This document shows, in pieces, positions 1 to 64,000 of a stretch of DNA of 64,000 bases. This DNA is from an uncultured Chlorobiaceae bacterium (GTDB taxonomy: Bacteria; Bacteroidota; Chlorobiia; Chlorobiales; Chlorobiaceae). How positions within the stretch are numbered: the first letter of the stretch is position 1; every line of letters starts with the position of its first letter. Where the stretch lies: contig CAIPMW010000029.1 of the NCBI GenBank assembly GCA_903866255.1, positions 13,689-77,688 on the forward strand, written 5' to 3'. The notes under the pieces were generated by a model, which was not told where the DNA came from, made no database searches, and saw only the letters and a list, made by a program, of their open reading frames with translations. The translations under genes were made by a program, and so were the position numbers.

Positions 1-1187
1 GAGAAGGTGTTGCGAAGGTTTTTGCGATAGTAGTCAAATCGCTCACGGATTTCATCAAGGTGGTCGCCACCAAGCTTTTCAAGCAGCGCGTTGGCAATAA
101 CCGGGGCCACAACGGCTTCGGCAACAACGCCTGCAGCGGGGACTGCACAGGTGTCGCTTCGTTCAAAGCGAGATGGTGCTGGCTGAAGCGATTCAATGTC
201 GAAGGATTGAAGAGGAGTAATCAGTGAAGAGATTGGTTTCATGGCTGCACGAAGGTGAATGGTCTGCCCGCTTGACATGCTTCCTTCAATCCCTCCAGCA
301 CGGTTGGTTTTTCGGATCACACCCTCAGCGGGGGAGAGGTGAAGCTCATCATGCACCTCAGAACCTGGTTTTCGGGCATTTGCAAAAGCGGTTCCAATTT
401 CCACACCTTTGATGGCCTGAATGGAGAGAATTGCCGAAGCGAGTGCTGCGTCAAGCCTGCGGTCGTGCTGGACGTAACTGCCAAATCCAACAGGGACTCC
501 AGTGATAAAGAGTTCAATGATGCCACCGAGGGTATCACCTCTTTGTTTCGCTTCATCAATTGCTGCAACTGCATCAGTTTCGGTGGCTTTGCTCAGCATT
601 CGTACCGGTGAGAGGTCGGCTTGCGTTGACACAGCCTCTGCACCTTTGCCGAGAAGTTCGGCAAGCAGTCTGTCGGAAGGTGATTCTGTTGCCAATCCAA
701 TGGCAGAGATATAGCTCCCAATCTCAATGCCAAGAGCTTTCAGAAATATTTTCGCAAACGTCCCTGCAGCAACCCTGGCGGCAGTTTCTCGTGCTGATGA
801 ACGCTCAATAACCGGACGGATATCGTCAAAACCGTACTTGATGCGACCGGCAAGATCGGCATGGCCAGGCCTTGGAATGGTGATTTTTGTCATCTCTTCA
901 GCAGGTTGATCAAACTGGGCCATGATGGTTGTCCAGTTTTCCCAGTCACGGTTTTTAATGACAAGGGTAATCGGTGAACCTATGGTTTTGCCAAATCGGA
1001 TGCCGGATAAAACCTCAGCCTTGTCAGTCTCGATGTTCATCCGTCCCCCTCGGCCATATCCCTGCTGACGGCGGGCCAATTGGGTGTTGATATCATCCAG
1101 GGAGATGGTGATGCCAGCAGGCACTCCTTCCACAATCGCTGAAAGTGCCGGCCCATGCGACTCGCCAGCGGTAAAATATCGTATCAT
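1..1187 (-). CDS. aroC: Chorismate synthase (3' end runs off window)
   Basis: Not in ORF track; hand translation from ATG at 1187 gives MIRYFTAGESHGPALSAIVEGVPAG...RRQQGYGRGGRM..., the AroC N-terminal signature; same reading is open at the left edge. Confidence 0.95.
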   Translation of the reverse strand, partial: MIRYFTAGESHGPALSAIVEGVPAGITISLDDINTQLARRQQGYGRGGRMNIETDKAEVLSGIRFGKTIGSPITLVIKNRDWENWTTIMAQFDQPAEEMTKITIPRPGHADLAGRIKYGFDDIRPVIERSSARETAARVAAGTFAKIFLKALGIEIGSYISAIGLATESPSDRLLAELLGKGAEAVSTQADLSPVRMLSKATETDAVAAIDEAKQRGDTLGGIIELFITGVPVGFGSYVQHDRRLDAALASAILSIQAIKGVEIGTAFANARKPGSEVHDELHLSPAEGVIRKTNRAGGIEGSMSSGQTIHLRAAMKPISSLITPLQSFDIESLQPAPSRFERSDTCAVPAAGVVAEAVVAPVIANALLEKLGGDHLDEIRERFDYYRKNLRNTF

Positions 1188-1246
1188 GTTTTTTTAAATG
1201 ACAATGCCCGGCAGCGGGAGGGTGCATGCCGGGCTTGTTACAATGC

Positions 1247-2278
<1,032 letters not shown>

Positions 2279-2316
2279 TCAATGAATATCACGAAGGATT
2301 TCCACACGCCAGCATG

Positions 2317-3468
2317 TTAACGGAGAAATCCCATAATAATGCCTGCGGCTATTGCTGAACCAATCATTCCTGCAACATTCGGCGCCATGGCATGGACGAT
2401 CAGATGATTGTTTGAATCAGCCTTCAGCCCTTCACGCTGGACAACGTGCGCACTTTCGGGCATGGCAGAGACACCTGCCGCCCCTATCAACGGGTTGATT
2501 TTGTTCTCTTGTGAAAGAAAGATGTTCATGAATTTTGCAAAGAGAACACCTCCGGCAGTTGAAATCATAAATGCAACAGCACCGAGGACAAAAATGTACA
2601 TCGACTGAGGTGTCAGAAAGGTGGTTGCCTGCGTTGTAGCACCTACCGTAACACCAAGCATGATAATGACGATGTCATGAAGTCCGTTTTTGGCGGTATC
2701 GGCCAGCCGTTTGGTCACGGTTGATTCTTTAAGCAGATTGCCAAAAAAAAGCATTCCAAGGAGTGACAGTGATGCGGGTGCTATAAAGCCGGTTATAAGA
2801 AGAGCTACAATCGGAAAGAGTACCTTTTCATATTTGCTTACCGCACGCGGAGGGCTCATTTTTATGATTCGCTCCTCTTTTGTCGTTAACAGCCGCATGA
2901 TTGGTGGCTGGATCACCGGTATCAGCGCCATGTAAAAGTAAACGGCAATGATAATGGAGCCCATGAGATGAGGGGCAAGTTTTGAGGCAAGAAAAATGGC
3001 CGTTGGCCCGTTAGCGGCACCAATGATACCGATTGCCGCAGACTCAAGGTTGTTGAAGCCCAAGGTAATGGCTCCGATATAGGTCATAAAAATGCCGAAT
3101 TGAGCGGCAGCGCCAAGCAGAATAAGCCTGGGGTTTGCAATAAGGGTGGAAAAGTCGGTCATGGCGCCGATGCAAAGAAAAATCAGCGATGGAAAAATAC
3201 CTTTGAGCAGGCCCATATAGAAGAAATTCATGATGCTGCCCTCCTCATAGAGCCCGAGTTGCATCCCTGCATGTTCTATAAACGGCGTGTTTCCTATAAG
3301 TATGCCAAACCCTATCGGTATCAACAGCAGCGGTTCATATTCATAGCGGATTGCAAGGTAGATAAAGAGCAATCCCAGCAGGATCATCAAGAGGTGACCC
3401 GGTGTGGCATTGGCAAAACCTGAATTCTCCAGAAATCGTATAATTCCTTCCATAATGGTGTTATTCAA
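2317..3468 (-). CDS. mmdB: Na+-translocating decarboxylase beta subunit (OadB/MmdB family), with variant catalytic motif
   Basis: YEPLLLIPIGFG, IGAMTDF, NPLIG..GVSA, HAM.PNVAG motifs; multi-TM; GAANGPT instead of GGADGPT. Confidence 0.9.
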   Translation of the reverse strand: MNNTIMEGIIRFLENSGFANATPGHLLMILLGLLFIYLAIRYEYEPLLLIPIGFGILIGNTPFIEHAGMQLGLYEEGSIMNFFYMGLLKGIFPSLIFLCIGAMTDFSTLIANPRLILLGAAAQFGIFMTYIGAITLGFNNLESAAIGIIGAANGPTAIFLASKLAPHLMGSIIIAVYFYMALIPVIQPPIMRLLTTKEERIIKMSPPRAVSKYEKVLFPIVALLITGFIAPASLSLLGMLFFGNLLKESTVTKRLADTAKNGLHDIVIIMLGVTVGATTQATTFLTPQSMYIFVLGAVAFMISTAGGVLFAKFMNIFLSQENKINPLIGAAGVSAMPESAHVVQREGLKADSNNHLIVHAMAPNVAGMIGSAIAAGIIMGFLR

Positions 3469-3877
3469 TTTCTATAAGAATATCGCCCTGCATGACCGTA
3501 TCGCCGACGGCAACTCTTACACTTTTTACGATGCCTGGCTTTTCAGCAAAAATATTGTTTTCCATTTTCATTGCTTCAAGTATCAGAACAGGCTTTTCCA
3601 TCTTGATCTGCATACCCGGCTCTACAGAAATCGAAATAATTGTTCCAGGAAGCGGAGCCTTAAGCAAGCTCAGGCCTGGAGTGATGAACACTGGCGCTTT
3701 TGGTGGCGTCGGGGGAGTGTAACGGACAAGTTTCGGGGTTTGCGTTTTTTTGATCTCATGGCCAAGCTTGACCTGGTAGCTGGTGCCGTTTACCTCAATT
3801 TCAGCGACATCCTCATCAAGAGTCTTGATTTCAACATTGTATTTGTTACCACTTATGGTAAATTTATATCGCCTCAT
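3461..3877 (-). CDS. mmdC: Biotin carboxyl carrier protein (gamma subunit)
   Basis: EAMKME biotinylation motif, Pro-rich linker, APLPG. Confidence 0.9.
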   Translation of the reverse strand: MRRYKFTISGNKYNVEIKTLDEDVAEIEVNGTSYQVKLGHEIKKTQTPKLVRYTPPTPPKAPVFITPGLSLLKAPLPGTIISISVEPGMQIKMEKPVLILEAMKMENNIFAEKPGIVKSVRVAVGDTVMQGDILIEIE

Positions 3878-4248
3878 CGTTTAACAGGGTTAAAATTAAT
3901 GACATTGTATATTTTTGAATTCCAGGGAGAGTAGCTTTTCCCCTCTTTCTTTATGGTCAGAATAGCGGTTTCCTGATCGTGCAGCTCTTCGAAGTACATT
4001 GAAATAGCCATGGCAATTGCTGCGCTTACCTCTCCCGGAACCATTTTGCCAGCAAACAGGGTGTCGATTTCATCACCCTCTTTCTGCATTTGTTTTCTCA
4101 GGTTTCGCGTGTGAAGCCTGGGAAGGATGCCAAAAACCAGTGAGAGCAGAAACAGTGCAAAAAAGACAATGACGTAACATGATACAGCAAGCGCCAGATG
4201 TTCCGCGCCGATTGCTGAAAAGTTAATCGGCAAAAATAGTGTGATCAT
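3874..4248 (-). CDS. OadG-family small membrane subunit (delta)
   Basis: Single N-terminal TM, AAIAMAI segment, SPWNSKIY tail typical of Bacteroidota OadG; position between carboxyltransferase and biotin carrier. Confidence 0.8.
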   Translation of the reverse strand: MITLFLPINFSAIGAEHLALAVSCYVIVFFALFLLSLVFGILPRLHTRNLRKQMQKEGDEIDTLFAGKMVPGEVSAAIAMAISMYFEELHDQETAILTIKKEGKSYSPWNSKIYNVINFNPVKR

Positions 4249-4269
4249 TGTTAAATCGACGATTACCGG

Positions 4270-5811
4270 TTAAAGTGGCAGTGTTGAGTGCTTTTTGGGA
4301 GGATTGTTATCTTTTTTGGTCAAGAGCGTCTGAAGTGCGCGGATTATCCTGAAACGGGTGTTGCGTGGTTCGATGATATCGTCGATATATCCGAATTTTG
4401 CTGCTTCATAAGGATTGGCGAATTTTTCACGATACTCCGCTGCATTTTCAGCAACAAACTTTGCCCGTTCTTCCACATCTTCGATGGTATTCAGATTCCT
4501 GTTGAAGAGTACCTCAATGGCGCCTATCGGGCCCATGACAGCAATTTCGGCAGTCGGCCAGGCATAGTTGACATCACCGCGAAGCTGCTTGGAACTCATG
4601 ACGATGTAAGCCCCGCCATAAGCTTTTCGCAGGATAATGGTGATTTTTGGCACCGTAGCTTCAGCATAAGCAAAAATCAGTTTGGCACCGTTGGTGATAA
4701 TGCCGTCAAACTCCTGTGCGCTGCCGGGCAGGAAACCTGGAACATCGACAAGGGTGACAATGGGAATGTTAAAGGCATCGCAGAATCGGACAAACCTGGC
4801 TGCCTTGCACGATGCGTTGATGTCAAGACACCCGGCAAGGTAGTTGGGCTGGTTGGCAACAATACCGGTAGAGATGCCATTAAAGGTGACAAAACCGATA
4901 ACAATGTTTCTTGCATATTGCCGCTGTACTTCGAGGAACTCTCCGTTGTCAGCAATCGAATAGATGATATCCTTCACATCATAAGGTATGGATGGCTTTT
5001 CGGGTATGATGGAGTTCAGCTTGTCGTCAAGTCGGTCGGCCGGATCGTCACATATAGCAAGAGGTGGTTCCTCAAGATTGTTCTGCGGAAGGTAGCTGAG
5101 CAGTTTTTTGATCAGCAGGATTCCTTCAGTTTCATCCGCGCCCACAAAATGGGTGACTCCTGATTTTGTGGCATGTACCGAAGCGCCTCCAAGATCTTCG
5201 TCACTGATGCTCTCTCCGGTGACGGTTTTGACAACTTTCGGACCGGTGACAAACATGTGACTGGTTTTTTCTACCATGACCACGAAATCAGTAAGCGCAG
5301 GAGAGTAGACCGCGCCGCCCGCACATGGCCCGAAAATGGCAGATATCTGGGGAATAACCCCGGATGCCATGACGTTTCTCTGAAAAATACTTGCATAGCC
5401 GGAAAGGCTGCGAACGCCTTCCTGGATTCTTGCACCACCGCTGTCGTTGATTCCTATGAAGGGGGCACCGACTTTCATTGCCTGGTCCATCACCTTGCAG
5501 ATTTTCAGTGCATTGGTCTCTGAAAGTGAACCTCCAAGAACGGTAAAATCTTGAGCGAAAATATAGACAAGACGCCCGTCAATGGTCCCGTGCCCGGTAA
5601 TTACGCCGTCTGAAAGATAGTTTTCCTTGTCGAGGCCAAAATCAGTTGTCCGATGCATGACGAACATGTCATACTCTTCAAAACTCCCTTCATCAAGCAA
5701 CAAGTTGAGGCGTTCACGAGCCGTAAATTTTCCTTTTTTATGTTGTGAATCTATGCGTTTTTGTCCGCCCCCGAGGCGAGCTTTATCGCGTTCCGCAATC
5801 AAGCGTTTCAT
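4270..5811 (-). CDS. mmdA: Acyl-CoA carboxyltransferase (methylmalonyl-CoA decarboxylase alpha / PccB family)
   Basis: [54 protein letters not shown] motifs. Confidence 0.9.
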
Positions 5812-6069
5812 TGGGTTTTAGGATATTGATTAACTAACTTGCCGGACAATATTTTCTTGTCTGAACAACTACCCTCTGTCCATACGAGCAGTAAAATTGT
5901 CCCGGTTATGCAGTGGCACCGTGCAGAGAGCTTACCCTCAATCTCTGTATTTATGTATATTGCCCCCGAATATTGGAAAAAAAAGGGAATAACCCTATGC
6001 TGTTGTGAATATTAATAATATTTTATTTTTGTTAATACTTCTGGTGTTCCAAAAGAAAGCGACAAATCC

Positions 6070-6831
6070 ATGACTCCTGAGCTGCAGCATGCTGTTGAAA
6101 TGGCCGAACAGGCTGGAAGGTTGACTCTTTCCTGGTTTTCCAAAAAATCCCTTCAGGTTTTCACAAAAAGAGACTCCTCCCCGGTTACTGAAGCTGATCG
6201 AAATGCTGAGGAGCTTATTCGCAAGGCCATCAAATCACGATATCCTGATGATGGAGTGCTGGGCGAAGAGTTTGAAGAGCATGTTGGTAATAATCGTCGT
6301 CGTTGGATTATTGATCCTATTGACGGGACAAAAGCGTTTATTCATGGTGTGCCTCTCTTCGGAGTGATGATTGCCCTTGAGATTGAGGGAACTCAGCAAC
6401 TTGGTGTTGTATATTTTCCGGCCCTTGGCGAGCTTTATCATGCAGAGCGGGGGTGTGGAGCTTATTGTAATGGCTCTCCGATACAAGTCTCGTCGGTTTC
6501 TGATATCTCCGTTGCAACGGTGCTGTTTACTGAAAAAGAGTATTTGCTCGATTCTTTATCCCTTCATCCGGTGGATATGCTGCGTCATGATGCTGGACTT
6601 GTTCGGGGTTGGGGCGACTGTTACGGACATACCCTTGTTGCCTCAGGTCGTGCAGAGGTTTCGGTTGACAAAATCATGAGTCCCTGGGATTGTGCTGCAC
6701 TCATTCCAATCGTGACCGAAGCGGGTGGCTGCTGTTTTGATTACACTGGAGTGACAACAATATCAGGTCAGGGACTGGTCAGCGCCAACAAGGCGATCGG
6801 CACGGCCCTGCTCGCCACCATAACCCCTTAA
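6070..6831 (+). CDS. hisN: Histidinol-phosphatase, inositol monophosphatase family
   Basis: [35 protein letters not shown] motifs. Confidence 0.85.
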
Positions 6832-7604
6832 AGAGGAGAATGATGCAGCAACTGATTACTGATTACTGTCAAAGCCTCCGCTATTGCCCTGGCTAACCCC
6901 GGCGCATCAAATGATTCCGGGATGATATCCACTTGAACTCCAAGCTTTGCAAGAGCCTTGGCGGTTGTGGTGCCTATGGCGGCAACCTTGACACCATCAG
7001 GCAGGGCGGTTGTGCCCATTGCTTCAAAAAAATTGATGGCTGTGGAGGGACTCGTGAACGAGAGACAAGAGAGTGAGCCACTCTCAAGCAGCGCTTTCAC
7101 CCTGGCGGTCTCTTCAAGGGAAGGAGGCAGATTTTCATACACGGTTAGTTCAATACAGATTCCTCCCCGTTTTGTAATCACTGCAGGTATCGTTCCCAAC
7201 GAGAGGCTTCCTCTCAAAAAAAGAAAAGTGCGGCCAGCAATTGTTTCACTTGCAATCTCCTCCATCATGGTGACGGCATCGGAAACTTTGGCAATTGGTT
7301 GGGTTTCAATACCATGCTTCGCCAGATCATTTCCTGTCGTTTTGCCGACAGCCCATACCTTGAGTTGTTGAAGAGTAGTCAGTTGATCGGGTGCTTCAAG
7401 CCGTAACTTTTCCAGAAAGAAGTGGACACTATTGGTGCTGGTAAAGAAAACGCCATCAAATTGTCCAAGGTCGGGCACACACCAGCCCGAAATTGGTCTG
7501 ATCTCGATTGTAGGAAAAACAACCGAGTCCAGACCATAGCCTTCGAGCATACTGACAAAAGAGGCCGACTGATCCCTGGGTCGGGTAACAAGAACAGTTT
7601 TCAT
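6828..7604 (-). CDS. hemD: Uroporphyrinogen-III synthase
   Basis: [29 protein letters not shown]; overlaps hemC. Confidence 0.93.
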
Positions 7605-8545
7605 CAGCGAGTTTTACGGATCTGCGAAAGAATTGCGTCAGCGCCCTGTTTCAAAAGCTCCTCAGCAAGAGCAATACCAACCTCTTCAGCCTGTTCAGGG
7701 GAGGTGAGCCCGGTCTTTGTGATCTCGTTATGGATACCAACTTTACCATCAACAGAACCGACATAGGCAAGGATCTTGAGCGTGCCATTTTTAAACGAAC
7801 CATAAGCACCGATCGGGATCTGGCATCCACCCTGCAGATGGCGAAGCAATGCGCGCTCTGCACGGCAGCAATATTCTGTTGTAGAGTGGTTGAGAATTCT
7901 CACGATTTCTCTCGTCTGCTCATCATCAACACGGGTCTCAATGCCGAGAGCGCCCTGTCCAACAGCAGGAAGCATAACTTCGTGCGGAAGGATTTCGGAG
8001 ATGCGATCGCTGAAATTCAGACGGAAGACACCAGCATAAGCAAGCATCATTGCATCAAATTCACCATTGTCAAACTTCTGAAAACGGGTATTGAGATTGC
8101 CTCTGATATCACGGATATCAAGGTCAGGGCGAAGGCTCAGCAACTGCGACATACGGCGAAGGCTGCTGGTGGCCATTTTTGCGTTCGGTGGCAAATCTTT
8201 CAGCTTGATGCCATTTTTTGAAATAATGACATCCCTCGTATCCTCACGCTCAGTGAATGAGGTGATGATAAGTCCCTCAGGTGTGCCTGTTGGAACATCT
8301 TTCAGGCTGTGAACTGCCAGGTCAATCTCTTTGGCAATCAGATGTTTTTCAATATCCTTGGTGAAAAGCCCCATATCCCCGATTTTGGAGAGAGGTGAAT
8401 CAAGAAGGACATCACCGGTTGTTTTAACCAGTTTCAGGGTAATATCCAGTTCTGGAAAATGTCTGGAGAGTTCCGCCTTGGTGAATTCTGCCTGCCACAA
8501 TGCGAGCGGGCTGGATCTGGTACCGATGATAAGCTGTTTTTTCAA
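7604..8545 (-). CDS. hemC: Hydroxymethylbilane synthase
   Basis: [45 protein letters not shown]-like [11 protein letters not shown]. Confidence 0.97.
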
Positions 8546-8564
8546 AGCAATTACAGATTTTTAT

Positions 8565-9842
8565 TTAGTATGACTGATTTGGTTCTTCAAGATCGAATAC
8601 GTTTCGCACAAGATTGACTCTGCTCGGTATGGAGTCGGTTGTATCCATTGGAGCCTTGAGCATTTTGATGGGGTGGTGAAGGATTTTTTTCAGGATTCTG
8701 TCTGTCAGGTGCTCCATTCTCTGCAACTCCTCCTCGCTTACTTTGAAGCGGTAGCGTTCGAGCTCCTTTTCCTTGATTTCAATAAACTTTGACTGAAGAT
8801 CGACAATTGTTGGCCGCACCTTCAGGGTATTAATCCACTGACCAAAAGCCACAAGCTCTTCATCAATGATGGCATGGACTTTGGGTAGCTCCTTGCTCCT
8901 TTTTTCAAGATTCTTGTCGATAATATGCTTCAGGGCATCAATATCCTTGAGGAACATGTTCTGAAGTTTGGCAATATCGGGATCAACATTTCTCGGTAGG
9001 CCAAGATCAAGAATAATCACCGGTTTAAGCTTGCGCTTGATCATGCAGCGGTGCATCTCTGGTTCCGAGAGGATGTACTCCTTGGTACTGACTGCGGTGA
9101 TGATGATATCAAATTCGTGGAGATGATCTCTGAACGATTCAAATGGAAGTACCTGATTGGTGCCAAGCTCTTCGGCAAGCGCTTCAGATTTTGAAAGAGT
9201 TCGGTTGGTAATAACAATATTGCGGGCGTTTTTCTGGAAGATATGCTTTGCGGCCAGTTCACCGGTTTCACCTGCGCCGATGAGCAACACCTTTTTCAGT
9301 GAAAGGTTGGAGAAGATCTTCTGGGCCAGTTCAACAGCGGCGTAGCTGACAGAGACAGCCCCCTCCATGATTTTCGTCTTTGTCTTGACCTTTTTTGCGA
9401 CACTGAATGCGGTATGGCAGAGACGGGTGAGCAGAATTCCGGCAGACTGTGTTTCAGCCGCAATGCGATAGGCATTTTTGACCTGACCAAGAATTTGCCC
9501 TTCACCAAGAACGAGAGAGTCAATGGCGCTTGCTACTTCAAAAAGATGACGTGCTGTGCCACAATAAAAGCGGGCAAAAAAGTGTTCCGGTCGAACCTCC
9601 TTGCGGGCATCCTTGAAAGAGATGAGGTACTCCTTGAGATACTCACAGGTGACTTCATGCATTGCAGGCACAACATAGAGTTCCGTGCGGTTGCAAGTTG
9701 AAATCACCATAGCCTCCTGGGCCAGGCCGCCTGAAATCAGGCCGGTGATAAACTCTTTGTTCTGAACTTCAGAAAGGGAGATTCTTTCACGGATTTCAAT
9801 AGGTGCAGTTTTGTGGTTGACACCAACTGAAATGATGTTCAT
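8565..9842 (-). CDS. hemA: Glutamyl-tRNA reductase
   Basis: STCNRTELY (catalytic Cys), [24 protein letters not shown]; likely start MNIISVG at 9842. Confidence 0.97.
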
Positions 9843-9933
9843 GGCAGGGTAGTTTAAATGATCTGGCAACTTTGTTTACTACGATACAGCTCTCAATATA
9901 TTTAAAAGCCTCATATTTTTCAAATATGAGCGT

Positions 9934-10779
9934 CTATTTAGTTAAACCATGAAAGGTTGGTGAAAAGAATGTCATAAAAACAATCAAAACCGTGACAAAG
10001 AGGAAAAGAAAGATAATCAGATAGGCCATGTGCTTGATATCCCATCCAATAATAGGCTTGACGATAATGCCGGTACCATAAAGGAGCCAGATAATGATCA
10101 GCGTCACCAGTTTTGGTTCAAAAAAGGTAATTGCTTCCCCTGAAGCTTTTTGCTCAAAGATGCCGGCAAAAATTGTAATAGTGAGAAAAAGAAATCCCAG
10201 GGAGACTGCGTGCATGGTGAGTTTTTCAAGAACTTCAAGATTCGGCAGTCTCTGGAAAAACAATTCAAACCTGTTCTGCTGAATCTGACGGAACAGGAGC
10301 AGATAAAGTATGCTGTACAGACCGGCAATAGCAATGGCACTGAAACCGAAGACTGTTGCAAGAAGATGTATTCCTATGCCAACTCCGCTGAATGTTGTTC
10401 CTGAGGTCTGTACCTGGGATGTCAGAATTGAAGAGATCAATTGTGCCCCTGCGGCAAAGGAGATTACAAAAAATCCGGTTTTATCGCTCTTTGTGGTAAA
10501 CTCGGTAAAAAGATAGGTGGTGGTGAGGGTAAATCCTACCATGCTCATCAGATTCAACGTTGAATAACTGATTCTGTAGCCTTCAGTAGAGGTAAGAAGA
10601 GCAAGATAAACGATATGGGTCAGCACCGTCAAGATGAGAAAAGGCTGTTTGAATTGTTTTGCTCCCCGATGATCCTTGAAAAAATGGATGCCGTATAGAT
10701 AGGTTGTTGCAATATAAAGTATTGAAAGGAGCTGGTTAAGAAGCAGCAGAGGTGTATTATTGAGTAATATATTGTTCAT
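9934..10779 (-). CDS. Cytochrome c assembly / HemX-like membrane protein (CcsA family)
   Basis: About 8 TM helices, GIHL His, RLPNLEVLE loop; directly upstream of hemA. Confidence 0.75.
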   Translation of the reverse strand: MNNILLNNTPLLLLNQLLSILYIATTYLYGIHFFKDHRGAKQFKQPFLILTVLTHIVYLALLTSTEGYRISYSTLNLMSMVGFTLTTTYLFTEFTTKSDKTGFFVISFAAGAQLISSILTSQVQTSGTTFSGVGIGIHLLATVFGFSAIAIAGLYSILYLLLFRQIQQNRFELFFQRLPNLEVLEKLTMHAVSLGFLFLTITIFAGIFEQKASGEAITFFEPKLVTLIIIWLLYGTGIIVKPIIGWDIKHMAYLIIFLFLFVTVLIVFMTFFSPTFHGLTK

Positions 10780-10888
10780 GGGATAGTATCAGGAGGTCGT
10801 CAGATATTGTGGCCGCATTATATAAAATAAATAATGTATATTCCGGCCATTACGCAGTGCAAATATACTTTATTTACAAGGAAAAAAG

Positions 10889-12715
10889 ATGAGATCCACA
10901 AAGAATATCAGAAATATAGCAATTATCGCTCACGTTGACCATGGAAAAACCACGCTTGTCGATTCAATTTTTCAGAAGACCGGAGCATTCAGGGATAATC
11001 AGCAGGTCAATGTCAGAGTGCTTGACTCCAACCCCCAAGAGAGGGAGCGGGGCATTACCATATTTTCAAAAAACGCAGCAGCAGTCTATAACGATCACAA
11101 GATAAATATTGTTGACACACCGGGTCATGCCGATTTTGGTGGTGAGGTAGAGCGGATCCTTCAGATGGTCGACGGGGTACTCCTTCTCGTTGATGCCTTT
11201 GAAGGGCCTATGCCGCAGACTAAATTTGTGTTGCGCAAAGCTCTTGAGCTGCACCTGAAGCCGATTGTAGTCATCAACAAGATTGACCGTCCTCAGTCTG
11301 ACCCAGTCAAGGTTCACGATCAGGTACTTGACCTTTTTATTGCCCTTGGCGCCGAAGAGCATCAGCTTGATTTTCCCTATATTTTTACATCGGCCAAACA
11401 TGGTGTTGCCAAATACAGCATGGACGACGAAGATGGCGATATGAGTCTGCTTCTGGACATGATTGTCAAGGAGATACCGCCACCGGTCGCTCATGACGAC
11501 GGAGGCTTCCAGATGCTGGTGACGACGCTTGACTACAGCGATTATATTGGCAAGATAGCCATTGGCCGTATCCAGCGCGGCAAGGTCAGCCCCGGCAGTC
11601 AGCTTGCAGTAGTCGGCCCTGATGGCGTTATGGGTAAGGGAACGGTTACAAAAGTTTTTCTTTTTGACAAGCTTCAGAAAATTGAGTCCAAAGAGGCGAC
11701 CTCAGGCGACATTATCGCTATTGCCGGTATTCCTGATGCCACAGTAGGAATGACCCTTGCTTCTGTTGACGACCCTGTATCACTTGCCTCTTTTGACATC
11801 AGCAAGCCGACACTTTCCATGCTCTTTTCGGTGAATGATTCCCCCTTTGCAGGCCTGGAGGGTAAAGAGGTTACAAGCCGTAAAATTCGCGAGCGACTGA
11901 TGAAAGAGAAGATGACCAATGTCGCACTCAACGTCGAAGAGACGGAGAGCCCAGATACCTTCCGTGTTTCAGGAAGGGGGGAGCTTCACCTCTCTGTGCT
12001 TATCGAAACCATGAGACGCGAAGGATATGAGCTTGCCATCGCAAGGCCTGAAGTGATCATGCATGACGACGAGGATGGCAACCTGCTTGAGCCGATTGAG
12101 CATGTCACCATAGATATTCCCGAAGAGTACACCGGCGTGATTATCGAAAAGATGGGACGCAGAAAGGCCGAGATGACCCACATGGGGACGCTTCGTGGCG
12201 GAATGGTAAGGGTTGAATTTGAAATTCCTACAAGAGGTCTTATTGGTTACAATCTTGAGTTTACCACCGATACGAAAGGTGAGGGCATGTTGTCGCACGT
12301 CTTTTATAACTACCAGCCCTTCAAGGGCAAGCTGCCATCGCGTGAGACTGGCGCGCTTGTCGTCTCCGAGGCGGGTATCTGCGTCGCTTATGCGCTGAGC
12401 GCTCTTGAAGATCGAGGCACCTTCTTTGTGTCGCCGAATACCAAGGTTTATGGAGGAATGATTGTTGGCGAATCGACCCGAGGTCTTGATATTACGCTCA
12501 ATGTCTGCAAGACGAAAAAGCTGAGCAACATGCGCTCTTCAGGCACCGATGAGTCGCTTCGTCTCACACCGCCGAAAATCCTCTCACTCGAGCAGGCGCT
12601 TGAATTTATCAATGATGATGAGTTGCTGGAGGTAACACCCCAGAGCATCAGGCTCAGAAAGAAAATCCTTGATGTCAATTTGAGGGCAAAGGCCACCAAA
12701 AAGGCCAACGCATAG
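10889..12715 (+). CDS. typA: Translational GTPase TypA/BipA
   Basis: [40 protein letters not shown]. Confidence 0.98.
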
Positions 12716-12733
12716 TTCTCAAAGAAAAGTCGT

Positions 12734-12778
12734 ATCAGTTCTCTCCGGGCGCTCGCAAGCAGCTCCCGGGGGGCTGAT
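12734..12778 (+). terminator. GC-rich imperfect hairpin after typA, probable terminator
   Basis: ATCAG..CCGGG / CCCGGGGGGCTGAT complementarity just after typA stop; U-tract weak. Confidence 0.35.
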
Positions 12779-13045
12779 TTCAAACTCTCGTCATTGAACG
12801 AAAATCTCCTTATTTCTGATCCTTTCTGTTTTCTGCGACAGGTTTGCGTCTGTAGTCCCTTACGTCAATCAAATTTTTTTTTTCGGATTGCTTTTTCATT
12901 GCGTGTTTCTGCGCAATAACGAATTGGTTGAGTATTCCGGGGCAATTGTTTGTGTCTGAAGCTGAAATCCGCTCTATTTTTGATGGGGATTCAACGTAAA
13001 ACGTATACTTTATTCCATAGGCGATTATTAAACTAATGCTGACCT

Positions 13046-15442
13046 ATGGAGCTGAAGAAAAGTGGCGAGCATTCCCCCGAGTTGCAACAGTTGCAGGAAG
13101 AAAACGCTCGCCTGAAAGCCCTCCTGACACTCCATAATATCCCTTGGGATGAACCTGTTGCGATCGAAACACCCTTGCTTTCCCCAGAAGTCTCTTTTCC
13201 ATCCCTCTCACCACGCTCTGCATCGGAAAAGGTTGCTCTCTTTCGCAGCTTTTTTCGTGGACGGAGTGACGTTTACCCACTTCGCTGGGAGTCTGCAAAA
13301 GGCAAGTCCGGGTACGCCCCTGCGTGCGGGAACGAATGGCGCACGGGTGTTTGCCAGAAGCCCCGGATCAAATGTGGAGATTGCAGCAACCGCCAGTTGT
13401 TGCCGCTTGACGAGCAGGTGATCTATCGCCATCTTGAGGGTCGGCATACTGTCGGCATTTTCCCGATGCTGGAGGACGATACCTGCTGTTTTCTGGTGGC
13501 GGATTTTGATGATGATGGTTGGCGAGAAGATGCCGTCGCATTCATGCAATCGTGCAGGGAGTTCACTATTCCTGTGGCGCTGGAGATATCCCGATCAGGT
13601 AACGGTGCTCATATCTGGTTCTTTTTTGCCGATCCGGTACCAGCACGTGAGGCGCGGCAACTTGGCGCATCCCTGATCAGCCACACTTGTGAGCGCACCC
13701 GTCAGCTTGCCATGGGAAGTTATGATCGCTTTATTCCCCTGCAGGATACACTGCCCAAGGGTGGTTTCGGTAACCTGATTGCGCTGCCATTGCAGGGAGA
13801 GCCCCGAAAAAAAGGATTCACTGTTTTTGTTGATGAGAACCTTCTCCCTTACCCGGATCAATGGGAATATCTTGCATCAATTCAGAAAATCTCCCGCTTT
13901 GAACTGGACACAACTCTTTTGAGTGTCAGTGGTGGTCGCCATCCGCTTGATATTGCCTTTATTGCTGAAGAGGATGAAAAGGAGCCTTGGAAACGCTCGT
14001 TACAGCATACCAGCGCGATATCAGGCCCCTTGCCGGAATCTCTCACACTCGTGCTTGGCAATCAGATCTTTATCGCCAAGGCTGATCTCCCGCGAGCGCT
14101 GGCCAACAGCTTGATCCGTCTTGCAGCTTTTCAGAACCCCGAATTTTACAAGGCCCAGGCGATGCGTCGCTCGGTCTGGGAGATACCGCGTGTTATTGGT
14201 TGCGCCGAGAATTTTGCATTGCATATAGGTCTGCCGAGGGGATGCCTTGATGCAGTGACAGGACTGCTCAAACAGCACAATATCAGGGTGACTATTCAGG
14301 AAGAGCGCATCACAGGTTCTGAGATAACGGTCAAGTTTGCCGGTGCGTTGAGAAACGATCAACAAACGGCGGTCAATGCGATGTTGAACCATGAGGTTGG
14401 CATTCTCTCCGCCCCAACGGCATTCGGCAAAACAGTCATGGCTGCGGCGATAATTGCCCGACGAAAGGTAAGCACTCTGATTCTTGTTCATCGTACTGAG
14501 CTGCTTCGCCAATGGCAGGAACGGTTAACCAGCTTTCTGGATCTCTCCGGCATTACTCTTGGCTTGATTGGCGGGGGCAAGAAAAAGCCGACCGGCACTA
14601 TTGATATTGCCGTCATGCAGTCGCTTTCACGGCGTGATGATCTTGCAGAACTTCTCGACCGGTATGGCCAGATTATTGTTGATGAGTGCCATCACCTCTC
14701 TGCTGTCTCATTTGAGGCCATTCTGAAACAAGCCAAAGCAAAATATGTCCTTGGATTAACGGCCACGCCGATTCGCCGCGATGGTCATCAGCCGATCATC
14801 TTCATGCAGTGCGGCCCGGTACGCTACCGTGCGCTTCAGGCCGAAAATGCCCCGGTTAGACTGGAGGTGTGGCCGCTCAACATGCTTGCGCCTCCGATTC
14901 CACCAGAATCTGCTATTCAGGAGCTTTTCTGGATTCTTGCTCACGATGCTGCACGAAACCAGCGCATTGCAGAAGATATTTTGGCGGCATATCGTGAAGG
15001 GCGAAAGATACTTGTGTTGACAGAGCGGACCGAGCAACTGCAACTCTTGCGTGACAATCTTGGAGAACATCTCACCAATATCTTTCTGTTGCATGGGCGG
15101 TTAACCAAAAAACAGCGTTCGGCGACACTTTCGGAGCTGAATGAACTGGATGGTTCAGCTCCACGCATTATTCTGGCGACAGGGCGTCTTATTGGGGAGG
15201 GTTTTGATCATCCTCCTCTTGATACCATGGTGCTCGCTATGCCTATCTCCTGGAAAGGGACATTACAGCAATATGCGGGGCGCCTGCACAGGGAACATGC
15301 CAGCAAGCAGGATGTACGCATTTACGATTACATCGAGCACGATAATGTGCAGCTTGCGCGAATGTGGCAAAAACGCTATCATGGTTATCAGGCAATGGGG
15401 TATCGTGTCAGGCCCCGTCATTTAGAGCTTCAACCATCATAA
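13046..15442 (+). CDS. Archaeo-eukaryotic primase-like domain + SF2 (ResIII/DEAD-like) helicase fusion (TOTE-AEP type)
   Basis: N-term C..W...C..PRIKC.DC Cys cluster, ADFD and SRSGNGAHIW AEP motifs; C-term APTAFGKT, DECHH, GLTAT, TGRLIGEGFD, QYAGRLHR helicase motifs. Confidence 0.85.
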   Translation: MELKKSGEHSPELQQLQEENARLKALLTLHNIPWDEPVAIETPLLSPEVSFPSLSPRSASEKVALFRSFFRGRSDVYPLRWESAKGKSGYAPACGNEWRTGVCQKPRIKCGDCSNRQLLPLDEQVIYRHLEGRHTVGIFPMLEDDTCCFLVADFDDDGWREDAVAFMQSCREFTIPVALEISRSGNGAHIWFFFADPVPAREARQLGASLISHTCERTRQLAMGSYDRFIPLQDTLPKGGFGNLIALPLQGEPRKKGFTVFVDENLLPYPDQWEYLASIQKISRFELDTTLLSVSGGRHPLDIAFIAEEDEKEPWKRSLQHTSAISGPLPESLTLVLGNQIFIAKADLPRALANSLIRLAAFQNPEFYKAQAMRRSVWEIPRVIGCAENFALHIGLPRGCLDAVTGLLKQHNIRVTIQEERITGSEITVKFAGALRNDQQTAVNAMLNHEVGILSAPTAFGKTVMAAAIIARRKVSTLILVHRTELLRQWQERLTSFLDLSGITLGLIGGGKKKPTGTIDIAVMQSLSRRDDLAELLDRYGQIIVDECHHLSAVSFEAILKQAKAKYVLGLTATPIRRDGHQPIIFMQCGPVRYRALQAENAPVRLEVWPLNMLAPPIPPESAIQELFWILAHDAARNQRIAEDILAAYREGRKILVLTERTEQLQLLRDNLGEHLTNIFLLHGRLTKKQRSATLSELNELDGSAPRIILATGRLIGEGFDHPPLDTMVLAMPISWKGTLQQYAGRLHREHASKQDVRIYDYIEHDNVQLARMWQKRYHGYQAMGYRVRPRHLELQPS

Positions 15443-15445
15443 ACT

Positions 15446-15823
15446 ATTGCAGAATAAGGTGAATGGCATCGTAAGGGCGCAACTCTCAGCGATGTTACGG
15501 CACTGAAGGAGTACGGTGTAGACTATACTTTCATTGTGAATGGTATTTCTGCAGGCAAGCTGGCATACCGGGAGGGGAATATGTAGGGCAATCCCTGGTT
15601 GAGGGTATTGAGAGGGCAGTTGGAACAGTTAATCACCGAAAAGTTTGGCGCTGATTATTTGGTGGAGCAAAACCGCCAGACTGAATTGCGGGTGATCAAA
15701 AAAGAGATGACGGTAATGAAGAAGAGATTGAAAGAACTGGAGGCCAGAAAAGCCGAGCTTGAGGTGGCTTTGATGAAGGCGGACATATTGCCTGATGAAG
15801 GTGAAATGGGTTTATCGGTATAA
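15446..15823 (+). pseudogene. Hypothetical coiled-coil protein pseudogene (two in-frame stops, no ATG)
   Basis: Frame reads IAE*GEWHRKGATLSDVTALKEYGV...REGNM*GNPWLRVLRGQLEQ...; TAA 15455-57 and TAG 15584-86; ORF track caught only 15599-15823. Confidence 0.6.
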
Positions 15824-16012
15824 TTTTATTGTGCCATATTTTTGTCCCCAGAACTTCTGCTGTAATAATCATAAAAAAAATGTAAGTTTGATCCGCTGCG
15901 GTATTGAATGCAGCCCAAGAGCAATGGAGTGACGAACAGAGTCACTGTCATGAAACGCATCAACAGGATAGAATAAGTTGTACCAAATCTTTTAGGCAAA
16001 TGGAGACCGAGT

Positions 16013-17962
16013 ATGGCACTGCATGTGTTTGTCGTCATGCCCTTCGGTGTTAAGGGTGGGATTGATTTCGATAAGGTGTACAGCGATTACATTAAACCCG
16101 CATTGGAAGGAGAAGGCTATGAGGTATTCCGTGCGGACGAAGAGCGCCGCGGAGGAGATATTCTGACAGATATGTTCCAAGAGCTCCTTCTGGCTGATTT
16201 GGTTGTAGCAGACCTTTCCATTGATAACCCGAATGTCTGGTATGAACTGGGTGTGCGGCACGCCCTGAGAGCGCGTGGTATTGTGCTCATTCAGACTCAA
16301 CGGAACTATCAGCCTTTTGATATCTATACCAATCGGAAGCTGCAATACCACATTAAAGATAGTATTCCTGATCCGAAATGTATTGAATCAGACAAAACAG
16401 CTCTTGCCAAAATGGCCAGGGAGACGATGGAATCATGGCGTGGACTCAAGATAAGCCCGGTTTATCAGTTGATTCCGAATCTGCAGGAAAACGAGTGGAA
16501 GTCCTTGCGAATGGGCAACGTACGTGAGTTCTGGGAGAAGCATGATGACTGGGAAGTGCGTGTCAAAACTGCACAGAGAAACAGGTATCCGGGAGATATT
16601 ATTGTGCTGGCTGAAGAAGCGCCTGTTCATGTGCTGCAACTTGAAACATATCGCAAGGCTGGAAAATCACTTGCCTTGCTTGGTCAATTTGCTTTTGCCC
16701 GTGAACAGTACAAAAAAGCATTAGCCATAGATTCCGAAGATCTTGAGAGTCAGCAGCAAACAGGGATAATTCTTGGCCGATTACAAAAGTATGTTGAGGC
16801 ACGGGTATATATGGAAAAATTGGTTAATGATAATCCCGGGGACGCAGAGTCGCTTGCACTTCTTGGGCGGGTCGAAAAAGATGCCTGGACAGGGTCGTGG
16901 AGAAAGGAGGGACGGTCAGTAACTGAGATGCAAAAGGAGCCTGTCCGAGCCAAAGCACTCCTTCGGGAGGCGATCAAAGCGTACGCAAAAGCCTTTATAA
17001 TGAAACCGGATCATTATTATTCAGGCATCAATGCAGTAACCCTTATCAGACTTTTGTATCACTTGACTGGAGATGAAAGTATGCTTGCGGAATGCAAGGA
17101 GATGGAGGGGGGCATTCGCTGGACTCTTAAAAGTGCCCTGTCAAAAGAGACCATGCATAACAAAGATTACTGGGCAAGGGTTACACTTGGTGATCTTGAT
17201 CTGCTTGTTTCTGAGCAGAGTATTGTTGAGCAATCATACTGTGATGCCGTTATTGCGGCTGATAACTGGTTCTCTCTCGACTCATCCCGCCAGCAGCTCC
17301 ATCTCCTGCGTGATTTGGGATTTCGCCCCGAAGTGGTTACTTCCGTACTTGATATTTTTGATCACGCCATTGACAAATTTAAAGCTCCGATCAACCCGCG
17401 CCAGGTGTTCCTCTTCAGTGGTCACATGATTGATGCACCAAATCGGCCGACTCCTCGTTTTCCGGCGGAAAAGGAGCCCGTAGCGGCACAAAAAATTGCT
17501 GATGCACTTGATCAACTTGGAGCAGGACCGGGTGATCTTGCCCTTACCCAGGGCGCCTGTGGTGGTGATCTTCTTTTTACGGAAGCCTGTCTGAAACGCG
17601 GGGTGAAGGTGGACTGGTTGCAACCGTTTCACGAAGCTGAATTCATTCAGAATTCTGTTATCTGTTGTGCGGAAGAGTGGCGCAAACGCTATTTTGATGC
17701 GAAGTCGGGACGTGAGGATTCCATTCGATCTGCTCCAGACGCCCTTGGTGAAATGCCATCGGGAGCCAAGCCGGGTTATCCCTACGAGCGCTGCAACCTC
17801 TGGCTTTTTTATACTGCACTCTCCTACGGAATCGACAAGGTGCGCTTTATCTGTTTATGGAATGGTGGTGGAGGCGATGGCCCTGGCGGGACCGCGCACA
17901 TGTATAACGAAGTAATGCAAAGGACAGGGCAGGTAACATGGATAGACACCCGGAAGATATAG
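16013..17962 (+). CDS. Nucleoside-deoxyribosyltransferase-like + TPR (DUF4071/TPR-S-like) + SLOG-like multidomain protein
   Basis: N-term FVVMPF...RADE...ADLVVADLS..NPNVWYELG; TPR-like helices with YSGINA..L and DYW..VTLG; C-term FSGHMID..RFP, GACGGDLLF, W.G..GDGPGGTAHM. Confidence 0.75.
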   Translation: MALHVFVVMPFGVKGGIDFDKVYSDYIKPALEGEGYEVFRADEERRGGDILTDMFQELLLADLVVADLSIDNPNVWYELGVRHALRARGIVLIQTQRNYQPFDIYTNRKLQYHIKDSIPDPKCIESDKTALAKMARETMESWRGLKISPVYQLIPNLQENEWKSLRMGNVREFWEKHDDWEVRVKTAQRNRYPGDIIVLAEEAPVHVLQLETYRKAGKSLALLGQFAFAREQYKKALAIDSEDLESQQQTGIILGRLQKYVEARVYMEKLVNDNPGDAESLALLGRVEKDAWTGSWRKEGRSVTEMQKEPVRAKALLREAIKAYAKAFIMKPDHYYSGINAVTLIRLLYHLTGDESMLAECKEMEGGIRWTLKSALSKETMHNKDYWARVTLGDLDLLVSEQSIVEQSYCDAVIAADNWFSLDSSRQQLHLLRDLGFRPEVVTSVLDIFDHAIDKFKAPINPRQVFLFSGHMIDAPNRPTPRFPAEKEPVAAQKIADALDQLGAGPGDLALTQGACGGDLLFTEACLKRGVKVDWLQPFHEAEFIQNSVICCAEEWRKRYFDAKSGREDSIRSAPDALGEMPSGAKPGYPYERCNLWLFYTALSYGIDKVRFICLWNGGGGDGPGGTAHMYNEVMQRTGQVTWIDTRKI

Positions 17963-19338
17963 CTGATGCCGACAACGTATCGGCATCAACTGCCAGTGCT
18001 GCTCATGTTCGTGCGCCAAAGCGAAATTTTGCATCTCGTCTCTTTGAATACGACATCTTTCTCTCTTTCGCCCTCGGTCCTCCGCCGCGAGGAACGCGTA
18101 GCTATGCTTCAGATCTTGCCCGTCGCCTGAGCGAGCGTGACTTTACAGTTTTCTTCAGCGAGACGGAAGCTGCGCCTGGCGAGCATCTTGACACTACCCT
18201 GCGCACTGCTTTGCATCGTTCAAAATGTCTGGTCGTGATTGCAAATCGTGGGACTTTGAAGGATCCGCGATGGGTGAGCAAGGAGGTTGAGGAATTTCGA
18301 AAGAAGCATCCAAAACGTCCGGTGATTATCATCAATGTTGGTGGAGCGCTTCAAGATCCATTACTTGCATCCAGTGCGCAGGAGTGGCTTGATCAACAGG
18401 AACGGATATGGCTTGACGAGTCGGAAGAGAGTGTGAAAACGGGGATTGTAAGTGAACAGCTTGTTGAACGTCTTGCTACAGCACCAGAAAAAGCCAGATC
18501 GAACGTAAAGTGGCGGCGGCTTGTGGGGGGGGTTCTTGCTTTTTTTTGTATGATGATCATTTTGTTATGGGTTTTGTACAACAAGGAAACCAAAGCGACT
18601 GCCAGTGCCCGTGCCAGTCGCGACTCTACTCGTGCGGCATTGAGGGTGACCAAGGTCGCACGAGATTCTACAGGCAAGGCATTGACTGTGGTCAAGATAG
18701 CACGGGATTCTACTCAAACAGCACTAAAGGATGCCAAAGAGGCGACGAATCGGGCAAATAGTGAAGCAGAACATGCTATGCAACAGACTGTTAAAGCAAA
18801 AGAGGCTCAGAGACAAGCCGAAGTGCTAAGTGAAATAGTCATCAAAGCAGATTCGCCAGATACGCTTCGAAAAATATTTAACAGAGAGGCGAAGTTCCCA
18901 TTCAATAAAAGCGAGTTTGGCAAGCAATATACCGAAGACCTTTTGAAGGCTGTTCTTGTTAAACTCAAGCTTCTTGGTTTTCATGGCAAAATTATATTTG
19001 AGGGTCATGTAGGTGAATTTTATCAGATTAGCCGTAAGGGTGCCCAGAATGGCGAACTCGAGCTCGCCACAAACGAGAAACTGAAGCACTTAAATCGAGG
19101 AGATACTGCGGGGCCAGGTGTAACTAGTGAATGGGCTTTGATGTTTGGGCATAGCTTGGCGGCCACAGTGAAAGAAATCGCGCGTCCTCTCGGGTTGAAA
19201 AATGTACAGACAGTATCTATGGGAGAGGAAAGGCCAATCGTCGAATATCCAAAGAGCAAAAGAGATGCAGATAAATGGAACCGTATTGCGGCACAAAACA
19301 ATTGTGTCTGGATGGTGTTGGATTCTGATACCAAATAA
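17938..19338 (+). CDS. TIR domain - TM helix - coiled coil - OmpA/Pal-like C-terminal domain protein
   Basis: YDIFLSF...LVVI...WVSKEVEEF TIR; hydrophobic LVGGVLAFFCMMIILLWVLY; Ala/Lys-rich coil; C-term F.F.KS...EGHV...VSMGEERP...AQNN.V. Confidence 0.75.
   Translation: MDRHPEDIADADNVSASTASAAHVRAPKRNFASRLFEYDIFLSFALGPPPRGTRSYASDLARRLSERDFTVFFSETEAAPGEHLDTTLRTALHRSKCLVVIANRGTLKDPRWVSKEVEEFRKKHPKRPVIIINVGGALQDPLLASSAQEWLDQQERIWLDESEESVKTGIVSEQLVERLATAPEKARSNVKWRRLVGGVLAFFCMMIILLWVLYNKETKATASARASRDSTRAALRVTKVARDSTGKALTVVKIARDSTQTALKDAKEATNRANSEAEHAMQQTVKAKEAQRQAEVLSEIVIKADSPDTLRKIFNREAKFPFNKSEFGKQYTEDLLKAVLVKLKLLGFHGKIIFEGHVGEFYQISRKGAQNGELELATNEKLKHLNRGDTAGPGVTSEWALMFGHSLAATVKEIARPLGLKNVQTVSMGEERPIVEYPKSKRDADKWNRIAAQNNCVWMVLDSDTK
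18607..18732 (+). repeat. Three degenerate 42-nt (14-aa) tandem repeats, RDST core
   Basis: R-D-S-T codons at 18619, 18661 and 18703, exactly 42 nt apart. Confidence 0.8.
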
Positions 19339-19433
19339 GCTGTGCAATGGTGTCGAGGGAGATTTAGTTCATCGTGCAGTGCTGCGGTCTGCCAATTCCG
19401 CCAGACAAATAACCGCATAATCGCTGATAAACC

Positions 19434-20601
19434 ATGAACGAAAAGCTTGTTGCTCGTTTGCAATCTCCAGGCCCCAAAAGGTTGCTTGCTCTTGATGGTG
19501 GGGGAATACGCGGGGTATTGACACTTGAATTTCTCGAACGTATCGAGGCAATTCTTGCCGGTCGCAGTGGCAAACCTGAACAATTCCGTCTCAGCGATTA
19601 CTTTGACCTTATCGGCGGAACTTCCACTGGTTCTATTATCGCAGCAATGCTTGCCTGTGGTCGCAGTGTGACTGAAATCAAGAAGCTGTATGAAGAGTTG
19701 GCAGAAAAAGTGTTCAAGCGCCGTCTCTGGAGAAGGAGAGGTGTTTTTGTTGCTAAATTTCCCGCAAAGCCGCTTCGTGATGCATTGGAGCTTTATCTTG
19801 GAGAGAAGACTACTCTGGGAAGTGACAAGATTCTGACAGGTCTCATGGTCATGACCAAACGTCTTGATACCGGAAGCCCTTGGCCTTTGCACAATTGTCC
19901 CAACGGCCCATTCTATGATCCAGATCCATGGAATTCCGAGGCCACAGCCAACAAGGATTATTTGCTTGCTGCGATTGTTCGTGCAAGTACCGCCGCGCCC
20001 AGCTTTTTCAAGCCAGAGCGTATCAGTGTTGCAAACAAGCCGAATGGAGAAAAGGTGGATGGTCTTTTTGTCGATGGTGGTGTCAGTCCGTCGAATAATC
20101 CGGCACTCCAGTTACTCATGCTTGCAGCACTCAAAGGTTATGGATTTCTTTGGCCTCTCGGAGCTGAAAATATGTTGTTCGTCTCTGTTGGCACCGGATC
20201 ATTTCCTTTCAAGCTACAATCCTGCAAAGTGGTTGCACAAACTTCCAGCCAATGTAGCACTCTACTCGTTGAAGGGGCTTATAGACGACTGTGATAATTT
20301 TGCCCAGACCATGCTCCAGTGGATGGCACAAACCACAACCCCATGGATGATCGACAGTGAAATCGGCAATCTGCGTAGTGATCAGCTTGGTCGAGAAGAG
20401 TTGATTACCTACTTGCGCTATAATGTGAAATTTGACGAGCATTGGCTGCAACAGAATTTTAAAAAGGGTTTCAACAAAGCGAAGGTCAAGGAGTTTGAAG
20501 AGATGGATAAGTTTGCAAACATTGCTGAACTCTCAGTTGTGGGTCGAAGGTCCGCACAGGTACAGGTACGTGAAAGCCACTTTCCGAGCTCTTTTGACTA
20601 A
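19434..20601 (+). pseudogene. Patatin-like phospholipase split by a +1 frameshift
   Basis: DGGGIRG, GGTSTG, VDGGV motifs in the 19434 frame; C-terminal third (TTPWMIDSEIG, YLRYN, EMDK) continues in the 19864 frame after about 20200-20230. Confidence 0.85.
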
Positions 20602-20636
20602 TCGTAGACTCTATCCGCTCAAACAAAAAGAAGATT

Positions 20637-21383
20637 ATGACCCCATTTGCTCTGAACGACGTTTCGATTTATGTTGAAGCGAGCATCGGCACCTTGAACC
20701 AGAAAAGAGTAACTGTTCTTAAAACATTGAGCCTTTCCGAACTGCTGAAACAACAAAATCCATATCGCTTGAGTTTAAAACCTGCTCAGACAATCACCGA
20801 TATTGTCAAAGGGCTGGTTGATGCCCATATCTCGTCAAACGAGGAGACTGTTTTTGGTGACTGGCTGGAGGGGCTGGCCATATTTATCAACGGCAAGGTT
20901 TATGGTGGCTGGAAATCCGGTATTCCCGGAGTCGATCTTGAGTTTGACAACGATGGGAAGCGCTTCATCGTCAACATCAAATCAGGCCCGAATTGGGGAA
21001 ACGGCAGTCAGATTGCCAAGATGAAGTCCGACTTCAAAACAGCGGCAAAAACTCTTCGCACCAGTAATTCAGGGATTCAGGTTGTTGCGGTCAATGGATG
21101 CTGTTACGGAAAGAGCAATACTCCCGATCAGGGCGACTATTTCAAATACTGTGGTCAGACCTTTTGGGAGTTTATCTCGTCAGATCCAAATCTTTACACC
21201 GACCTTATCGATCCATTGGGGCACACAGCAAAGGAGAGAAATGATGAATTTTGTCACTCTTATGCGCAGATGATCAACAAGTTTACTCAGCAATTTGGTG
21301 TGGAGTATTGTGAGGCCAACGGAGCAATTAACTGGAAAAAGCTGGTAGAGTTCAACTCGTCCGCAGGAAGGTGGTCTCAATAG
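20637..21383 (+). CDS. Type II restriction endonuclease-like protein (PmeII/EcoO109I-like)
   Basis: SSNEETVFGDWLEGLAIF, GVDLEF, IKSGPNWGN.SQI, NGCCYG, KYCGQ.FWEFIS motifs recalled for this family. Confidence 0.75.
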   Translation: MTPFALNDVSIYVEASIGTLNQKRVTVLKTLSLSELLKQQNPYRLSLKPAQTITDIVKGLVDAHISSNEETVFGDWLEGLAIFINGKVYGGWKSGIPGVDLEFDNDGKRFIVNIKSGPNWGNGSQIAKMKSDFKTAAKTLRTSNSGIQVVAVNGCCYGKSNTPDQGDYFKYCGQTFWEFISSDPNLYTDLIDPLGHTAKERNDEFCHSYAQMINKFTQQFGVEYCEANGAINWKKLVEFNSSAGRWSQ

Positions 21384-21724
21384 TGTGTCTACCGCGATAT
21401 TACTCCTTTATGGCTGCATCTACTACTTGTGGATATACCAGTCAAATGCACTTTCAAAATAGGAAAAATATAAAAAGCATTGTATTTCTGATTCAGAAAA
21501 TGATAATTTGCCTTGTAAAAATCATTCAGGTGTCTAATAGAGAGTTGTACGAGATCAAGCACACGGGTAATTTCATCGCTTTTAGCCATATTGCGAAAAA
21601 GAAAGGGGCGTTGCAGGTTTTCAAGGAGTTTGCCTTCAAACATGAATGGGCTTTTGCAGCACCATGGCAATTTTTCGACGCATCAGCATTGAAAACCTGA
21701 CAAATGGATTGATCGTACACATGA

Positions 21725-23503
21725 TTAGTCCACGCTCGCCCTTCTCAACACCACACTGAACACCGAACCGTGGTTGAGGCGTGAGCGAACCTCAATGTCG
21801 CCTTTGTGGGCCAGGACAATATGCTTGACAATCGAGAGCCCGAGGCCGGTGCCGCCGTGCTGGCGTGAGCGTGCCTTGTCCACTCTGTAAAAGCGCTCGA
21901 AGATGCGGTCGAGATCCTGCTTCGCTATGCCGATTCCGTTATCTTCAATCTCTAACCGAACATCATCTCCACTTCTGAACGCTGTAATTCTGATTCTGCC
22001 ATTGCTATTGTCTAGATATTTGATAGCATTGTCGAGGAGGTTGCGGATAACAATGTCGAGATAACGGGCATCGGCATAAACGGGGGGGAGTTCCCTGGCT
22101 ATCTTGATATCCAGCCTGATCTGTTTTTTTTCAAGAGAGGGCTTCAGCAGATCAACCGATTTCATAAGAACACCGGCAAGGTCAACAGGTGCGAATTGGT
22201 AATCAATGTATCCAGATTCAATTTTGGAGAGGTCAAGCACGTCGTTGACGAGTGCCGTGAGCTGTTTGCTTGCCTGCAAGATTATTTTCAGGAATGGTGT
22301 TGCATGTTTTGGATCGTCCATGGCCCCTTCGAGCAAGGTTTCTGTATAGCCACTGATGACTGTCAGCGGAGTACGGAGTTCGTGTGACACACCGGAGACA
22401 AAATCACGCCGTATTTTTTCGAGGTTGCGGAGCTTTGTGATATCGTTCAGGACAAAAACGCTCCCTTCGAATTGGTTCTCTTTTAAGAGTGGCATGGAGC
22501 TGATCTGCATGATGCGTTCACCTTTTGTGGTCATCAGCGACATCTCCTCTTTACGCAAGGTGATATGGGTAGTGTGAACTCTTATAAACAGCTCCTGAAG
22601 CTTGTTATCCGAAAGTTGCCTGATCGGACGTGATTTGAACATGGCGCCATCAATCCGGAACATTCTCGATGCTGCGGGATTGACAAGAATGATGTTGCCG
22701 GAGGCATCGGTGACAATGATTGCTTCACGGATGCCCGAAAAAACAGCCTGATACCACTCCTCACTGCGTCGCATTGTTGTTATCTCATCAGCCATCCCTG
22801 TGATAGCACGTGCAATCGTTCCAATTTCATCGTGACGTTGGAAGAGGGAGGTGTTTACTGAAAAATAACCATCTTTGTTGTGTTTTATTGTTTCGGCAAG
22901 CGTGCTGAGTGGGCGGGCAAGAAGAAAGCTTGCAAGAATACCTGCGATAATGGATAACATGAGAGCAGGCAAGAGGGCCAGTGCGATCTCTTTCTCAACT
23001 CCACTCTCAAACAATTCAATATCATAGAGCGGTTTGCTGAATCGAAGGATAGCGCAGGGCTTGGGTATTCCAACAGGAACTGCCATATAGAGTGAATACT
23101 CTTGTACCGTTTGGCTGAAACGGGTATTCTCTCCATATCCCTTTTCAAGCGCTGCTTTTACCTCAACTCTTTGACGGTGGTTCTTAACAGTGGAAAGCTT
23201 TTCCTGTGGAACTGAAGAGTCAGAGAGTACCCTGCCGTCAAGATCAATCAGGGTAACCCGGATATCAAGTGTTCGTCCGATCTGCTTTATCCACGCATTG
23301 GTACGAGGCGTTGTTTTCCACCCCTCCGGCTGTTGTTGAAGTATCTGTCTGCTGAGCAGAAGATCTCGTTGAAGCTCTTGTTTTGTTGCTGTGGAGACTA
23401 TTTCTCTCAAGGTATCGCTGATTGAGAAAGAGCTGATGAGCATGGCACAAAAAACAATCAATCCGGTAGCAATACCAAATCTGAACGAGAGTTTAACCTG
23501 CAT
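21725..23503 (-). CDS. phoR: PhoR-type sensor histidine kinase (HAMP-PAS-HisKA-HATPase)
   Basis: [51 protein letters not shown]. Confidence 0.88.
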
Positions 23504-24257
23504 GGTGGTCACCTGGCAATTCAAGCAGCGCTCTCACCTCTTCCCAGAGGTTCCGGTAGGCTTTTGAGGCTGGAGAGTTTGGCAGAACCGCATTGAGTGG
23601 CGAACGGTAGATACCCATCTTTTCAACTTCAGAGTTGTAGGGAATCGTTTGGGAGAGAAAGCCGGGAGTATTGCGGAATTCGTCGAGGATATCGCGATGC
23701 AGCTTTTTCTGTTTTTCGACCATGGAAAAAAATGGGCGTATTTTAGAGCTATCGAGTTTGTTGGCTTCAAAAAACTCTTTCAACTGAGTGAAGGTGCGCA
23801 TGGACAATGTTGTGGGAATCAATGGCACCAGAATAATATCGGAGGCGGCAAAGACACTTTCAGAGAGAAGTGTCAGGTTTGGCGGGCAGTCAAGAAAGAT
23901 AAACTGGTAGTCGTCACTCAGCTCTCCAAGGTTTTTTTTGAGTTTTTTTTGAGGTTTTTTCTCATCGGCGAGTTCGATGTCGAGATTTCTGTACGAAAAG
24001 TCGGAGGGAAGCATGTCAAGGTTCTCAAAATCGGTTGCCTTGATATTGCGGTATATCTTTTTGTTTCCCTTGAGAAATTTGTCGCTGTTGAACTTTTTGG
24101 ATGCGGCAATCCTGAAATAGAAAGAGCTTGCCCCTTGGGGATCAAGGTCGCAGATCAGGGTTGGGGGCGAGAGCTGGGAAGAGAGCCAGGAGAGGTTGAC
24201 CGCCGCCGCCGTTTTGCCGACACCACCCTTGATGCTGTAAAGCGCTATTGTCTTCAT
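23493..24257 (-). CDS. ParA/Soj-family ATPase (orphan)
   Basis: Deviant Walker A KGGVGKT, DLDPQG, Walker B FLDCPP. Confidence 0.92.
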
Positions 24258-25816
24258 GTCGGAGTACAGGTTAAAAGATCGTGAAAGAGCTGGCTTGTCT
24301 CTTTGTGGTCAAATGAACTGAAGGTTGTATGAAATTTGAGGCGAGCAGCTTCCTGTTTCTGAAAGAGAGTTGTCATCAGTCCGCCTGTTGACGCAGCAAG
24401 TAACTTCTCTTCAGCCATTGTTGCAAGTTGTTCATGAAGAAAGTGGAGTTGAACGGCAAAATCAACAAAGTCACCAAGATTGTCCTGCAACTCTTTCAGT
24501 TGTCGGATTACTGGAGTGATGGTTTCTGACGGAAAAATTGAGAAAAAAAATTCAAGCAGATAGCGGAGTTTTTTACAATCAATCCGGAGAGCATGAAGCT
24601 CTTCATCAGTTGTTGCCCTGCTGATCCGCCGGCCATGGTGAATTACTTTTTTCCACGCTTTTCTGATATTTTCAACGGCAACCTCTTTTGTTGAACAGAA
24701 AGCATTTGGGGCTTGTTCAACATCAGGAAGTGCTTCATGATTGATGAATACCTCCCACTCTTTCAGAGATGAATGATAGTCGCGGGACGACAGATAATGG
24801 CAGAATTGTTTGTGCAATGGTTTGCGGGATGCTGCAATGTTTCGGAAAAAGAGCCTCAGAGATGGCTGCAGAAACGGAGGCAGATAGTTGAAATAGCTCT
24901 CCTTCCTGAGCAGATAGACATCCCTGTCGCGTAATTCGTTTGTTCGTTTGCCAAGATCCCTGAAGAGATTGAGGAAATAGATGGTTTCCCTGGAGTCAAA
25001 TACTCCCTGAAGCTGCTTCATAACCGAACGTGTCCGGCGTATGGCTACCCGATAATCGTGCAGAAACTCTGAATCAATATCTTTTTTTATACCCTTTTCA
25101 TTCAGTCGCATGACTGAACAGGTGAATTGTAAAAGTTGTCTGGCGCTTTCGTGAATGGGGGCATCAGGGTTGAGGGTAAGCATTATTTTTGCCGAATAGC
25201 CTTGAACGTTATGCCCGGCTTCACGCATGATCAACAGAAAGTACTCTCGGACATCAAGGGTAGTGGTTACTTCATCAAGGGTTGAAAACGATAGCGCAAC
25301 AGGAGTCATCTCATCCTCGTATCCCCTGAGAGGCGACAGAGAAAAGAGGTGGAGAAATGGTTCCTGGCTCTTGTTGTCCGCAATGTATAGTGATTCAGAG
25401 GTCAGGATCGCGACAGTTTTGTTGTTATCGTCAATAATACGGTGTGAATAACTGATTGCATCCAGCGTACAAAGTCTTGAAAATGCCCTGATATTGCTGC
25501 ACAAAGAGAGTTTTTCTCTAGCTGTTGAAGGGGGAAGAGCGTCCCAAAAAAAGGAGGTGAATGTATTGGAAAATGGCTCCGAGGTGATCCTCAGGCCGGT
25601 ATTGAGGTCGACAAGAAAAAGAGTTCCCTTTTTTTTTATTATCGCAACTTTTTTTTCAAAAGCCTGCCACTCAAAGGTGTCATAATACTCTCTTTGCTCT
25701 TTCGATGAAGAAACTGTTTTAAGTTTGAATCCTGTGAGAATTATTTTTTCAGATAGTTCCTCCAAAGAAATGGTACGGTTCAATCTGAAAGAGAGTGTTT
25801 TCGGGTTTGGAAGCAT
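24254..25816 (-). CDS. CHAD-domain protein with CYTH-like N-terminal region
   Basis: [38 protein letters not shown]; N-term YYDTF.W. Confidence 0.88.
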
Positions 25817-25828
25817 CGGTCTCCTGTG

Positions 25829-26491
25829 TCAGGTTGACTTGTTCAGCATGTCAATAATGTCGTCAGGGTGCCGGGCGAGGGCTTTTGCACCGTATGCAAG
25901 AAGCTCGCTTTCAGGTCGGAATCCCCAGAGTACGCCGAGTGGGAACATCCCCGCCCTTGTGGCGGTCAGCATATCTATGCCACTGTCCCCCACATATAGA
26001 ATTGATGAAGGCTCTACTCCAAGCATGCGGGCAACAAGGAGTGCGCCTGCCGGATCAGGTTTGTGAGCTATACCGCTGTGATGACCCATGACGACGTCGA
26101 AAGTCCACTTTTTAAGAAGCTCATCTGCACAGAGACGGGTAAAGTGATCAGCTTTATTTGAGAGAATAGCCATGATTATCCCTTTTTCGGTAATCGTGTC
26201 AAGCAGCGTATTGATGCCAGGATAGGGGCGTGAACAGACGTTCCAGTGGTCGGCATAGTGCGCTAAAAAGTCAGGAAGCAAGCGATTGATGGTCTCCTCG
26301 GTACCAATTCCTGCAGGAAGCGCTTTCCGTACCAGTTCACTCATTCCATGCCCGACAAGAAACTTGCACTTTTCGATCGTATGCACCGGATAACCATGCC
26401 GATCAAGTACGGTATTGAGCGTATTGAGAAGATCCTGCAGCGTATCGAGCAACGTTCCGTCAAGATCAAAGATAACAGCTTTGAAGGCCAT
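25829..26491 (-). CDS. HAD-family phosphatase (phosphoglycolate phosphatase-like)
   Basis: FDLDGTL, SNK, HKPDP, YVGDS.ID motifs. Confidence 0.92.
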   Translation of the reverse strand: MAFKAVIFDLDGTLLDTLQDLLNTLNTVLDRHGYPVHTIEKCKFLVGHGMSELVRKALPAGIGTEETINRLLPDFLAHYADHWNVCSRPYPGINTLLDTITEKGIIMAILSNKADHFTRLCADELLKKWTFDVVMGHHSGIAHKPDPAGALLVARMLGVEPSSILYVGDSGIDMLTATRAGMFPLGVLWGFRPESELLAYGAKALARHPDDIIDMLNKST

Positions 26492-26532
26492 AAGTTAGAT
26501 TGATTGAGCAATTCATGTTCTGCATTGGGCGC

Positions 26533-26567
26533 AAAAAAAGCACCCTGTGCGTTCTGCACAGGGTGCT
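26533..26567 (-). terminator. Rho-independent terminator of csmB
   Basis: Perfect 12-bp stem AGCACCCTGTGC / GCACAGGGTGCT followed by a U-tract on the minus strand. Confidence 0.85.
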
Positions 26568-26590
26568 CCCTTGGTTCAAAAGATGAACTC

Positions 26591-26815
26591 CTACTTTTTT
26601 GGTGCAATGGCTGATGATGCGCCCTGCAACACCTGTCCAATGGTATTTGATGCACTTCCAACAAGGTCAATTGCTGTCTTCGCCAGAGGCTCTACAACCT
26701 GGCCAACAGCTTTGACACCGGCGCTCAACAAGTCAACCTGCTGCTGGGCCAGCTTGCCAGCCGTATCAAAAAGGGCGCTTACTGCCGAAGAAAGATCGTT
26801 CGTTTCGTTTGCCAT
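26591..26815 (-). CDS. csmB: Chlorosome envelope protein, CsmB/CsmF family
   Basis: 74 aa, Ala/Val/Gly-rich amphipathic, VEPL.KTA.DLVGS and SSAIAPKK ending; own terminator. Confidence 0.8.
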   Translation of the reverse strand: MANETNDLSSAVSALFDTAGKLAQQQVDLLSAGVKAVGQVVEPLAKTAIDLVGSASNTIGQVLQGASSAIAPKK

Positions 26816-27114
26816 GGATGTTATTATTTTAGGGTTATTGGAAAAAAATTATCGTTTCAAAACATGTTCCTGTACACAATGTTTACATGCAGAATTCTTC
26901 TACGAGAATTTAATAAAATAAAGTTGTAGAAACCAACAGAAACTCTGCGTTGGAGATGATTCATTATGCTGTTTGTACGAAATGTTTCACACTTGTAACA
27001 GATGCGCCTTTGTTTTCTATGATGAAAGCTGATAGATTAGACTTCTCACAAAAATTACAGAGAGCAAACGTGTTGGTATGCAGTAATTATTAGTAAAGAA
27101 AATCATTCACGATT

Positions 27115-28278
27115 ATGGCTGGAGAGAGTGTCGGTGAGAGCAACCGGTCGAATGCTTTTGTGATGAGCGCCCGGAAACGAACAATGCAGAAGATTGCGCA
27201 AATAGCAGGGGAGTCTGTACTCTTTTCCGTTGCTGCGTTTGTTGCTGTCATTGTCCTTTTTATCTTTTATTTCGTGACGCGGGATGCAGTTCCTTTTTTC
27301 CAACTTCGAGGATTCAGTGAATTTTTCACCAGTTCGAACTGGTATCCGGCTGATGAACCAGGACAATTTGGTGCTCTTGCCATTATTTACGGTAGTTTGA
27401 TGGTGACGCTTGGTTCCGCCATCATTGCTGTGCCCATGGGTGTTGCAGCGGCAATATGCCTGAGTGATATTCTTCCCTTTTCAGTAAGACAGTATGCCAA
27501 ACCTGTCATTGAAATGCTTGCGGCTATTCCTTCGGTTGCCTTCGGCTTTTTTGCACTTGTTGTATTGGCTCCTCTTATGCAGAACAGTGGTGGTCCGATG
27601 CTTATGTGGGCCTGGTGGATTCTTGTTTCGCCATTTCTGCTTCTGGCCGTCATTGTTGGCTCTGATCTTTTGACTGCATCAATCAAGGAGGAAAAACGTC
27701 GTCAGCAACTCTATGTGCTCTTGCTTATTCTTTTTGGCCTGATTGCTGTTGTTCTTTTGTTCAAGGTTGGTTCTGTGCTCAACGGCATCCAGATTCTTAC
27801 CGGAACAAATGCTCTTAACGTCTCGATTATTCTGAGCTTCATGGCTCTTCCAACGATTGTCAGTGTCTCTGAAGATGCCCTTCAGGCTGTTGGGCGTGAC
27901 ATTCGTGAGGGAAGTTACGCCCTGGGAGCGACAAGGGCAGAAACAATTATCAAGACGATTCTTCCAGCGGCAAGCAGCGGCATTCTTGCAGCGGTTATTC
28001 TCGGAGTTATGAGAGCTCTTGGTGAAACGATGGTGGTCTGGATGGCTTCGGGCAACTCTTCTCATATTCCTGAGCCATGGTTCAACTATCTCGAAGCTAT
28101 TCGTACCCTGACCGCAACGATTGCCGGTGATATGGGCGAAGCTGATCAGGTAACGGGATCAGCCCGTTTTCATGTCCTTTTCGCGATGGGTCTTTTACTG
28201 CTGATTATCAGCTTTATCAGTAATCTGGTGAGTGAGAGAATTGTTGTTCGTCAGCGAAAAATACTCTCCGGCCAGTAA
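27115..28278 (+). CDS. pstC: Phosphate ABC transporter permease PstC
   Basis: FFTSSNWYP, EMLAAIPSV.FGFF, SYALGATR.ET, RALGETM. Confidence 0.93.
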   Translation: MAGESVGESNRSNAFVMSARKRTMQKIAQIAGESVLFSVAAFVAVIVLFIFYFVTRDAVPFFQLRGFSEFFTSSNWYPADEPGQFGALAIIYGSLMVTLGSAIIAVPMGVAAAICLSDILPFSVRQYAKPVIEMLAAIPSVAFGFFALVVLAPLMQNSGGPMLMWAWWILVSPFLLLAVIVGSDLLTASIKEEKRRQQLYVLLLILFGLIAVVLLFKVGSVLNGIQILTGTNALNVSIILSFMALPTIVSVSEDALQAVGRDIREGSYALGATRAETIIKTILPAASSGILAAVILGVMRALGETMVVWMASGNSSHIPEPWFNYLEAIRTLTATIAGDMGEADQVTGSARFHVLFAMGLLLLIISFISNLVSERIVVRQRKILSGQ

Positions 28279-28305
28279 TATGTTTTTCCATTAAACCTTT
28301 TGTTT

Positions 28306-29652
28306 ATGAATATTGGCACAAGGAAAATACTCGATCGTTCATTTACCGCTGTTGGTGTTGGATCAATCATTGTTATGGCATTGGCTCTTATGATTGTTGT
28401 TGTGCCAATTGTCTCGAATGGTATAGGTGCCATAATTTTTACGGGTACGATTGAGCACCGCAAGATGTTGCGCACTGAATTCCAGAGGGGTGACGTTCAA
28501 AATCTTGCAAGCGAGGTTGCCTCATCAGAACGATATCGGGCGAGGCTCTACGAGATACTCAACACCTTTGAGGGTGAACTTGAGACAATGGCCCCGGAAA
28601 AAAAGAGGGAGTATAAGTCACAATATTTACAGGTAAAAACAGCTCTTCAGGCTCTGTTAGGTCCATTGCCTGGTGACTCCGCGCCAATGCTGACCAGATT
28701 TAAATATGGCCAGACACGATGGGAAAAGGCGGAGGAGAAGTTGCATGAACTGCTTTATGAGTCAAAATGGGATAACTCAAATGCAGATATTATGGGCAAA
28801 GAGTACTTTGTGAGTAGGGCGAAAGCTTTTGAAGGCACCTCGCTTGCCCCCATGTTTCCCTACGTAAAAACTAATATCAGGAAGATGCTTCTCCCTGAGT
28901 TTACTGCCTATTGGGGATTTATTACGGACAGCTCGGTTGATTCGCACTTTTTCGGAGGTATCTGGCCGGAAATCCAGGGAACGTTTTTTCTTGCCATGGG
29001 TGCTATGCTTTTTGCATTTCCCCTTGGTGTTGTTGCTGCGGTCTATTTTACTGAATATGCCAAACCCGGGTTTTTAAATAGCATGCTCCGCAGTGCCAAC
29101 AGTACCCTTGCCGGCGTGCCAAGTATTGTCTTTGGAATGTTTGGTCTGGCCTTTTTTATCAACACAATGAGAGTCTCTGAATCAAAAAGTGTGATTGCCG
29201 GTTCACTGACACTGGCGATCATGATTTTACCGACTATCATACGTGCAGCGGAAGAGGCAATTCTGTCTGTCCCAAAAACCTACAGGGAGGCATCGCTCAG
29301 TCTTGGTTCCACTAAATGGAATACTATTGCGACAGTTATTATTCCGGCAGCGCTTCCCGGGATTCTTACTGGCGGGGTTATAAGTCTTGGCAGGGCAGCC
29401 GGGGAGACCGCTCCGATTATTTTTACTGCTGCAGTCAGTGTTGGCTCGGCTATAGGTCTTGCTGATGTTTTTTCGTCACCGACGCCAGCCCTCTCCTGGA
29501 ACATCTATAACCTTGCCAGTGAACATGAGGCGGCTGCGCAAATACGTCATGTCCAGTATGGCATGGTGCTTGCGCTGGTCACTATTGTATTGTTATTGAA
29601 CCTTTCAGCGATAGTACTGCGTGCTCGAATTTCAAAAAAATTGAAAGGCTAA
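28306..29652 (+). CDS. pstA: Phosphate ABC transporter permease PstA with large periplasmic insert
   Basis: GGIWP..GT, LAGVPSIVFG, EASLSLG.TKW, RAAGETAP. Confidence 0.93.
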   Translation: MNIGTRKILDRSFTAVGVGSIIVMALALMIVVVPIVSNGIGAIIFTGTIEHRKMLRTEFQRGDVQNLASEVASSERYRARLYEILNTFEGELETMAPEKKREYKSQYLQVKTALQALLGPLPGDSAPMLTRFKYGQTRWEKAEEKLHELLYESKWDNSNADIMGKEYFVSRAKAFEGTSLAPMFPYVKTNIRKMLLPEFTAYWGFITDSSVDSHFFGGIWPEIQGTFFLAMGAMLFAFPLGVVAAVYFTEYAKPGFLNSMLRSANSTLAGVPSIVFGMFGLAFFINTMRVSESKSVIAGSLTLAIMILPTIIRAAEEAILSVPKTYREASLSLGSTKWNTIATVIIPAALPGILTGGVISLGRAAGETAPIIFTAAVSVGSAIGLADVFSSPTPALSWNIYNLASEHEAAAQIRHVQYGMVLALVTIVLLLNLSAIVLRARISKKLKG

Positions 29653-29683
29653 CAACTTATAATTATTAAAGACTACTGATGTA

Positions 29684-30523
29684 ATGACAACTTCAGAAAG
29701 TGCGTCAGCAAAGAAAGCAACACGAGATATCTATCTGCCTCCTGAACGAAAAATGGTGGCAGGTGGGGGAGCGGCTCATATTGCAGCTAAAAATTTTTCT
29801 GTCTACTACAGTGAGTTTGAAGCGGTGAAAAAGGTCAGTGCGGATATTCTTTCGAAATATGTGACAGCCATTATCGGGCCGAGTGGATGTGGCAAGAGCA
29901 CCTTTTTGCGTGCTATAAACCGTATGAATGACCTTATTCCATGCTGCCACACCTCCGGTTCACTCCTGTTTGATGGTGAGGATATTTATGGAAAATATAC
30001 CGATGAGGTGCTGCTCCGCAAAAAGGTGGGGATGGTGTTCCAGAAACCAAACCCCTTTCCAAAATCTATTTTTGACAATATCGCTTACGGCCCTCGTTTG
30101 CATGGGGTGAGCGACAAGAAAAAGCTTATGGAGATTGTCGAGCGGAGCCTTAGAAAAGCAGCAATATGGGATGAGGTGTGCGACCGTCTCGACAAGAATG
30201 CGCTTGGGCTGAGCGGCGGACAGCAGCAACGGCTCTGCGTGGCCCGAACTCTTGCTGTTGAACCTGATGTGCTTTTGCTTGACGAGCCAACCTCAGCGCT
30301 TGATCCGAAAGCTACAGCAAAAATCGAGGATCTGATTCAGGAGCTGCGCGGCAGTTATACCATTATGATTGTAACGCACAATATGCAACAGGCATCAAGA
30401 GTGTCGGATTCCACTATGTTTTTTTACGAGGGTGTTCTTGTTGAGCATGCCTCTACGGCACAACTTTTCACTAATCCAAAAGATCCGATGACTGAAGATT
30501 ACATCACCGGAAGATTCAGCTAA
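29684..30523 (+). CDS. pstB: Phosphate ABC transporter ATPase
   Basis: [43 protein letters not shown]. Confidence 0.97.
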
Positions 30524-30543
30524 CGAAACCATCGTCAAGAATA

Positions 30544-31260
30544 ATGTCATCACGCCCGGTCCATGAGCTTATCAAAGAACTCTCAATGGTTCTTGTCCAG
30601 ATCTCGGACAAAGTTGTAGGAAACTTGTATAACGCACTTTATGCTGTCAAGCATCAGGATGAGCAGGGTGCTCGTCAGATAAGAATTGTCGATCAGGAGA
30701 TTGACGTGGCAGAGGTGACCCTCGAAGAGCGTTGTTTGGCATTTCTTGCCCTCCAGCAGCCAGTTGCAAGAGATCTCCGAACCATTATCACCATTATAAA
30801 GATTAACGACGACCTTGAACGCATTGGCGATCTTGCGGTACATATTATTGACCGTATGCCTGAAATCAGTCCTGAAATGCTTGAATCTTTCTCTTTTGAA
30901 GATATGGGCATGCAGGCCGGTGATATGGTGAAGAAATCCATTGAGGCATTTATCTCAAAAGATCGGATGCTTGCCGATGAGGTGTGTGCACTTGATGAAG
31001 GGATTGATGTGATGCACCGCTCGGTCTTCAAAAAGGTAACTGCATTAATGAAAAGTCCTGATTCTGATGTTGATCAGCTTATTGCCGCGCTCAGCATCTC
31101 AAGGTATATCGAACGTATGGCTGATCACGCATCAAGAATAGCTCATGAAGTCATCTATCTGGTTACCGGAGAGATTGTTCGCCATAGTGGGGGATTTTAC
31201 GAAAAGCTTATAGAATCAATTAACACGGATAATTCATCGGAGCACCACACAGGGGTATGA
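30544..31260 (+). CDS. phoU: Phosphate signalling protein PhoU
   Basis: QQPVARDLR, DLERIGDLA, YIERMADHA repeats. Confidence 0.95.
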   Translation: MSSRPVHELIKELSMVLVQISDKVVGNLYNALYAVKHQDEQGARQIRIVDQEIDVAEVTLEERCLAFLALQQPVARDLRTIITIIKINDDLERIGDLAVHIIDRMPEISPEMLESFSFEDMGMQAGDMVKKSIEAFISKDRMLADEVCALDEGIDVMHRSVFKKVTALMKSPDSDVDQLIAALSISRYIERMADHASRIAHEVIYLVTGEIVRHSGGFYEKLIESINTDNSSEHHTGV

Positions 31261-31333
31261 ATAATATTGCGTATGGACCCGTCATTCAGGAATGATACAT
31301 CAAAAGGTTATCTGAAATAAAAAGTGAAAACTC

Positions 31334-32791
31334 GTGATTAATTTTAACAAAAAAATACTGATTATTGGATTTGGGTCAGTATCTCAATGTACCGTCCCTC
31401 TTCTTTTTAAACACATCAACGTCGATTATACTCATGTCACTATTATGGACTTTGAGGATATTCGTGAAAAAGTATCGCCGTGGACAGCATTGGGCGTTAC
31501 TTACATTAATCATCAAATAACACCGTATAATATAGCACAAACCCTTTCGGCCTATGTTACCGATGGTGATTTGATCATAGATTTAGCGTGGAATATTGAT
31601 TGTTGTGAAATTCTTCAATGGTGTCATGATCATGGTGTTTTCTATATGAACACCTCGGTAGAGGTGTGGGATCCTTATACAGGGATTGAGACTCAGCATC
31701 CCACAGAAAGGACACTGTACTACCGGCACATGAACATCCGTCGCATGACTTCACAATGGAAAGAGAAAGGTGTCACTGCGGTGCTGGAGCATGGCGCCAA
31801 TCCGGGATTGATATCGCATTTTACCAAACAAGGGTTACTTGATATTGCCAGCGCAGTCATTGCCCGGAACAAGGTCGGCCCTCCCCAGGCCGAAATTATT
31901 AAAGAGTTGGCTGAAAAAAGAATTTTTAATGAACTTGCTATGGAGCTTGGCATCAAAGTGATTCATTGCTCCGAAAGGGACACGCAAATCTCTGACGTTC
32001 CAAAACAGGTTGACGAGTTTGTTAATACCTGGAGTGTTGAGGGATTCCGCGAAGAGGGGATGACAACGGCTGAAATGGGTTGGGGAACCCATGAAAAAGA
32101 GCTTCCGGAATTTGCCTATACCCATAAGGAAGGACCAAAAAACCAGATTTGTCTTGCTAAAATGGGGATGAATACTTGGGTGTGCTCCTGGGTTCCTGAT
32201 TATGATATACGTGGCATGGTGGTTCGCCATGGCGAGGCATTTACGATTTCAGACTACCTTACGGTCTCTAAAGAGGGGCAAGCCATCTACCGTCCGACGG
32301 TACATTACGCCTACTGTCCGAGTGATGCCGCTATTACCTCTCTTCATGAACTGCGTGGTTATGATTACAGACTTCAGTCCAAGTTCAGAATCATGAATGA
32401 TGAAATCACCAAGGGTTCAGATATTCTTGGCGCATTACTGATGGGTCATGCCTTTAATTCTTGGTGGACAGGCTCCGACCTGAGTATAGAGCAATCCAGA
32501 GCGCTGGTACCTCATCAGAATGCTACCACGATGCAGGTGGCAATATCCGTCGTCGCAGCCTGTATGTGGATGATAGAAAATCCTGACAGGGGGGTTGTTG
32601 TGCCGGATAATATCGATCATGAGTATATCCTTGGAATTGCAAAACCCTGGCTTGGCAACTTTATATCAAAAGCTTCCGATTGGACACCTTTAAAATACAA
32701 TCCCAACTTTTTTGCAGGGTTTAATACACCTGATATTGATGAAACGGATCCCTGGCAGTTCAAGAACTTCCTTATTACCAATAATGATTAA
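31334..32791 (+). CDS. hss: Homospermidine synthase
   Basis: IIGFGSV, EHGANPGLISHF, HCSERDTQ, NTWSVEGF, HGEAFTI, HYAY. Confidence 0.9.
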   Translation: MINFNKKILIIGFGSVSQCTVPLLFKHINVDYTHVTIMDFEDIREKVSPWTALGVTYINHQITPYNIAQTLSAYVTDGDLIIDLAWNIDCCEILQWCHDHGVFYMNTSVEVWDPYTGIETQHPTERTLYYRHMNIRRMTSQWKEKGVTAVLEHGANPGLISHFTKQGLLDIASAVIARNKVGPPQAEIIKELAEKRIFNELAMELGIKVIHCSERDTQISDVPKQVDEFVNTWSVEGFREEGMTTAEMGWGTHEKELPEFAYTHKEGPKNQICLAKMGMNTWVCSWVPDYDIRGMVVRHGEAFTISDYLTVSKEGQAIYRPTVHYAYCPSDAAITSLHELRGYDYRLQSKFRIMNDEITKGSDILGALLMGHAFNSWWTGSDLSIEQSRALVPHQNATTMQVAISVVAACMWMIENPDRGVVVPDNIDHEYILGIAKPWLGNFISKASDWTPLKYNPNFFAGFNTPDIDETDPWQFKNFLITNND

Positions 32792-32806
32792 TACAGGACA
32801 CACCTG

Positions 32807-33946
32807 ATGGAAGCTCAACAGTTAAAACAATTGGCGATAGAGCATGGTACACCGTTGTTTGTGGTAGATCATGAAGTTTTGAGCGCTAATTACTATGAAT
32901 TCAAGAAGCATCTTCCACGGGTTCAGGCCTATTTCGCTGTTAAAGCAAATTCGTCACGTGAAATAGTTAAAACCTTCTATGATGCTGGAGCCAGCTTTGA
33001 TGTCGCATCAATGCCTGAGTTTCTTACTGTCTATGAAAATATTAAAAGCCTGACACCTGTTGAGCAACAGGATTTTATCTGGGATAAGATCATTTATGCG
33101 AATCCGATAAAACCAATACCTACGCTAAAGGAGCTGGACCAATATAAACCACTGGTCACGTTTGATAATGAAGATGAAATAGCGAAAATCGCTACCTACG
33201 CACCGAATACGGGTCTTGTTTTACGCATAAAAGTCCCTAATACTGGAGCTATGGTAGAACTTTCTTCCAAATTCGGTGCAGATCCTGGAGAAGCTGTTGA
33301 TCTGATTGACAAAGCGTTCAAGAGCGGATTGGTGGTTGAAGGTTTAAGCTTCCATGTCGGCAGTCAATGCACAAATTTTCAAAATTATATCCAAGCCCTT
33401 AATCTGGCGGCTAATATATTCAAGGAATCGTGGGATAGAGGATATAAAGAGGTAAAAATTCTTGATATTGGCGGCGGTTTTCCTGCCCCCTATGACAATA
33501 ATGTAAAACCTTTTGCCGAGCTTGCCATTATGCTCAATTCCGAATTTGACCGGCTTTTTCCGCCCGACATTGAAATCATAGCCGAGCCGGGAAGATTTTT
33601 AGTGGCAACTGCCGCATGGGTTGTTATGGAGATTATTGGCACAGCGTATCGTGACGGCAAAAGATGTTATTACGTCAATGACGGGGTATATCATACTTTT
33701 TCAGGGATTATCTTTGATCACTGCGAGTATCCTGTAAAATCCGTCAAAGAGGGCAACGAAAAGATGTGTGCGGTTTATGGCCCTACCTGTGATGCTCTCG
33801 ACACGATCACGATGGCCAATCTTTTGCCCGCAGACCTTGCGATAGGGGATTTACTCTACAGTGAAAATATTGGAGCCTACAGTCACGCGTCATCAACTTA
33901 CTTTAACGGGTTTCCACCCGCAAAGGTTTTGCACATCAATAGATAG
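32807..33946 (+). CDS. Fold-type III PLP ornithine/lysine decarboxylase
   Basis: YFAVKAN, FHVGSQ, LDIGGGF, EPGR, GPTCD, GAY. Confidence 0.92.
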   Translation: MEAQQLKQLAIEHGTPLFVVDHEVLSANYYEFKKHLPRVQAYFAVKANSSREIVKTFYDAGASFDVASMPEFLTVYENIKSLTPVEQQDFIWDKIIYANPIKPIPTLKELDQYKPLVTFDNEDEIAKIATYAPNTGLVLRIKVPNTGAMVELSSKFGADPGEAVDLIDKAFKSGLVVEGLSFHVGSQCTNFQNYIQALNLAANIFKESWDRGYKEVKILDIGGGFPAPYDNNVKPFAELAIMLNSEFDRLFPPDIEIIAEPGRFLVATAAWVVMEIIGTAYRDGKRCYYVNDGVYHTFSGIIFDHCEYPVKSVKEGNEKMCAVYGPTCDALDTITMANLLPADLAIGDLLYSENIGAYSHASSTYFNGFPPAKVLHINR

Positions 33947-34002
33947 TTGATGATTTTTACCTTCCATTTAGCTTTTTTTGCAAATATTTAACGGCATTAT
34001 CG

Positions 34003-34016
34003 AACATAAGTATGGT
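34003..34016 (+). repeat. Direct repeat copy 1 (AACATAAGTATGGT)
   Basis: Identical 14-mer at 36731-36744. Confidence 0.7.
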
Positions 34017-34018
34017 AA

Positions 34019-34056
34019 AAAGAAAGGCCACTCTATCGTAAGAGTGGCCTTTCTTC
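34019..34056. terminator. Bidirectional terminator-like hairpin between convergent decarboxylase and DUF2934 genes
   Basis: AGAAAGGCCACTCT / AGAGTGGCCTTTCT perfect 14-bp stem, A-run before. Confidence 0.8.
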
Positions 34057-34079
34057 AGAATGATCGGTAGTGTCAGGTA

Positions 34080-34244
34080 TCAGCCGTTTACAAATTCTTC
34101 TGCTTCAAGCCAGTTCTCCAGAGCCTTTTCGTTGTGCCTTCCCTTTGATTCCCAAATGAAATACGCTGCAAGTCTGATATCTGCTTCCTGTTGTTCCGGT
34201 GATGTTGCAGCAGAAACTTCCTCATGTTTTGATTTTTTTGCAAT
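34080..34244 (-). CDS. Small DUF2934-like protein (54 aa, ATT where a start is expected)
   Basis: Hand translation (I)AKKSKHEEVSAATSPEQQEADIRLAAYFIWESKGRHNEKALENWLEAEEFVNG*; IR..AY.IWE..G....W..AE signature; not in ORF track. Confidence 0.65.
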   Translation of the reverse strand: MAKKSKHEEVSAATSPEQQEADIRLAAYFIWESKGRHNEKALENWLEAEEFVNG

Positions 34245-34415
34245 GGGTTTTCTCGGTAACTTGTTATCCTTGGAAGTTATATCAAAATTACACTACACAT
34301 AACATCATAATTTAATACAGATAATTTTATCGATTTCTCCCGGTAAAGGCAAGAGGAATTCAGTTAAATCTATGCAAATTCCTTGTGCCCAGGTTATTAC
34401 AAAAAACGTACAAGT

Positions 34416-36308
34416 CTACCTGTCAAAGCCGTCCGGGAAAAGCTGAGCCAAATGTAACTCCCGAAGCATGGAGGACTTTTTAGCATGGTGCGCCTGCATC
34501 CGTCGAAGAATATTGTCCAGTAACTGCAAAGCACTTAACACGTAAGGACCCTTGTTAAGCATGACACACTCAGCACGGCGTCCCATAGCAGCATCCGTGA
34601 TCTCGGCACGCGATGGCAACCCCTTTTGGGCAAGAGTTTCCAGTACCTGGGTAGCCCAAATCACGGGGACATGCGCAGCTTCGCAGAACCAGAGAATCTC
34701 TTCCTGAACTTCCGCCATTCGTTCAAATCCACATTCGACGGCTAAATCACCCCGGGCAATCATCACTCCGCAACATGGTGCACGCATGGCAGTCAGCAGT
34801 ATATCCGGCAGGTTCTCAAAGCCTTGCCGCGTTTCGATCTTCAGTACGATGGCAAGCTGGTGCCCCCCGAAGTTATCCAGGCACTGCTGGAGCGACTCTA
34901 CGTCTTGAGCACTATTGACGAAGGACAACTCGACAATGTCGGCATGCTGGGCAATGAAAGAGAGGTCTTCGATGTCCTTGGCGGTCATAGCCGGAAGGCG
35001 TAGGTTACTCTCAGGAAGGTTGATACCCTTGTCGGTACGCAATTTCAGGACTTTTAGATGATCTTGAGTGATACGAACGAGTACACGTGCATTTTCCACC
35101 TTCTCGATGATACCCCGGATCTTGCCATCATCAAACCATATAGACTCCCCCGCCTTGACGTCATCAAATACTTCCGCAATTGTACAACCGATTACAGCCG
35201 GGGTTAAAATTTTTCCGTCCTTGTCGTAGATTGCCGGGCAACCAAGCTTGAGATCTCTGGTCACGATGAGCAAGTCGCCATCTTGAAGGTAGATGAAGTT
35301 TTCATTCGGCAGTAACGCACCAACACGCCCTTCTCTCTTATTAAACGATCCTGTGCGCTCTCTCGTCAGAATAATGCCGGGGACGATGTATGCCGTTTCG
35401 GTCGCCTCTGCCCAACACCCATACTCTGTCACCTCAACGACTTTAAGCACCCGCTTCGCATCACGTGCATCAGTGAACGTCACACACTCCCCAATGCCGA
35501 GGTTGTCCAGCCAAGTTGACGGTACAGGGAGGCAAGCACTCGCTGGAGCAGGTGGTAGCTGAGGGAAGTGCTCCGGGGTCAACCAGATGCTCGCAGGGGC
35601 AGTGACATGCCCGTAGACATCGCGAGTGGGAAAAATCCGAAGCACCATTGGGCCAGGTTCCAGTGGTCCGGTGCGAAGCTTCGGTCCAGCCAGATCCATA
35701 ACAACTCGGCAAGAGCGTCCCAGTGACAACTCGGCTCGTTTCAGATGCTCAATCATTCGCGCCCAGGAATCGGCATTGTCATGAGCGCAATTGATGCGCA
35801 TGCAATCCATGCCTTGCTGCAGCAGGTTGTGAACGATGAGGTAATCATCTGCCGCTTCGCTCGGCATGGTGACCATGATACGAACCTTGCCCGGGGTGGT
35901 CGAAGGTCCAAACAGGGCATCCGTGTGTTCGGCGAGCAATCGTTCACCGTGAAAGAAATCCATGACCGGGACCTCCTCAGAAGAGTGGTGCCAATCGCGC
36001 TGATCCATACAATGCAGGACACCAAGAACCGCATCGACTGTAGCCAGAACATGCGACTCAGCCCTGCCGAGTGAGGACAAACCCAGCTTCGCCAGCCGCG
36101 ACTGCAACGAGCGCAAATCGTGACGACGCAAGGCTATATAATGAAGAAGGTTACGGGCACTCTCCCTGTTGTTCGCATGAACCTCATCAAGACGTTTCTG
36201 CGACATAGCCAGTTCTGAGACAATATTCGTCCTGATGAGCGCGAGTTCAGTCAGGACACCATCAATATCTGCGTTTCCCGGACAAGCGTCGTTTGTTTCG
36301 TTTGACAT
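34416..36308 (-). CDS. pyk: Pyruvate kinase, atypical long form
   Basis: MRINCAHD, DLAGPKLRTG, DKGINLP, KIET, IARGDL, WATQVLE, RAEITDA, VMLNKG. Confidence 0.88.
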   Translation of the reverse strand: MSNETNDACPGNADIDGVLTELALIRTNIVSELAMSQKRLDEVHANNRESARNLLHYIALRRHDLRSLQSRLAKLGLSSLGRAESHVLATVDAVLGVLHCMDQRDWHHSSEEVPVMDFFHGERLLAEHTDALFGPSTTPGKVRIMVTMPSEAADDYLIVHNLLQQGMDCMRINCAHDNADSWARMIEHLKRAELSLGRSCRVVMDLAGPKLRTGPLEPGPMVLRIFPTRDVYGHVTAPASIWLTPEHFPQLPPAPASACLPVPSTWLDNLGIGECVTFTDARDAKRVLKVVEVTEYGCWAEATETAYIVPGIILTRERTGSFNKREGRVGALLPNENFIYLQDGDLLIVTRDLKLGCPAIYDKDGKILTPAVIGCTIAEVFDDVKAGESIWFDDGKIRGIIEKVENARVLVRITQDHLKVLKLRTDKGINLPESNLRLPAMTAKDIEDLSFIAQHADIVELSFVNSAQDVESLQQCLDNFGGHQLAIVLKIETRQGFENLPDILLTAMRAPCCGVMIARGDLAVECGFERMAEVQEEILWFCEAAHVPVIWATQVLETLAQKGLPSRAEITDAAMGRRAECVMLNKGPYVLSALQLLDNILRRMQAHHAKKSSMLRELHLAQLFPDGFDR

Positions 36309-36730
36309 TATTGCTTCTCGTTAATTGGTTTGTCAGCAATGAAGATCACATGAATATTACTGAGTACAATATCTGTAATATAGAATAGGAGATATTAGCG
36401 ATTTCACAAGCTGCCGAGAAGAGAGACTCTGTTAAATATAGGTGAAATCTGATAGCGCTTATCTGAGTGAATAGCTCATAATGATTATGTTTTTAGAGTT
36501 ACAAGTAGTTATTAACGTGCTTTATAAAAATAAGTAAGCAATATATACCCATTCAAAAATAGTGACTGGTGAACTTGTCAAACACAAGGGTTCTCATGAT
36601 GATTTCTTAGAAACGAAGCCACAGTGAACCCTGGAAATGGTTCAAGGGGGGAGTGTCAGCAGAGTTTTTTGTTTTTTTCTTGCATTTAACCTTGCATCTC
36701 TGCTAAATTAGCGTCACTTTGTATTTTTTA

Positions 36731-36744
36731 AACATAAGTATGGT
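36731..36744 (+). repeat. Direct repeat copy 2 (AACATAAGTATGGT)
   Basis: Identical 14-mer at 34003-34016. Confidence 0.7.
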
Positions 36745-36755
36745 GTTTGAACCCT

Positions 36756-37487
36756 ATGGCTACATTGTTAGGAAAATTTTTCGGTGATGCACCGAAAACC
36801 GCCGAAACCCCGCAAGCTTTTACCATCAAAATTGATCCAGTCAAGTTCTCCCTTTCCACGAAACCCCAGGGGACTGTTTTCGTACAGCTTGAATCACTCA
36901 AGCAGAAGCTCACCAAACTATCGTCCAATGTCGAAAATAACCTGATGCTCAGCATTCGAGCCTCAACCAAGGGAAATGTTGAACTTGCATCATCGGCCTT
37001 CAAATTTGATGAGGCCTATATCCGAAAAGGAAAATTTGAGGTTGAATATCTTACGGTAGCATACTCCTCTTTTCAGAATCTTGGCACAGAGGATCTCAAG
37101 GCAATCAAATATGCGAGGATGATTCTCAAGGATCTTGAACGGCTGGCCCAGTTGGCGCTCAATATTGCTGACAAGGCCGAGTATGTGCGGTTTGCAAATG
37201 TTGAGGATCTGCACAAGGACGAGTACGGTTTGAAGCCTATGGGCGATATAACGGCAGAAATGATCAAGAAATCGGTTGAAGCCTATGTGAGCAGCAATTC
37301 TAAACATGCCAGTGAAACCCTTGTAATGATGACTGAAATCCAGTCTCTTTACGATGCTGCTGTTGCAAAGATAGAGTCATCAGTGAACGATCAGAATATT
37401 ACCAACCTTACCGGCATTCTTTCCATTGTTGAACATATAAAGGCTTCAGCGGATATTTCCTGTTCTATTGCCAGTAATTTCTGCTGA
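36756..37487 (+). CDS. Divergent PhoU-like protein
   Basis: EDLKAI...LKDLERLAQLALNIA matches first PhoU repeat; MIKKSVEAYV; second repeat degenerate. Confidence 0.65.
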   Translation: MATLLGKFFGDAPKTAETPQAFTIKIDPVKFSLSTKPQGTVFVQLESLKQKLTKLSSNVENNLMLSIRASTKGNVELASSAFKFDEAYIRKGKFEVEYLTVAYSSFQNLGTEDLKAIKYARMILKDLERLAQLALNIADKAEYVRFANVEDLHKDEYGLKPMGDITAEMIKKSVEAYVSSNSKHASETLVMMTEIQSLYDAAVAKIESSVNDQNITNLTGILSIVEHIKASADISCSIASNFC

Positions 37488-37511
37488 AGAGAATAAAGAC
37501 TTACCCGAAGA

Positions 37512-38606
37512 ATGGTCAGATGGATTATTAAGAAGAGATTTCTCTTGCTTGCGATTTTGATGTTGCTTGTTTCAGGGTTGGTTGTGCTTTCACAGCGTCA
37601 TGAACAGCCTCAAGCTCCCAAAGTTCTTGAAGCGAAGTCTGTTGATCGCATACCAGTCTCTGTTGCTCAAGTCTTCAGAACTGCGGTTCGCGACAGTTTC
37701 AGTACGGTTGGTACCATTGAGGCTTTCAGGGAGGCTGACATATTTTCGGAATCTGCAGGTGTTGTTCGAAGGGTTTCTGCTGAGCCGGGAGATCACAAAA
37801 GAGCTGGAGAGGGGTTGTTTGTCCTTGATGATGAGCTTTCCACCATCAGACAGCGCAAGGCTGAAGCATTGTATCGCTTGAAGAAAAAAGATTTTGAACG
37901 ATACAAAAACCTTTTCAGTGAAGGCGCTATTCCACTTTCAGCCTATGAAACAATGCAGTTGCAAACTGAAGATGCAGAAGCCGAACTGGTTGCTGCCACT
38001 CGCAAAAACAGTGATGCAAAGATAAAAGCTCCCTATGCAGGTGTTGTAACAGCACGTTTTGTTGAGCAGGGAGAGCTGGTACGTGAGGGAATGAAGGTCG
38101 CCCACATTGTTGATTTTGCAAAAGTCAAAATCATTCTTTATGTGCCTGAGAGAGAGATTCTGAAGTTTGTGGAGGGTGCACTGCTCAAGGTCTCCAGCGA
38201 CCTTTTGCCCGGTGACATATTCACAGCCAAAGTCAGCTCGGTAAGCGACAAATCAGGTCGTGATCATACGTTCAGGGTTGAGCTGGTGTTGCAGAACAGC
38301 GGTAACGCAAAGTTCAGGTCAGGGATGTTTGTTCGGGTACTTTCGTCAGGAAAAGATGATCGGCCAGCTCTTGTGGTACCACGTGTTGCTCTTGTTTCAG
38401 GGATCAGAAAACCGGAACTTTTTATTGTTCGCAACGGAAAGGCTTTTCTGAAACCCTTTGTCGTTGGAAGGGAACTGCACAAAAACCTTGAGGTACTTGA
38501 AGGTCTTGCTCCTGGAGACAGTGTGGTTGTCAGTGGTCAGAACGAGCTTTATAATGGAGCAAATGTTCTTGTGATCGACCAGAAAAAGAGCACTGAGGCA
38601 CCATGA
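37512..38606 (+). CDS. RND efflux periplasmic adaptor (MFP)
   Basis: N-terminal TM, VKAP.AG.V, E.GELV, GMF, VPR.AL, GL..GD.VV..GQ. Confidence 0.92.
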   Translation: MVRWIIKKRFLLLAILMLLVSGLVVLSQRHEQPQAPKVLEAKSVDRIPVSVAQVFRTAVRDSFSTVGTIEAFREADIFSESAGVVRRVSAEPGDHKRAGEGLFVLDDELSTIRQRKAEALYRLKKKDFERYKNLFSEGAIPLSAYETMQLQTEDAEAELVAATRKNSDAKIKAPYAGVVTARFVEQGELVREGMKVAHIVDFAKVKIILYVPEREILKFVEGALLKVSSDLLPGDIFTAKVSSVSDKSGRDHTFRVELVLQNSGNAKFRSGMFVRVLSSGKDDRPALVVPRVALVSGIRKPELFIVRNGKAFLKPFVVGRELHKNLEVLEGLAPGDSVVVSGQNELYNGANVLVIDQKKSTEAP

Positions 38607-41600
38607 CGCTGACTGAGCTTGCCATAAAACGGCCAACACTCATTGTTGTGCTGTTTACGATCCTTGGTATTCTTGGACTCTTCAGTTATCAGCAGTTGCA
38701 TTATGAGCTGCTGCCAAAAATGACACCGCCTGTTGTTACCGTCTCCATCGTCTATCCTGGCGCTTCACCCGGTGAGGTTGAGACATCGTTGACCAAACCG
38801 GTTGAAGAGGCTGTTTCGGCTATTGAGAAAATAGTCTCAATCACCTCAACTTCTACCGAGGGGTTGTCGGTTGTCACCATCGAGTTTTCAAATTCTGCCA
38901 ATATTGAGAAGGCGTTGCAGGATGCCCAGCGCAAAATCAATGAGGTACGGGATCGTTTTCCAACTGAGGCAAAGGCTCCGGTTATTACCCGTTTTGCACT
39001 TGATGAGGTGCCAGTGCTTCGTATTGGTGCAACCTCTTCACTTCCTGATGCTGCTTTCTACCAAATGCTCAAGGATAATGTCAAACCCCAGCTCTCCAGT
39101 GTTGATGGTGTTGGCCAGGTTTACCTTCTTGGAGGGCGTGAACGTGAAATCAGGGTCAATATTGATCTGGCAAAGATTCAAAGCTATGGTCTCACTGTGC
39201 CGGATCTTCTGAAAGAGGTTGGAAAGGCTAATCTTGATTTTCCGACTGGCAAAATTGATGATCGTGACCGTCAGTTTGTGGTCAGGCTTGCAGGGAAGTT
39301 TACTTCTCTGGAGGAGTTAAAAAACCTTGTTCTGCGTTCAACAGTGTCGGGAACGGTAGCGCTTCGTGATGTTGCTGAAGTGGAAGATGGTTTCAAGGAG
39401 ATTACAACACTTACCAGACTTAACGGACGGAGTGCGGTGGGTATCATGGTGATGAAACAGAGTGATGCCAATACCGTCGATGTGAGCCGACTGACCCGAC
39501 TGGCCCTTGCAAAGCTTGAAAAACTTTACAGCAGCAATAATCTCCGTTTTGATATTGCCCAGGATGCATCGACATTTACCCTTGATGCAGTTACAGCCGT
39601 GCAGCATGACCTTCTTGTTGCTGTTGCTCTTGTGGCGCTTGTCATGTTGCTCTTTTTGCATAGTCTTCGCAACTCCCTTATCGTGCTGGTCTCCATTCCA
39701 ACGTCGCTGGTTACCACCTTTATTGGCATGTATCTCTTCGGCTTTTCCCTGAACCTTATGACATTGCTCTCTCTGTCGCTGGTGGTGGGTATTCTTGTAG
39801 ATGACTCCATTGTGGTGCTTGAAAATATCTATCGTCATCTCGAACGTGGAGAGGAGCCACGCCAGGCAGCTCTTGCAGGCAGAAATGAGATAGGTTTTAC
39901 AGCACTTTCCATTACCCTGGTTGATGTGGTTGTTTTTCTTCCGCTTTCACTGGTCAGTGGTATTGTTGGCAATATACTGCGAGAGTTTTCGGTTGTGATG
40001 GTTATTTCGACGCTTGTCAGTCTCTTTGTCTCTTTTACGTTGACACCGCTTCTCGCCTCACGTTTTTCAAAAGTGGAGCATTTTTCCGGTAAAAATATTG
40101 TGGAGAAATTTGCGCTCTCTTTTGAACGTAACTTTCTTCGATTGCGTCAGTGGTATATCGATCTTCTTCAGTGGAGTCTCGGTAACCCTAAAAAAGTTTT
40201 TTTCAGCGCTATGCTGCTGCTGGTACTCTCTTTTCTTTTGCCAATTTTGGGTTTTATCGGAGGGGAGTTTATCTCAGTCTCTGACCGTGGAGAGTTTGCT
40301 GTAAAACTTGAGCTTGAGCCTGGCACTCCGCTTGCAGAGACCAATCGACTGACAAGAGCTGTTGAACGCCGTCTTCGTGTAATGCCGGAGGTAAGAAAAG
40401 TAATGGTTAATGTTGGCTCTTCGAGTGAGGGCTTTTTCAACCAGAGTGCAGACAATATTTCTGAGCTGAGTGTCACGCTCTCCCCAAAAGAGGAGCGGGT
40501 CCGCTCAACTGATGCTGTTATGGGTTCTGTTCGGGCAACTCTTGGTGATATTGCAGGGCTCAAGGCCAGTATCAACCCTATCGGTATTTTTGGAACGGCC
40601 AATGAGACTCCGGTGATGGTTATTCTCAGCGGGCCGATGAGAAGCCAGGTTACCCGTGTTGCCGAACTCTTGAGAGACAGTCTCAAAACCGTTTCGGGAA
40701 CTGCTGATATCAAGCTCACTTCACAAGTGGGGAATCCTGAGATGCGCATTGTGGTCGATCGTGAAAAAATGGCCACATTCGGGATCTCAATAGCCGATGT
40801 TGGTGCAGCCCTGCGTACCGCCTATGCTGGCGATGAAGCAGGGAAATACCGTGATGGTGCAGATGAGTACGATATCAGGGTGATGCTCGACAAATACTAT
40901 CGTCAGGATACTTCAACACTCTCAGAGATAACCTTTCGTACTCCGCAGGGAGATCTTGTACGGCTTGGGCAGTTTGTCGCTTTTGAACAGGATCGGGGCT
41001 ATTCTCAGTTGCAGCGCAAAAACCGCAATAACGCCGTCTGGGTAAAGGCACAGGTTGTCGGCCGTCCTGTTGGTTCTATTGGCAAAGAGATTGATCGCAT
41101 TTTGCTCAATATGAAGAGGAGTGGTCTGATGCCCTCTACGGTTTCTTCTGCCTACGAATCGGATCTCAAGCGGCAGGGAGAGTCTAATTCAACTCTTTTG
41201 CTCTCTTTTCTTGTTGCCATTATCTTTGTTTACCTTATTATGGTCGCCCTCTACGACTCTTATGTCTGGCCAATGGTGGTGATGTTCTCTATTCCTCTTG
41301 CCCTTATCGGGGCATTGGCAGCCCTTGCGGTAACCGGGAAGTCACTCAGTATTTTTACGATTCTTGGTATTATCATGCTCATTGGTCTTGTTGGAAAAAA
41401 TGCGATTCTGCTTGTTGATTTTATTAACAAGTTTCGCCAGGAGGGAATGGAGCTTTCCGAAGCAATCCTTGAATCGGCCAAAGAGCGTCTGCGCCCCATC
41501 CTTATGACCACCTTGACACTGATCTTCGGGCTTCTTCCCATTGCGTTGTCGCAAAGTTCAGGTTCAGAGTGGAAATCGGGCCTCTCTGTTGCCCTTGTGG

Positions 41601-41725
41601 GAGGTCTTTTCAGTTCGATGTTTCTGACACTTCTGGTTATTCCGGTGGTTTATGTCTGGTTCGATAACCTTCTGCGTAAAGTTGCTGCTCTTAAAAAGAG
41701 GTTGATCACGCAGGTTTTTTTGTAA
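38603..41725 (+). CDS. RND efflux permease (AcrB/HAE family)
   Basis: 1040 aa; GILVDDSIVVLENI, GKNAILLVDF, RLRPILMTT proton-relay motifs. Confidence 0.95.
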   Translation: MTLTELAIKRPTLIVVLFTILGILGLFSYQQLHYELLPKMTPPVVTVSIVYPGASPGEVETSLTKPVEEAVSAIEKIVSITSTSTEGLSVVTIEFSNSANIEKALQDAQRKINEVRDRFPTEAKAPVITRFALDEVPVLRIGATSSLPDAAFYQMLKDNVKPQLSSVDGVGQVYLLGGREREIRVNIDLAKIQSYGLTVPDLLKEVGKANLDFPTGKIDDRDRQFVVRLAGKFTSLEELKNLVLRSTVSGTVALRDVAEVEDGFKEITTLTRLNGRSAVGIMVMKQSDANTVDVSRLTRLALAKLEKLYSSNNLRFDIAQDASTFTLDAVTAVQHDLLVAVALVALVMLLFLHSLRNSLIVLVSIPTSLVTTFIGMYLFGFSLNLMTLLSLSLVVGILVDDSIVVLENIYRHLERGEEPRQAALAGRNEIGFTALSITLVDVVVFLPLSLVSGIVGNILREFSVVMVISTLVSLFVSFTLTPLLASRFSKVEHFSGKNIVEKFALSFERNFLRLRQWYIDLLQWSLGNPKKVFFSAMLLLVLSFLLPILGFIGGEFISVSDRGEFAVKLELEPGTPLAETNRLTRAVERRLRVMPEVRKVMVNVGSSSEGFFNQSADNISELSVTLSPKEERVRSTDAVMGSVRATLGDIAGLKASINPIGIFGTANETPVMVILSGPMRSQVTRVAELLRDSLKTVSGTADIKLTSQVGNPEMRIVVDREKMATFGISIADVGAALRTAYAGDEAGKYRDGADEYDIRVMLDKYYRQDTSTLSEITFRTPQGDLVRLGQFVAFEQDRGYSQLQRKNRNNAVWVKAQVVGRPVGSIGKEIDRILLNMKRSGLMPSTVSSAYESDLKRQGESNSTLLLSFLVAIIFVYLIMVALYDSYVWPMVVMFSIPLALIGALAALAVTGKSLSIFTILGIIMLIGLVGKNAILLVDFINKFRQEGMELSEAILESAKERLRPILMTTLTLIFGLLPIALSQSSGSEWKSGLSVALVGGLFSSMFLTLLVIPVVYVWFDNLLRKVAALKKRLITQVFL

Positions 41726-41747
41726 ATTTCATAAATGGTGACCGGCC

Positions 41748-42146
41748 ATGCGCATTTTTTCATATCAGACTCCCGTGCTTTTGCTATGCCGCGCATCAAT
41801 CTCCTTTTCATGGGTTTATCAGGGCGTTGTGCCTAAAATAGTTTGCCGGAGCAGGGGAGAAATTGACCTGCTTGGTCATATTTTACCAGATTATCAGTGG
41901 GCATGCCAGGCAGTTTTCTGGATGGGAGTGGCAGAGATACTTTTTGGACTTTTCCTGCTGGTGACCCGATGGCATTGGGTTTTCTGGCTCAATATTGCAG
42001 CTTTAATCGGTCTCCTGTTATTTGTTGCCCTGTTTGAGCCCGCAATGTTTACATTACCATTCAATCCTTTGACACTGAATGTTGCGCTGATCGCGCTCTC
42101 AGTAATAGCCGCAGGGGAGTTACAAATACCACAAACCCGGATCTGA
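41748..42146 (+). CDS. DoxX-like small membrane protein
   Basis: WVYQG.VPK, GVAEILFG, PFNPLTLN; hydrophobic. Confidence 0.7.
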   Translation: MRIFSYQTPVLLLCRASISFSWVYQGVVPKIVCRSRGEIDLLGHILPDYQWACQAVFWMGVAEILFGLFLLVTRWHWVFWLNIAALIGLLLFVALFEPAMFTLPFNPLTLNVALIALSVIAAGELQIPQTRI

Positions 42147-43445
42147 ATGAGGCTGTTTCGTTTTGATGGGGAGTTGAACACTATTGCCAGAATCTTCCTC
42201 TCTGTCTCTGTCACCGTTATTGCGCTTGCCTCTTTTTTTGGAGCAGCGGGAGCCCTGACTGGCAATCTTTTTTTATTGAAGCTGCATCCCTATCTCTTTT
42301 TTATTGGATTTGGCAACCTTGCCATACTCATTTTCAACCGCTATTTAACTGCTGCCATTTATCCTGAGCTGAAGATTGATCCATCAAAGCAGTTGCATTA
42401 CATTTATGCCATACTCTTTGCGCTTTTCATGATTACCGTTTCAATTGCCATGGAGTGGCCTCTTTTGAAAGCCGTGACAGGGTTGCTGCTCATGGTTATT
42501 GTTGCAGGACCAATCAAAGAGATTTTTACGACGCTCTCTGTACCGAGAATCTGGAAAGAGGTTTCGGTGCGCTATTACATTTTTGATGTGCTTTTTTTAC
42601 TCGTTGCCAATATCGGTCTTTTCACACTCGGCCTTAAAGAGGCTTTTCCAAATCTGCGGATTATTCCTTTCTTTGTAACCCAGTCCTCCTATTTTCTTGG
42701 CTCATCATTTCCACTCAGTATCAGTGTGATGGGTTTTCTCTATACCTACGCATGGAGCAGCTCCTCGAAGCGTGAGCTGGCAAAACGGCTGTTCAGTCTC
42801 TGGTTTTATGTTTTTGTTGGCGGAGTTCTCTTTTTTCTGATTGTGATCCTGCTTGAGAACTATCTGAGCATGATGATGATAAGCCATATTCTGCTTCTTG
42901 GTGTCATGGCTCTTCTCGGAAGTTTTACAATCTACCTTTATAATTTTTTCAGAAACAAGTTTCATCATCCAGCCCTTGCCTTTCTGTTGAGTGGCATTGC
43001 CCTTCTTTTTGCGACAGGCGGTTTCGGTATTATGAACATCTATTATCTCAAGGGAGTTCATTTCGGAACACTTCCCCCACTTCGTTTCGACAGAATGTGG
43101 ATTTACCATTCCCATACTCACGCGGCATTACTTGGATGGATAACCTTCTCCTTCATCGGAATGATCTACATCGTTATTCCTTCAATCATCTGCTCAAATT
43201 CTCTTGAAACTCTGAGAAGCAAGAATGCACTCTCACTACTGGTTGGCCAGGGTGTCATGAAGAGGGCCTTCGTGCAGCTTACGGTATTGCTGTTGTCATC
43301 TTCAGCTATTCTTCTCGCATTTTTTCTCAACAACAACCTTCTGCTTGGTGGGGCGGGTTTCGCCTATGGTTGTGCGGTCTATTATTTGAGAGTCAATCTT
43401 CACCAGACAAATACGAACAGTCTAACCATAACATCACTCACATAA
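42147..43445 (+). CDS. Polytopic membrane protein with His-containing TM motifs (NnrS / heme-copper-oxidase-like repeat)
   Basis: About 12 TM; LHPYLFFIGF and HSHTHAALLGW..F..IGMIY motifs. Confidence 0.55.
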   Translation: MRLFRFDGELNTIARIFLSVSVTVIALASFFGAAGALTGNLFLLKLHPYLFFIGFGNLAILIFNRYLTAAIYPELKIDPSKQLHYIYAILFALFMITVSIAMEWPLLKAVTGLLLMVIVAGPIKEIFTTLSVPRIWKEVSVRYYIFDVLFLLVANIGLFTLGLKEAFPNLRIIPFFVTQSSYFLGSSFPLSISVMGFLYTYAWSSSSKRELAKRLFSLWFYVFVGGVLFFLIVILLENYLSMMMISHILLLGVMALLGSFTIYLYNFFRNKFHHPALAFLLSGIALLFATGGFGIMNIYYLKGVHFGTLPPLRFDRMWIYHSHTHAALLGWITFSFIGMIYIVIPSIICSNSLETLRSKNALSLLVGQGVMKRAFVQLTVLLLSSSAILLAFFLNNNLLLGGAGFAYGCAVYYLRVNLHQTNTNSLTITSLT

Positions 43446-43452
43446 AGATATT

Positions 43453-43824
43453 ATGCAGATTACAGCAAAACTTGCCTCTATTCTTCCCGAACAGACGGGT
43501 AACGGAAAAAATGGCCCATGGAAAAAACAGGATATCATTGTTGAAACTGATGGGCAATATTCGAAAAAAGTATGCATTTCGTTATGGGGTGAGAAGCACG
43601 ACAGAAACCTGCTTAAAGTGGGATCAAAGCTCAATATTTCGTTTGATATTGAAAGCCGCGAGTTTAACGGGAAGTGGTATACCGATGTCAAGGCCTGGAA
43701 AATTGAGGGTGTTAACGAGGGGGGGGGAGCTGCTTCATATTACGATGAGCCAGCAACTTACGCTCCGCCCACTTTTGAGAGTGACAGCGGAAGTGTTATT
43801 TCAAATGACGATTGTCCATTCTGA
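43453..43824 (+). CDS. DUF3127 protein (SSB-like OB fold with acidic tail)
   Basis: W.KQD.IVET.GQY.KK, SFDIESREFNGKWYTD..AWKI, C-terminal DDCPF. Confidence 0.85.
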   Translation: MQITAKLASILPEQTGNGKNGPWKKQDIIVETDGQYSKKVCISLWGEKHDRNLLKVGSKLNISFDIESREFNGKWYTDVKAWKIEGVNEGGGAASYYDEPATYAPPTFESDSGSVISNDDCPF

Positions 43825-43848
43825 GTGTGACATGCTTATTATGGTCGG

Positions 43849-43878
43849 CTGCAGGGAAAGAGAACTCTTTCCCTGCAG
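43849..43878. terminator. Perfect 13-bp hairpin after DUF3127 gene
   Basis: CTGCAGGGAAAGA-GAAC-TCTTTCCCTGCAG; no clear U-tract. Confidence 0.5.
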
Positions 43879-44064
43879 TGTATGACGTTTGGCTGCAAAC
43901 GCTAATTTCCTTTTTTGTAACAATCCCGTTTTTGTAAAAGGACAAGGAAAATTGTAGATTTGGGCCAGATTGACGGGTAACTCATGGCTAACGGTTCATG
44001 AGAAAAAGGTCCTTCTCCTGTTCAATCGAAATGCCGGGTTTTGTCAACATCCAACTCAACGGAT

Positions 44065-45333
44065 ATGGATTTTTTTTCCGTTCTCTACTTCCGGTTTAAA
44101 AAAGTCTGGAAAGCGGTTCGTCTCTATCTCGTTATTGCTGGTCCCGGCCTCGTGGTGATGATTGCTGACAATGATGCTGGCGGTATAACAACCTATGCAG
44201 CAACAGGCGCGAAGTATGGTTATCATTTGATATGGTTTCTGCTTCTTCTCATTCCTATAGCCTATTATGTGCAGGAGATGACCGTAAGGCTGGGCGCTGT
44301 AACCAAACGGGGGCATGCCGAGGCTATTTTTGAAAGTTTCGGTGCCTTCTGGGGGTGGTTTTCACTGATTGACCTTATGATTGTTGACTGGCTGACGCTT
44401 GTCACCGAGTTTGTGGGGATGACATCTGCTCTTGCTATTTTTGGCGTTCCGGCCTGGATAACGGTCATTTGTGTGATTTTGCTCATGGGTATGGTCGTGC
44501 TGAATGGGCGATACTGGACTTGGGAAAAAATTGCCCTCGGATTCTGTCTGCTGAACCTTATCTATATTCCGGCGGCATTTATGGTCAATCCTTCTGTTGC
44601 TGACATCGTTGGTAAGGGGTTGATTCCCAATCTTCCCGGTGGTCTCACTAATGAGCTCTTTTTCCTCCTGATGGCTAATATTGGCACAACCATTGCGCCA
44701 TGGATGCTCTTTTTCCAGCAAAGCTCCGTTGTCGACAAGGGGTTGCTCGAAAAAGATATCAAGATGGGCAAGGTCGACACCTTTATTGGTTCTGTAATTA
44801 CTGTCACTGTTGCTGTCTTTGTCGTTATTGTTACCGGAACGCTACTCCATGGTGTTCCGATTGACGATGCGGCCACTGCTGCCAAACTGTTAATGCAGAG
44901 CAACCATTATATTGGGGCGTTTATGGCAATAGGTTTGTTCAACGCTGGTTTACTTGGTGCAATCTGCATATCACTGGCAAGTTCCTGGGCTTTCGGAGAG
45001 ATCTTTGGCTGGGCGCACTCCCTCAACACCAAAGTAAAGGAAGCTCCCTGGTTTTATATCTCATTTTTCATAACTCTTGTTACTGCCGGGATTGTTCCTT
45101 TGATACCGGGTGCTCCGCTTGTGCTTATCACTCTTTTTGTGCAGGTTGTCGCGGTAACGCTTCTGCCCGCAGCTTTGGTGTTTCTGATTTTGCTGCTTAA
45201 CGACAAAAAAACGATGGGGGAGTATGCCAATACCCCTCTTCAGAATATAGTCAGCACCACCATTGTGGGGGGAATTATCATACTTTCGACAATGTATGGT
45301 GTCAGTGCACTTTTTCCCAACATATTCCAGTAA
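44065..45333 (+). CDS. NRAMP-related divalent cation (probably Mg2+) transporter
   Basis: GPGL, DNDAGGITTY, QEMTVRLG.VT, GTTIAPWMLF, LLLNDK..MG. Confidence 0.88.
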   Translation: MDFFSVLYFRFKKVWKAVRLYLVIAGPGLVVMIADNDAGGITTYAATGAKYGYHLIWFLLLLIPIAYYVQEMTVRLGAVTKRGHAEAIFESFGAFWGWFSLIDLMIVDWLTLVTEFVGMTSALAIFGVPAWITVICVILLMGMVVLNGRYWTWEKIALGFCLLNLIYIPAAFMVNPSVADIVGKGLIPNLPGGLTNELFFLLMANIGTTIAPWMLFFQQSSVVDKGLLEKDIKMGKVDTFIGSVITVTVAVFVVIVTGTLLHGVPIDDAATAAKLLMQSNHYIGAFMAIGLFNAGLLGAICISLASSWAFGEIFGWAHSLNTKVKEAPWFYISFFITLVTAGIVPLIPGAPLVLITLFVQVVAVTLLPAALVFLILLLNDKKTMGEYANTPLQNIVSTTIVGGIIILSTMYGVSALFPNIFQ

Positions 45334-45348
45334 TTAAGGTATCAGGCA

Positions 45349-45525
45349 ATGAGGACGCTCAATCAGTTTTTCAGCAAGATCCGGGAGATCAACCAGCGCT
45401 ACGCACACCCGACGGTGGTAATGTCGCGAGGTGTCAAATTCTCTCTGGCGGTACTTCGTATTTATCTTTTTCTGCTCGTTGTGCTGATGATCTACAAATT
45501 CATCACCGTCATCAAGGTTGTATAA
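45349..45525 (+). CDS. Small 58-aa membrane protein
   Basis: Hand translation MRTLNQFFSKIREINQRYAHPTVVMSRGVKFSLAVLRIYLFLLVVLMIYKFITVIKVV*; fills the gap between two operon genes; one TM. Confidence 0.7.
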   Translation: MRTLNQFFSKIREINQRYAHPTVVMSRGVKFSLAVLRIYLFLLVVLMIYKFITVIKVV

Positions 45526-45538
45526 AACCGAAAAACCA

Positions 45539-46789
45539 ATGATAACAGTACTGGATCGTGAATTTTTTCTCAGTGAGATTGTCGGTCGGCGCATCTATCT
45601 GAAGTCGAACTCAATCGGCAAACTCAAGGATCTTGTTATCCAGGAGAATGCTGGTAAAATTCCGGAAGTGACTCACCTGCTGGTTCAACGCCCCTACGGC
45701 GACCCTAATCTGCTGATTCCCTGGGAGAACATTACTCTCATCTCCAACACAGAGATTGTTGCTGATATCGGAAATGCAGAGGAATATGTGCTGAACCCGA
45801 TCAATAACCATATTTTTCTCAAAGACTACATTCTCGACAAGAAAATTCTTGATATGGATGGTCATGAGGTAGAGGTGGTCTATGATGTTAAAATTGTATT
45901 TCAGAACGAAAAGCTCTTTGTCAGTGAAGTTGATTTTAACCGCTTCCGTATTCTGCGACGTATGGGGTTTAAAAAGCTGGCTAACTACCTTGCCCGACAA
46001 AAAGAGGATTCGAGTATCTCATGGATGTACGTTCAGCCACTCCCTGAAACCATCGGAAGTTTTGAAGGCAATGTTAAACTGAGTGTGCTCAAGGAAAATA
46101 TTAACGATATCCATCCGGTTGATCTTGCCGATATTCTTGAAGAGCTTGAAGGAAATCAGCGTATAGCGGTTTTCAACGAGATTGAACCTGAGCTGGCCTC
46201 CGATACGCTCGAAGAGGTAGAACCAAGGGTGCAGAGAGAGCTGATACGCTCCATGCAAAAAGAGAAGGCTGCCGGGTTGATCAATGAAATGAGCCCGGCA
46301 CAGGTTGCCGGTATTCTTTCGGTACTTCCAGCCTCTGAAGCTGATGAGATTATCGAGTACGTCGATAGTGACAACAAAGAGCGGGTACAACAGATTATCG
46401 ATCAGAACGATGAAAACATTATGCTTTACTCTACCCAGCAGGTTATCAGGCGGCCAACCAATACGCTGGTCAAGGATGTGATCGATAATTTTCGGGAGGT
46501 GGCTGGTGACATGGATGTCATTATGTATGTCTATGTCGTGGACATCGATAATATTCTCCAGGGAGTTGTCGATATCAGGGAGCTGATTGCCGCCAGGCCC
46601 GGGCAGACCCTTGGCGACATAATGACTGATAACCTTATAACCCTCAGCCCTGACGACTCACTCCATGATGCTGTTGACATGTTTTTCCGCTATTCCTTTC
46701 GGGCCATCCCTATCAGTGATGATCAGGATCACCTCCTTGGAGTGGTCTCCTGTCACGATATCAAGGGGGTAAAGCCACGGTTTGACTGA
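45539..46789 (+). CDS. MgtE-like cytosolic domain protein (PRC-barrel + MgtE_N + CBS), no TM domain
   Basis: LDKKILD.DG, HPVDLADILEEL, YVYVVD..N.L.GVV..REL, CBS pair. Confidence 0.85.
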   Translation: MITVLDREFFLSEIVGRRIYLKSNSIGKLKDLVIQENAGKIPEVTHLLVQRPYGDPNLLIPWENITLISNTEIVADIGNAEEYVLNPINNHIFLKDYILDKKILDMDGHEVEVVYDVKIVFQNEKLFVSEVDFNRFRILRRMGFKKLANYLARQKEDSSISWMYVQPLPETIGSFEGNVKLSVLKENINDIHPVDLADILEELEGNQRIAVFNEIEPELASDTLEEVEPRVQRELIRSMQKEKAAGLINEMSPAQVAGILSVLPASEADEIIEYVDSDNKERVQQIIDQNDENIMLYSTQQVIRRPTNTLVKDVIDNFREVAGDMDVIMYVYVVDIDNILQGVVDIRELIAARPGQTLGDIMTDNLITLSPDDSLHDAVDMFFRYSFRAIPISDDQDHLLGVVSCHDIKGVKPRFD

Positions 46790-46871
46790 ATTTTTGAGAG
46801 AACCTGCCCAGCTCAATTATATCAAGTGAAGAAGCAGTCTGCCAGGCAAGATATTTCGATAGAGGAGTTCC

Positions 46872-47900
46872 TCAAGGAGTTATCTGTGTCTTAAGAATCA
46901 GTGGCAGGTGGTCCGAGTAGCCTCCCTTGTATGCTCTTCTCTCGTACGTTGGGTAAGGCTTTTTTCCGTTACTTTCAAGCATGGGTGGAAACCAGAAACA
47001 GCGGAACGACTCTTTTGATGCATGAAGTCCGATGCGGTCAAGCATACCTCCAGTCAGCAGAATATGGTCAATCTGTTGCCAGTGGTTGTTGAAAAAGTAG
47101 CTGCCAATTCCCTCATAGCCACTCCAGCAATTGTAAAGGAATTTGTGGCTCTCTGCTTTCACTCGCTCAGCATCGAAGGTGGAACCAAGTATCTGTGTCA
47201 GTGAGTTGTTTGATGTTTCATCATTAAAATCACCCATAACAACAATATCAGCTTTCGGATTTCCGACAAGAAGGCTGTCAAGAATATGTCGGGCAACTGT
47301 TGCAGCAGCAATTCGTTTTGGTTCAGTCCAGCCTGTATCAAAAGAGCGTGATGGCCAGTGGTTCAGAATCACCTGAAACGGATGGTTGTCTGCCGAAAAA
47401 CCTGCAACAATGATTTTTCTTGTTCCTCTGCCTGCAAGGGGAACGGTGTAGGCTTTTGATGATCCGGCACTGAGGGTTTTGGGATTCCAGGCAAGGGCGA
47501 TATCAATGCCTCTCGGGTCAGGAGATTCGTAGTAAATGGATTTGTAGGTAATGCCTTGAATCCCTGCGAGTGTCTCCTCAAAGAGGCTCTGTTTCTCTAC
47601 TTCTGCAAACGCAAGAACATCGGGATATTTCAGGTAGTCGGGGTGAGCCTGCACTGCGGAGATAACGTGGCGGATGCGCATCTGTTTGAGAAGAAGTTTT
47701 TTTTCGGTCCATTGCAGTTTTCCTCCCGGGGTGAAATCATTGTCATCTGTTTGAGCATCGTGACGGGTATCAAAGAGATTTTCAACGTTCCACCACATAA
47801 AAAGCACTGTTTTTTCCGTTTTTTGGCGCCCGATCGCTGAAGTACAAATCCATGAAGCGGCGATGAACAGTGAAAAAAAGCAACAGAGTAATTTTCGCAT
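46872..47900 (-). CDS. Secreted endonuclease/exonuclease/phosphatase-family protein
   Basis: Signal-like N-term, WNVENLFD, SPDPRGID, NHWPSR, MGDFND, GGYSDHLP. Confidence 0.88.
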   Translation of the reverse strand: MRKLLCCFFSLFIAASWICTSAIGRQKTEKTVLFMWWNVENLFDTRHDAQTDDNDFTPGGKLQWTEKKLLLKQMRIRHVISAVQAHPDYLKYPDVLAFAEVEKQSLFEETLAGIQGITYKSIYYESPDPRGIDIALAWNPKTLSAGSSKAYTVPLAGRGTRKIIVAGFSADNHPFQVILNHWPSRSFDTGWTEPKRIAAATVARHILDSLLVGNPKADIVVMGDFNDETSNNSLTQILGSTFDAERVKAESHKFLYNCWSGYEGIGSYFFNNHWQQIDHILLTGGMLDRIGLHASKESFRCFWFPPMLESNGKKPYPTYERRAYKGGYSDHLPLILKTQITP

Positions 47901-48010
47901 AACCTCTTTCGCTGTAAATTTTTTCTTTACCATAATGATTATGTAACTTACGCAACTTAATCTGCATTATTGATCTTTCAATATTTTTCTCAAACGATCC
48001 GGAAAGCATT

Positions 48011-48406
48011 ATGACCCAGCGGAGTGATGTTAAAGATCAGGCAAAAGATATTCTCGAAGAGACCCTTGACAGGGAGGCAGTTATTGTGCTGTCAAGGATT
48101 TCCGAAGAGATGCAACTACTTTTTCTTGCGCATCCGGATCCAGAAGCCGACAAAGTAAAAGAGATTGTGACCGGTTTTTTTCTTGAAAGCGGAAAATCAG
48201 AGCAGTTTATTGACGACTGGATCCAAACCTCTGAAGAGTACAGCCGTACAAGGGGGCTGAGTCACCCGGATCAGCCGAAAGCGATGCTTTCCGATTTTGG
48301 CGTTTTCAGGTTTATGAGCTTTTTGAAAGACAAGGGGTTGACTGATGAGCAGATCACTATTGTTCTGACCGGAGCAGTTCAGCAGGCAGCCACTCATCAG
48401 CGGTGA
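48011..48406 (+). CDS. Hypothetical protein
   Basis: 131-aa helical ORF with normal composition, upstream of purC. Confidence 0.7.
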   Translation: MTQRSDVKDQAKDILEETLDREAVIVLSRISEEMQLLFLAHPDPEADKVKEIVTGFFLESGKSEQFIDDWIQTSEEYSRTRGLSHPDQPKAMLSDFGVFRFMSFLKDKGLTDEQITIVLTGAVQQAATHQR

Positions 48407-48485
48407 GGGTGATCAAGAGAGACAATAGTTCTGGCAGTAAGGGTTATCATCACCGATAACTCATTTAATATAAAAACGTTTTATC

Positions 48486-49196
48486 ATGAAAAAGAGTACA
48501 CAGCTTTATGAAGGCAAGGCCAAGAAGGTTTTTTTGACAGACGACAGTGACCTGGTGATACAGGAGTTCAAAGACGATGCTACAGCGTTCAATAACAAGA
48601 AAAAGGGGACGATTTCCGAGAAAGGGGTGGTAAACAATGCTATCTCCTGCAAACTTTTTACCATGCTTGAAGAGCACGGAATTCGTACTCATCTGGTTGA
48701 GAAGCTTTCCGACCGCGAGATGCTTTGCCGTCATCTCGATATTATCAAGGTTGAAGTTGTGGCACGAAACATTGCTGCCGGTTCGTTGGTGAAGCGGTAT
48801 GGGTTTGCAGAGGGCACTGTTCTTGAGCATCCGATTATAGAGTTTTATCTGAAGGATGATGAGCTTGATGATCCGTTGATGAACGAATCTCACGCCGTAG
48901 CGCTTGGGGTGGCCACGTTTGAAGAACTCTCCGTCCTGAAAGAACGTGCCGAGGCAATTAATGCGTTGCTCAAGCAGTTTTTTGCAGAGAGGAAACTGAA
49001 ACTTGTGGATTTCAAGCTTGAGTTTGGTCGTCACAAAGGCGAAATTCTTCTGGGTGATGAGATAAGCCCGGATACCTGCCGTTTCTGGGATCTTGAAACG
49101 AATGAAAAAATGGACAAGGATCGTTTTCGGTTTGATCTTGGTGGTGTTGAGCATGCGTATGGCGAGGTACAAAGAAGAGTGCTTGAGCTTGACTGA
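48486..49196 (+). CDS. purC: SAICAR synthase
   Basis: LYEGKAK, FKDDATAFN, EVVARN.AAGS, DFKLEFG, DEISPDTCRFWD. Confidence 0.97.
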   Translation: MKKSTQLYEGKAKKVFLTDDSDLVIQEFKDDATAFNNKKKGTISEKGVVNNAISCKLFTMLEEHGIRTHLVEKLSDREMLCRHLDIIKVEVVARNIAAGSLVKRYGFAEGTVLEHPIIEFYLKDDELDDPLMNESHAVALGVATFEELSVLKERAEAINALLKQFFAERKLKLVDFKLEFGRHKGEILLGDEISPDTCRFWDLETNEKMDKDRFRFDLGGVEHAYGEVQRRVLELD

Positions 49197-49229
49197 AACT
49201 TTCTGTAATCAGTAATAACGGGTTTGTAC

Positions 49230-49874
49230 ATGGTTGAATCTGCGATTGCCTGGCTGCAACATGCTGACCCGTATGCGGTCTACCTGTTTCTGTTTCTGAT
49301 AGCGTTCCTTGAAAATGTTATTCCGCCTATACCCGGTGATGTGCCAATTGCCTTTATCGGGTATCTTATTTACGAACATGGCGGAATCACCTTCGTCAGT
49401 GCCCTGTTGTGGGCAACACTTGGATCCTCTGCGGGGTTCATGCTTGTTTATGCACTGAGCAGCTCGCTTGGTTTGAAGTTATATGCAGAAGGGGAAAACG
49501 CGGTTCAACATCGGCTCTCAAAAAGTGTTCACCGCTTTTTTCCTCCTTCTGATATGGATTTGCTGAGGCAGAAGTTTGCGGCTCATGGTTATCTTGCAGT
49601 GCTGGCAAACCGTTTTTTGTTTGGTTCAAGGGCGGTTATTTCGGTTATGGCCGGATTGATGCATTTAAGGGCTTTTTTTGTTTTGTTGGCGGCCCTGGCC
49701 AGTGCGCTTGTCTGGAATACTCTCCTGCTGGCTGGTGGTTTTTTTCTTGGCAGCAATTGGCAGGATATCGGTGAGTATGTGGCATTATACAGTCTTCCTG
49801 TTTCCATTGTTTTTATTCTTGCGGTTGTATATTCTGTATGGAGTTTTGTCAGGCTAAAAAAACAAAGCAAGTGA
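49230..49874 (+). CDS. DedA/SNARE-associated membrane protein
   Basis: LENVIPPIPG, ANRFL.G.R, AG..H motifs. Confidence 0.88.
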   Translation: MVESAIAWLQHADPYAVYLFLFLIAFLENVIPPIPGDVPIAFIGYLIYEHGGITFVSALLWATLGSSAGFMLVYALSSSLGLKLYAEGENAVQHRLSKSVHRFFPPSDMDLLRQKFAAHGYLAVLANRFLFGSRAVISVMAGLMHLRAFFVLLAALASALVWNTLLLAGGFFLGSNWQDIGEYVALYSLPVSIVFILAVVYSVWSFVRLKKQSK

Positions 49875-49917
49875 TTGAGATTTTTCCTATAAATTTTCTT
49901 GACTATACCTATCCATC

Positions 49918-50829
49918 ATGTCAAAAGAGTTAAAACTTTATCCAACATCCAGGAAGGGTGTGCTGCTGGAGCTTGCCGGAACTGATGATCTCCAGGAGAT
50001 GGCTCGTCAGGTTCGTCGTGATATCATCAGGATGCTTGCCATGGCTAATTCCGGCCATACGGGAGGTTCTCTCGGTATGGCTGATGTGTTTACAGCCCTC
50101 TACTTCAGGGTGATGGAGCACGATCCTCACAACTTCTGGAATAATCATGACAAGGATCTTCTCTTTCTCTCTAATGGTCATATAGCTCCGGTGTGGTACA
50201 GTGTGCTGGCACGTTCAGGCTATTTCCCGCTTGACGAATTGAACTCACTTCGTCAGGTCAACTCTTTTCTCCAGGGTCATCCCGCCTCCGAATCGAAACT
50301 TCCGGGTATCAGGATTGCCTCAGGATCACTGGGCCAGGGTCTTTCCGTGGCTGTAGGCGCTGCGCTGGGCCTCAGGCTGGATAGTAAAAATGGTGACGTT
50401 TTCTGCCTGATGGGAGACGGTGAATGTCAGGAGGGGCAGATTTGGGAGGCAGCCATGAGTGCATCTCACTTCAGGCTTGGCAGCATTATCGGTATTGTTG
50501 ATTGTAATAATCTCCAGATTGACGGTGAGGTTTCTGACATTATGGGTGTGGAACCATTTGCTGACAAATGGCGCTCTTTTGGCTGGAATGTCTGCACCTG
50601 TGATGGCCATGATATTGAGAGCATTGTCAGCACGCTTGAAACCATCAAAGCCTCTTCTGATCGAAACATGCCTACGGTGGTTCTTGCTACGACCATTATG
50701 GGAAAAGGTGTGCCTTTTTTTGAGGGTTCCATGCCGGACAGGAGTAACTGGCACGGTAAACCGCCGTCGAAGGATGATGCCATAAAGGCTCTTGCCATTC
50801 TTGGCGAGACTGTGTTTGGTGACTTTTAG
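49918..50829 (+). CDS. Transketolase N-terminal (ThDP-binding) subunit
   Basis: SGHTGGSL, SNGH, LQGHP, GSLGQGLS, GDGECQEG, WHG. Confidence 0.92.
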   Translation: MSKELKLYPTSRKGVLLELAGTDDLQEMARQVRRDIIRMLAMANSGHTGGSLGMADVFTALYFRVMEHDPHNFWNNHDKDLLFLSNGHIAPVWYSVLARSGYFPLDELNSLRQVNSFLQGHPASESKLPGIRIASGSLGQGLSVAVGAALGLRLDSKNGDVFCLMGDGECQEGQIWEAAMSASHFRLGSIIGIVDCNNLQIDGEVSDIMGVEPFADKWRSFGWNVCTCDGHDIESIVSTLETIKASSDRNMPTVVLATTIMGKGVPFFEGSMPDRSNWHGKPPSKDDAIKALAILGETVFGDF

Positions 50830-50843
50830 TCTGAAGCTGCTTC

Positions 50844-51380
50844 GTGCAGATACTTGCAGGCACATACAGGGGGCGTAAAATTCGGAGTTCGTCGTCACAG
50901 GCCATACGTCCTTGCAGCAGCAGGGTCAAGAAGTCTCTTTTTGATACACTTGCGGCAAGGATTGATTTTGAAGGAATTTCTGTGCTTGATCTGTTTGCCG
51001 GATTTGGTACTCTCGGCTTTGAAACGCTTAGTCGAGGCGCAGCATCTGTCTCCTTTGTTGATCAGCATGTTGACGCACTGAAGGCGTTGAAGGCAACTGC
51101 CATTGAGTTAGGTGTACAGGAGCATGTCAGAATTGTCAATGCAGATGTTTCAGCGTTTCTCGGTCGTGCAACGGGCCAGTTTGACCTTCTCTTTTGTGAT
51201 CCACCTTACTCCTGGCTTGATTACAATCGACTGATTGAGAAGATTTTAGGTGGTGTCCTTCTTGCTGAAGAGGGTTTGTTGCTTATCGAACACAGCACAC
51301 AATTTATGTTTACATCATCGCCACATTACTCTTTTCATAAAGATTATGGTATGACAAGAGTTACCTTTTTCAAGCAATGA
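50844..51380 (+). CDS. rsmD: 16S rRNA m2G966 methyltransferase
   Basis: [26 protein letters not shown]. Confidence 0.9.
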
Positions 51381-51393
51381 CCTTTTCAGGACG

Positions 51394-51891
51394 ATGAAAC
51401 AAAAAGCCATTTATCCAGGCACCTTTGACCCATTCACCAATGGACATCTTGATGTACTTGAACGTGCGTTGAACATCTTTGAGGAGGTTGTGGTCGTCAT
51501 TGCAGAGAACTGTCATAAAAGCGCACTGTTCAGCGTTGATGAGCGCTTCATTATGACAAAACAGGTAACAGGTAACTATCCCGGAGTCAGTGTTGAGGTA
51601 CTCCATAAAGGATTACTTGCTGATTATGCCCGTCAGGTTGGCGCTCGAGCTATTGTCAGGGGGGTGAGACAGGTGAAAGATTTCGAGTATGAATTTCAGA
51701 TGTCGCTTCTCAATCGTCAACTCTATCCAGAGGTGACAACTGTTTTTCTTATGCCAAATGTCAAATATACCTATGTGGCTTCATCGATCATCAAGGAGGT
51801 TGCCATGCTGGGGGGAGATGTCAGGAAGTTTGTGCATCCTTGTGTTCTGAATATGATGCATAAAAAACGTGAAGAATATAACCAGAAATAA
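51394..51891 (+). CDS. coaD: Phosphopantetheine adenylyltransferase
   Basis: [30 protein letters not shown]. Confidence 0.97.
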
Positions 51892-51913
51892 TACTAACAA
51901 ACCATATTTGTTT

Positions 51914-53122
51914 ATGCCGATAACAATACTCCCGGGGGAAAAATATCTTACCCGCAGGGTACTCGCTATGCAGGAATCGCAGACTATGCGAATCTCTAAT
52001 CTTGCAGGTAAAATGAAAGCTGAAGGGTTGGATATTGTCAGCCTTTCAGCAGGTGAGCCCGATTTTCCAACTCCAGCTCATGTCAACCAGGCAGGAATCG
52101 ATGCAATCAATGCCGGATTTACCCGTTACACGGCAAATTCTGGTATTGCTGATCTGAAAAAAGCTATTATTGAAAAGTTCAGGCGCGATAATGGTCTTGA
52201 GTTTATTGAAAACCAGATCATCGTCAGTAATGGTGGCAAGCAGACCCTGGCAAACACCTTTTTGGCGCTTTGTCAAGAGGATGATGAGGTGATTGTCCCT
52301 GCTCCTTTCTGGGTCAGTTTCCCTGAAATGGTTCGTCTTGCAAGCGCCACTCCAGTCATTGTTCATACTACCCTGGAAAACGAATACAAGATGACACCAG
52401 CTCAGCTTGAGGCTGCTATCTCCCCACAAACAAAGGCTCTTGTTTTGAATTCTCCCTCCAATCCAACAGGTGCTGTGTACACTGAAGCTGAGATAAGGGC
52501 TCTGATGAAGGTTCTTGAAGGTCGCGAAATTTTTGTCATTTCCGATGAAATGTATGACATGATCGTCTATGGTGATGTTCGTCCCTTTTCTCCGGCAAGG
52601 ATCCCCGCTATGAAGGAGTGGGTTATTGTCAGCAACGGTGTATCAAAAACATACGCGATGACAGGATGGAGAATTGGTTATCTTGCTGGTCCAAAATGGT
52701 TTATAGATGCCTGCGACAAAATACAATCACAGACAACGTCAAATCCAAATGCCATAGCCCAGAAAGCGGCTGTTGCGGCTTTGACAGGAGATCAGGGAGT
52801 TGTTGAAGAGCGTCGTGCAGAATTTGAGAGGCGTCGGGATTACATGTACCAGGCTCTTAACAGCATCCCCGGTTTTAAAACCGCTTTGCCCCAGGGTGCG
52901 TTCTATATTTTTCCGGATATCAGTGGTGTCCTTGGCCAAACGTTCAATGGTGTTGTGATGAAGGACTCGGCAGATGTTGCCGAATATCTCCTCAAAGTGC
53001 ATCATGTTGCAACTGTGCCAGGTGATGCCTTTGGAGCTCCGGAAAACCTTCGCCTCTCCTATGCCGCTTCGATAGCTTCATTGGAGGAGGCGGTGAACCG
53101 TATCAGGAGAGCGTTCAAATAG
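51914..53122 (+). CDS. Class I aspartate aminotransferase
   Basis: [35 protein letters not shown]. Confidence 0.93.
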
Positions 53123-53908
53123 GTGGCGCCGATGCTCAAAGTTCGTCGCAGCAGACTCTATACGTTGTGGTTCGGCTGGTATTCCCGCCGGCAGTTCAGC
53201 AGGTATTTTAATTCAGTCCGTGTTGTTATGCAATCCGGAGTGCGAGAGATGGATATTCGTACTCCGGTGATTTTTTATGCTAACCATGCCTACTGGTGGG
53301 ATGGTTTCTGGTCACAACTCTGTACTGAGGAGTTCTTTCGTCAACGACTCCATATCATCATTGAATATCAGCAATTGCGCAAGCACCGATTTTTTACACG
53401 AATTGGCGCATTTTCACTTGACCAGTCTCGCCCAAGAAGTTTCCCTGCCACACTCAACTATGCAGCGGAACTGCTCAGCAAGCATAATAAGCGACAGAAT
53501 GCCCTCTGGATTTTTCCTCAGGGCAAGATGGAGCATGTCGACAAGCGACCACTGGTATTTTATAGAGGAACAGCGTCAATTGTTTCACGTCTGCTTGAAA
53601 AAGTTCCATGTGTTTATCTTGTTTCAGTTGTCAGCAGGATTGAATATCTTGAGGACCAGAAACCAGAGCTTTTTTTGTCATTCAAAGAGCCGCATCTTGT
53701 TTCCAAAGTGAACTTTCCCGGCGCTGATAATCTCACAGCATATATGCAGGGGATGACCGAGAATCATCTTGATGAGCTTGGAGAAAAGATTCAAAACCGG
53801 AATTTGGGCGATGCAAAGACAATTATCAAGGGGCGAGCATCTGTTAACAGAAAAAGTGAGGCCCTCAGGCGTTTTATGCGTATGGGCATGGGGGGGAATA
53901 TTTTCTGA
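53123..53908 (+). CDS. Lysophospholipid acyltransferase family protein
   Basis: NH..WWDG (HX4D), IFPQG motif. Confidence 0.8.
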   Translation: MAPMLKVRRSRLYTLWFGWYSRRQFSRYFNSVRVVMQSGVREMDIRTPVIFYANHAYWWDGFWSQLCTEEFFRQRLHIIIEYQQLRKHRFFTRIGAFSLDQSRPRSFPATLNYAAELLSKHNKRQNALWIFPQGKMEHVDKRPLVFYRGTASIVSRLLEKVPCVYLVSVVSRIEYLEDQKPELFLSFKEPHLVSKVNFPGADNLTAYMQGMTENHLDELGEKIQNRNLGDAKTIIKGRASVNRKSEALRRFMRMGMGGNIF

Positions 53909-53986
53909 TAAGGTTTTGCTTATGAGTTATGATGAGAACAGATAAAGAGCAGTAAATATACAGAATCAATACCGTCCAATATTTTC

Positions 53987-54964
53987 ATGAGTAATGTTAT
54001 ATGCAGTTGTCTTTTGGGTAATAACGCAAAGGTGAGGTTACGCCTTTCACAGTTGCTGCACAACGAGATGGAATCGATTTATGGGGCATACCCTGAAGGG
54101 GTTGTTGAGGATATCTGCGAGGTTGAGTTGCAGGGTTGCCGGCGTGATTTTTTTCTCAATAACACGGGAATTCCTTTCGCTATAGGAATGCAGGTTATTA
54201 TTGAATCGGATGGTGGCTATGATTTCGGTGTTGTCTATTCCACTGGTCAGATTGCCAGAAAAAAGTTCCAGCTCAAAGGGTTGGAGAAGAATGGTCATGA
54301 GTGTACGGCCGTGTTGCGAATTGCTGATGAGAGTGACTGTCAGGCAATTGTTGAGCTGAAACAACGGCAGGTTGATATTCGTAGTGTATGTCAGAACAAG
54401 ATTAAAAAACATGAACTCGATCTGAAGCTTGTTGATATCGAATTGCGAATGGACCAGCAGAAGCTCTCGGTTTACTATACCTCTTCGCACCGTGTTGATT
54501 TCAGGGCGCTGGTTCGTGATCTTGCTGGTGAGTTCAAGGCCAGAATCCAGATGGTACAAATTACAACCCGTGAGGAGGCCAGACGGGCAAACTCCTTTGG
54601 CCCGTGCGGTTGCCTTTTGTGTTGTTCAAGCTGGCTGCCAAAAATTCATGCGAACCCCTTTGCTGAAAAATCCCCTTATGCTGAAGTGGCAGGTAATGAC
54701 AGCCATGCGTTTAACATTACCGGGATATGTAACCGTCCAAAGTGCTGTCTTGGTTATTCAAAACTTGAGAAGGGGTGTCGCAACCACTCTTCAGCTCATC
54801 CAGCAATGCCCGTAGTTGGCAGCAGGATATCAACACCGGAGGGCGCTGCCGTGGTTGAAAATATTGATCCTCAGAAAAAACTTGTCTGGCTGCGTTACCA
54901 GAAGAACGATCAGACACGGAGGATCCCGCTTGACAAGTTCAATGCCCTCTCTGTCAACAAATAA
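53987..54964 (+). CDS. PSP1/RicT (YaaT) family protein
   Basis: RVDFRALVRDLA, GPCG..LCCS.W, G.C.R.KCCL Cys cluster. Confidence 0.88.
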   Translation: MSNVICSCLLGNNAKVRLRLSQLLHNEMESIYGAYPEGVVEDICEVELQGCRRDFFLNNTGIPFAIGMQVIIESDGGYDFGVVYSTGQIARKKFQLKGLEKNGHECTAVLRIADESDCQAIVELKQRQVDIRSVCQNKIKKHELDLKLVDIELRMDQQKLSVYYTSSHRVDFRALVRDLAGEFKARIQMVQITTREEARRANSFGPCGCLLCCSSWLPKIHANPFAEKSPYAEVAGNDSHAFNITGICNRPKCCLGYSKLEKGCRNHSSAHPAMPVVGSRISTPEGAAVVENIDPQKKLVWLRYQKNDQTRRIPLDKFNALSVNK

Positions 54965-54976
54965 TGCTTTTCATTT

Positions 54977-57148
54977 ATGCATCATTTTAAAAGAACGCTT
55001 GTCACTTCAGCCCTTCCTTACGCCAATGGTCCGGTTCATCTGGGTCATCTTGCCGGAGTTTATCTTCCTGCTGATATTTTTGTCCGTTATAAAAGGCTCA
55101 AGGGTGAGGATATCATTCATATTGGTGGATCAGACGAACACGGAGTCCCCATTACCATTACCGCTGAAAAGGAGGGGATTTCACCGCAGGATGTTGTTGA
55201 CCGCTATCACCATAAGAATTGTGATGCCTTCTCGAAATGTGGAATCTCCTTTGATTACTATGGCAGAACAACCTCAGCCATTCATCATGAAACGGCACAG
55301 GAGTTCTTTCTTGAGATTGAGGGAAAGGGCATTTTTCAACAAAAAAATGAAAAGCTTTTTTTTGACCGTTACGCAAACCGCTTTCTTTCGGACCGATATG
55401 TGACCGGAACCTGTCCAATCTGCAATAATTCTGAGGCAAATGGCGATCAGTGCGAAGAGTGCGGCACCCATTTAAGTCCACTTGAACTGATCAACCCGAA
55501 GAGCAAACTCTCGGATGCAACCCCTGAATTGCGTGATACCATGCACTGGTATTTTCCTCTTGGACGCTTTCAGGAGCAACTTGAGGCCTATGTTCATACT
55601 CACAAGGAAGACTGGCGCTCAAATGTGGTTAACTATACCAATACCTGGCTTAAACAGGGACTGAATGATCGGGCGATTACCCGTGACCTGTCATGGGGGA
55701 TAAAGGTGCCTCTTGAGAGCGAAGAGGCTGTTGGAAAGGTGCTCTATGTCTGGTTTGACGCGGTGCTGGGTTATATCTCATTTACCAAAGAGTGGGCGGC
55801 ACAGCGGGGAGAGAGCGAACTGTGGAAATCATACTGGCAGGATCCGCACTGCCGCCTTGTTCACTTTATTGGCAAGGATAATGTTGTTTTTCATACCCTG
55901 ATGTTTCCAGCTATCCTCATGGCATGGAACAAAGGTCGTGCCACTGACCTCTACAATCTTGCTGATAATGTTCCGGCATCGGAGTTCATGAATTTTGAGG
56001 GGAGGAAGTTCTCAAAATCAAGAAACTATGCGGTCTATCTTGGTGAATTTCTTGAGAAGTTTCCTGCAGACACCCTTCGCTACAGCATTGCGATGAACTA
56101 TCCTGAAAACAAGGATACCGATTTCAGTTGGCAGGATTTTCAGAATCGTACTAATGGTGAACTGGCCGATACGCTCGGTAATTTTATAAAGCGCTCGGTT
56201 GATTTTACCAATTCGAGATTCGGTGGAGTTGTCCCGATTGATTGTCCTCTGGATGTTATGAGCTCTTTTACAGTTATTCTGACTCATGACAATGATGTTG
56301 AAATTGACGAGCTTGGCAACAGGGTAAATCTTGTTGATTTGATTGATGAAATCAGAGATGCCTATGACGGCTTCCATTTCCGTGAGGCAGTTTCCAAAAC
56401 AATGGATATAGCGCGTAAGGCTAACCGGTTTCTTACGCAATACGAACCATGGAAACTCATAAAGACGGATCATGAAGCTGCGGCTCGTGTTATGTCTGTA
56501 TCACTTAATCTTTGTCATTCTCTTTCAATTCTTTTTTATCCGGTTATCCCTGAAACCTGCAATCGTATACACGCCATGCTTGGTTTTGACGGCACGATCG
56601 AAAGCCTTGTAATGCAAGTGGATAACCCAGAGGATTCCCTTTGGGAGCAGGCGAAAAATCCTGGATTGAACATGGGACACAAACTCGCTGGAACTTCTGA
56701 AATTCTTTTCACCAAAATTGAGGATACCGATATTGCCCCTGAACTAAAAAAAATAGAGGCCTTGCTGGCCGAAGCAGAAAAAAGGGAAGCTGTCGCTGTG
56801 GAGAGTCGCATGGAGTTCAAGCCGGTGATCACTTTTGACGATTTTCTGAAGGTTGACCTGAGGGTGGCACAAGTGATTGCTGCTGAAACGGTCAAGAAAG
56901 CAGGAAAATTGCTGAAACTGCAACTGCAGGTTGGTTCTGTCACGAAACAGGTGCTTGCTGGTATTGCGAAGCATTACACCCCTGAAGAGATGGTTGGTAA
57001 AAATGTGCTCTTGGTAGCCAATCTTGCCGAGCGGAGCATTCGTGATGAAGTTTCAGAGGGAATGATTCTTGCTGTCGAAGGGATTGACGGCAAGCTTTTT
57101 GTCGTAGAGCCCTCAGGAGATGAAATAAACGGTAAACAGATACAATAA
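54977..57148 (+). CDS. metG: Methionine-tRNA ligase with C-terminal tRNA-binding domain
   Basis: ALPYANG..HLG, zinc knuckle, YVWFDA, KFSKS, DLRVA...SEGMIL. Confidence 0.98.
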   Translation: MHHFKRTLVTSALPYANGPVHLGHLAGVYLPADIFVRYKRLKGEDIIHIGGSDEHGVPITITAEKEGISPQDVVDRYHHKNCDAFSKCGISFDYYGRTTSAIHHETAQEFFLEIEGKGIFQQKNEKLFFDRYANRFLSDRYVTGTCPICNNSEANGDQCEECGTHLSPLELINPKSKLSDATPELRDTMHWYFPLGRFQEQLEAYVHTHKEDWRSNVVNYTNTWLKQGLNDRAITRDLSWGIKVPLESEEAVGKVLYVWFDAVLGYISFTKEWAAQRGESELWKSYWQDPHCRLVHFIGKDNVVFHTLMFPAILMAWNKGRATDLYNLADNVPASEFMNFEGRKFSKSRNYAVYLGEFLEKFPADTLRYSIAMNYPENKDTDFSWQDFQNRTNGELADTLGNFIKRSVDFTNSRFGGVVPIDCPLDVMSSFTVILTHDNDVEIDELGNRVNLVDLIDEIRDAYDGFHFREAVSKTMDIARKANRFLTQYEPWKLIKTDHEAAARVMSVSLNLCHSLSILFYPVIPETCNRIHAMLGFDGTIESLVMQVDNPEDSLWEQAKNPGLNMGHKLAGTSEILFTKIEDTDIAPELKKIEALLAEAEKREAVAVESRMEFKPVITFDDFLKVDLRVAQVIAAETVKKAGKLLKLQLQVGSVTKQVLAGIAKHYTPEEMVGKNVLLVANLAERSIRDEVSEGMILAVEGIDGKLFVVEPSGDEINGKQIQ

Positions 57149-57193
57149 TTGTTTGGGGATAAGATTTAATTCCTTACATTGTTGCACAAACAT

Positions 57194-57269
<76 letters not shown>

Positions 57270-57319
57270 GTAAAAGCCGCCTAGGAAAAGGGTGGCTTTT
57301 TTGTTTATACTTCATCAGT

Positions 57320-58552
57320 ATGAGAATGAAAAAGCCTGTTTGGATACTTGCTGCAACAGTTCTGGTGGCGCTGATTATTCCTGTGATGTCCAGGGCTTAT
57401 GCAGAAGAGCTGCTCTGCGGTATCGATCGGCTTGATGCCTCAGAATGTCGTGAACTCTCAGGTTTGAGAGTTGCTCTTATTTCAAACGCAAGGAGTCTCA
57501 GCAAAACAGGGGAGTCAAGCTATGCGCTTCTGCTCCGACATGGTGTCAAGTTGAAGTATCTCATGGCTCCTGAGCATGGTTTTCTTGCTGACATCGAAGC
57601 TGGCCAAAAAGTTGGTCGCGCAGTAATTGCCGATACCATACCGGTCTTTTCACTTTATGGCGCATCAAAAAAACCAGATATTCAGCAATTACGGGAGATT
57701 GATCTGCTTCTCTTTGACCTTCAGGATATTGGAACCCGTTGCTATACCTACATTTCAACGATGAAGTATGCTATGGAAGCTTGTGAGCAGGCGGGCATAG
57801 CCTTTATGGTGCTTGATCGTCCCAATCCGGTTGTACCACTTGCTCAAAGCGGTTTCATGGTGACATCAGGATATGAGTCCTTTGTTGGAGCAGTCAACAT
57901 TCCTTTTCTTCATGCGATGACGGTCGGGGAGATTGCGATGCTTTTGCGGAAACAGTACTATAAACGGCTTGACCTCCGGGTGATACCGATGAAGGGATAT
58001 CAACGGACCAAATTTGGCGATGAACAGCAAGGGTTTACGTTCAGGAGTCCTTCGCCGAACATCCGCAATGTTGAGACTGCAATTGTTTATCCGGCAACGG
58101 TTCTGCTTGAGGCAACTGCCTTGAGTGAAGGACGGGGAACAGATTCTCCATTTATGCAGTTTGGCGCTCCATTTATCAACAGTGAGGCTCTTCTTGCTGC
58201 TGTCAGGAAATACAAGCTTCCAGGCATTACGTTTGAGCCAGCGCTGTTTACGCCCCGTTCAAGCAAGTTCAGCGAGGAGATCTGCCATGGCATCAAACTT
58301 GTCTTGACCGACAGGAGAGCATTCATGCCATTCAGAACGGCAACAGTTTTACTTCTTGAGCTTCAGCGTTTGTATTCTTTCAATATCAGACTGGACAAGA
58401 ACGGAAGATTATTTGACCAACTCGCGGGCACGCCTCTCTTGCGGAAGATGATAATAAACCAGCGACCAGTCGAAGATATTATGGAGGAGAGCCTCAAGCA
58501 GAGAGAAGCGTTCAGCCGATTGATTCCCGCAAACCATTTTCTTTACAACTGA
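57320..58552 (+). CDS. DUF1343 / NamZ-like exo-beta-N-acetylmuramidase
   Basis: APEHG, SLYG, FDLQDIGTR.YTYIST, LDRPNP, PSPN, SEGRGT..PF. Confidence 0.9.
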   Translation: MRMKKPVWILAATVLVALIIPVMSRAYAEELLCGIDRLDASECRELSGLRVALISNARSLSKTGESSYALLLRHGVKLKYLMAPEHGFLADIEAGQKVGRAVIADTIPVFSLYGASKKPDIQQLREIDLLLFDLQDIGTRCYTYISTMKYAMEACEQAGIAFMVLDRPNPVVPLAQSGFMVTSGYESFVGAVNIPFLHAMTVGEIAMLLRKQYYKRLDLRVIPMKGYQRTKFGDEQQGFTFRSPSPNIRNVETAIVYPATVLLEATALSEGRGTDSPFMQFGAPFINSEALLAAVRKYKLPGITFEPALFTPRSSKFSEEICHGIKLVLTDRRAFMPFRTATVLLLELQRLYSFNIRLDKNGRLFDQLAGTPLLRKMIINQRPVEDIMEESLKQREAFSRLIPANHFLYN

Positions 58553-58562
58553 CCAATTTTCT

Positions 58563-59138
58563 TTACGCCTTTTTTGGACGCCCCCTTTTTTTTGAACCAC
58601 CCTCTTTTTCATCCAATTGGTCAGGAAGGACGGGTTCATCATTTATTTCATCAGGTTCCTCAAGATGTTCCTCAAGATGTTCATCGTGAAGATCCTGCTC
58701 AACAATAAGGTCAATTTCATCGCCAAGAAGTTCGTCGATACTTTCATCAACAGGGGAAGGCGATTTCCCCCGATTATTTCGTTTGGTTTTCATTGCTGGC
58801 TCAATAAGTGTCATCACCTCATTGATAGAAGAAAAAATGTAAAGCTGTTTGTCCAGATTGGTCAGTTTCAGCAGATCCTTTATCTGCTTACAGAGTGATA
58901 CAAAAATGGCAAGGCCGCTAGATTGATTCGCAAGCTGATGGGCAAGAAGCATTGAGCTGATGCCTGATGAGTCTATAGCCTTCACTTGGGAAAAATCAAT
59001 GATCAGGTTTTTGGTGCTCTCCTTGTTGACCATCACATCAATCGAACTTCGGAACGAATCGCGGTGGCGAAAATCAAACACCTCTTCCTCAATCTTCAGA
59101 ACGGTTAATTCTTTACGTGTTGATACTGAGTTTTTCAT
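58563..59138 (-). CDS. STAS (anti-anti-sigma) protein with acidic tail and terminal AT-hook-like motif
   Basis: IIDFSQV..IDSSG STAS motif; Asp/Glu-rich tail; ends KKRGRPKKA. Confidence 0.85.
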   Translation of the reverse strand: MKNSVSTRKELTVLKIEEEVFDFRHRDSFRSSIDVMVNKESTKNLIIDFSQVKAIDSSGISSMLLAHQLANQSSGLAIFVSLCKQIKDLLKLTNLDKQLYIFSSINEVMTLIEPAMKTKRNNRGKSPSPVDESIDELLGDEIDLIVEQDLHDEHLEEHLEEPDEINDEPVLPDQLDEKEGGSKKRGRPKKA

Positions 59139-59382
59139 GGCAAAATCTAACAATGAGTCATATAAATCATTATTTATAAATCATATAGCAAATTATTCCA
59201 CGCGATGGATTATCAGGTTTGTTGATAAAGAAACATAACGAACCCCAACACATAAAACATTATTGATAAGTAAGGTAAAAAAAAGCTTATGGTAAATTAT
59301 TTTTTTGGAACAGATGTGCTCACCCCCCCCCCTTATTATGGCTCCAGTATAATAAAACAGAGGCCGGGAATTTGTTCAATTA

Positions 59383-59652
59383 TCAGCTTTTTTTCGAAAA
59401 CAGGTCGTTTTTGATCAATGTATCAACGGATTTTGTGATCTCAGGCGCAAGTCCATAAGGATTCATGTTGCTGATAACCATCGCAAGTGTAAAGATTTTT
59501 CCTTCGAGAGGGAGAAATTTGTTCACAACAACCACTCTCTCATCTCTCAGGCGACACTCCCCACCAAGGAAGTTCCCTTTTTCATAACGCAGCGTGTAAC
59601 CAAGCTCTTTTATCGTCGTCTCAAGCAGAGAGAGTTGATCCGATTTTTTCAT
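59383..59652 (-). CDS. Conserved hypothetical protein
   Basis: LGY.LRYEKGNF.GG.C.L motif recalled from Bacteroidota/Chlorobi small proteins. Confidence 0.65.
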   Translation of the reverse strand: MKKSDQLSLLETTIKELGYTLRYEKGNFLGGECRLRDERVVVVNKFLPLEGKIFTLAMVISNMNPYGLAPEITKSVDTLIKNDLFSKKS

Positions 59653-59682
59653 ATACCATCCCCTCATTGGTTATGCTGGAGC

Positions 59683-61080
59683 TTATCCCCTCATCCTCGG
59701 ATCCAGTGCGTCACGCACCCCGTCACCAATAAGGTTGAAGCATACGACGGTTGACAGAATGGCAATACCAGGGAAGGTTGAGATCCACCAATAGTTTAAA
59801 AGGCTGTCGCGTCCTTCGTTAATAATATTGCCCCAGCTTGGTGCAGGGGGCTGAACGCCAAGTCCGAGAAATGAGAGCCCGGCCTCTGTGAGGATAATAC
59901 TGCCAATTCTCAGTGTCGCGGCTATTATAACCGGAGTCATTGTATTGGGAGCAAGGTGACGGAAAATGATTCTCATATTTGACAGACCGAGGGACTTTGC
60001 AGCAAGAATGAACTCCTGCTCTTTGAGCGACAGCACCTGGCTTCTTACTATTCGCGCTACCCCCATCCATCCGGTAAAAGAGAGGGTGATAACAATGAGA
60101 AAGATGGAGTTGCCGAAGGTGGCGATAATGATAAGGATAAGAAAGAGTGCCGGGAAGGCGATGAGCACATCCACAACTCGCATCATGATGGCATCAATCC
60201 AGCCTCCAAAATATCCGGATGTGACTCCGATTATTGTGCCAAGGGAGACCGAAATCAGAACAACCAGAAAGCCTATGGAGAGCGAAATTTTTGACCCGTA
60301 AATAACCCGGCTGAAAATATCCCGCCCATACTGGTCTGTTCCTAAAATAAATGTACGAGCCACTGCAAGTTTCCCTTTTCCCGCTTCTGCAAGCTCCTCA
60401 ACGGGCATGGTTTTGGTTCTCATGCCCTGACGGTAGATAACAGTGTTGCCCTCAATGTGATATTCGTTAACAAACCGGATAGCATTGGGTTCGTTGCGTG
60501 TTTTCAGTATCTGGAAATCCCTGATAAGTCTGTTTGCAAGACGAATGGTCGTTCCATCACCCTCCTGCATGGGAATAATCAGCGCTTTGGGTTGTTTCAG
60601 TACCAGCGCATTCAGTTGTGAAAGAGGAGGCTGATATGCCGTGACGAGAAAATCCTGCTGATCATAAGGGCTGAATGGCGCGATGAATGGTGCAAGAAAT
60701 GCTGCGGAGTAAAGAATAAATATGATGACTGAGGCGTACACGGCGACGGAATGTCGCATGAATGCTTTGAGACTTATTGTACGAGGGCCTGCTTCCTGGC
60801 GCGTGGAATAACTTCTCTTTTTCAAAGATTTTAGACCAAGTATGGCAAGAGAGACAAGAACCACTACAAGATAGATGGCTCCAATCCAGAATTCAAGGAT
60901 TTCAGGGGTAAATATATCGCTGAATGCTTTTTGGTCGGAAAAAAAAAGCGCGACCGCAATAAAAATTGAGCGGAAACTGATCAGCACCAGCTCTTTCCTG
61001 ATAAAGAAAATCAGCAGAAAAGCAAATGCAGAGAGAATAAAAAATAGATCTTTCCCTCTCTTCCTTTGTGTTATCGGTAT
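59683..61080 (-). CDS. Peptide/nickel ABC transporter permease (OppC/DppC-like); start uncertain
   Basis: LGTDQYGRDIFSR, EFILAAKSLG, LSFLGLG, SWG..I, GDGVRDALDP. Confidence 0.88.
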   Translation of the reverse strand: MPITQRKRGKDLFFILSAFAFLLIFFIRKELVLISFRSIFIAVALFFSDQKAFSDIFTPEILEFWIGAIYLVVVLVSLAILGLKSLKKRSYSTRQEAGPRTISLKAFMRHSVAVYASVIIFILYSAAFLAPFIAPFSPYDQQDFLVTAYQPPLSQLNALVLKQPKALIIPMQEGDGTTIRLANRLIRDFQILKTRNEPNAIRFVNEYHIEGNTVIYRQGMRTKTMPVEELAEAGKGKLAVARTFILGTDQYGRDIFSRVIYGSKISLSIGFLVVLISVSLGTIIGVTSGYFGGWIDAIMMRVVDVLIAFPALFLILIIIATFGNSIFLIVITLSFTGWMGVARIVRSQVLSLKEQEFILAAKSLGLSNMRIIFRHLAPNTMTPVIIAATLRIGSIILTEAGLSFLGLGVQPPAPSWGNIINEGRDSLLNYWWISTFPGIAILSTVVCFNLIGDGVRDALDPRMRG

Positions 61081-61179
61081 GGATGGCCGTTCACTGGTGA
61101 GCAGGGAAGATGCTCCTCCGGAATCTCTCTCGGTGTTCAAACTCGTATGGCTATCGTTGAATGTTGTCTCGCAGAACGT

Positions 61180-61215
61180 AAAAAAAGCTGCTTTTCCCGA
61201 AAGAAAAACAGCTTT
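61180..61215 (-). terminator. Rho-independent terminator of prs-rplY
   Basis: Minus strand: AAAGCUGUUUUUC-loop-GAAAAGCAGCUUU then further U residues. Confidence 0.75.
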
Positions 61216-61234
61216 AACAGAGGTTAAAAAGCAC

Positions 61235-61834
61235 TCAGCTTGCTGTAGTGGTGGCCACTTCGACAGTAGCCTCTGCCTCTTTTTTGGAGGCAAGAACGGT
61301 AATAACGGGTATGTCGGGATCATCCATAATCTCCAATCCGCTATATGCGTCCATCGGAATCTCCCTGACATGAATAGAATGGCCAATCTCAAGCGCAGAA
61401 ACATCAACCAAAAGGTGATCAGGCATATTTTCAGGCTTGCCCTTTATCGTGAGTGCGTGAAGAATAATCAGCAGTTTGCCACCTTTTTCAACTCCCGCAC
61501 TGTCGCCAGTAACAGAGACAGGTACCTCAAGTTCAATCACCTCTTCAGCCGAGAAGAGCTGAAAATCGGTATGAATAATCCTGTCAGTTACAGGGTGAAA
61601 CTGAACCTCCTTGATAAAGGAGCGTTTGATTTTACCATCCGGAAACTGGAGATCAATAATATGCGACTCAGCCGAATGTACCAGTTTTTTCAATGCAAGC
61701 TCATTGACACTGATCGACACAGTCTCTTCGCCTTTATGATAGACAACAGCGGGCACAACCCCATCCTTGCGAATTTTTGCCGCTTCACCTTTTTTTATAA
61801 CACGAGGCTCTACCCCCAATACAATAGTTTCCAT
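61235..61834 (-). CDS. rplY: 50S ribosomal protein L25/Ctc
   Basis: VPAVVY, KEVQFHPV, HTDF, ALEIGHSIHV. Confidence 0.95.
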   Translation of the reverse strand: METIVLGVEPRVIKKGEAAKIRKDGVVPAVVYHKGEETVSISVNELALKKLVHSAESHIIDLQFPDGKIKRSFIKEVQFHPVTDRIIHTDFQLFSAEEVIELEVPVSVTGDSAGVEKGGKLLIILHALTIKGKPENMPDHLLVDVSALEIGHSIHVREIPMDAYSGLEIMDDPDIPVITVLASKKEAEATVEVATTTAS

Positions 61835-61864
61835 GCTCTTCCTTTATCTCTTTTTCGCTTTTGT

Positions 61865-62848
61865 TTAGCGGATGTTTGTGAGTTTTTCTGAAATATTTTT
61901 GCTGTCAAACAGGCAACTGACAGAGTCATCTTCATAGATACGTTTTATCGCTTCACCGAAGAGGTGGCTGACGGTTATGGTTTCAATTTTTGATGAAAAG
62001 GCGTGGTTGGTTATAACCGAATCGGTCACGATGACCTTTTCAAGTATTGAAGCATTTATTCTTTCAATAGCAGGCCCTGACAGGATTGGGTGGGTAGCTG
62101 CTGCGTAAATCTTGAGCCCTCCCGCTTCACGAATAGCCTTGGCGGCATTGACAATGGTGCCAGCAGTATCAATCATGTCATCAACGAGCAAGACATTTTT
62201 GCCTTTCACATCACCAATAATATTCATCACTTCGGCAACATTGGCGGCTGGACGACGTTTATCAACGATGACAAGATCTGTTCCGAGCTCTTCAGCAAAT
62301 TTTCTGGCAAGTTTGACACCCCCGACATCGGGAGAGGCAACAACCAGATTATCGCGAAAATCTCTTTGACGAATATCATTGATTAAGACTACACTGGAGT
62401 AGAGGTGATCAAATGGAATATCGAAAAATCCCTGAATCTGCGGTGCATGCAAATCCATGGTCAGAATGCGGTTAGCCCCAGCTTTGGTGAGCAGGTTAGC
62501 CACCAGCTTTGCTGTAATGGCAACGCGGGGACGGTCTTTACGGTCTTGTCGCGCGTAACCGTAATAGGGTATAACAGCCGTGATTCTTGCTGATGATGAT
62601 CTTCTTGCCGCATCAATCATGATCAGCATTTCCATCAGGTTATCACCTGGAGGGTTCGTTGACTGAACGATAAAAAGATCAGAGCCGCGGATTGATTCAA
62701 AAAAATTGACCGAAATTTCCCCATCAGAAAAGTTTTCGATTTTTGCATTTCCAAGGGAAATACCGAGGTATTGAGCAATGTTTTCAGCCAGAGCAGGATT
62801 ACTGCGCCCTGCGAAAATTTTAATGGGTTTTGCCTTTGTGTCCTGCAT
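61865..62848 (-). CDS. prs: Ribose-phosphate pyrophosphokinase
   Basis: FSDGE, YARQDRK, DLHAPQIQGFF, SPDVGG, VDDMIDTAGT. Confidence 0.97.
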   Translation of the reverse strand: MQDTKAKPIKIFAGRSNPALAENIAQYLGISLGNAKIENFSDGEISVNFFESIRGSDLFIVQSTNPPGDNLMEMLIMIDAARRSSSARITAVIPYYGYARQDRKDRPRVAITAKLVANLLTKAGANRILTMDLHAPQIQGFFDIPFDHLYSSVVLINDIRQRDFRDNLVVASPDVGGVKLARKFAEELGTDLVIVDKRRPAANVAEVMNIIGDVKGKNVLLVDDMIDTAGTIVNAAKAIREAGGLKIYAAATHPILSGPAIERINASILEKVIVTDSVITNHAFSSKIETITVSHLFGEAIKRIYEDDSVSCLFDSKNISEKLTNIR

Positions 62849-63019
62849 TTTCTAATGAAAGGGATTATATTGGCCTACAGTTCAACTTCAATGACTGGTT
62901 CTGACCGCTTTTCGACAGCAGTCATTACAGCCATACGGAGCCAAATATAATGAATAAAGGGTGAAAAGTTAATATATTTTTTCCTCTTTCTAACGGGGGG
63001 GGTATTTGCCTGTATAACT

Positions 63020-64000
63020 ATGACTATTCTGGAGATCTGCGACTACCTTGGCAATTTTTTTGATGCATTGGAGCTGACAGGAGGGGGAGCGTGTGAGATT
63101 GTTGCACCAGCCAGGATCGAAACTGCCCGGAGTGGAGAGGTAACTTTTGTTGCCAATGATAAATATGTAAAGTTCCTTGCCTCTACAGAGGCTTCGCTTG
63201 TTATTGTTCATCATTCGGTTAATGTGGATGAGTTTATTCACAAAATCTTTTTCATCAAGGTCAATGATCCCTATTCTGCATTTGTTTTTTTGCTCCAAAA
63301 ATTTGCCATGCCCCGCACCATAGCAGCAAAAGGTGTTGCGTCAACTGCGTCAATCGGCGATGGTGTTTCTATTGGTGAAGGTGTTTCTATTGGAGAGTAT
63401 GCTGTTGTTGGTAATCAATGTTCGATCGGGAACAACTGCGTGATTGGCGCTCATACGGTTCTGATGCACAATGTTGTTCTTGGTGATGACACATCGCTCT
63501 TTCCTTCCGTTACCTGCTATGACGGTACCATTATAGGGAAAAGGGTGGTTATTCATTCCGGCAGTGTTATTGGAGCAGATGGTTTCGGGTTCGCTCCACA
63601 GAAAAATGGCTCTTACGTTAAAATTCCCCAGATGGGCATTGTAGAGATCGGCGATGATGTAGAGATCGGTGCAAATTCCACAATTGATCGCGCAACCATG
63701 GGGAGCACAATTATCGGTACTGGTGTGAAAATTGATAATCTGGTACAGATTGCCCATAACTGCCGTATTGGTGATCATACGGTTATTGCATCCCAGGCTG
63801 GTATTTCCGGAAGTGTTACCATTGGTCGTCACTGTGTGATTGCTGGACAGGCTGGACTTGCCGGTCATCTGGAGCTTGCTGACAGAATCCAGGTTGCTGC
63901 CCAGGCGGGGGTGTCGAAATCTTTTCTGCACCCTGGCACAGCTCTTCGCGGTTATCCCGCTCAGCCCATGCGCGATCAGTTGAAGCATGAAGCGATGTTG
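63020..64000 (+). CDS. lpxD: UDP-3-O-acyl-glucosamine N-acyltransferase (runs off window)
   Basis: Hand translation from ATG 63020: ...VNDPY...hexapeptide repeats...IGADGFGF...[22 protein letters not shown]...[11 protein letters not shown]. Confidence 0.95.

Follow-up and report, generated by a model that had tools for sequence, protein, structure and literature searches.

The window analysed here is a stretch of 64,000 nucleotides from a member of Chlorobium whose own genome holds one OAD_beta gene only. It carries four co-directional minus-strand genes in the order alpha, OadG-like subunit, biotin carrier and beta, flanked by suhB and hemB. The features discussed below are these, with residues of beta given by their Salmonella OadB (St) positions unless stated otherwise:

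2317..3453, minus strand: beta subunit, a carboxybiotin decarboxylase of the MmdB/OadB type, 378 aa from the ATG at 3453
2446..2469, minus strand: tip of hairpin 2, S-A-M-P-E-S-A-H, with Ser382 kept and V384M, D386E and R389H
3010..3012, minus strand: Asn at St position 203, codon AAC (N153 of the 383-aa open reading frame)
3334..3336, minus strand: Glu at the Glu40 position, codon GAA, kept here and replaced by Gln or Lys in sister Chlorobium groups
3461..3877, minus strand: biotin carboxyl carrier, MmdC-like, with an AMKM biotinylation motif (PF00364, E 1.9e-15)
3874..4248, minus strand: small membrane anchor, OadG/MmdD-like (PF04277, 29.2 bits, cut-off 27)
4270..5811, minus strand: carboxyltransferase alpha of the MmdA/PccB type (PF01039, E 8.6e-195)

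Judged by gene order, the cluster is a putative "sodium-translocating decarboxylase" of the methylmalonyl-CoA decarboxylase type. In profile searches beta matches PF03977 (OAD_beta) over its full length with E 1.6e-141 and 471.8 bits (cut-off 31.6), as well as TIGR01109 with 452.4 bits (cut-off 190.6), and its HMMER alignment to Salmonella OadB (6IVA) has E 1e-106. The best NCBIfam match of alpha by far is TIGR01117 (mmdA), at 786 bits against an equivalog cut-off of 998.8, and the match of the biotin carrier to NF047903 (MmdC) stays under the cut-off. By homology, the substrate would be methylmalonyl-CoA. A promoter and terminator scan of the operon gave no signal above chance.

The listed open reading frame of beta begins at a TTG (3468), encodes 383 aa and runs over the stop codon of the preceding biotin-carrier gene. 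Its true start is probably the ATG at 3453; homologues are 378 aa long, and the numbering shifts by 5. An AF2 model of beta (pLDDT 79.5) has 6iww_A as its best PDB match (E 1.6e-23, TM 0.81, 46% identity) and contains two helical hairpins meeting at their tips (helices 135-146/149-159 and 321-327/332-345). In this model Asn203 falls between the paired helices of hairpin 1, while Ser382 is located at the tip of hairpin 2.

Altered residues in the ion cavity

Two motifs of the window protein depart from the Salmonella sequence. GIIGAANGPT lies opposite GIIGGADGPT of 6IVA, with Asn in place of Asp203 and, two residues earlier, Ala in place of Gly201. SAMPESAHV lies opposite SAVPMAARV, with Met386 replaced by Glu (E338, codon GAA, 2457-2455) and Arg389 by His (H341, codon CAC, 2448-2446). 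Both the alignment and the codons agree letter for letter with the Asn, Glu and His substitutions of the original prediction, whose numbering (N153, E338, H341) is correct for the 383-aa TTG frame and whose claim that the N373, G377 and S382 equivalents are kept is borne out by the 6IVA alignment. Besides these three, the window beta keeps E40, Y229, R304, N311 and N412.

Most of these positions have been probed by mutation. E40, D203, R304, N311, S382 and N412 of StOAD are essential and line one cavity, in which D203 and S382 are Na+ ligands; D203A and S382A each abolish Na+ binding as measured by ITC (PMC7274780). Of these two ligands of Na+ site 1, the window beta retains Ser382 only. The KpOAD mutants tabulated in PMC7274780 Supplementary file 1B, among them D203N from Di Berardino & Dimroth 1996, are equally clear. 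D203N and D203E have 0% OAD activity, have lost the pump and leave 98% of the enzyme stuck as carboxybiotin, which upholds the earlier statement that D203 is required in Klebsiella. S382A also has 0% activity, and the inactive D203N and S382A enzymes keep 98-100% of their carboxybiotin. G201A lowers activity to 20% and raises half-maximal Na+ from 0.5 to 2.3 mM. The statement that R389 is likewise required was too strong: R389A and R389L keep 10% and R389K 70% of the activity. The coupling mechanism of the pump family is still regarded as open (bioRxiv 10.64898/2026.06.08.730933).

The Asn203 clade and its relatives in Chlorobium

The window beta belongs to a clade, N1, in which Asn203 is present in 16/16 non-redundant sequences of a residue table comprising 229 non-redundant sequences. 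At least 16 distinct N1 sequences, 76-98% identical, were recovered. In a beta tree of 83 rows all 9 N203 sequences group together as a single clade (SH-aLRT 100), which has a long stem of 0.24 changes/site and is nested inside Chlorobium; the clade grows with added sequences, to 15 rows in a 70-row tree and 16 in the residue table. Among the 120 closest database proteins, Asn203 occurs only in the five nearest (88-97% identical) and in a deep branch, P0049 (76%), and the rest have Asp; further N1 members come from GTDB species genomes and metagenome contigs. At 97%, the closest relative is Chlorobium L442 Bin 64, which comes from a lake on the Boreal Shield.

The same motifs recur in independent assemblies and metagenomes, so they are not a read error, and fixation of Asn203 across a clade reaching down to 76% identity refutes a strain-private change. 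Both Asn codons, AAC and AAT, are used at position 203 within the clade, so Asn has been retained through synonymous turnover. A dN/dS check (Nei-Gojobori), taken within groups rather than on the stem branch since dS is saturated between groups, gives 0.034-0.066 for beta inside N1, comparable to the 0.029-0.09 of Asp-bearing Chlorobium; the partners alpha (0.02-0.06) and biotin carrier (0.04-0.15) are similarly constrained. No stops or frameshifts were found, the full operon and hem-gene synteny are intact in every N1 member examined, and gene order is constant in all relatives examined. Together these observations show that Asn203 is neither a read error, nor strain-private, nor the product of a decaying subunit.

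E40, Y229, R304, N373, G377 and N412 are present in 16/16 N1 sequences and N311 in 14/16. G201A, D203N, S228F, V384M and D386E are all fixed, and residue 389 is His, Arg or Asn. The idea of a rewired site thus survives in its general form, carried by these five fixed changes, while the new Glu/His pair that it invoked does not. SAVPDSARV is the motif of the Bacteroidota/Ignavibacteriota/Chlorobi subfamily, in which Asp386 was already there, and Glu338 is a conservative, fixed D-to-E change. N203 and E386 do co-occur as fixed features of N1, and His389 (H10/R3/N3) is not a mark of the clade. A compensating new acid in the cavity was also considered and rejected: there is no new Asp or Glu among the N1-diagnostic columns, Glu386 being derived from Asp386. 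As a separate observation, in most N1 members the loss of Arg389 goes together with a fixed Arg at St 393, one helical turn further on hairpin 2 (H341...R345; window 2434-2448).

Mmd-type betas were taken from 61 Chlorobium species genomes and classified by their residues at 203/382/386/389:

DSDR (canonical): 12 genomes
DSDL/I: 11 genomes, with E40K and R389L/I
DSN(K/Q): 5 genomes, with S228T/I/M, D386N and R389 as R/K/Q
DAE(R/K), or DA: 21 genomes, with E40Q, S228T, S382A and D386E
N1 (NSEx): 8 genomes
N2 (NA(D/E)N): 4 genomes, with E40Q, G201A/T/V, D203N, S228C, G380T/A, V381L, S382A, V384I and R389N

A third Asn group, N3, was represented by a metagenome contig (L123) and combines A382 with Q386. 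Eight positions, E40, G201, D203, S228, S382, V384, D386 and R389, do not vary in any of the 54 outgroup and 36 canonical Chlorobium sequences; these cavity positions are replaced only in the derived groups and in group-specific combinations. Carboxylates there become amides (D to N, E to Q), so that charge is lost and shape is kept. N55, D149, G200, G204, Y229, Q237, R250, R258, E298, R304, D315, N373, G377, N412 and others remain invariant in every group, and the residue table has 17 functionally probed residues constant in all groups. The ion cavity has been remodelled in a targeted way, in a protein that is otherwise frozen. With hairpin tips defined by the secondary-structure positions of the AF2 model, the hypergeometric enrichment of group-diagnostic columns in the tips is marginal for N1 (4/19, p = 0.064) and has p = 0.014 for N2.

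The DSDL/I group has Lys at position 40 in 35/35 sequences and Leu or Ile at 389 in 35/35. This looks like a charge swap and hints at an interaction between E40 and R389.

Origins, wider distribution and the sodium cycle

N1 and N2 are sisters in the beta tree with an SH-aLRT of 90 from all columns, which drops to 12 without the cavity columns. A grouping of N2 with DA is not rejected (p-AU 0.22), and the trees of the flanking hemB and suhB genes put N2 next to a DA genome. Either D203N, or E40Q together with S382A, would then have arisen twice or moved by recombination. The alpha DNA tree in turn disagrees with those of beta, bccp, gamma, hemB and suhB (window; loci L002-L010 and L103-L112), and the window alpha is 93-97% identical to its counterparts in groups whose beta reaches no more than 71-77% identity. 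Such a difference points to recombination within the operon, or else to a homogenised alpha. The discordant alpha tree also confounds the use of beta dN over alpha dN to gauge acceleration. P0049 (L082, an ERZ27275044 contig, 8001-9137) has a branch of 0.36-0.43, reads GIIGAANGAT and GISAMPESARL, and has 12 unique derived states in common with N1; its flanks place it outside N1. It may be either a lineage that acquired an N1-type beta or a fast-evolving one. Together with the discordance of alpha, this mismatch makes exchange within the operon likely.

Loss of Asp203 extends beyond the genus. When metagenomes were scanned for IIGxANGPxAI, Asn203 turned up outside Chlorobium in at least 8 lineages unrelated to one another, at 44-66% identity. 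Most are full-length frames, a few lying on cut contigs, and most adjoin a biotin-carrier gene, some also anchor or carboxyltransferase genes; some of these lineages have a remodelled hairpin 2 or A382. Among the best 150 cluster representatives of the family, Asp203 is present in 133/147 aligned, and the few with N, H, S or A often have A382. Betas without Asp203 are rare but recurrent, and no mention of natural ones was found in open-access literature text.

Two further kinds of sequence were encountered. P0192, P0193, P0219, P0204 and P0189, distant cluster representatives of the family, have His, Ser or Asn at 203, mostly with a non-Ser residue (usually Ala) at 382, and form a second kind of Asp203-less beta. 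Three metagenome contigs (L117, L120 and L124) carry IIGGANGPTAI(F) and resemble beta over only ~20 residues; their reading frames may belong to a distant family with the hairpin-tip motif or be chance matches.

The residue states run parallel to the presence of other sodium machinery. PF03116 (RnfD/NqrB) is found in 12/12 canonical DSDR genomes and in 0/49 others, the window's genome included, and every one of the 49 genomes without Rnf has lost one or more of the residues with a demonstrated role in Klebsiella/Salmonella OAD. In green sulfur bacteria Rnf is a Na+-translocating ferredoxin:NAD+ oxidoreductase; Cbi. limicola, luteolum and phaeovibrioides have it and others do not, and OAD and Mmd are listed as further users of the Na+ gradient in Cbi. 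phaeovibrioides (PMC11269200). A second OAD_beta exists only among the 12 canonical genomes: it is clear and full-length in 10, a fragment at a contig end in G102 and absent from G101 (85% complete). Cbi. limicola (G031) is the sole genome examined for its neighbour, and there it adjoins an OadA-like gene, which marks it as a true oxaloacetate decarboxylase. Only one part of Chlorobium appears to have a sodium cycle (Rnf, OAD and canonical Mmd). A single branch separates the canonical genomes, which are basal, from the one clade made up of the derived genomes, so the 12/0 versus 0/49 correlation with Rnf may reflect a single historical event.

The second OAD_beta of Cbi. limicola (L183, G031:C1:884000-892000, ORFs 45-1619 and 1667-3217) has 516 aa with an N-terminal extension of ~158 aa. 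It directly follows an OadA-like gene that has its own biotinyl domain, and the extension may be a fused anchor subunit.

Methylmalonyl-CoA mutase (PF01642), which is present in almost all Chlorobiaceae, has two matches in the window's genome, the best with E 7.2e-228. A paralogous carboxyltransferase, 55% identical to the window alpha, is encoded in a sister genus and in roughly half of the Chlorobium genomes without Rnf; it was looked for in the window's genome and is absent, leaving the Asn203 complex as the only candidate between methylmalonyl-CoA and propionyl-CoA. The paralog is part of a transcarboxylase-like operon (L182 of the sister genus, G105:C10:65700-77200, ORFs 4376-4771, 5003-6547 and 6585-8090), in which it is the 12S-type carboxyltransferase beside a 5S-type HMGL/PYC_OADA subunit and a 131-aa biotin carrier of the 1.3S type.

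Function of the Asn203 complex and comparison with known pumps

In the reading that we favour, at a probability of roughly 55%, the operon encodes an active complex of the methylmalonyl-CoA decarboxylase type from which the obligatory dependence on sodium has been removed. The first sodium site of the pump would have been dismantled, rather than lost by decay, in an uncultured freshwater lineage of Chlorobium. The branch would have given up its Na+ cycle and then come under selection for carboxybiotin decarboxylation without cytoplasmic Na+, in a complex that would link methylmalonyl-CoA and propionyl-CoA. Where Na+ is very low, as would be the case in soft Boreal Shield lakes, and Rnf and OAD are gone, a decarboxylase gated by Na+ would be a handicap. 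Neutral Asn203 could stand in for a Na+-neutralised or protonated Asp, which would leave the enzyme either uncoupled or with a different coupling ion. The main point against a Na+-free active enzyme is that KpOAD with the identical D203N change is dead, so that activity of the natural variant needs compensation, and no compensating mechanism is demonstrable from sequence. Retention of the natural variant by purifying selection implies, on the other side, that some function has been kept.

The dead Klebsiella mutants can also be taken at face value. Beta would then be silenced and kept as a scaffold that anchors the carboxyltransferase, carrier and OadG-like subunits at the membrane, while the soluble parts pair with a different partner and serve, for instance, in carboxyl transfer or carboxylation, and carboxybiotin is shielded from futile decarboxylation, much as the inactive D203N and S382A enzymes of KpOAD hold on to it. 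Sister Chlorobium groups without S382 and/or E40 fit this scheme, as does labelling in Cbi. limicola, which suggests that propionate assimilation passes through methylmalonyl-CoA and so runs towards carboxylation (review PMC11269200). A mere anchor, however, should not hold N412, R304, E298, D315, Y229, N373 and G377 invariant, nor keep dN/dS at ~0.04 over the whole length of beta, and the new residues A201, N203, F228, M384 and E386 are themselves fixed. The window's genome has no second carboxyltransferase or 5S-type partner, and a whole genus in the family has no beta at all, so an anchor is dispensable. We consider this explanation unlikely.

Odds that are longer again attach to a complex that is still a Na+ pump, with a site rebuilt from the amide oxygen of Asn203, Ser382, Glu386, Asn412 and backbone carbonyls and perhaps altered in affinity. 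An Asn side chain is able to ligate Na+; Ser382, Asn412 and Glu40 are kept in N1, and a longer acidic side chain at 386 (D to E) is found in 16/16 N1 sequences. Against this, D203A ends Na+ binding in StOAD and D203N ends pumping in KpOAD. Related N203 groups do without S382 and E40 (N2) or have Gln386 (L123), unrelated N203 lineages carry Met or Ala at 386, and the other Na+ machinery of the genus is missing from the genomes concerned. The last alternative, that the gene is simply decaying or that a miscalled base has produced an artefact, could call on a single G-to-A transition at a residue essential in the model enzyme and on a gene family dispensable in parts of Chlorobiaceae, but is already refuted, and left with hardly any probability, by at least 16 distinct Asn203 sequences in many assemblies with both Asn codons, no stops or frameshifts, dN/dS of ~0.04 and intact operons.

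Returning to the favoured sodium-independent decarboxylase, it can be extended to a more daring proposal, which we regard as improbable. The betas without Asp203 (N1, N2, N3 and the unrelated Asn/His203 lineages) might be the first family members not to use sodium, acting as proton-coupled pumps or, in reverse, as carboxylases driven by the proton-motive force through which propionyl-CoA would enter the reductive TCA cycle in freshwater phototrophs. More immediately, the annotation "sodium ion-translocating decarboxylase subunit beta" is probably wrong on the ion for most freshwater Chlorobium.

Asp203 has been seen as the catalytic and ion-binding heart of the pump family since 1996. Chlorobium offers a natural series for separating sodium binding from carboxybiotin decarboxylation within one genus, in orthologous operons kept by selection: from canonical to R389L/E40K, S382A/E40Q, D203N and finally D203N+S382A+E40Q. 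At least two of these states are available in culture, the canonical one in Cbi. limicola DSM 245 and S382A/E40Q in Chlorobium sp. KB01 or a clathratiforme-type strain.

As a whole, the operon is presumably a counterpart of the methylmalonyl-CoA decarboxylase Na+ pump MmdABCDE (Veillonella parvula, Propionigenium modestum; Bacteroides-type mmd operons). The gene set and order are alike: carboxyltransferase, OadG-like anchor, biotin carrier and beta. The nearest sequence relatives in this Mmd comparison are SAVPDSARV-type betas of Bacteroidota/Ignavibacteriota, at 65-72% identity. The full canonical cavity, D203/S382/D386/R389, is found in 54/54 outgroup betas and not in the N1 clade. The Mmd-type betas of Chlorobium limicola DSM 245, Pelodictyon luteolum and Cbi. 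phaeovibrioides are orthologs, 76-79% identical and in the same position (hemA-hemC-hemD-suhB / operon / hemB-aroC). These three canonical betas are DSDR and their genomes have Rnf and a second, OadA-linked beta, whereas the window's genome has neither.

OadB of Klebsiella pneumoniae and Salmonella typhimurium (6IVA/6IWW) has in common with the window beta the family PF03977, the fold, the two helical hairpins and E40, Y229, R304, N311, N373, G377, S382 and N412. The window protein differs in having Asn for Asp203, plus G201A, V384M, M386E and R389H. Unlike OAD, the window operon has a carboxyltransferase of the acyl-CoA (MmdA) type rather than OadA, and its biotin carrier is a separate protein. 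The closest experimental parallel is the engineered KpOAD D203N, which bears the identical substitution at the identical position; that mutant is dead, whereas the natural variant has extra fixed changes around the site.

Follow-up and report, generated by a model that had tools for sequence, protein, structure and literature searches.

A predicted single-pass TIR protein with a divergent OmpA-like domain in a defence island of a green sulfur bacterium

The open reading frame at 17938..19338 of the window (the whole stretch of DNA analysed, 64,000 nucleotides) encodes a protein of 466 aa in which a TIR domain, one transmembrane (TM) helix, a helical stalk and an OmpA-like domain follow each other in an intact frame. 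Sequence comparisons indicate that this gene is a domain-swap chimera, in which an OmpA-like module replaced the periplasmic WD40 domain of a TIR-TM-WD40 gene. We give an even chance to the reading that its product is a membrane TIR with a periplasmic OmpA-like sensor signalling to an NADase. The gene lies in a defence island, between a TPR-S gene and a patatin gene, and its features and neighbours are the following (all on the + strand).

13046..15442, +, fusion of an AEP-TOTE primase-polymerase (E=1.5e-100) with an SF2 helicase, at the head of the island
16013..17962, +, upstream gene of 649 aa: TIR/NDT-like N-domain, TPR-S and a C-domain without match
17938..19338, +, the 466-aa frame
18049..18477, +, predicted cytoplasmic TIR domain, aa 38-180
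18283..18285, +, codon of the glutamate E116, a putative catalytic residue
18520..18576, +, single predicted TM helix, aa 195-213
18577..18846, +, helical stalk on the predicted periplasmic side, aa 214-303
18616..18741, +, stretch of the stalk with three 14-residue units in tandem, aa 227-268
18856..19323, +, divergent OmpA-like domain, predicted to be periplasmic, aa 307-462
19015..19122, +, insert specific to the family, about aa 360-395
19346..19412, +, non-coding fossil of a WD40-gene tail, out of frame, past the present stop
19434..20601, +, patatin phospholipase gene, frame broken
20637..21383, +, EcoO109I-like restriction endonuclease (E=2.9e-80), at the island end

The TIR domain, the membrane helix and the stalk

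The TIR domain was recognized by Pfam TIR_2 (aa 41-156, 41.2 bits for a cut-off of 28) and by Pfam TIR (23.1 bits for 21.3). Its AF2 model has an alpha/beta fold that Foldseek superposed on the TIRs of L7, RUN1, RPS4, RPP1, AbTir, BtTir and SARM1 (E 1e-5 to 8e-4), the highest TMt among the solved-TIR matches (0.75) being that with AbTir-3AD, a NADase-type TIR. In the TIRs of plants, SARM1 and bacteria, the Glu of the WxxxE motif is the catalytic residue. In an alignment to the flax L6 TIR (3ozi), E116 of RWVSKEVEEF stood opposite the Glu of KWCLME; it was invariant in 114/114 relatives, and all the TIR family invariants are present in the protein. By its conserved Glu the TIR is predicted to be of the NADase type and to have that activity. 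The models of known systems gave less: ThsB_TIR reached 19.5 bits, under its cut-off of 21.2, Thoeris_type3_ThcB4 21.6 bits for a cut-off of 220, and PADLOC only a weak match (PDC-S66, E=4.5e-7).

The TM segment, LVGGVLAFFCMMIILLWVL, has a mean Kyte-Doolittle value of 2.77, falls within AF2 helix 188-243 and has a counterpart at the equivalent position in 105 of the 114 relatives. Its N-terminal flank (KARSNVKWRR) is more positive than its C-terminal flank, which argues for an N-in orientation. Among relatives of the C-terminal domain, P0139, P0151 and P0126 have a Sec signal peptide or a lipobox, supporting the periplasmic side for this domain, and the N-terminal partners with which it is found (REC, kinase, STAND, hydrolase, TIR) are all of cytoplasmic types. 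These predictions support a type-II bitopic topology, with the TIR inside and the OmpA-like domain in the periplasm. The cytoplasmic TIR and the single TM helix of the initial annotation were thus borne out, and the possibility that the hydrophobic segment is no TM helix did not hold. The same annotation likened the protein to a Toll receptor. As an analogy this stands, since animal Toll-like receptors also combine an exchangeable sensor ectodomain, a single TM and a cytoplasmic TIR; it does not extend to homology, for here the TIR is N-terminal and carries the enzymatic Glu instead of being a scaffold, the protein is oriented as type II instead of type I, and an LRR is absent.

An Ala/Lys-rich stalk had also been proposed between the TM helix and the C-terminal domain, and its composition and model agree with this. 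It comprises about 90 residues rich in Ala, Lys and Thr, modelled as AF2 helices 188-243 and 259-303 with a low-confidence break at aa 244-258 that coincides with the inferred recombination junction (see below). The three units, (S/A)RDSTxxALxxxKx, are identical to one another at 24-26 of 42 nt, and TRF found no DNA-level tandem repeat in the stalk. The spacer from the TM helix to the C-terminal domain measures 95 residues here and 10-60 in relatives.

The C-terminal OmpA-like domain

Single-sequence searches hardly placed the C-terminal domain: Pfam OmpA did not match the 466-aa protein at E<=0.1, the Pal_lipo model gave 17.7 bits for a cut-off of 125, the best phmmer match in the PDB was 4b5c with E=0.91, and the sole match of a word-index search was the query protein itself. 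Relatives were gathered by an exhaustive phmmer search, and the resulting 36-member family profile matched Pal (4g4v) with E=2.5e-9. The AF2 model of the domain is very confident (pLDDT 93.4, pTM 0.85), and its top 50 Foldseek matches were all OmpA-like (Pal/OmpA/YfiB/MotB/TagL, TMt up to 0.82-0.84), which leaves no room among them for the alternative of a domain without OmpA fold. As modelled, the domain has an OmpA-like fold, with profile-level homology to Pal. The initial annotation had come to such a domain from the spacing of FPFNKS (aa 320-325), EGHV (355-358), VSMGEERP (426-433) and AQNNCV (452-457), and all four motifs are present. The best structural match was YfiB (4zhy_B, TMt 0.84, rmsd 1.7 A), with an identity of only 12%. 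YfiB uses its OmpA-like domain for envelope-stress signalling rather than for pure anchoring; unlike the protein described here, it is an outer-membrane lipoprotein that sequesters YfiR and has no TM-linked cytoplasmic effector.

In canonical OmpA/Pal, the Asp of GHTD and the Arg of (L/S)xxRA bind the diaminopimelate of peptidoglycan. The family-profile alignment placed GHVG opposite GHTD, with G359 at the Asp site, and FGHSLA opposite LGERRA of Pal, with L407 at the Arg position. It superseded a phmmer alignment in which RGDTAGPG lay opposite GNTDERG. At the level of this alignment the canonical Asp/Arg pair is confirmed to be absent, as had been read from GHVG and FGHSLA, whereas the host's own Pal retains GHCD...LGERRS. 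The loss of the Asp is real but is not peculiar to this gene: it is family-wide, GHxG being nearly invariant and accompanied by an insert of about 30 residues, and the peptidoglycan-binding Arg is not conserved either.

The domain belongs to an undescribed OmpA-like subfamily, recognizable by GHxG, the insert and YP...WN..A..NNRV. It matched the subfamily profile with E=3.4e-46 over profile positions 3-153, whereas the canonical Pal/OmpA genes of 122 related genomes matched at positions ~77-126 only, and only 4/37 subfamily members reached OmpA at E<1e-3. The insert follows GHVG in place of the short 'TDxxG' loop; Pal has nothing equivalent to profile positions 54-82, and in the AF2 model the insert is built of a beta-hairpin, one short helix and a strand. 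What is shared with Pal/OmpA (PF00691) is the beta1-alpha1-beta2 unit ending in GH, the 'sEYxLxLGxR.A...vSyGxexP' block and the NNRV-type C-terminal strand; besides the Gly, the Leu and the insert, the extra YP...WN..A..NN signature, the lack of a Pfam OmpA match, and attachment to a TM helix of the inner membrane that leads to a cytoplasmic effector, instead of to an outer-membrane barrel or lipid anchor, set the protein apart. All the nearly invariant subfamily positions are kept (H357, G359, G429, Y437, P438, W447, N448, A451, N454). In contrast, S406 and C456 replace Arg residues (LGxR; NNRV) kept by most close members, so this copy may be impaired. One branch of the subfamily has a conserved Cys pair, which also speaks for the periplasmic side.

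The subfamily domain always stands C-terminal to a TM helix or a signal peptide, and it follows the TM/stalk directly, at the extreme C-terminus, in the present protein too; it also occurs alone behind a signal peptide or lipobox. Across 36 representatives its N-terminal partners are of at least six kinds, including REC, Ser/Thr kinase, STAND NTPase, a lipase-like hydrolase and two unrelated TIR families. The TIRs of P0127 and P0131 are unrelated to that of the 466-aa protein, meaning that fusion of a TIR to this domain arose independently. Coupling through a TM helix to so many cytoplasmic outputs suggests that the domain behaves as a periplasmic sensor module, and the earlier proposal that it was repurposed as a sensor gains comparative support from these partners. 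A specialization in defence does not follow. The largest branch, REC-TM-domain (40 loci in Woeseiaceae/Steroidobacteraceae, from a locus search with a 7-sequence sub-alignment that recovered mainly this branch), looks like housekeeping signalling, which argues against a defence-specific domain.

The domain might instead only tether the protein at the wall, the TIR being switched by a cytoplasmic cue, for example via TPR-S. A purely anchoring role is common among OmpA-like domains (Pal, MotB, TagL), and a gene for a cytoplasmic TPR-S 'sensor' lies immediately upstream. We nevertheless regard this as very unlikely, since the canonical binding dyad is absent across the subfamily, pairing with receiver, kinase and STAND through one TM is a signal-input pattern, and the ectodomains of the parent family (WD40, TPR; see below) are binders and not wall anchors. 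The protein does not fit the MotB/ZorB-type stator subunits, the TM helix having no Asp and no MotA/ZorA/ExbB-like partner being found among the scanned neighbours. ZorB, a defence protein, resembles ours in its single TM helix and in an OmpA-like domain located in the periplasm. Its peptidoglycan-binding domain is required for Zorya defence, and its interaction with peptidoglycan is thought to report phage attack; ZorB needs ZorA, an ion-conducting Asp in the TM and the canonical His/Arg, its equivalents of the two lost Arg residues being required for both binding and defence (PMC11890865). Here, in contrast, the Arg residues are lost and the output is a fused TIR, not a motor.

Origin of the gene and its island

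The TIR-TM half (the N-terminal ~230 residues) shares 45-73% identity with the members of a widespread TIR-TM-WD40/TPR family, itself uncharacterized as far as our literature search reached, and the similarity to WD40 relatives stops at aa 226-271. The 466-aa protein has the MDRHP start in common with this family, and members such as the Chloroherpeton thalassium 'WD-40 repeat protein' (P0023) share the ~230-aa N-half, the TM position and E116; their ectodomain is a WD40 propeller or a TPR array, not an OmpA-like domain. Just past the present stop lies the fossil 'FIVQCCGLPIPPDK*', which corresponds to the tail sequences found in L048 and in P0005/P0008. In the sister islands L048 and L049 the TIR gene is deleted and remnants of a WD40 version remain. 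The fossil tail and these remnants point to the TIR-TM-WD40/TPR family as the parent, and for the same reasons we rejected the idea that the gene was inserted between TPR-S and patatin. The swap counts as recent, though not very recent, since the closest relative of the C-terminal domain is only 47% identical; no donor of this domain was found among 139 genomes of the order.

The mobile island is decaying. The patatin gene carries a frameshift (one extra base at ~20205 compared with an intact 388-aa copy), the TIR gene is deleted in L048 and L049, and L048 keeps only the first ~44 nt of the EcoO109I-like endonuclease gene. An inert or impaired accident, in which in-frame recombination produced an intact chimera in a vanishing island, would fit this decay, the fossil tail, the two lost Arg and the lack of a second copy of the exact architecture among 5.8 billion clusters. 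Against it, the 466-codon frame is intact and still open after a swap of some age, the TIR invariants and the nearly invariant C-domain positions are all kept, and the C-domain model is very confident; we judge such an accident improbable.

The neighbours provide a defence context (AEP-TOTE helicase, TPR-S, a CBASS-lipase-like patatin and a restriction endonuclease), and none of 24 genomes from the same genus carries the gene. The TOTE conflict system (TPR, OB, TBP, Effector) is defined by co-occurring TPR-S, OB/CSD, TBP and effector genes (PMC12458937); AEP-TOTE and TPR-S are present here, and the neighbours that were scanned showed neither an OB nor a TBP domain. No tRNA or integrase was found at the island, and scans for promoters and terminators gave no more than background. 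The first 25 nt of the TIR frame overlap the 3' end of the TPR-S gene, patatin lies next to TPR-S in 4/4 relatives, and TIR genes recur by the pair: two in L052, one of them TIR-TM-WD40, a ThsB_TIR gene in L050, and one TIR in the lineage of the window, L048 and L049. From such an arrangement one could imagine a Thoeris-like system of three genes, in which the NAD-derived product of the TIR is read by a SLOG-like C-domain of TPR-S, switching on the patatin. However, L051 has the pair but no TIR, the two genes of the pair overlap directly in L050, L045 and L054 have solitary TIR-TM-WD40 genes, the patatin is frameshifted at this locus, and for the last 213 aa of the TPR-S protein neither Pfam, searched up to E<=10, nor the PDB sequences gave a match, to SLOG or otherwise. 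No ThsA (SIR2 or Macro/TM with SLOG) was present beside the frame. We thus consider the three-gene system unlikely.

A possible envelope sensor

The membrane sensor to which we give an even chance would work as follows. As an inner-membrane type-II protein it would expose its TIR, with the Glu kept, to the cytoplasm, where NAD+ is available, and the stalk, which would span about 13 nm if fully helical (our estimate, at 1.5 A per residue), would hold the divergent OmpA-like domain in the periplasm near peptidoglycan, in place of the WD40 propeller. This ectodomain may report a wall-associated cue, which would be some non-canonical feature of peptidoglycan or else a ligand in the periplasm that is altered by phage attack. 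The cue would change the packing of the stalk and TM helix and bring TIRs together, and the assembled TIRs would cleave NAD+, leading to depletion (abortive infection) or to a signal, with a putative role in defence. The initial annotation had proposed phage injection or wall damage as what may be sensed, with oligomerization activating the TIR. Envelope sensing is a plausible way of driving TIR activation. Receptor-like type-II single-TM immune proteins (ParA-TM-SPOR/TPR/pentapeptide; PCTM, TIR-ParA) have been predicted to detect wall breaching (bioRxiv 10.64898/2026.10.19.760177). They likewise join a cytoplasmic N-domain that stays constant, through one TM, to a periplasmic sensor that varies and can be a peptidoglycan-binding domain; in those proteins, however, the cytoplasmic module is ParA, with the TIR separate or otherwise fused, and the GHxG OmpA-like subfamily is not described there as an ectodomain.

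To our knowledge, nearly all the bacterial TIR defences characterized so far detect infection inside the cytoplasm, and we know of no well-studied precedent with an OmpA-like domain other than Zorya. A TIR wired to the periplasm through one TM would offer a route to detect envelope attack before or as DNA enters. More tentatively, with the balance against it, TIR-TM-ectodomain proteins (WD40, TPR, OmpA-like) could be widespread single-chain transmembrane immune receptors of bacteria and archaea that read periplasmic events and answer through a cytoplasmic NADase, with ectodomains as exchangeable cassettes and the subfamily as a general periplasmic input domain. The subfamily lacks the canonical peptidoglycan-binding pair and is reused for at least six kinds of output, which makes its ligand a concrete question, while the fossil WD40 tail and the sister remnants document modular sensor exchange and loss at nucleotide resolution. 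If this wider reading of the TIR-TM-ectodomain proteins is true, the locus would be a sensor swap caught in the act, and the subfamily a general periplasmic input for receiver, kinase, STAND, lipase and TIR outputs.

The TIR half, the membrane segment and the OmpA-like fold

An intact open reading frame of 466 codons lies at positions 17938-19338 (+) of the window and contains all the motifs on which the initial annotation had based a TIR-TM-coiled-coil-OmpA-like protein. The Pfam matches of the product were TIR_2 (aa 41-156, 41.2 bits for a cut-off of 28) and TIR (23.1 bits, cut-off 21.3). The segment aa 195-213 (LVGGVLAFFCMMIILLWVL) has a Kyte-Doolittle mean of 2.77 and is directly preceded by KARSNVKWRR, so that, by the positive-inside rule, the N-terminus is predicted to be cytoplasmic; the stalk that follows (aa 214-303) is rich in Ala, Lys and Thr. 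As obtained by a word-index search, 113 relatives of the full protein cover its first 35-60% only (45-73% identity); beyond the TIR half they continue as WD40 propellers or as TPR arrays, or simply end. The TM segment is found at the same place in 105 of the 114 TIR-half sequences, and E116, aligned with the Glu of 'KWCLME' in the flax L6 TIR, is invariant in all of them. A full-length AF2 model built on A5, a checked alignment of collinear full-length relatives, reached a pLDDT of 85.2.

Segments of the full-length AF2 model
aa 38-180, TIR
aa 188-243, helix including the TM segment
aa 244-258, low-confidence break
aa 259-303, second stalk helix
aa 307-462, OmpA-like domain

In Foldseek comparisons this model matched enzymatic TIRs (L7, RUN1, RPS4, RPP1, BtTir, SARM1, and AbTir-3AD with a TMt of 0.75) as well as OmpA-like domains (YfiB 4zhy_B, TMt 0.84, rmsd 1.7 A).

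As a single sequence, the C-terminal domain (C-domain) yielded no more than hints: it scored 17.7 bits against Pal_lipo (cut-off 125) and E=0.91 against the PDB with phmmer, and the word-index search returned no relatives of it. When 1.84 billion representatives were searched exhaustively with phmmer, 37 relatives were found (E 7e-23 to 1e-3), in all of which the domain forms the extreme C-terminus. The family profile made from 36 sequences (alignment A1) matches the structures of Pal, OmpA, YfiB, OprF and MotY, the best being 4g4v (E=2.5e-9). The match to Pal consists of two blocks, beta1-alpha1-beta2 with 'eGH' at its end and 'sEYxlaLGeRxA...vSyGxexP', but Pal lacks a counterpart to the approximately 29 profile positions between them. 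The AlphaFold2 model of the domain from A1 had a pLDDT of 93.4 and a pTM of 0.85, and its best 50 Foldseek matches in the PDB, among them Pal (5n2c, E=7e-7), YfiB, TagL, MotB and PorE, were all OmpA-like domains (TMt up to 0.82). Since this holds for every one of these 50, the OmpA fold proposed from the sequence is borne out, and a domain of another fold is not what was found.

Binding positions and partners of the C-domain

The profile alignment agrees with the earlier proposal that the canonical Asp and Arg of OmpA/Pal are absent, the protein having GHVG and Leu407. Opposite the Asp of GHTD the family has a nearly invariant Gly (GHxG). Its 'lgeRxa' stands opposite Pal 'LGERRA', and the conserved Arg corresponds to the first Arg of Pal; the second, which we take to be the diaminopimelate-binding residue from the D271/R286 pair of A. 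baumannii OmpA, varies among family members, the window's protein having Leu407 there. Only the relative P0142, which also passes Pfam's OmpA threshold, keeps 'KRA'. The window's protein has in addition Ser406 in place of the family Arg and Cys456 in place of the Arg of NNRV. The Pal-like protein that the host itself encodes on contig C46, taken as a control, retains GHCD...LGERRS. A role of the OmpA-like domain as a pure wall anchor has to be read alongside its fold on the one hand and these substitutions on the other, and we hold it to be quite improbable.

Judging from the sequences, the C-domain appears to act as a periplasmic input module. In complete relatives a TM or signal segment lies 10-60 residues before it; in three of them (P0139, P0151, P0126) the sole N-terminal feature is a Sec signal peptide or a lipobox, and one sub-branch carries a conserved Cys pair in the insert that separates the two Pal-matching blocks. 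The N-terminal partners include a receiver (response-regulator) domain in 5 of 37 representatives, a Ser/Thr kinase close to the PD-T4-6 models, and DUF4062 with nSTAND1. In the nearest relatives (P0117, P0123-P0125, P0128 and P0152; loci L046, L047) the partner is a GHSFG-type, alpha/beta-hydrolase-like domain without a match in Pfam or PADLOC; these look like solo genes and may be the lipase-type equivalent of the TIR protein. The TIRs of P0127 and P0131 belong to a family in which no similarity to that of the window could be detected, and a cytoplasmic TIR has therefore been joined to the C-domain at least twice independently.

The receiver is also linked to the C-domain in 40 further chromosomal loci of Woeseiaceae, Steroidobacteraceae and allies. 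In these loci (L005-L044, which extend to other Gammaproteobacteria) the product of a conserved chromosomal gene, about 450 aa long, consists of a receiver, a single TM helix, a coiled stalk and the same divergent OmpA-like domain, here bearing a conserved Cys pair. The receiver is in this way wired to a periplasmic domain without DNA-binding output, which is unusual.

The island and the exchange of the putative sensor half

Genes around the TIR gene in the window
15599-15823, small ORF between the helicase and TPR-S genes, 74 aa
16013-17962, upstream gene with TIR/NDT-like N-domain, TPR-S and an unassigned C-terminal domain, about 650 aa
19434-20601, patatin gene
20637-21383, EcoO109I-like restriction endonuclease (E=2.9e-80)

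The upstream TPR-S family is large and tightly conserved (more than 2,700 relatives, 55-86% identical), and in four of four relatives examined, among loci L048-L052, a patatin gene directly follows. TPR-S and patatin thus look like a widespread, conserved two-gene module, for whose function we found no paper. The sister island L048, on a metagenome contig (3015-9442, compared with 13033-20680 of the window), shares the AEP-TOTE helicase, the small ORF, TPR-S and patatin at 87-91% nucleotide identity. It lies between arginine-biosynthesis genes and that of the window between typA and phoR, and the island is mobile. The TIR gene is absent in 24 genomes of the same genus. No integrase, transposase or other mobility gene, and no tRNA, was seen flanking the window's island.

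The homology with L048 enters the TIR ORF for 108 nt and picks up again 32 nt past its stop. Between the two blocks L048 has 'MDRHP...LWPAPKAWSEELRKKLTRNMTRKEWCEWVSPEIPYIVQCSGLPIPPDK*', the N-terminus of the TIR gene joined to the C-terminal tail of a TIR-TM-WD40 protein (compare P0005 and P0008). Such collapsed remnants beginning with MDRHP are present at 7926-8195 of L048 (82-codon ORF) and, shorter, at 2750-2830 of the second sister island, L049 (18-codon ORF); in the window, 'FIVQCCGLPIPPDK*' lies at 19368-19412, out of frame and past the present stop. These traces indicate an ancestral island in which TPR-S and patatin flanked a TIR-TM-WD40 gene, since deleted from the sister islands. Elsewhere, TIR-TM-WD40 genes occur singly, in L054 and within a cobalamin cluster in L045, and in L052 one is again near a TPR-S/patatin pair. 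A Thoeris-like role, with the TIR as the generator of a signal feeding TPR-S and patatin, is to be weighed with this gene order and with the remnants, because of which the TIR gene must have been deleted at least once with TPR-S and patatin kept; we consider it unlikely.

In the window's lineage, the sequence past about aa 240-300 was replaced by a stalk and OmpA-like cassette. The cassette was probably acquired from outside the order, because among 139 genomes of the order the whole profile matches the window's gene only (E=3.4e-46); canonical OmpA-like genes match at profile positions ~77-126 only. At the inferred recombination junction the model has its low-confidence break, and exactly there lie three tandem, diverged 14-residue units, (S/A)RDSTxxALxxxKx, encoded at 18616-18741 with 57-62% DNA identity. 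A junction with repeats may account for the unusually long stalk.

That the protein is an inert chimera in a decaying island is a reading to which we give little weight; it meets an intact TIR gene on one side and the state of the neighbours on the other. One extra base at ~20205, in a short C-run, splits patatin into ORFs 19434-20294 and 19864-20601 (it is intact in L048, 388 aa), and could reflect either true pseudogenisation or an error in sequencing the homopolymer. The small ORF (126 aa in L048, 115 aa in L049) may be truncated in the window. No methyltransferase was found among the adjacent ORFs scanned beside the endonuclease gene, of which L048 retains the first ~44 nt only.

A receptor-like reading of the TIR protein

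Tool results stand behind the architecture and fold of the window's protein, its topology logic and the evolutionary history of its gene; we found no paper describing the TIR-TM-OmpA-like architecture or the TIR-TM-WD40/TPR parent family. The best-supported reading, to which we give an about even chance, is a receptor-like type-II membrane protein with a periplasmic sensor and an NAD+-cleaving TIR. The periplasmic domain would report a wall-associated cue, the cytoplasmic TIRs would cluster and, once clustered, cleave NAD+, and the protein would serve in defence. Precedents for this logic are Zorya, with the peptidoglycan-binding domain of ZorB (PMC11890865), and the receptor-like ParA-TM-SPOR class (bioRxiv 10.64898/2026.10.19.760177).

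Follow-up and report, generated by a model that had tools for sequence, protein, structure and literature searches.

The conserved core of the gene cluster described here is a pair of genes only, one encoding a protein with a CHAD domain and the next a ParA-like ATPase, and we propose, with confidence about evenly balanced, that this pair is a candidate ATP-driven system for organising polyphosphate (polyP) granules. A proven type of polyP binder together with a dedicated ParA, recurring across distant phyla, makes the pair a strong candidate for granule-organising machinery, and the literature that we searched did not describe any ParA system acting on polyP granules. The analysis starts from a window of 64,000 nt (positions 13,689 to 77,688, forward strand, of the Chlorobiaceae contig CAIPMW010000029.1, assembly GCA_903866255.1), and was extended to related loci in other genomes.

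The Locus and Its Boundaries

The original prediction treated four tightly linked genes as one system, and as an annotation this description stands: HAD, CHAD, ParA-like and PhoR-like genes are all recognised by Pfam and NCBIfam models, and they overlap or nearly abut on the minus strand (Table 1). The junctions read from the sequence are also those that had been described, with a gap of 12 nt between HAD and CHAD and an ATGA overlap between CHAD and ParA, and the 11-nt overlap between ParA and PhoR holds when PhoR starts at ATG 23503. The longest open reading frame of PhoR starts at TTG 23524; we favor the ATG because it matches the N-terminus of a PhoR ortholog in a relative. Upstream of HAD, a strong hairpin with a T-run behind it terminates an open reading frame of 74 aa, so that HAD probably opens a new transcription unit and the hairpin would mark the 5′ limit of the putative operon; it was found by eye only and is absent from the output of a terminator scan. 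The divergent pst genes end in a phoU whose product scores above cut-off (TIGR02135, 195 bits).

Table 1. Features of the CHAD-ParA locus, in coordinates of the window.
Feature	Position	Strand	Description
HAD-IA phosphatase	26491-25829	-	220 aa; PF13419, 112.7 bits; first gene of the putative operon
TTM-like/CHAD protein	25816-24254	-	520 aa; PF05235, 174.5 bits (gathering threshold 25.6); candidate cargo adaptor
N-terminal CYTH/TTM-fold domain of the CHAD protein, residues 1-206	25816-25199	-	Predicted structure and Foldseek
Long-type CHAD domain, residues 207-520	25198-24254	-	Putative polyP-binding module, by match to CtCHAD
ParA/MinD-family ATPase, CHAD-linked clade	24257-23493	-	254 aa; PF13614, 115 bits
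PhoR-like sensor histidine kinase	23503-21725	-	Cache-like, PAS, HisKA and HATPase domains
HAD/CHAD spacer	25828-25817	-	12 nt, cacAGGAGaccg; holds ribosome-binding site AGGAG
Hairpin and T-run	about 26566-26533	-	GCACCCTGTGC-AGAAC-GCACAGGGTGC-TTTTTTT; read by eye
pstC-pstA-pstB-phoU	27115..31260	+	Divergent from HAD-CHAD-ParA-PhoR; Pfam; phosphate-regulon context, outside the conserved module

Neighbors in the Phosphate Regulon

As a unit the four genes did not survive comparison with relatives: they are not conserved together, and the adjacency of PhoR and of HAD is lineage-specific. Among nine other Chlorobiaceae genomes, the closest relative (ParA 90% identical) is the only one with PhoR immediately after ParA, another has the order CHAD-ParA-phoA-phoB-phoR, and the remaining seven carry phoB-phoR elsewhere. 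PhoR orthologs in four relatives come directly after an OmpR-type phoB; in the window lineage phoA-phoB is missing at the CHAD-ParA locus, and the phoB of the window genome lies on a separate contig (C116). The PhoR-like kinase scores just below cut-off against both of its NCBIfam models (PnpS, 377 bits vs. 400; PhoR TIGR02966, 291 vs. 334), and is a lineage-specific addition to the putative operon. HAD is a loosely associated neighbor, found directly beside CHAD only in the window locus; in Chlorobaculum the two are separated by ppk1 and another gene. Its Pfam match places it in the HAD superfamily, and its scores against the equivalog models for phosphoglycolate phosphatase, PpaX and MupP are all far below cut-off. 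It resembles phosphoglycolate phosphatase and PpaX. In the other Chlorobiaceae loci examined, CHAD-ParA had no pstCAB-phoU genes nearby. To judge by gene order, the pair has been drawn into the phosphate regulon in the window species, between HAD and phoR and facing pstCAB-phoU, and this arrangement is recent and local and lies outside the mechanism proposed below.

CHAD-ParA Linkage Across Genomes

The linkage of CHAD to ParA, whose conservation the original prediction had named as a check, extends far beyond chance and into several phyla when neighborhoods and phylogeny are compared. CHAD lies directly upstream of ParA on the same strand, often with an overlap of 4 nt. This position is held in 43 of 49 Chlorobiaceae loci (20/20 of the thirteen-kb loci and 23/29 of the short ones) and in 11 of 13 loci of a Desulfobulbales-type order, that of the L016 genome; in other phyla CHAD is upstream in 10 of 16 subfamily loci (Thermodesulfobacteriota, Actinomycetota, Alphaproteobacteria and metagenomes). 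None of 61 ordinary ParA loci had CHAD alongside (p = 7e-9 by a Fisher test that, like the one below, counts related genomes as independent). ParA is present in 70 of the 71 Chlorobiaceae genomes, and the sole genome without it also lacks CHAD; a second order, represented by 61 genomes, has both genes in 10, ParA only in two, CHAD only in two and neither in 47 (p = 4.5e-8). Linkage is not obligatory, as six Chlorobium genomes retain both genes in unlinked positions. Orphan ParAs of the clade occur in Bacteroidota, some Gammaproteobacteria and sphingomonads, and no CHAD turned up in four of ten such genomes, although some are MAGs.

Genes of phosphate metabolism are found around several of these loci. 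The gene order is HAD-ppk1-X-CtCHAD-ParA in Chlorobaculum tepidum, ppk1 lies directly upstream of the clade ParA in Methylophaga, two clade loci contain ppk2 and one a Na/Pi transporter, and the order folD-ppk-parA-CHAD has been reported as conserved in Acidithiobacillus (PMC10892726; PMC6416229). Fusions are also found: ParA-CYTH proteins form a clade and keep the EXEXK motif in 4 of the 8 inspected, and a single ParA-S6PP/HAD fusion is encoded on one 2.3-kb contig with about 2.6-fold coverage.

A PolyP-Binding Partner With a Degenerate TTM Domain

Binding of polyP by the CHAD partner, which had been predicted from what is known of CHAD domains, is now supported by direct orthology: the window protein is a well-scoring member of the CHAD family and the ortholog of Chlorobium tepidum CtCHAD (Q8KE09), and is expected to bind polyP for that reason. 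Residues 207-516 match 3E0S, 6QV7 and 6QVA at 1e-103 (phmmer against the PDB), and the protein of the C. tepidum locus is identical to the crystallised CtCHAD chain. The CtCHAD-polyP crystal complex has been published together with mutagenesis, in which mutating any of ten residues weakened polyP binding (H253, R256, R260, R296, R385, K386, K389, K390, R438 and K441; PMC6537752), and the window protein has the same residue at all ten of these contact sites. In the full-length structural model (pLDDT 89), the CHAD domain superposes on the 6QVA polyP complex with a TM-score of 0.95 and an rmsd of 1.5 Å, and the TM-scores against 3E0S, 6QV7 and 6QVA are 0.94-0.97, in agreement with the family's fold of two four-helix bundles and its conserved basic surface for polyP. 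The related phosins of Ralstonia localise to polyP granules in vivo (Tumlirsch and Jendrossek 2017, as cited in PMC6537752).

The earlier description was right about the CHAD domain and overlooked the N-terminal 206 residues, which are predicted to form a degenerate CYTH/TTM domain. The model of this part (pLDDT 85.4) has the eight-stranded tunnel fold of CYTH/TTM proteins, and Foldseek retrieved YgiF (5A60), thiamine triphosphatases, CyaB, SaTTM and AtTTM3 with a probability of 1.0 and TM-scores of 0.45-0.55. Even with the threshold relaxed to E <= 10, the CYTH profile PF01928 did not match the window protein; of 17 homologs it matched 1 (1.8e-5). The first strand reads SFRLN in place of the catalytic EXEXK, which is kept in none of 16 homologs of the CHAD protein from Chlorobiaceae and elsewhere (EIKLE in L019), so that the domain is probably not a triphosphatase. 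We propose it as a ParA-facing or phosphate-end-binding module, and it is the likeliest part of the CHAD protein to face ParA.

A Distinct ParA Clade

The ParA-like protein has an intact deviant-Walker set (Walker A SIKGGVGKT with K10 and K15; A′ D37-L-D39-PQ; B FLD123CPP), in which 52 subfamily members show no variation at K10, G11-G14, K15, D37, D39 and D123, and these motifs and its Pfam match place it in the ParA/MinD deviant-Walker-A family. Because all three motifs are complete, the protein should form ATP-sandwich dimers. The prediction of a separate subfamily, made from IPYN where Soj has IPRN, was borne out on both counts: the CHAD-linked clade is sharply set apart (SH-aLRT 100, stem 1.89), and the “IPY” substitution is general, with Lys or Arg in only 2% of the 52 subfamily members (commonest Y 28, F 7, M 4, L 3; Tyr207 in the window) against Arg in 55 of 62 ordinary ParAs. 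Position 207 is presumably the equivalent of Soj R189, a residue that Hester and Lutkenhaus reportedly found in 2007 to be needed for DNA binding. The clade lacks the basic residues that ordinary ParAs conserve at window positions 195, 207 and 210, so nucleoid binding is not to be assumed, and it conserves basic residues at a set of positions peculiar to itself. Its mean net charge is +6.6, compared with -3.5 for ordinary ParAs (p = 1e-5), and the pI of the window ParA is 8.9, compared with 4.8 for the Soj of the same genome. The C-terminus of the window ParA is unlike even those of its close relatives (...EELHSVLEKNN).

Databases label the window ParA “chromosome partitioning protein”. As the original prediction had noted, there is no parB in the window; nor is there one beside members of the ParA clade, and the sole ParB of the genome adjoins a canonical Soj on contig C45. 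The window ParA is a second, ParB-less, dedicated paralog, and with neither a cognate ParB nor the IPRN Arg it was not assigned to ParABS. It scores well below cut-off against NF041546 (67 bits vs. 180) and the MinD model TIGR01968 (22 vs. 213). BcsQ was likewise rejected (TIGR03371, 69.6 bits vs. 157.9), with no bcs genes nearby.

Granule Organisation and Its Alternatives

In the explanation that we favor, the CHAD protein would coat polyP granules in the window organism through its long CHAD domain, and the ParA encoded immediately downstream would meet either its catalytically dead TTM/CYTH domain or its N-terminal tail. ParA would form ATP-sandwich dimers with affinity for a polyanionic surface, of which the nucleoid is the simplest candidate, and the granule-bound partner would stimulate its ATP hydrolysis. 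In this way the few granules of a cell would keep their spacing and stay separate, and both daughters would inherit some, as happens with the cargoes of McdAB, ParABS and PomXYZ. Up to three polyP granules per cell are on record for green sulfur bacteria (Hughes 1963, as cited in PMC11269200). Against a need for ParA, polyP spacing is achieved without ParA in Synechococcus elongatus (PMC13081873), and the spacing of polyP granules in P. aeruginosa has been linked to AlgP (PMC9239181). In the ParA-CYTH fusions the ATPase would be permanently attached to a phosphate-binding domain, and a tether or enzyme complex would fit them better than a freely cycling ratchet.

An unlikely but serious alternative is that ParA acts on the granule instead of the nucleoid, its ATP-bound dimers taking polyP as their matrix and controlling, together with TTM/CHAD, nucleation, coalescence, size or surface remodelling. 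The loss of the Soj-type DNA-binding Arg, the re-patterned basic positions and the positive net charge of the clade all point this way, as do the natural ParA-CYTH fusions, which would hold the ATPase on a (poly)phosphate-binding tunnel, and the oligomerisation of CtCHAD on long polyP (PMC6537752). Basic charge is, however, equally suited to DNA, and the evidence fits binding of DNA or of polyP alike. We also know of no ParA/MinD protein that uses an inorganic polymer as its matrix, which counts against this alternative. In its fully specified form, which we hold to be distinctly unlikely, the ATP-bound dimers of the clade assemble on polyP itself and not on DNA or membrane, the dead TTM is an ATPase-activating adaptor that binds polymer ends, and a live TTM is fused to ParA in some lineages; if true, this would be the first machine of the ParA/MinD family to be patterned on an inorganic polymer.

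It is quite improbable, in our judgment, that the ParA-like protein serves polyP or phosphate metabolism as a regulatory or assembly ATPase with no spatial role, one that may gate access of PPK/PPX or signal polyP status to PhoR with HAD and TTM as enzymatic partners. Phosphate enzymes do recur as neighbors (PPK1, PPK2, HAD, SixA-type His_Phos_1, metallophosphoesterase and NUDIX), the ParA gene overlaps phoR in the window, and among the fusions are the one ParA-S6PP/HAD case and several ParA-CYTH proteins whose EXEXK is intact; yet the adjacency of PhoR, HAD and PPK is in each case lineage-specific while CHAD is the sole constant partner, and the S6PP fusion comes from that single short contig of low coverage. 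A deviant Walker A with its signature lysine, moreover, characterises dimerising ATPases for positioning or assembly, not metabolic kinases. ParA genes are common and mobile, which would favor an adjacency without functional meaning, ParA being a leftover or auxiliary DNA-partition ATPase and a chance neighbor of CHAD. The database label agrees with such a reading, which is also that of the Acidithiobacillus papers (PMC10892726, PMC6416229). We nonetheless consider it very unlikely, given that the one ParB of the genome adjoins Soj on another contig, that the pair crosses phyla with translational coupling, co-loss and fusions, and that CHAD is missing from all 61 ordinary ParA loci compared.

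Comparison With Known Systems

As a proposed system for organising polyP granules, the pair resembles McdA/McdB, in which a ParB-less ParA-type ATPase is likewise encoded beside a cargo-bound partner and the cargo is a low-copy cytoplasmic inclusion; by analogy the expected logic would be the same, an ATP-bound dimer on a matrix and an adaptor that stimulates it. The partners differ, since McdB is disordered whereas the window partner is a folded TTM-like/CHAD protein predicted to bind an inorganic polymer, and the window ParA keeps the signature lysine, forms its own clade and matches McdA in the PDB at only 1e-9. Membership of McdAB was rejected, as the partner is a CHAD protein, not one of McdB type, and there are no carboxysome genes in the window. 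With Soj/ParA-Spo0J/ParB-parS the pair shares the ATPase fold and motifs, and its best PDB matches are to generic ParA/Soj proteins (1e-16 to 1e-11); it differs in having no ParB or parS and in the loss of the R189-equivalent Arg and two more conserved basic positions, and the canonical Soj-ParB pair is separately present in the window genome.

On the side of the partner, the window CHAD protein shares orthology and polyP-binding residues with CtCHAD, and is related to the phosins (PptA/PptB of Ralstonia, PptA of Streptomyces), for which no ATPase partner is described in the literature searched. The CtCHAD crystal construct (207-522) left out the N-domain. E. coli YgiF has the same two-domain layout of TTM and CHAD, and 5A60 aligns across both domains (E 2.6e-9); unlike YgiF and the TTM enzymes, the window protein lacks EXEXK in its TTM domain. 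AlgP of P. aeruginosa addresses the same problem, how polyP granules come to be evenly spaced on the nucleoid (PMC9239181), but is a histone-H1-like protein without an ATPase, and the window CHAD protein has no AlgP-like tail. The CHAD partner in Rhodothalassium (L011) has a tail rich in Lys, Ala and Pro, similar in composition to tails of histone-H1/AlgP type. In PomXYZ of Myxococcus and in systems of ParC/ParP type, a ParA-like ATPase tethers a large non-DNA assembly and translocates it over the nucleoid. The partners in these systems are non-homologous to the CHAD protein, and the mechanism may by analogy offer a model for how the ParA-CYTH fusions behave.

Locus Organization

Four minus-strand genes, encoding a HAD-IA phosphatase, a CHAD protein, a ParA/MinD-type ATPase and a PhoR-like histidine kinase, lie in the window exactly as the original prediction described them, and its junctions are confirmed: a 12-nt spacer with AGGAG between HAD and CHAD, an ATGA overlap between CHAD and ParA, and an 11-nt overlap between ParA and PhoR, the last given a PhoR start codon in agreement with where the PhoR of a relative begins. 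At its 5′ end the unit is delimited by a strong hairpin with T-run after a 74-aa ORF, a hairpin read by eye and not listed by the terminator scan. This Ala/Val/Gln-rich ORF (MANETNDLSSAVSALFDTAGKLAQQQ…APKK) has no Pfam or NCBIfam match and may resemble the small chlorosome envelope proteins of CsmB/CsmF type. Two further observations concern the surroundings. An apparent defence island unrelated to CHAD-ParA lies directly downstream of phoR (13046-21383), where no methylase adjoining the EcoO109I-type endonuclease was identified in the ORF list. An unusual pairing occurs at 36747-41725 (+), where an RND efflux pair is immediately preceded by a divergent protein with a PhoU domain (246 aa; TIGR02135 69 bits, below cut-off).

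Features of the window around the CHAD-ParA locus
Feature	Position	Strand	Remark
HAD-IA phosphatase	26491-25829	-	first gene of unit
CHAD protein, 520 aa	25816-24254	-
ParA/MinD-type ATPase, 254 aa	24257-23493	-
PhoR-like histidine kinase	23503-21725	-	start ATG 23503
74-aa ORF	26591-26815	-	strong terminator hairpin 3′
pstC-pstA-pstB-phoU	27115-31260		divergent from four-gene unit
TOTE-type AEP primase-helicase	13046-15442	+	defence island
TPR-S protein	16013-17962	+	defence island
TIR-domain protein	17938-19338	+	defence island
Patatin phospholipase	19434-20294	+	defence island
EcoO109I-type restriction endonuclease	20637-21383	+	defence island
HlyD-type RND efflux protein	37512-38606	+
AcrB-type RND efflux protein	38603-41725	+

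CHAD and ParA Genes Are Inherited Together

The ParA-CHAD linkage proved to be conserved, at 43 of 49 Chlorobiaceae loci and at 10 of 16 elsewhere, vs. none of 61 loci of ordinary ParAs. Seventy of the 71 Chlorobiaceae genomes carry one copy of this ParA, which is absent from the ten sister-family genomes, and the sole Chlorobiaceae genome without ParA also lacks CHAD. CHAD lies directly upstream of ParA at all 20 thirteen-kb loci and at 23 of the 29 short ones, while in the six unlinked exceptions a long CHAD gene is present on another contig. A scan of genome contigs with a generic P-loop pattern gave at least about 20 members of the CHAD-linked ParA clade, with the 61 ordinary ParAs as control. 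Outside Chlorobiaceae, 16 clade members could be drawn from named genomes and metagenomes, and in the 10 linked ones a TTM-like/CHAD gene of 513-563 aa adjoins the start of ParA. These 10 belong to Thermodesulfobacteriota, Ilumatobacteraceae, Microthrixaceae, Acidimicrobiales, Rhodothalassium or Rhodospirillaceae, or come from unnamed assemblies; another of the 16, from Methylophaga, carries ppk1 in place of CHAD. Within one Desulfobulbales-type order, that of a Desulfocapsaceae genome, ParA occurs in 12 of 61 genomes with CHAD directly upstream at 11 of 13 loci, and 10 genomes have both genes, two ParA only, two CHAD only and 47 neither. The p-values for linkage (Fisher, 7e-9 for 10/16 vs. 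0/61) and for co-occurrence (4.5e-8) are only indicative because the tests ignore phylogenetic relatedness. Clade members without linked CHAD occur in Bacteroidota, some Gammaproteobacteria and sphingomonads, and four of ten such genomes show no CHAD. Across phyla, the CHAD and ParA genes are thus linked and inherited together, in many cases with translational coupling, and adjacency by chance is effectively excluded.

A ParA Clade without ParB

The genome in question holds one CHAD gene and two ParA-like genes; the second ParA, on another contig, is a canonical Soj (…IRRNVKLSEAPS…) with the sole ParB after it. An exhaustive search with the window ParA, which keeps all ATPase motifs of the dimerizing ParA/MinD class, returned 361 cluster representatives at E ≤ 1e-30, with the genome's own Soj reaching only 7e-20. 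In the tree, the 361-search proteins form one clade apart from ordinary ParA/Soj (stem SH-aLRT 100, length 1.89). The original prediction had taken the IPY sequence, where Soj has IPRN, as a hint of a distinct subfamily, and this is borne out: the column is Arg in 55 of 62 ordinary ParAs vs. Lys/Arg in only 2% of 52 clade members, so that IPY is a clade signature. The basic positions 195 and 210, conserved in ordinary ParAs, are lost in the clade as well, and 11 conserved basic positions are new to it; clade-specific basic residues stand at 49, 90, 154, 184, 213 and 218. Mean net charge is +6.6 in the clade vs. -3.5 in ordinary ParAs (p = 1e-5), and the pI is 8.9 for the window ParA vs. 4.8 for the genome's Soj. 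With its motifs intact and no ParB of its own, the window ParA is a dedicated paralog.

The CHAD Protein and Polyphosphate

Residues 207-516 of the CHAD protein match the crystallized CHAD domain of Chlorobium (Chlorobaculum) tepidum, CtCHAD (PDB 3E0S, 6QV7 and 6QVA), at 1e-103. These chains are identical to residues 207-522 of the 522-aa protein from the C. tepidum locus L126, which is thereby identified as the CtCHAD locus, and there, too, the ParA gene comes after the published CtCHAD gene. CtCHAD binds polyP, its complex with a polyP 9-mer has been solved, and binding is weakened by mutating H253, R256, R260, R296, R385, K386, K389, K390, R438 or K441 (PMC6537752). All 10 polyP-contact residues are identical in the window protein, with the same numbering, and its full-length AlphaFold model (pLDDT 89) superposes on 6QVA with TM 0.95 and rmsd 1.5 Å. 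By orthology to CtCHAD, the CHAD domain of the window protein can be confidently predicted to bind polyP.

The N-terminal 206 residues, which the published construct omits (PMC6537752), have no Pfam or NCBIfam match in the window protein, and their fold was revealed only by structure prediction, as a CYTH/TTM (triphosphate-tunnel) fold (pLDDT 85.4) with Foldseek probability 1.0 to YgiF, thiamine triphosphatases, CyaB and SaTTM (TM 0.45-0.55). Since this fold is predicted and the catalytic EXEXK strand reads SFRLN (EXEXK is kept in 1 of 17 aligned homologs), the model makes the protein a YgiF-like TTM+CHAD protein whose TTM domain is probably inactive. Judged by identity to C. tepidum (34% for the N-domain, 54% for the CHAD domain, 71% for ParA), the N-domain evolves much faster than the other two. 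A ParA-linked TTM/CHAD protein of Rhodothalassium salexigens (L011:5169-7004) ends in a ~70-aa Lys/Ala/Pro-rich tail, which in composition resembles histone-H1/AlgP-type tails; AlgP is implicated in Pseudomonas polyP granule spacing (PMC9239181).

Variable Neighbors of the Pair

The four-gene operon is real in the window, yet it is not a conserved unit and is evolutionarily young, because the adjacency of PhoR, HAD and pst is lineage-specific. HAD was also rejected as a general partner, since a single locus outside Chlorobiaceae has a homolog, and that 5 kb away. In the Chlorobiaceae relative G040 (L159:11892-14148) the order is CHAD-ParA-alkaline phosphatase-phoB-phoR, and phoA-phoB is missing at the locus both in the window and in the relative nearest to it (90% ParA identity), an absence that brought phoR into overlap with parA. 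The G040 arrangement is likely ancestral, the overlap having arisen through loss of the alkaline phosphatase and phoB. PhoR is far from ParA or on a different contig in the other seven Chlorobiaceae genomes checked, and phoB is directly upstream of phoR in all three of these with the locus examined. In the window's own genome, another contig (C116:800-14000) carries phoB (814-1509), a phoU paralog, ppk1 and a second pstCAB set, so that Pho sensor and regulator are encoded on different contigs; a further ppk1 copy lies on contig C84. The operon argues for phosphate-linked expression, in the window lineage only.

Elsewhere, the genus of Chlorobaculum, including the CtCHAD locus, has HAD-ppk1-(273-aa repeat protein)-CHAD-ParA, which places the pair close to ppk1 in C. 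tepidum, and other neighbors include PPK2 with a Na/Pi cotransporter, SixA-type phosphatases, metallophosphoesterases and NUDIX proteins. A SixA-type His_Phos_1 gene lies immediately beside the pair in two unrelated lineages (L016:7744-8247, overlapping the ParA stop codon, and L007:7597-8106). Published Acidithiobacillus figures have the order ppk-parA-CHAD, with ParA interpreted as a partition protein (PMC10892726, PMC6416229).

Possible Function and Alternatives

The TTM/CHAD protein may sit on polyP granules and engage ParA, whose ATP-dependent dimers would bind a polyanionic matrix, and granules would be spaced and segregated by stimulated ATP hydrolysis. Active partitioning matters in a low-copy regime, and PMC11269200 gives up to three polyP granules per cell for green sulfur bacteria. 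We give this positioning model an even chance.

TTM domains recur in the CHAD partner and as ParA fusions, in a ParA-CYTH clade of about 510-540 aa in which EXEXK is retained in four of eight inspected members. Two other candidates count for less: an apparent CHAD-ParA fusion (P0228) was discounted, as its CHAD match ends at profile position 132 before ~80 non-homologous residues, which suggests a gene pair joined by a frameshift, and a ParA-S6PP/HAD fusion (P0121) is weak evidence because it comes from a single short contig at ~2.6-fold coverage. The ParA-CYTH fusions, together with the loss of Soj-type DNA-binding residues and the basic charge of the clade, keep two alternatives alive: that ParA assembles on polyP itself, which we consider unlikely, and that it has a non-spatial regulatory or enzymatic role, which seems distinctly improbable.

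According to a 2026 preprint, neither E. coli nor Caulobacter has a defined mechanism of granule positioning, and granule spacing "resembles" ParA-mediated patterns (PMC13081873). Our literature searches found no ParA system for polyP granules, proposed or tested, and a survey of ParA-like NTPases has no mention of CHAD or CYTH (bioRxiv 10.64898/2026.10.19.760177). To this acknowledged open question of granule placement and inheritance in bacteria, the module offers a concrete deletable gene pair, with a ParA partner whose structure with polyP is already known. Chlorobaculum tepidum is genetically tractable, and Microthrix, whose family Microthrixaceae has the pair, is a phosphorus-removing wastewater organism. 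If the positioning model is true, long TTM-CHAD phosins would gain a function and the ParA/MinD family a new cargo class, possibly also a new matrix. Within the known ParA/MinD cargo-organizing class, the CHAD-ParA module would represent a new cargo and a new adaptor.
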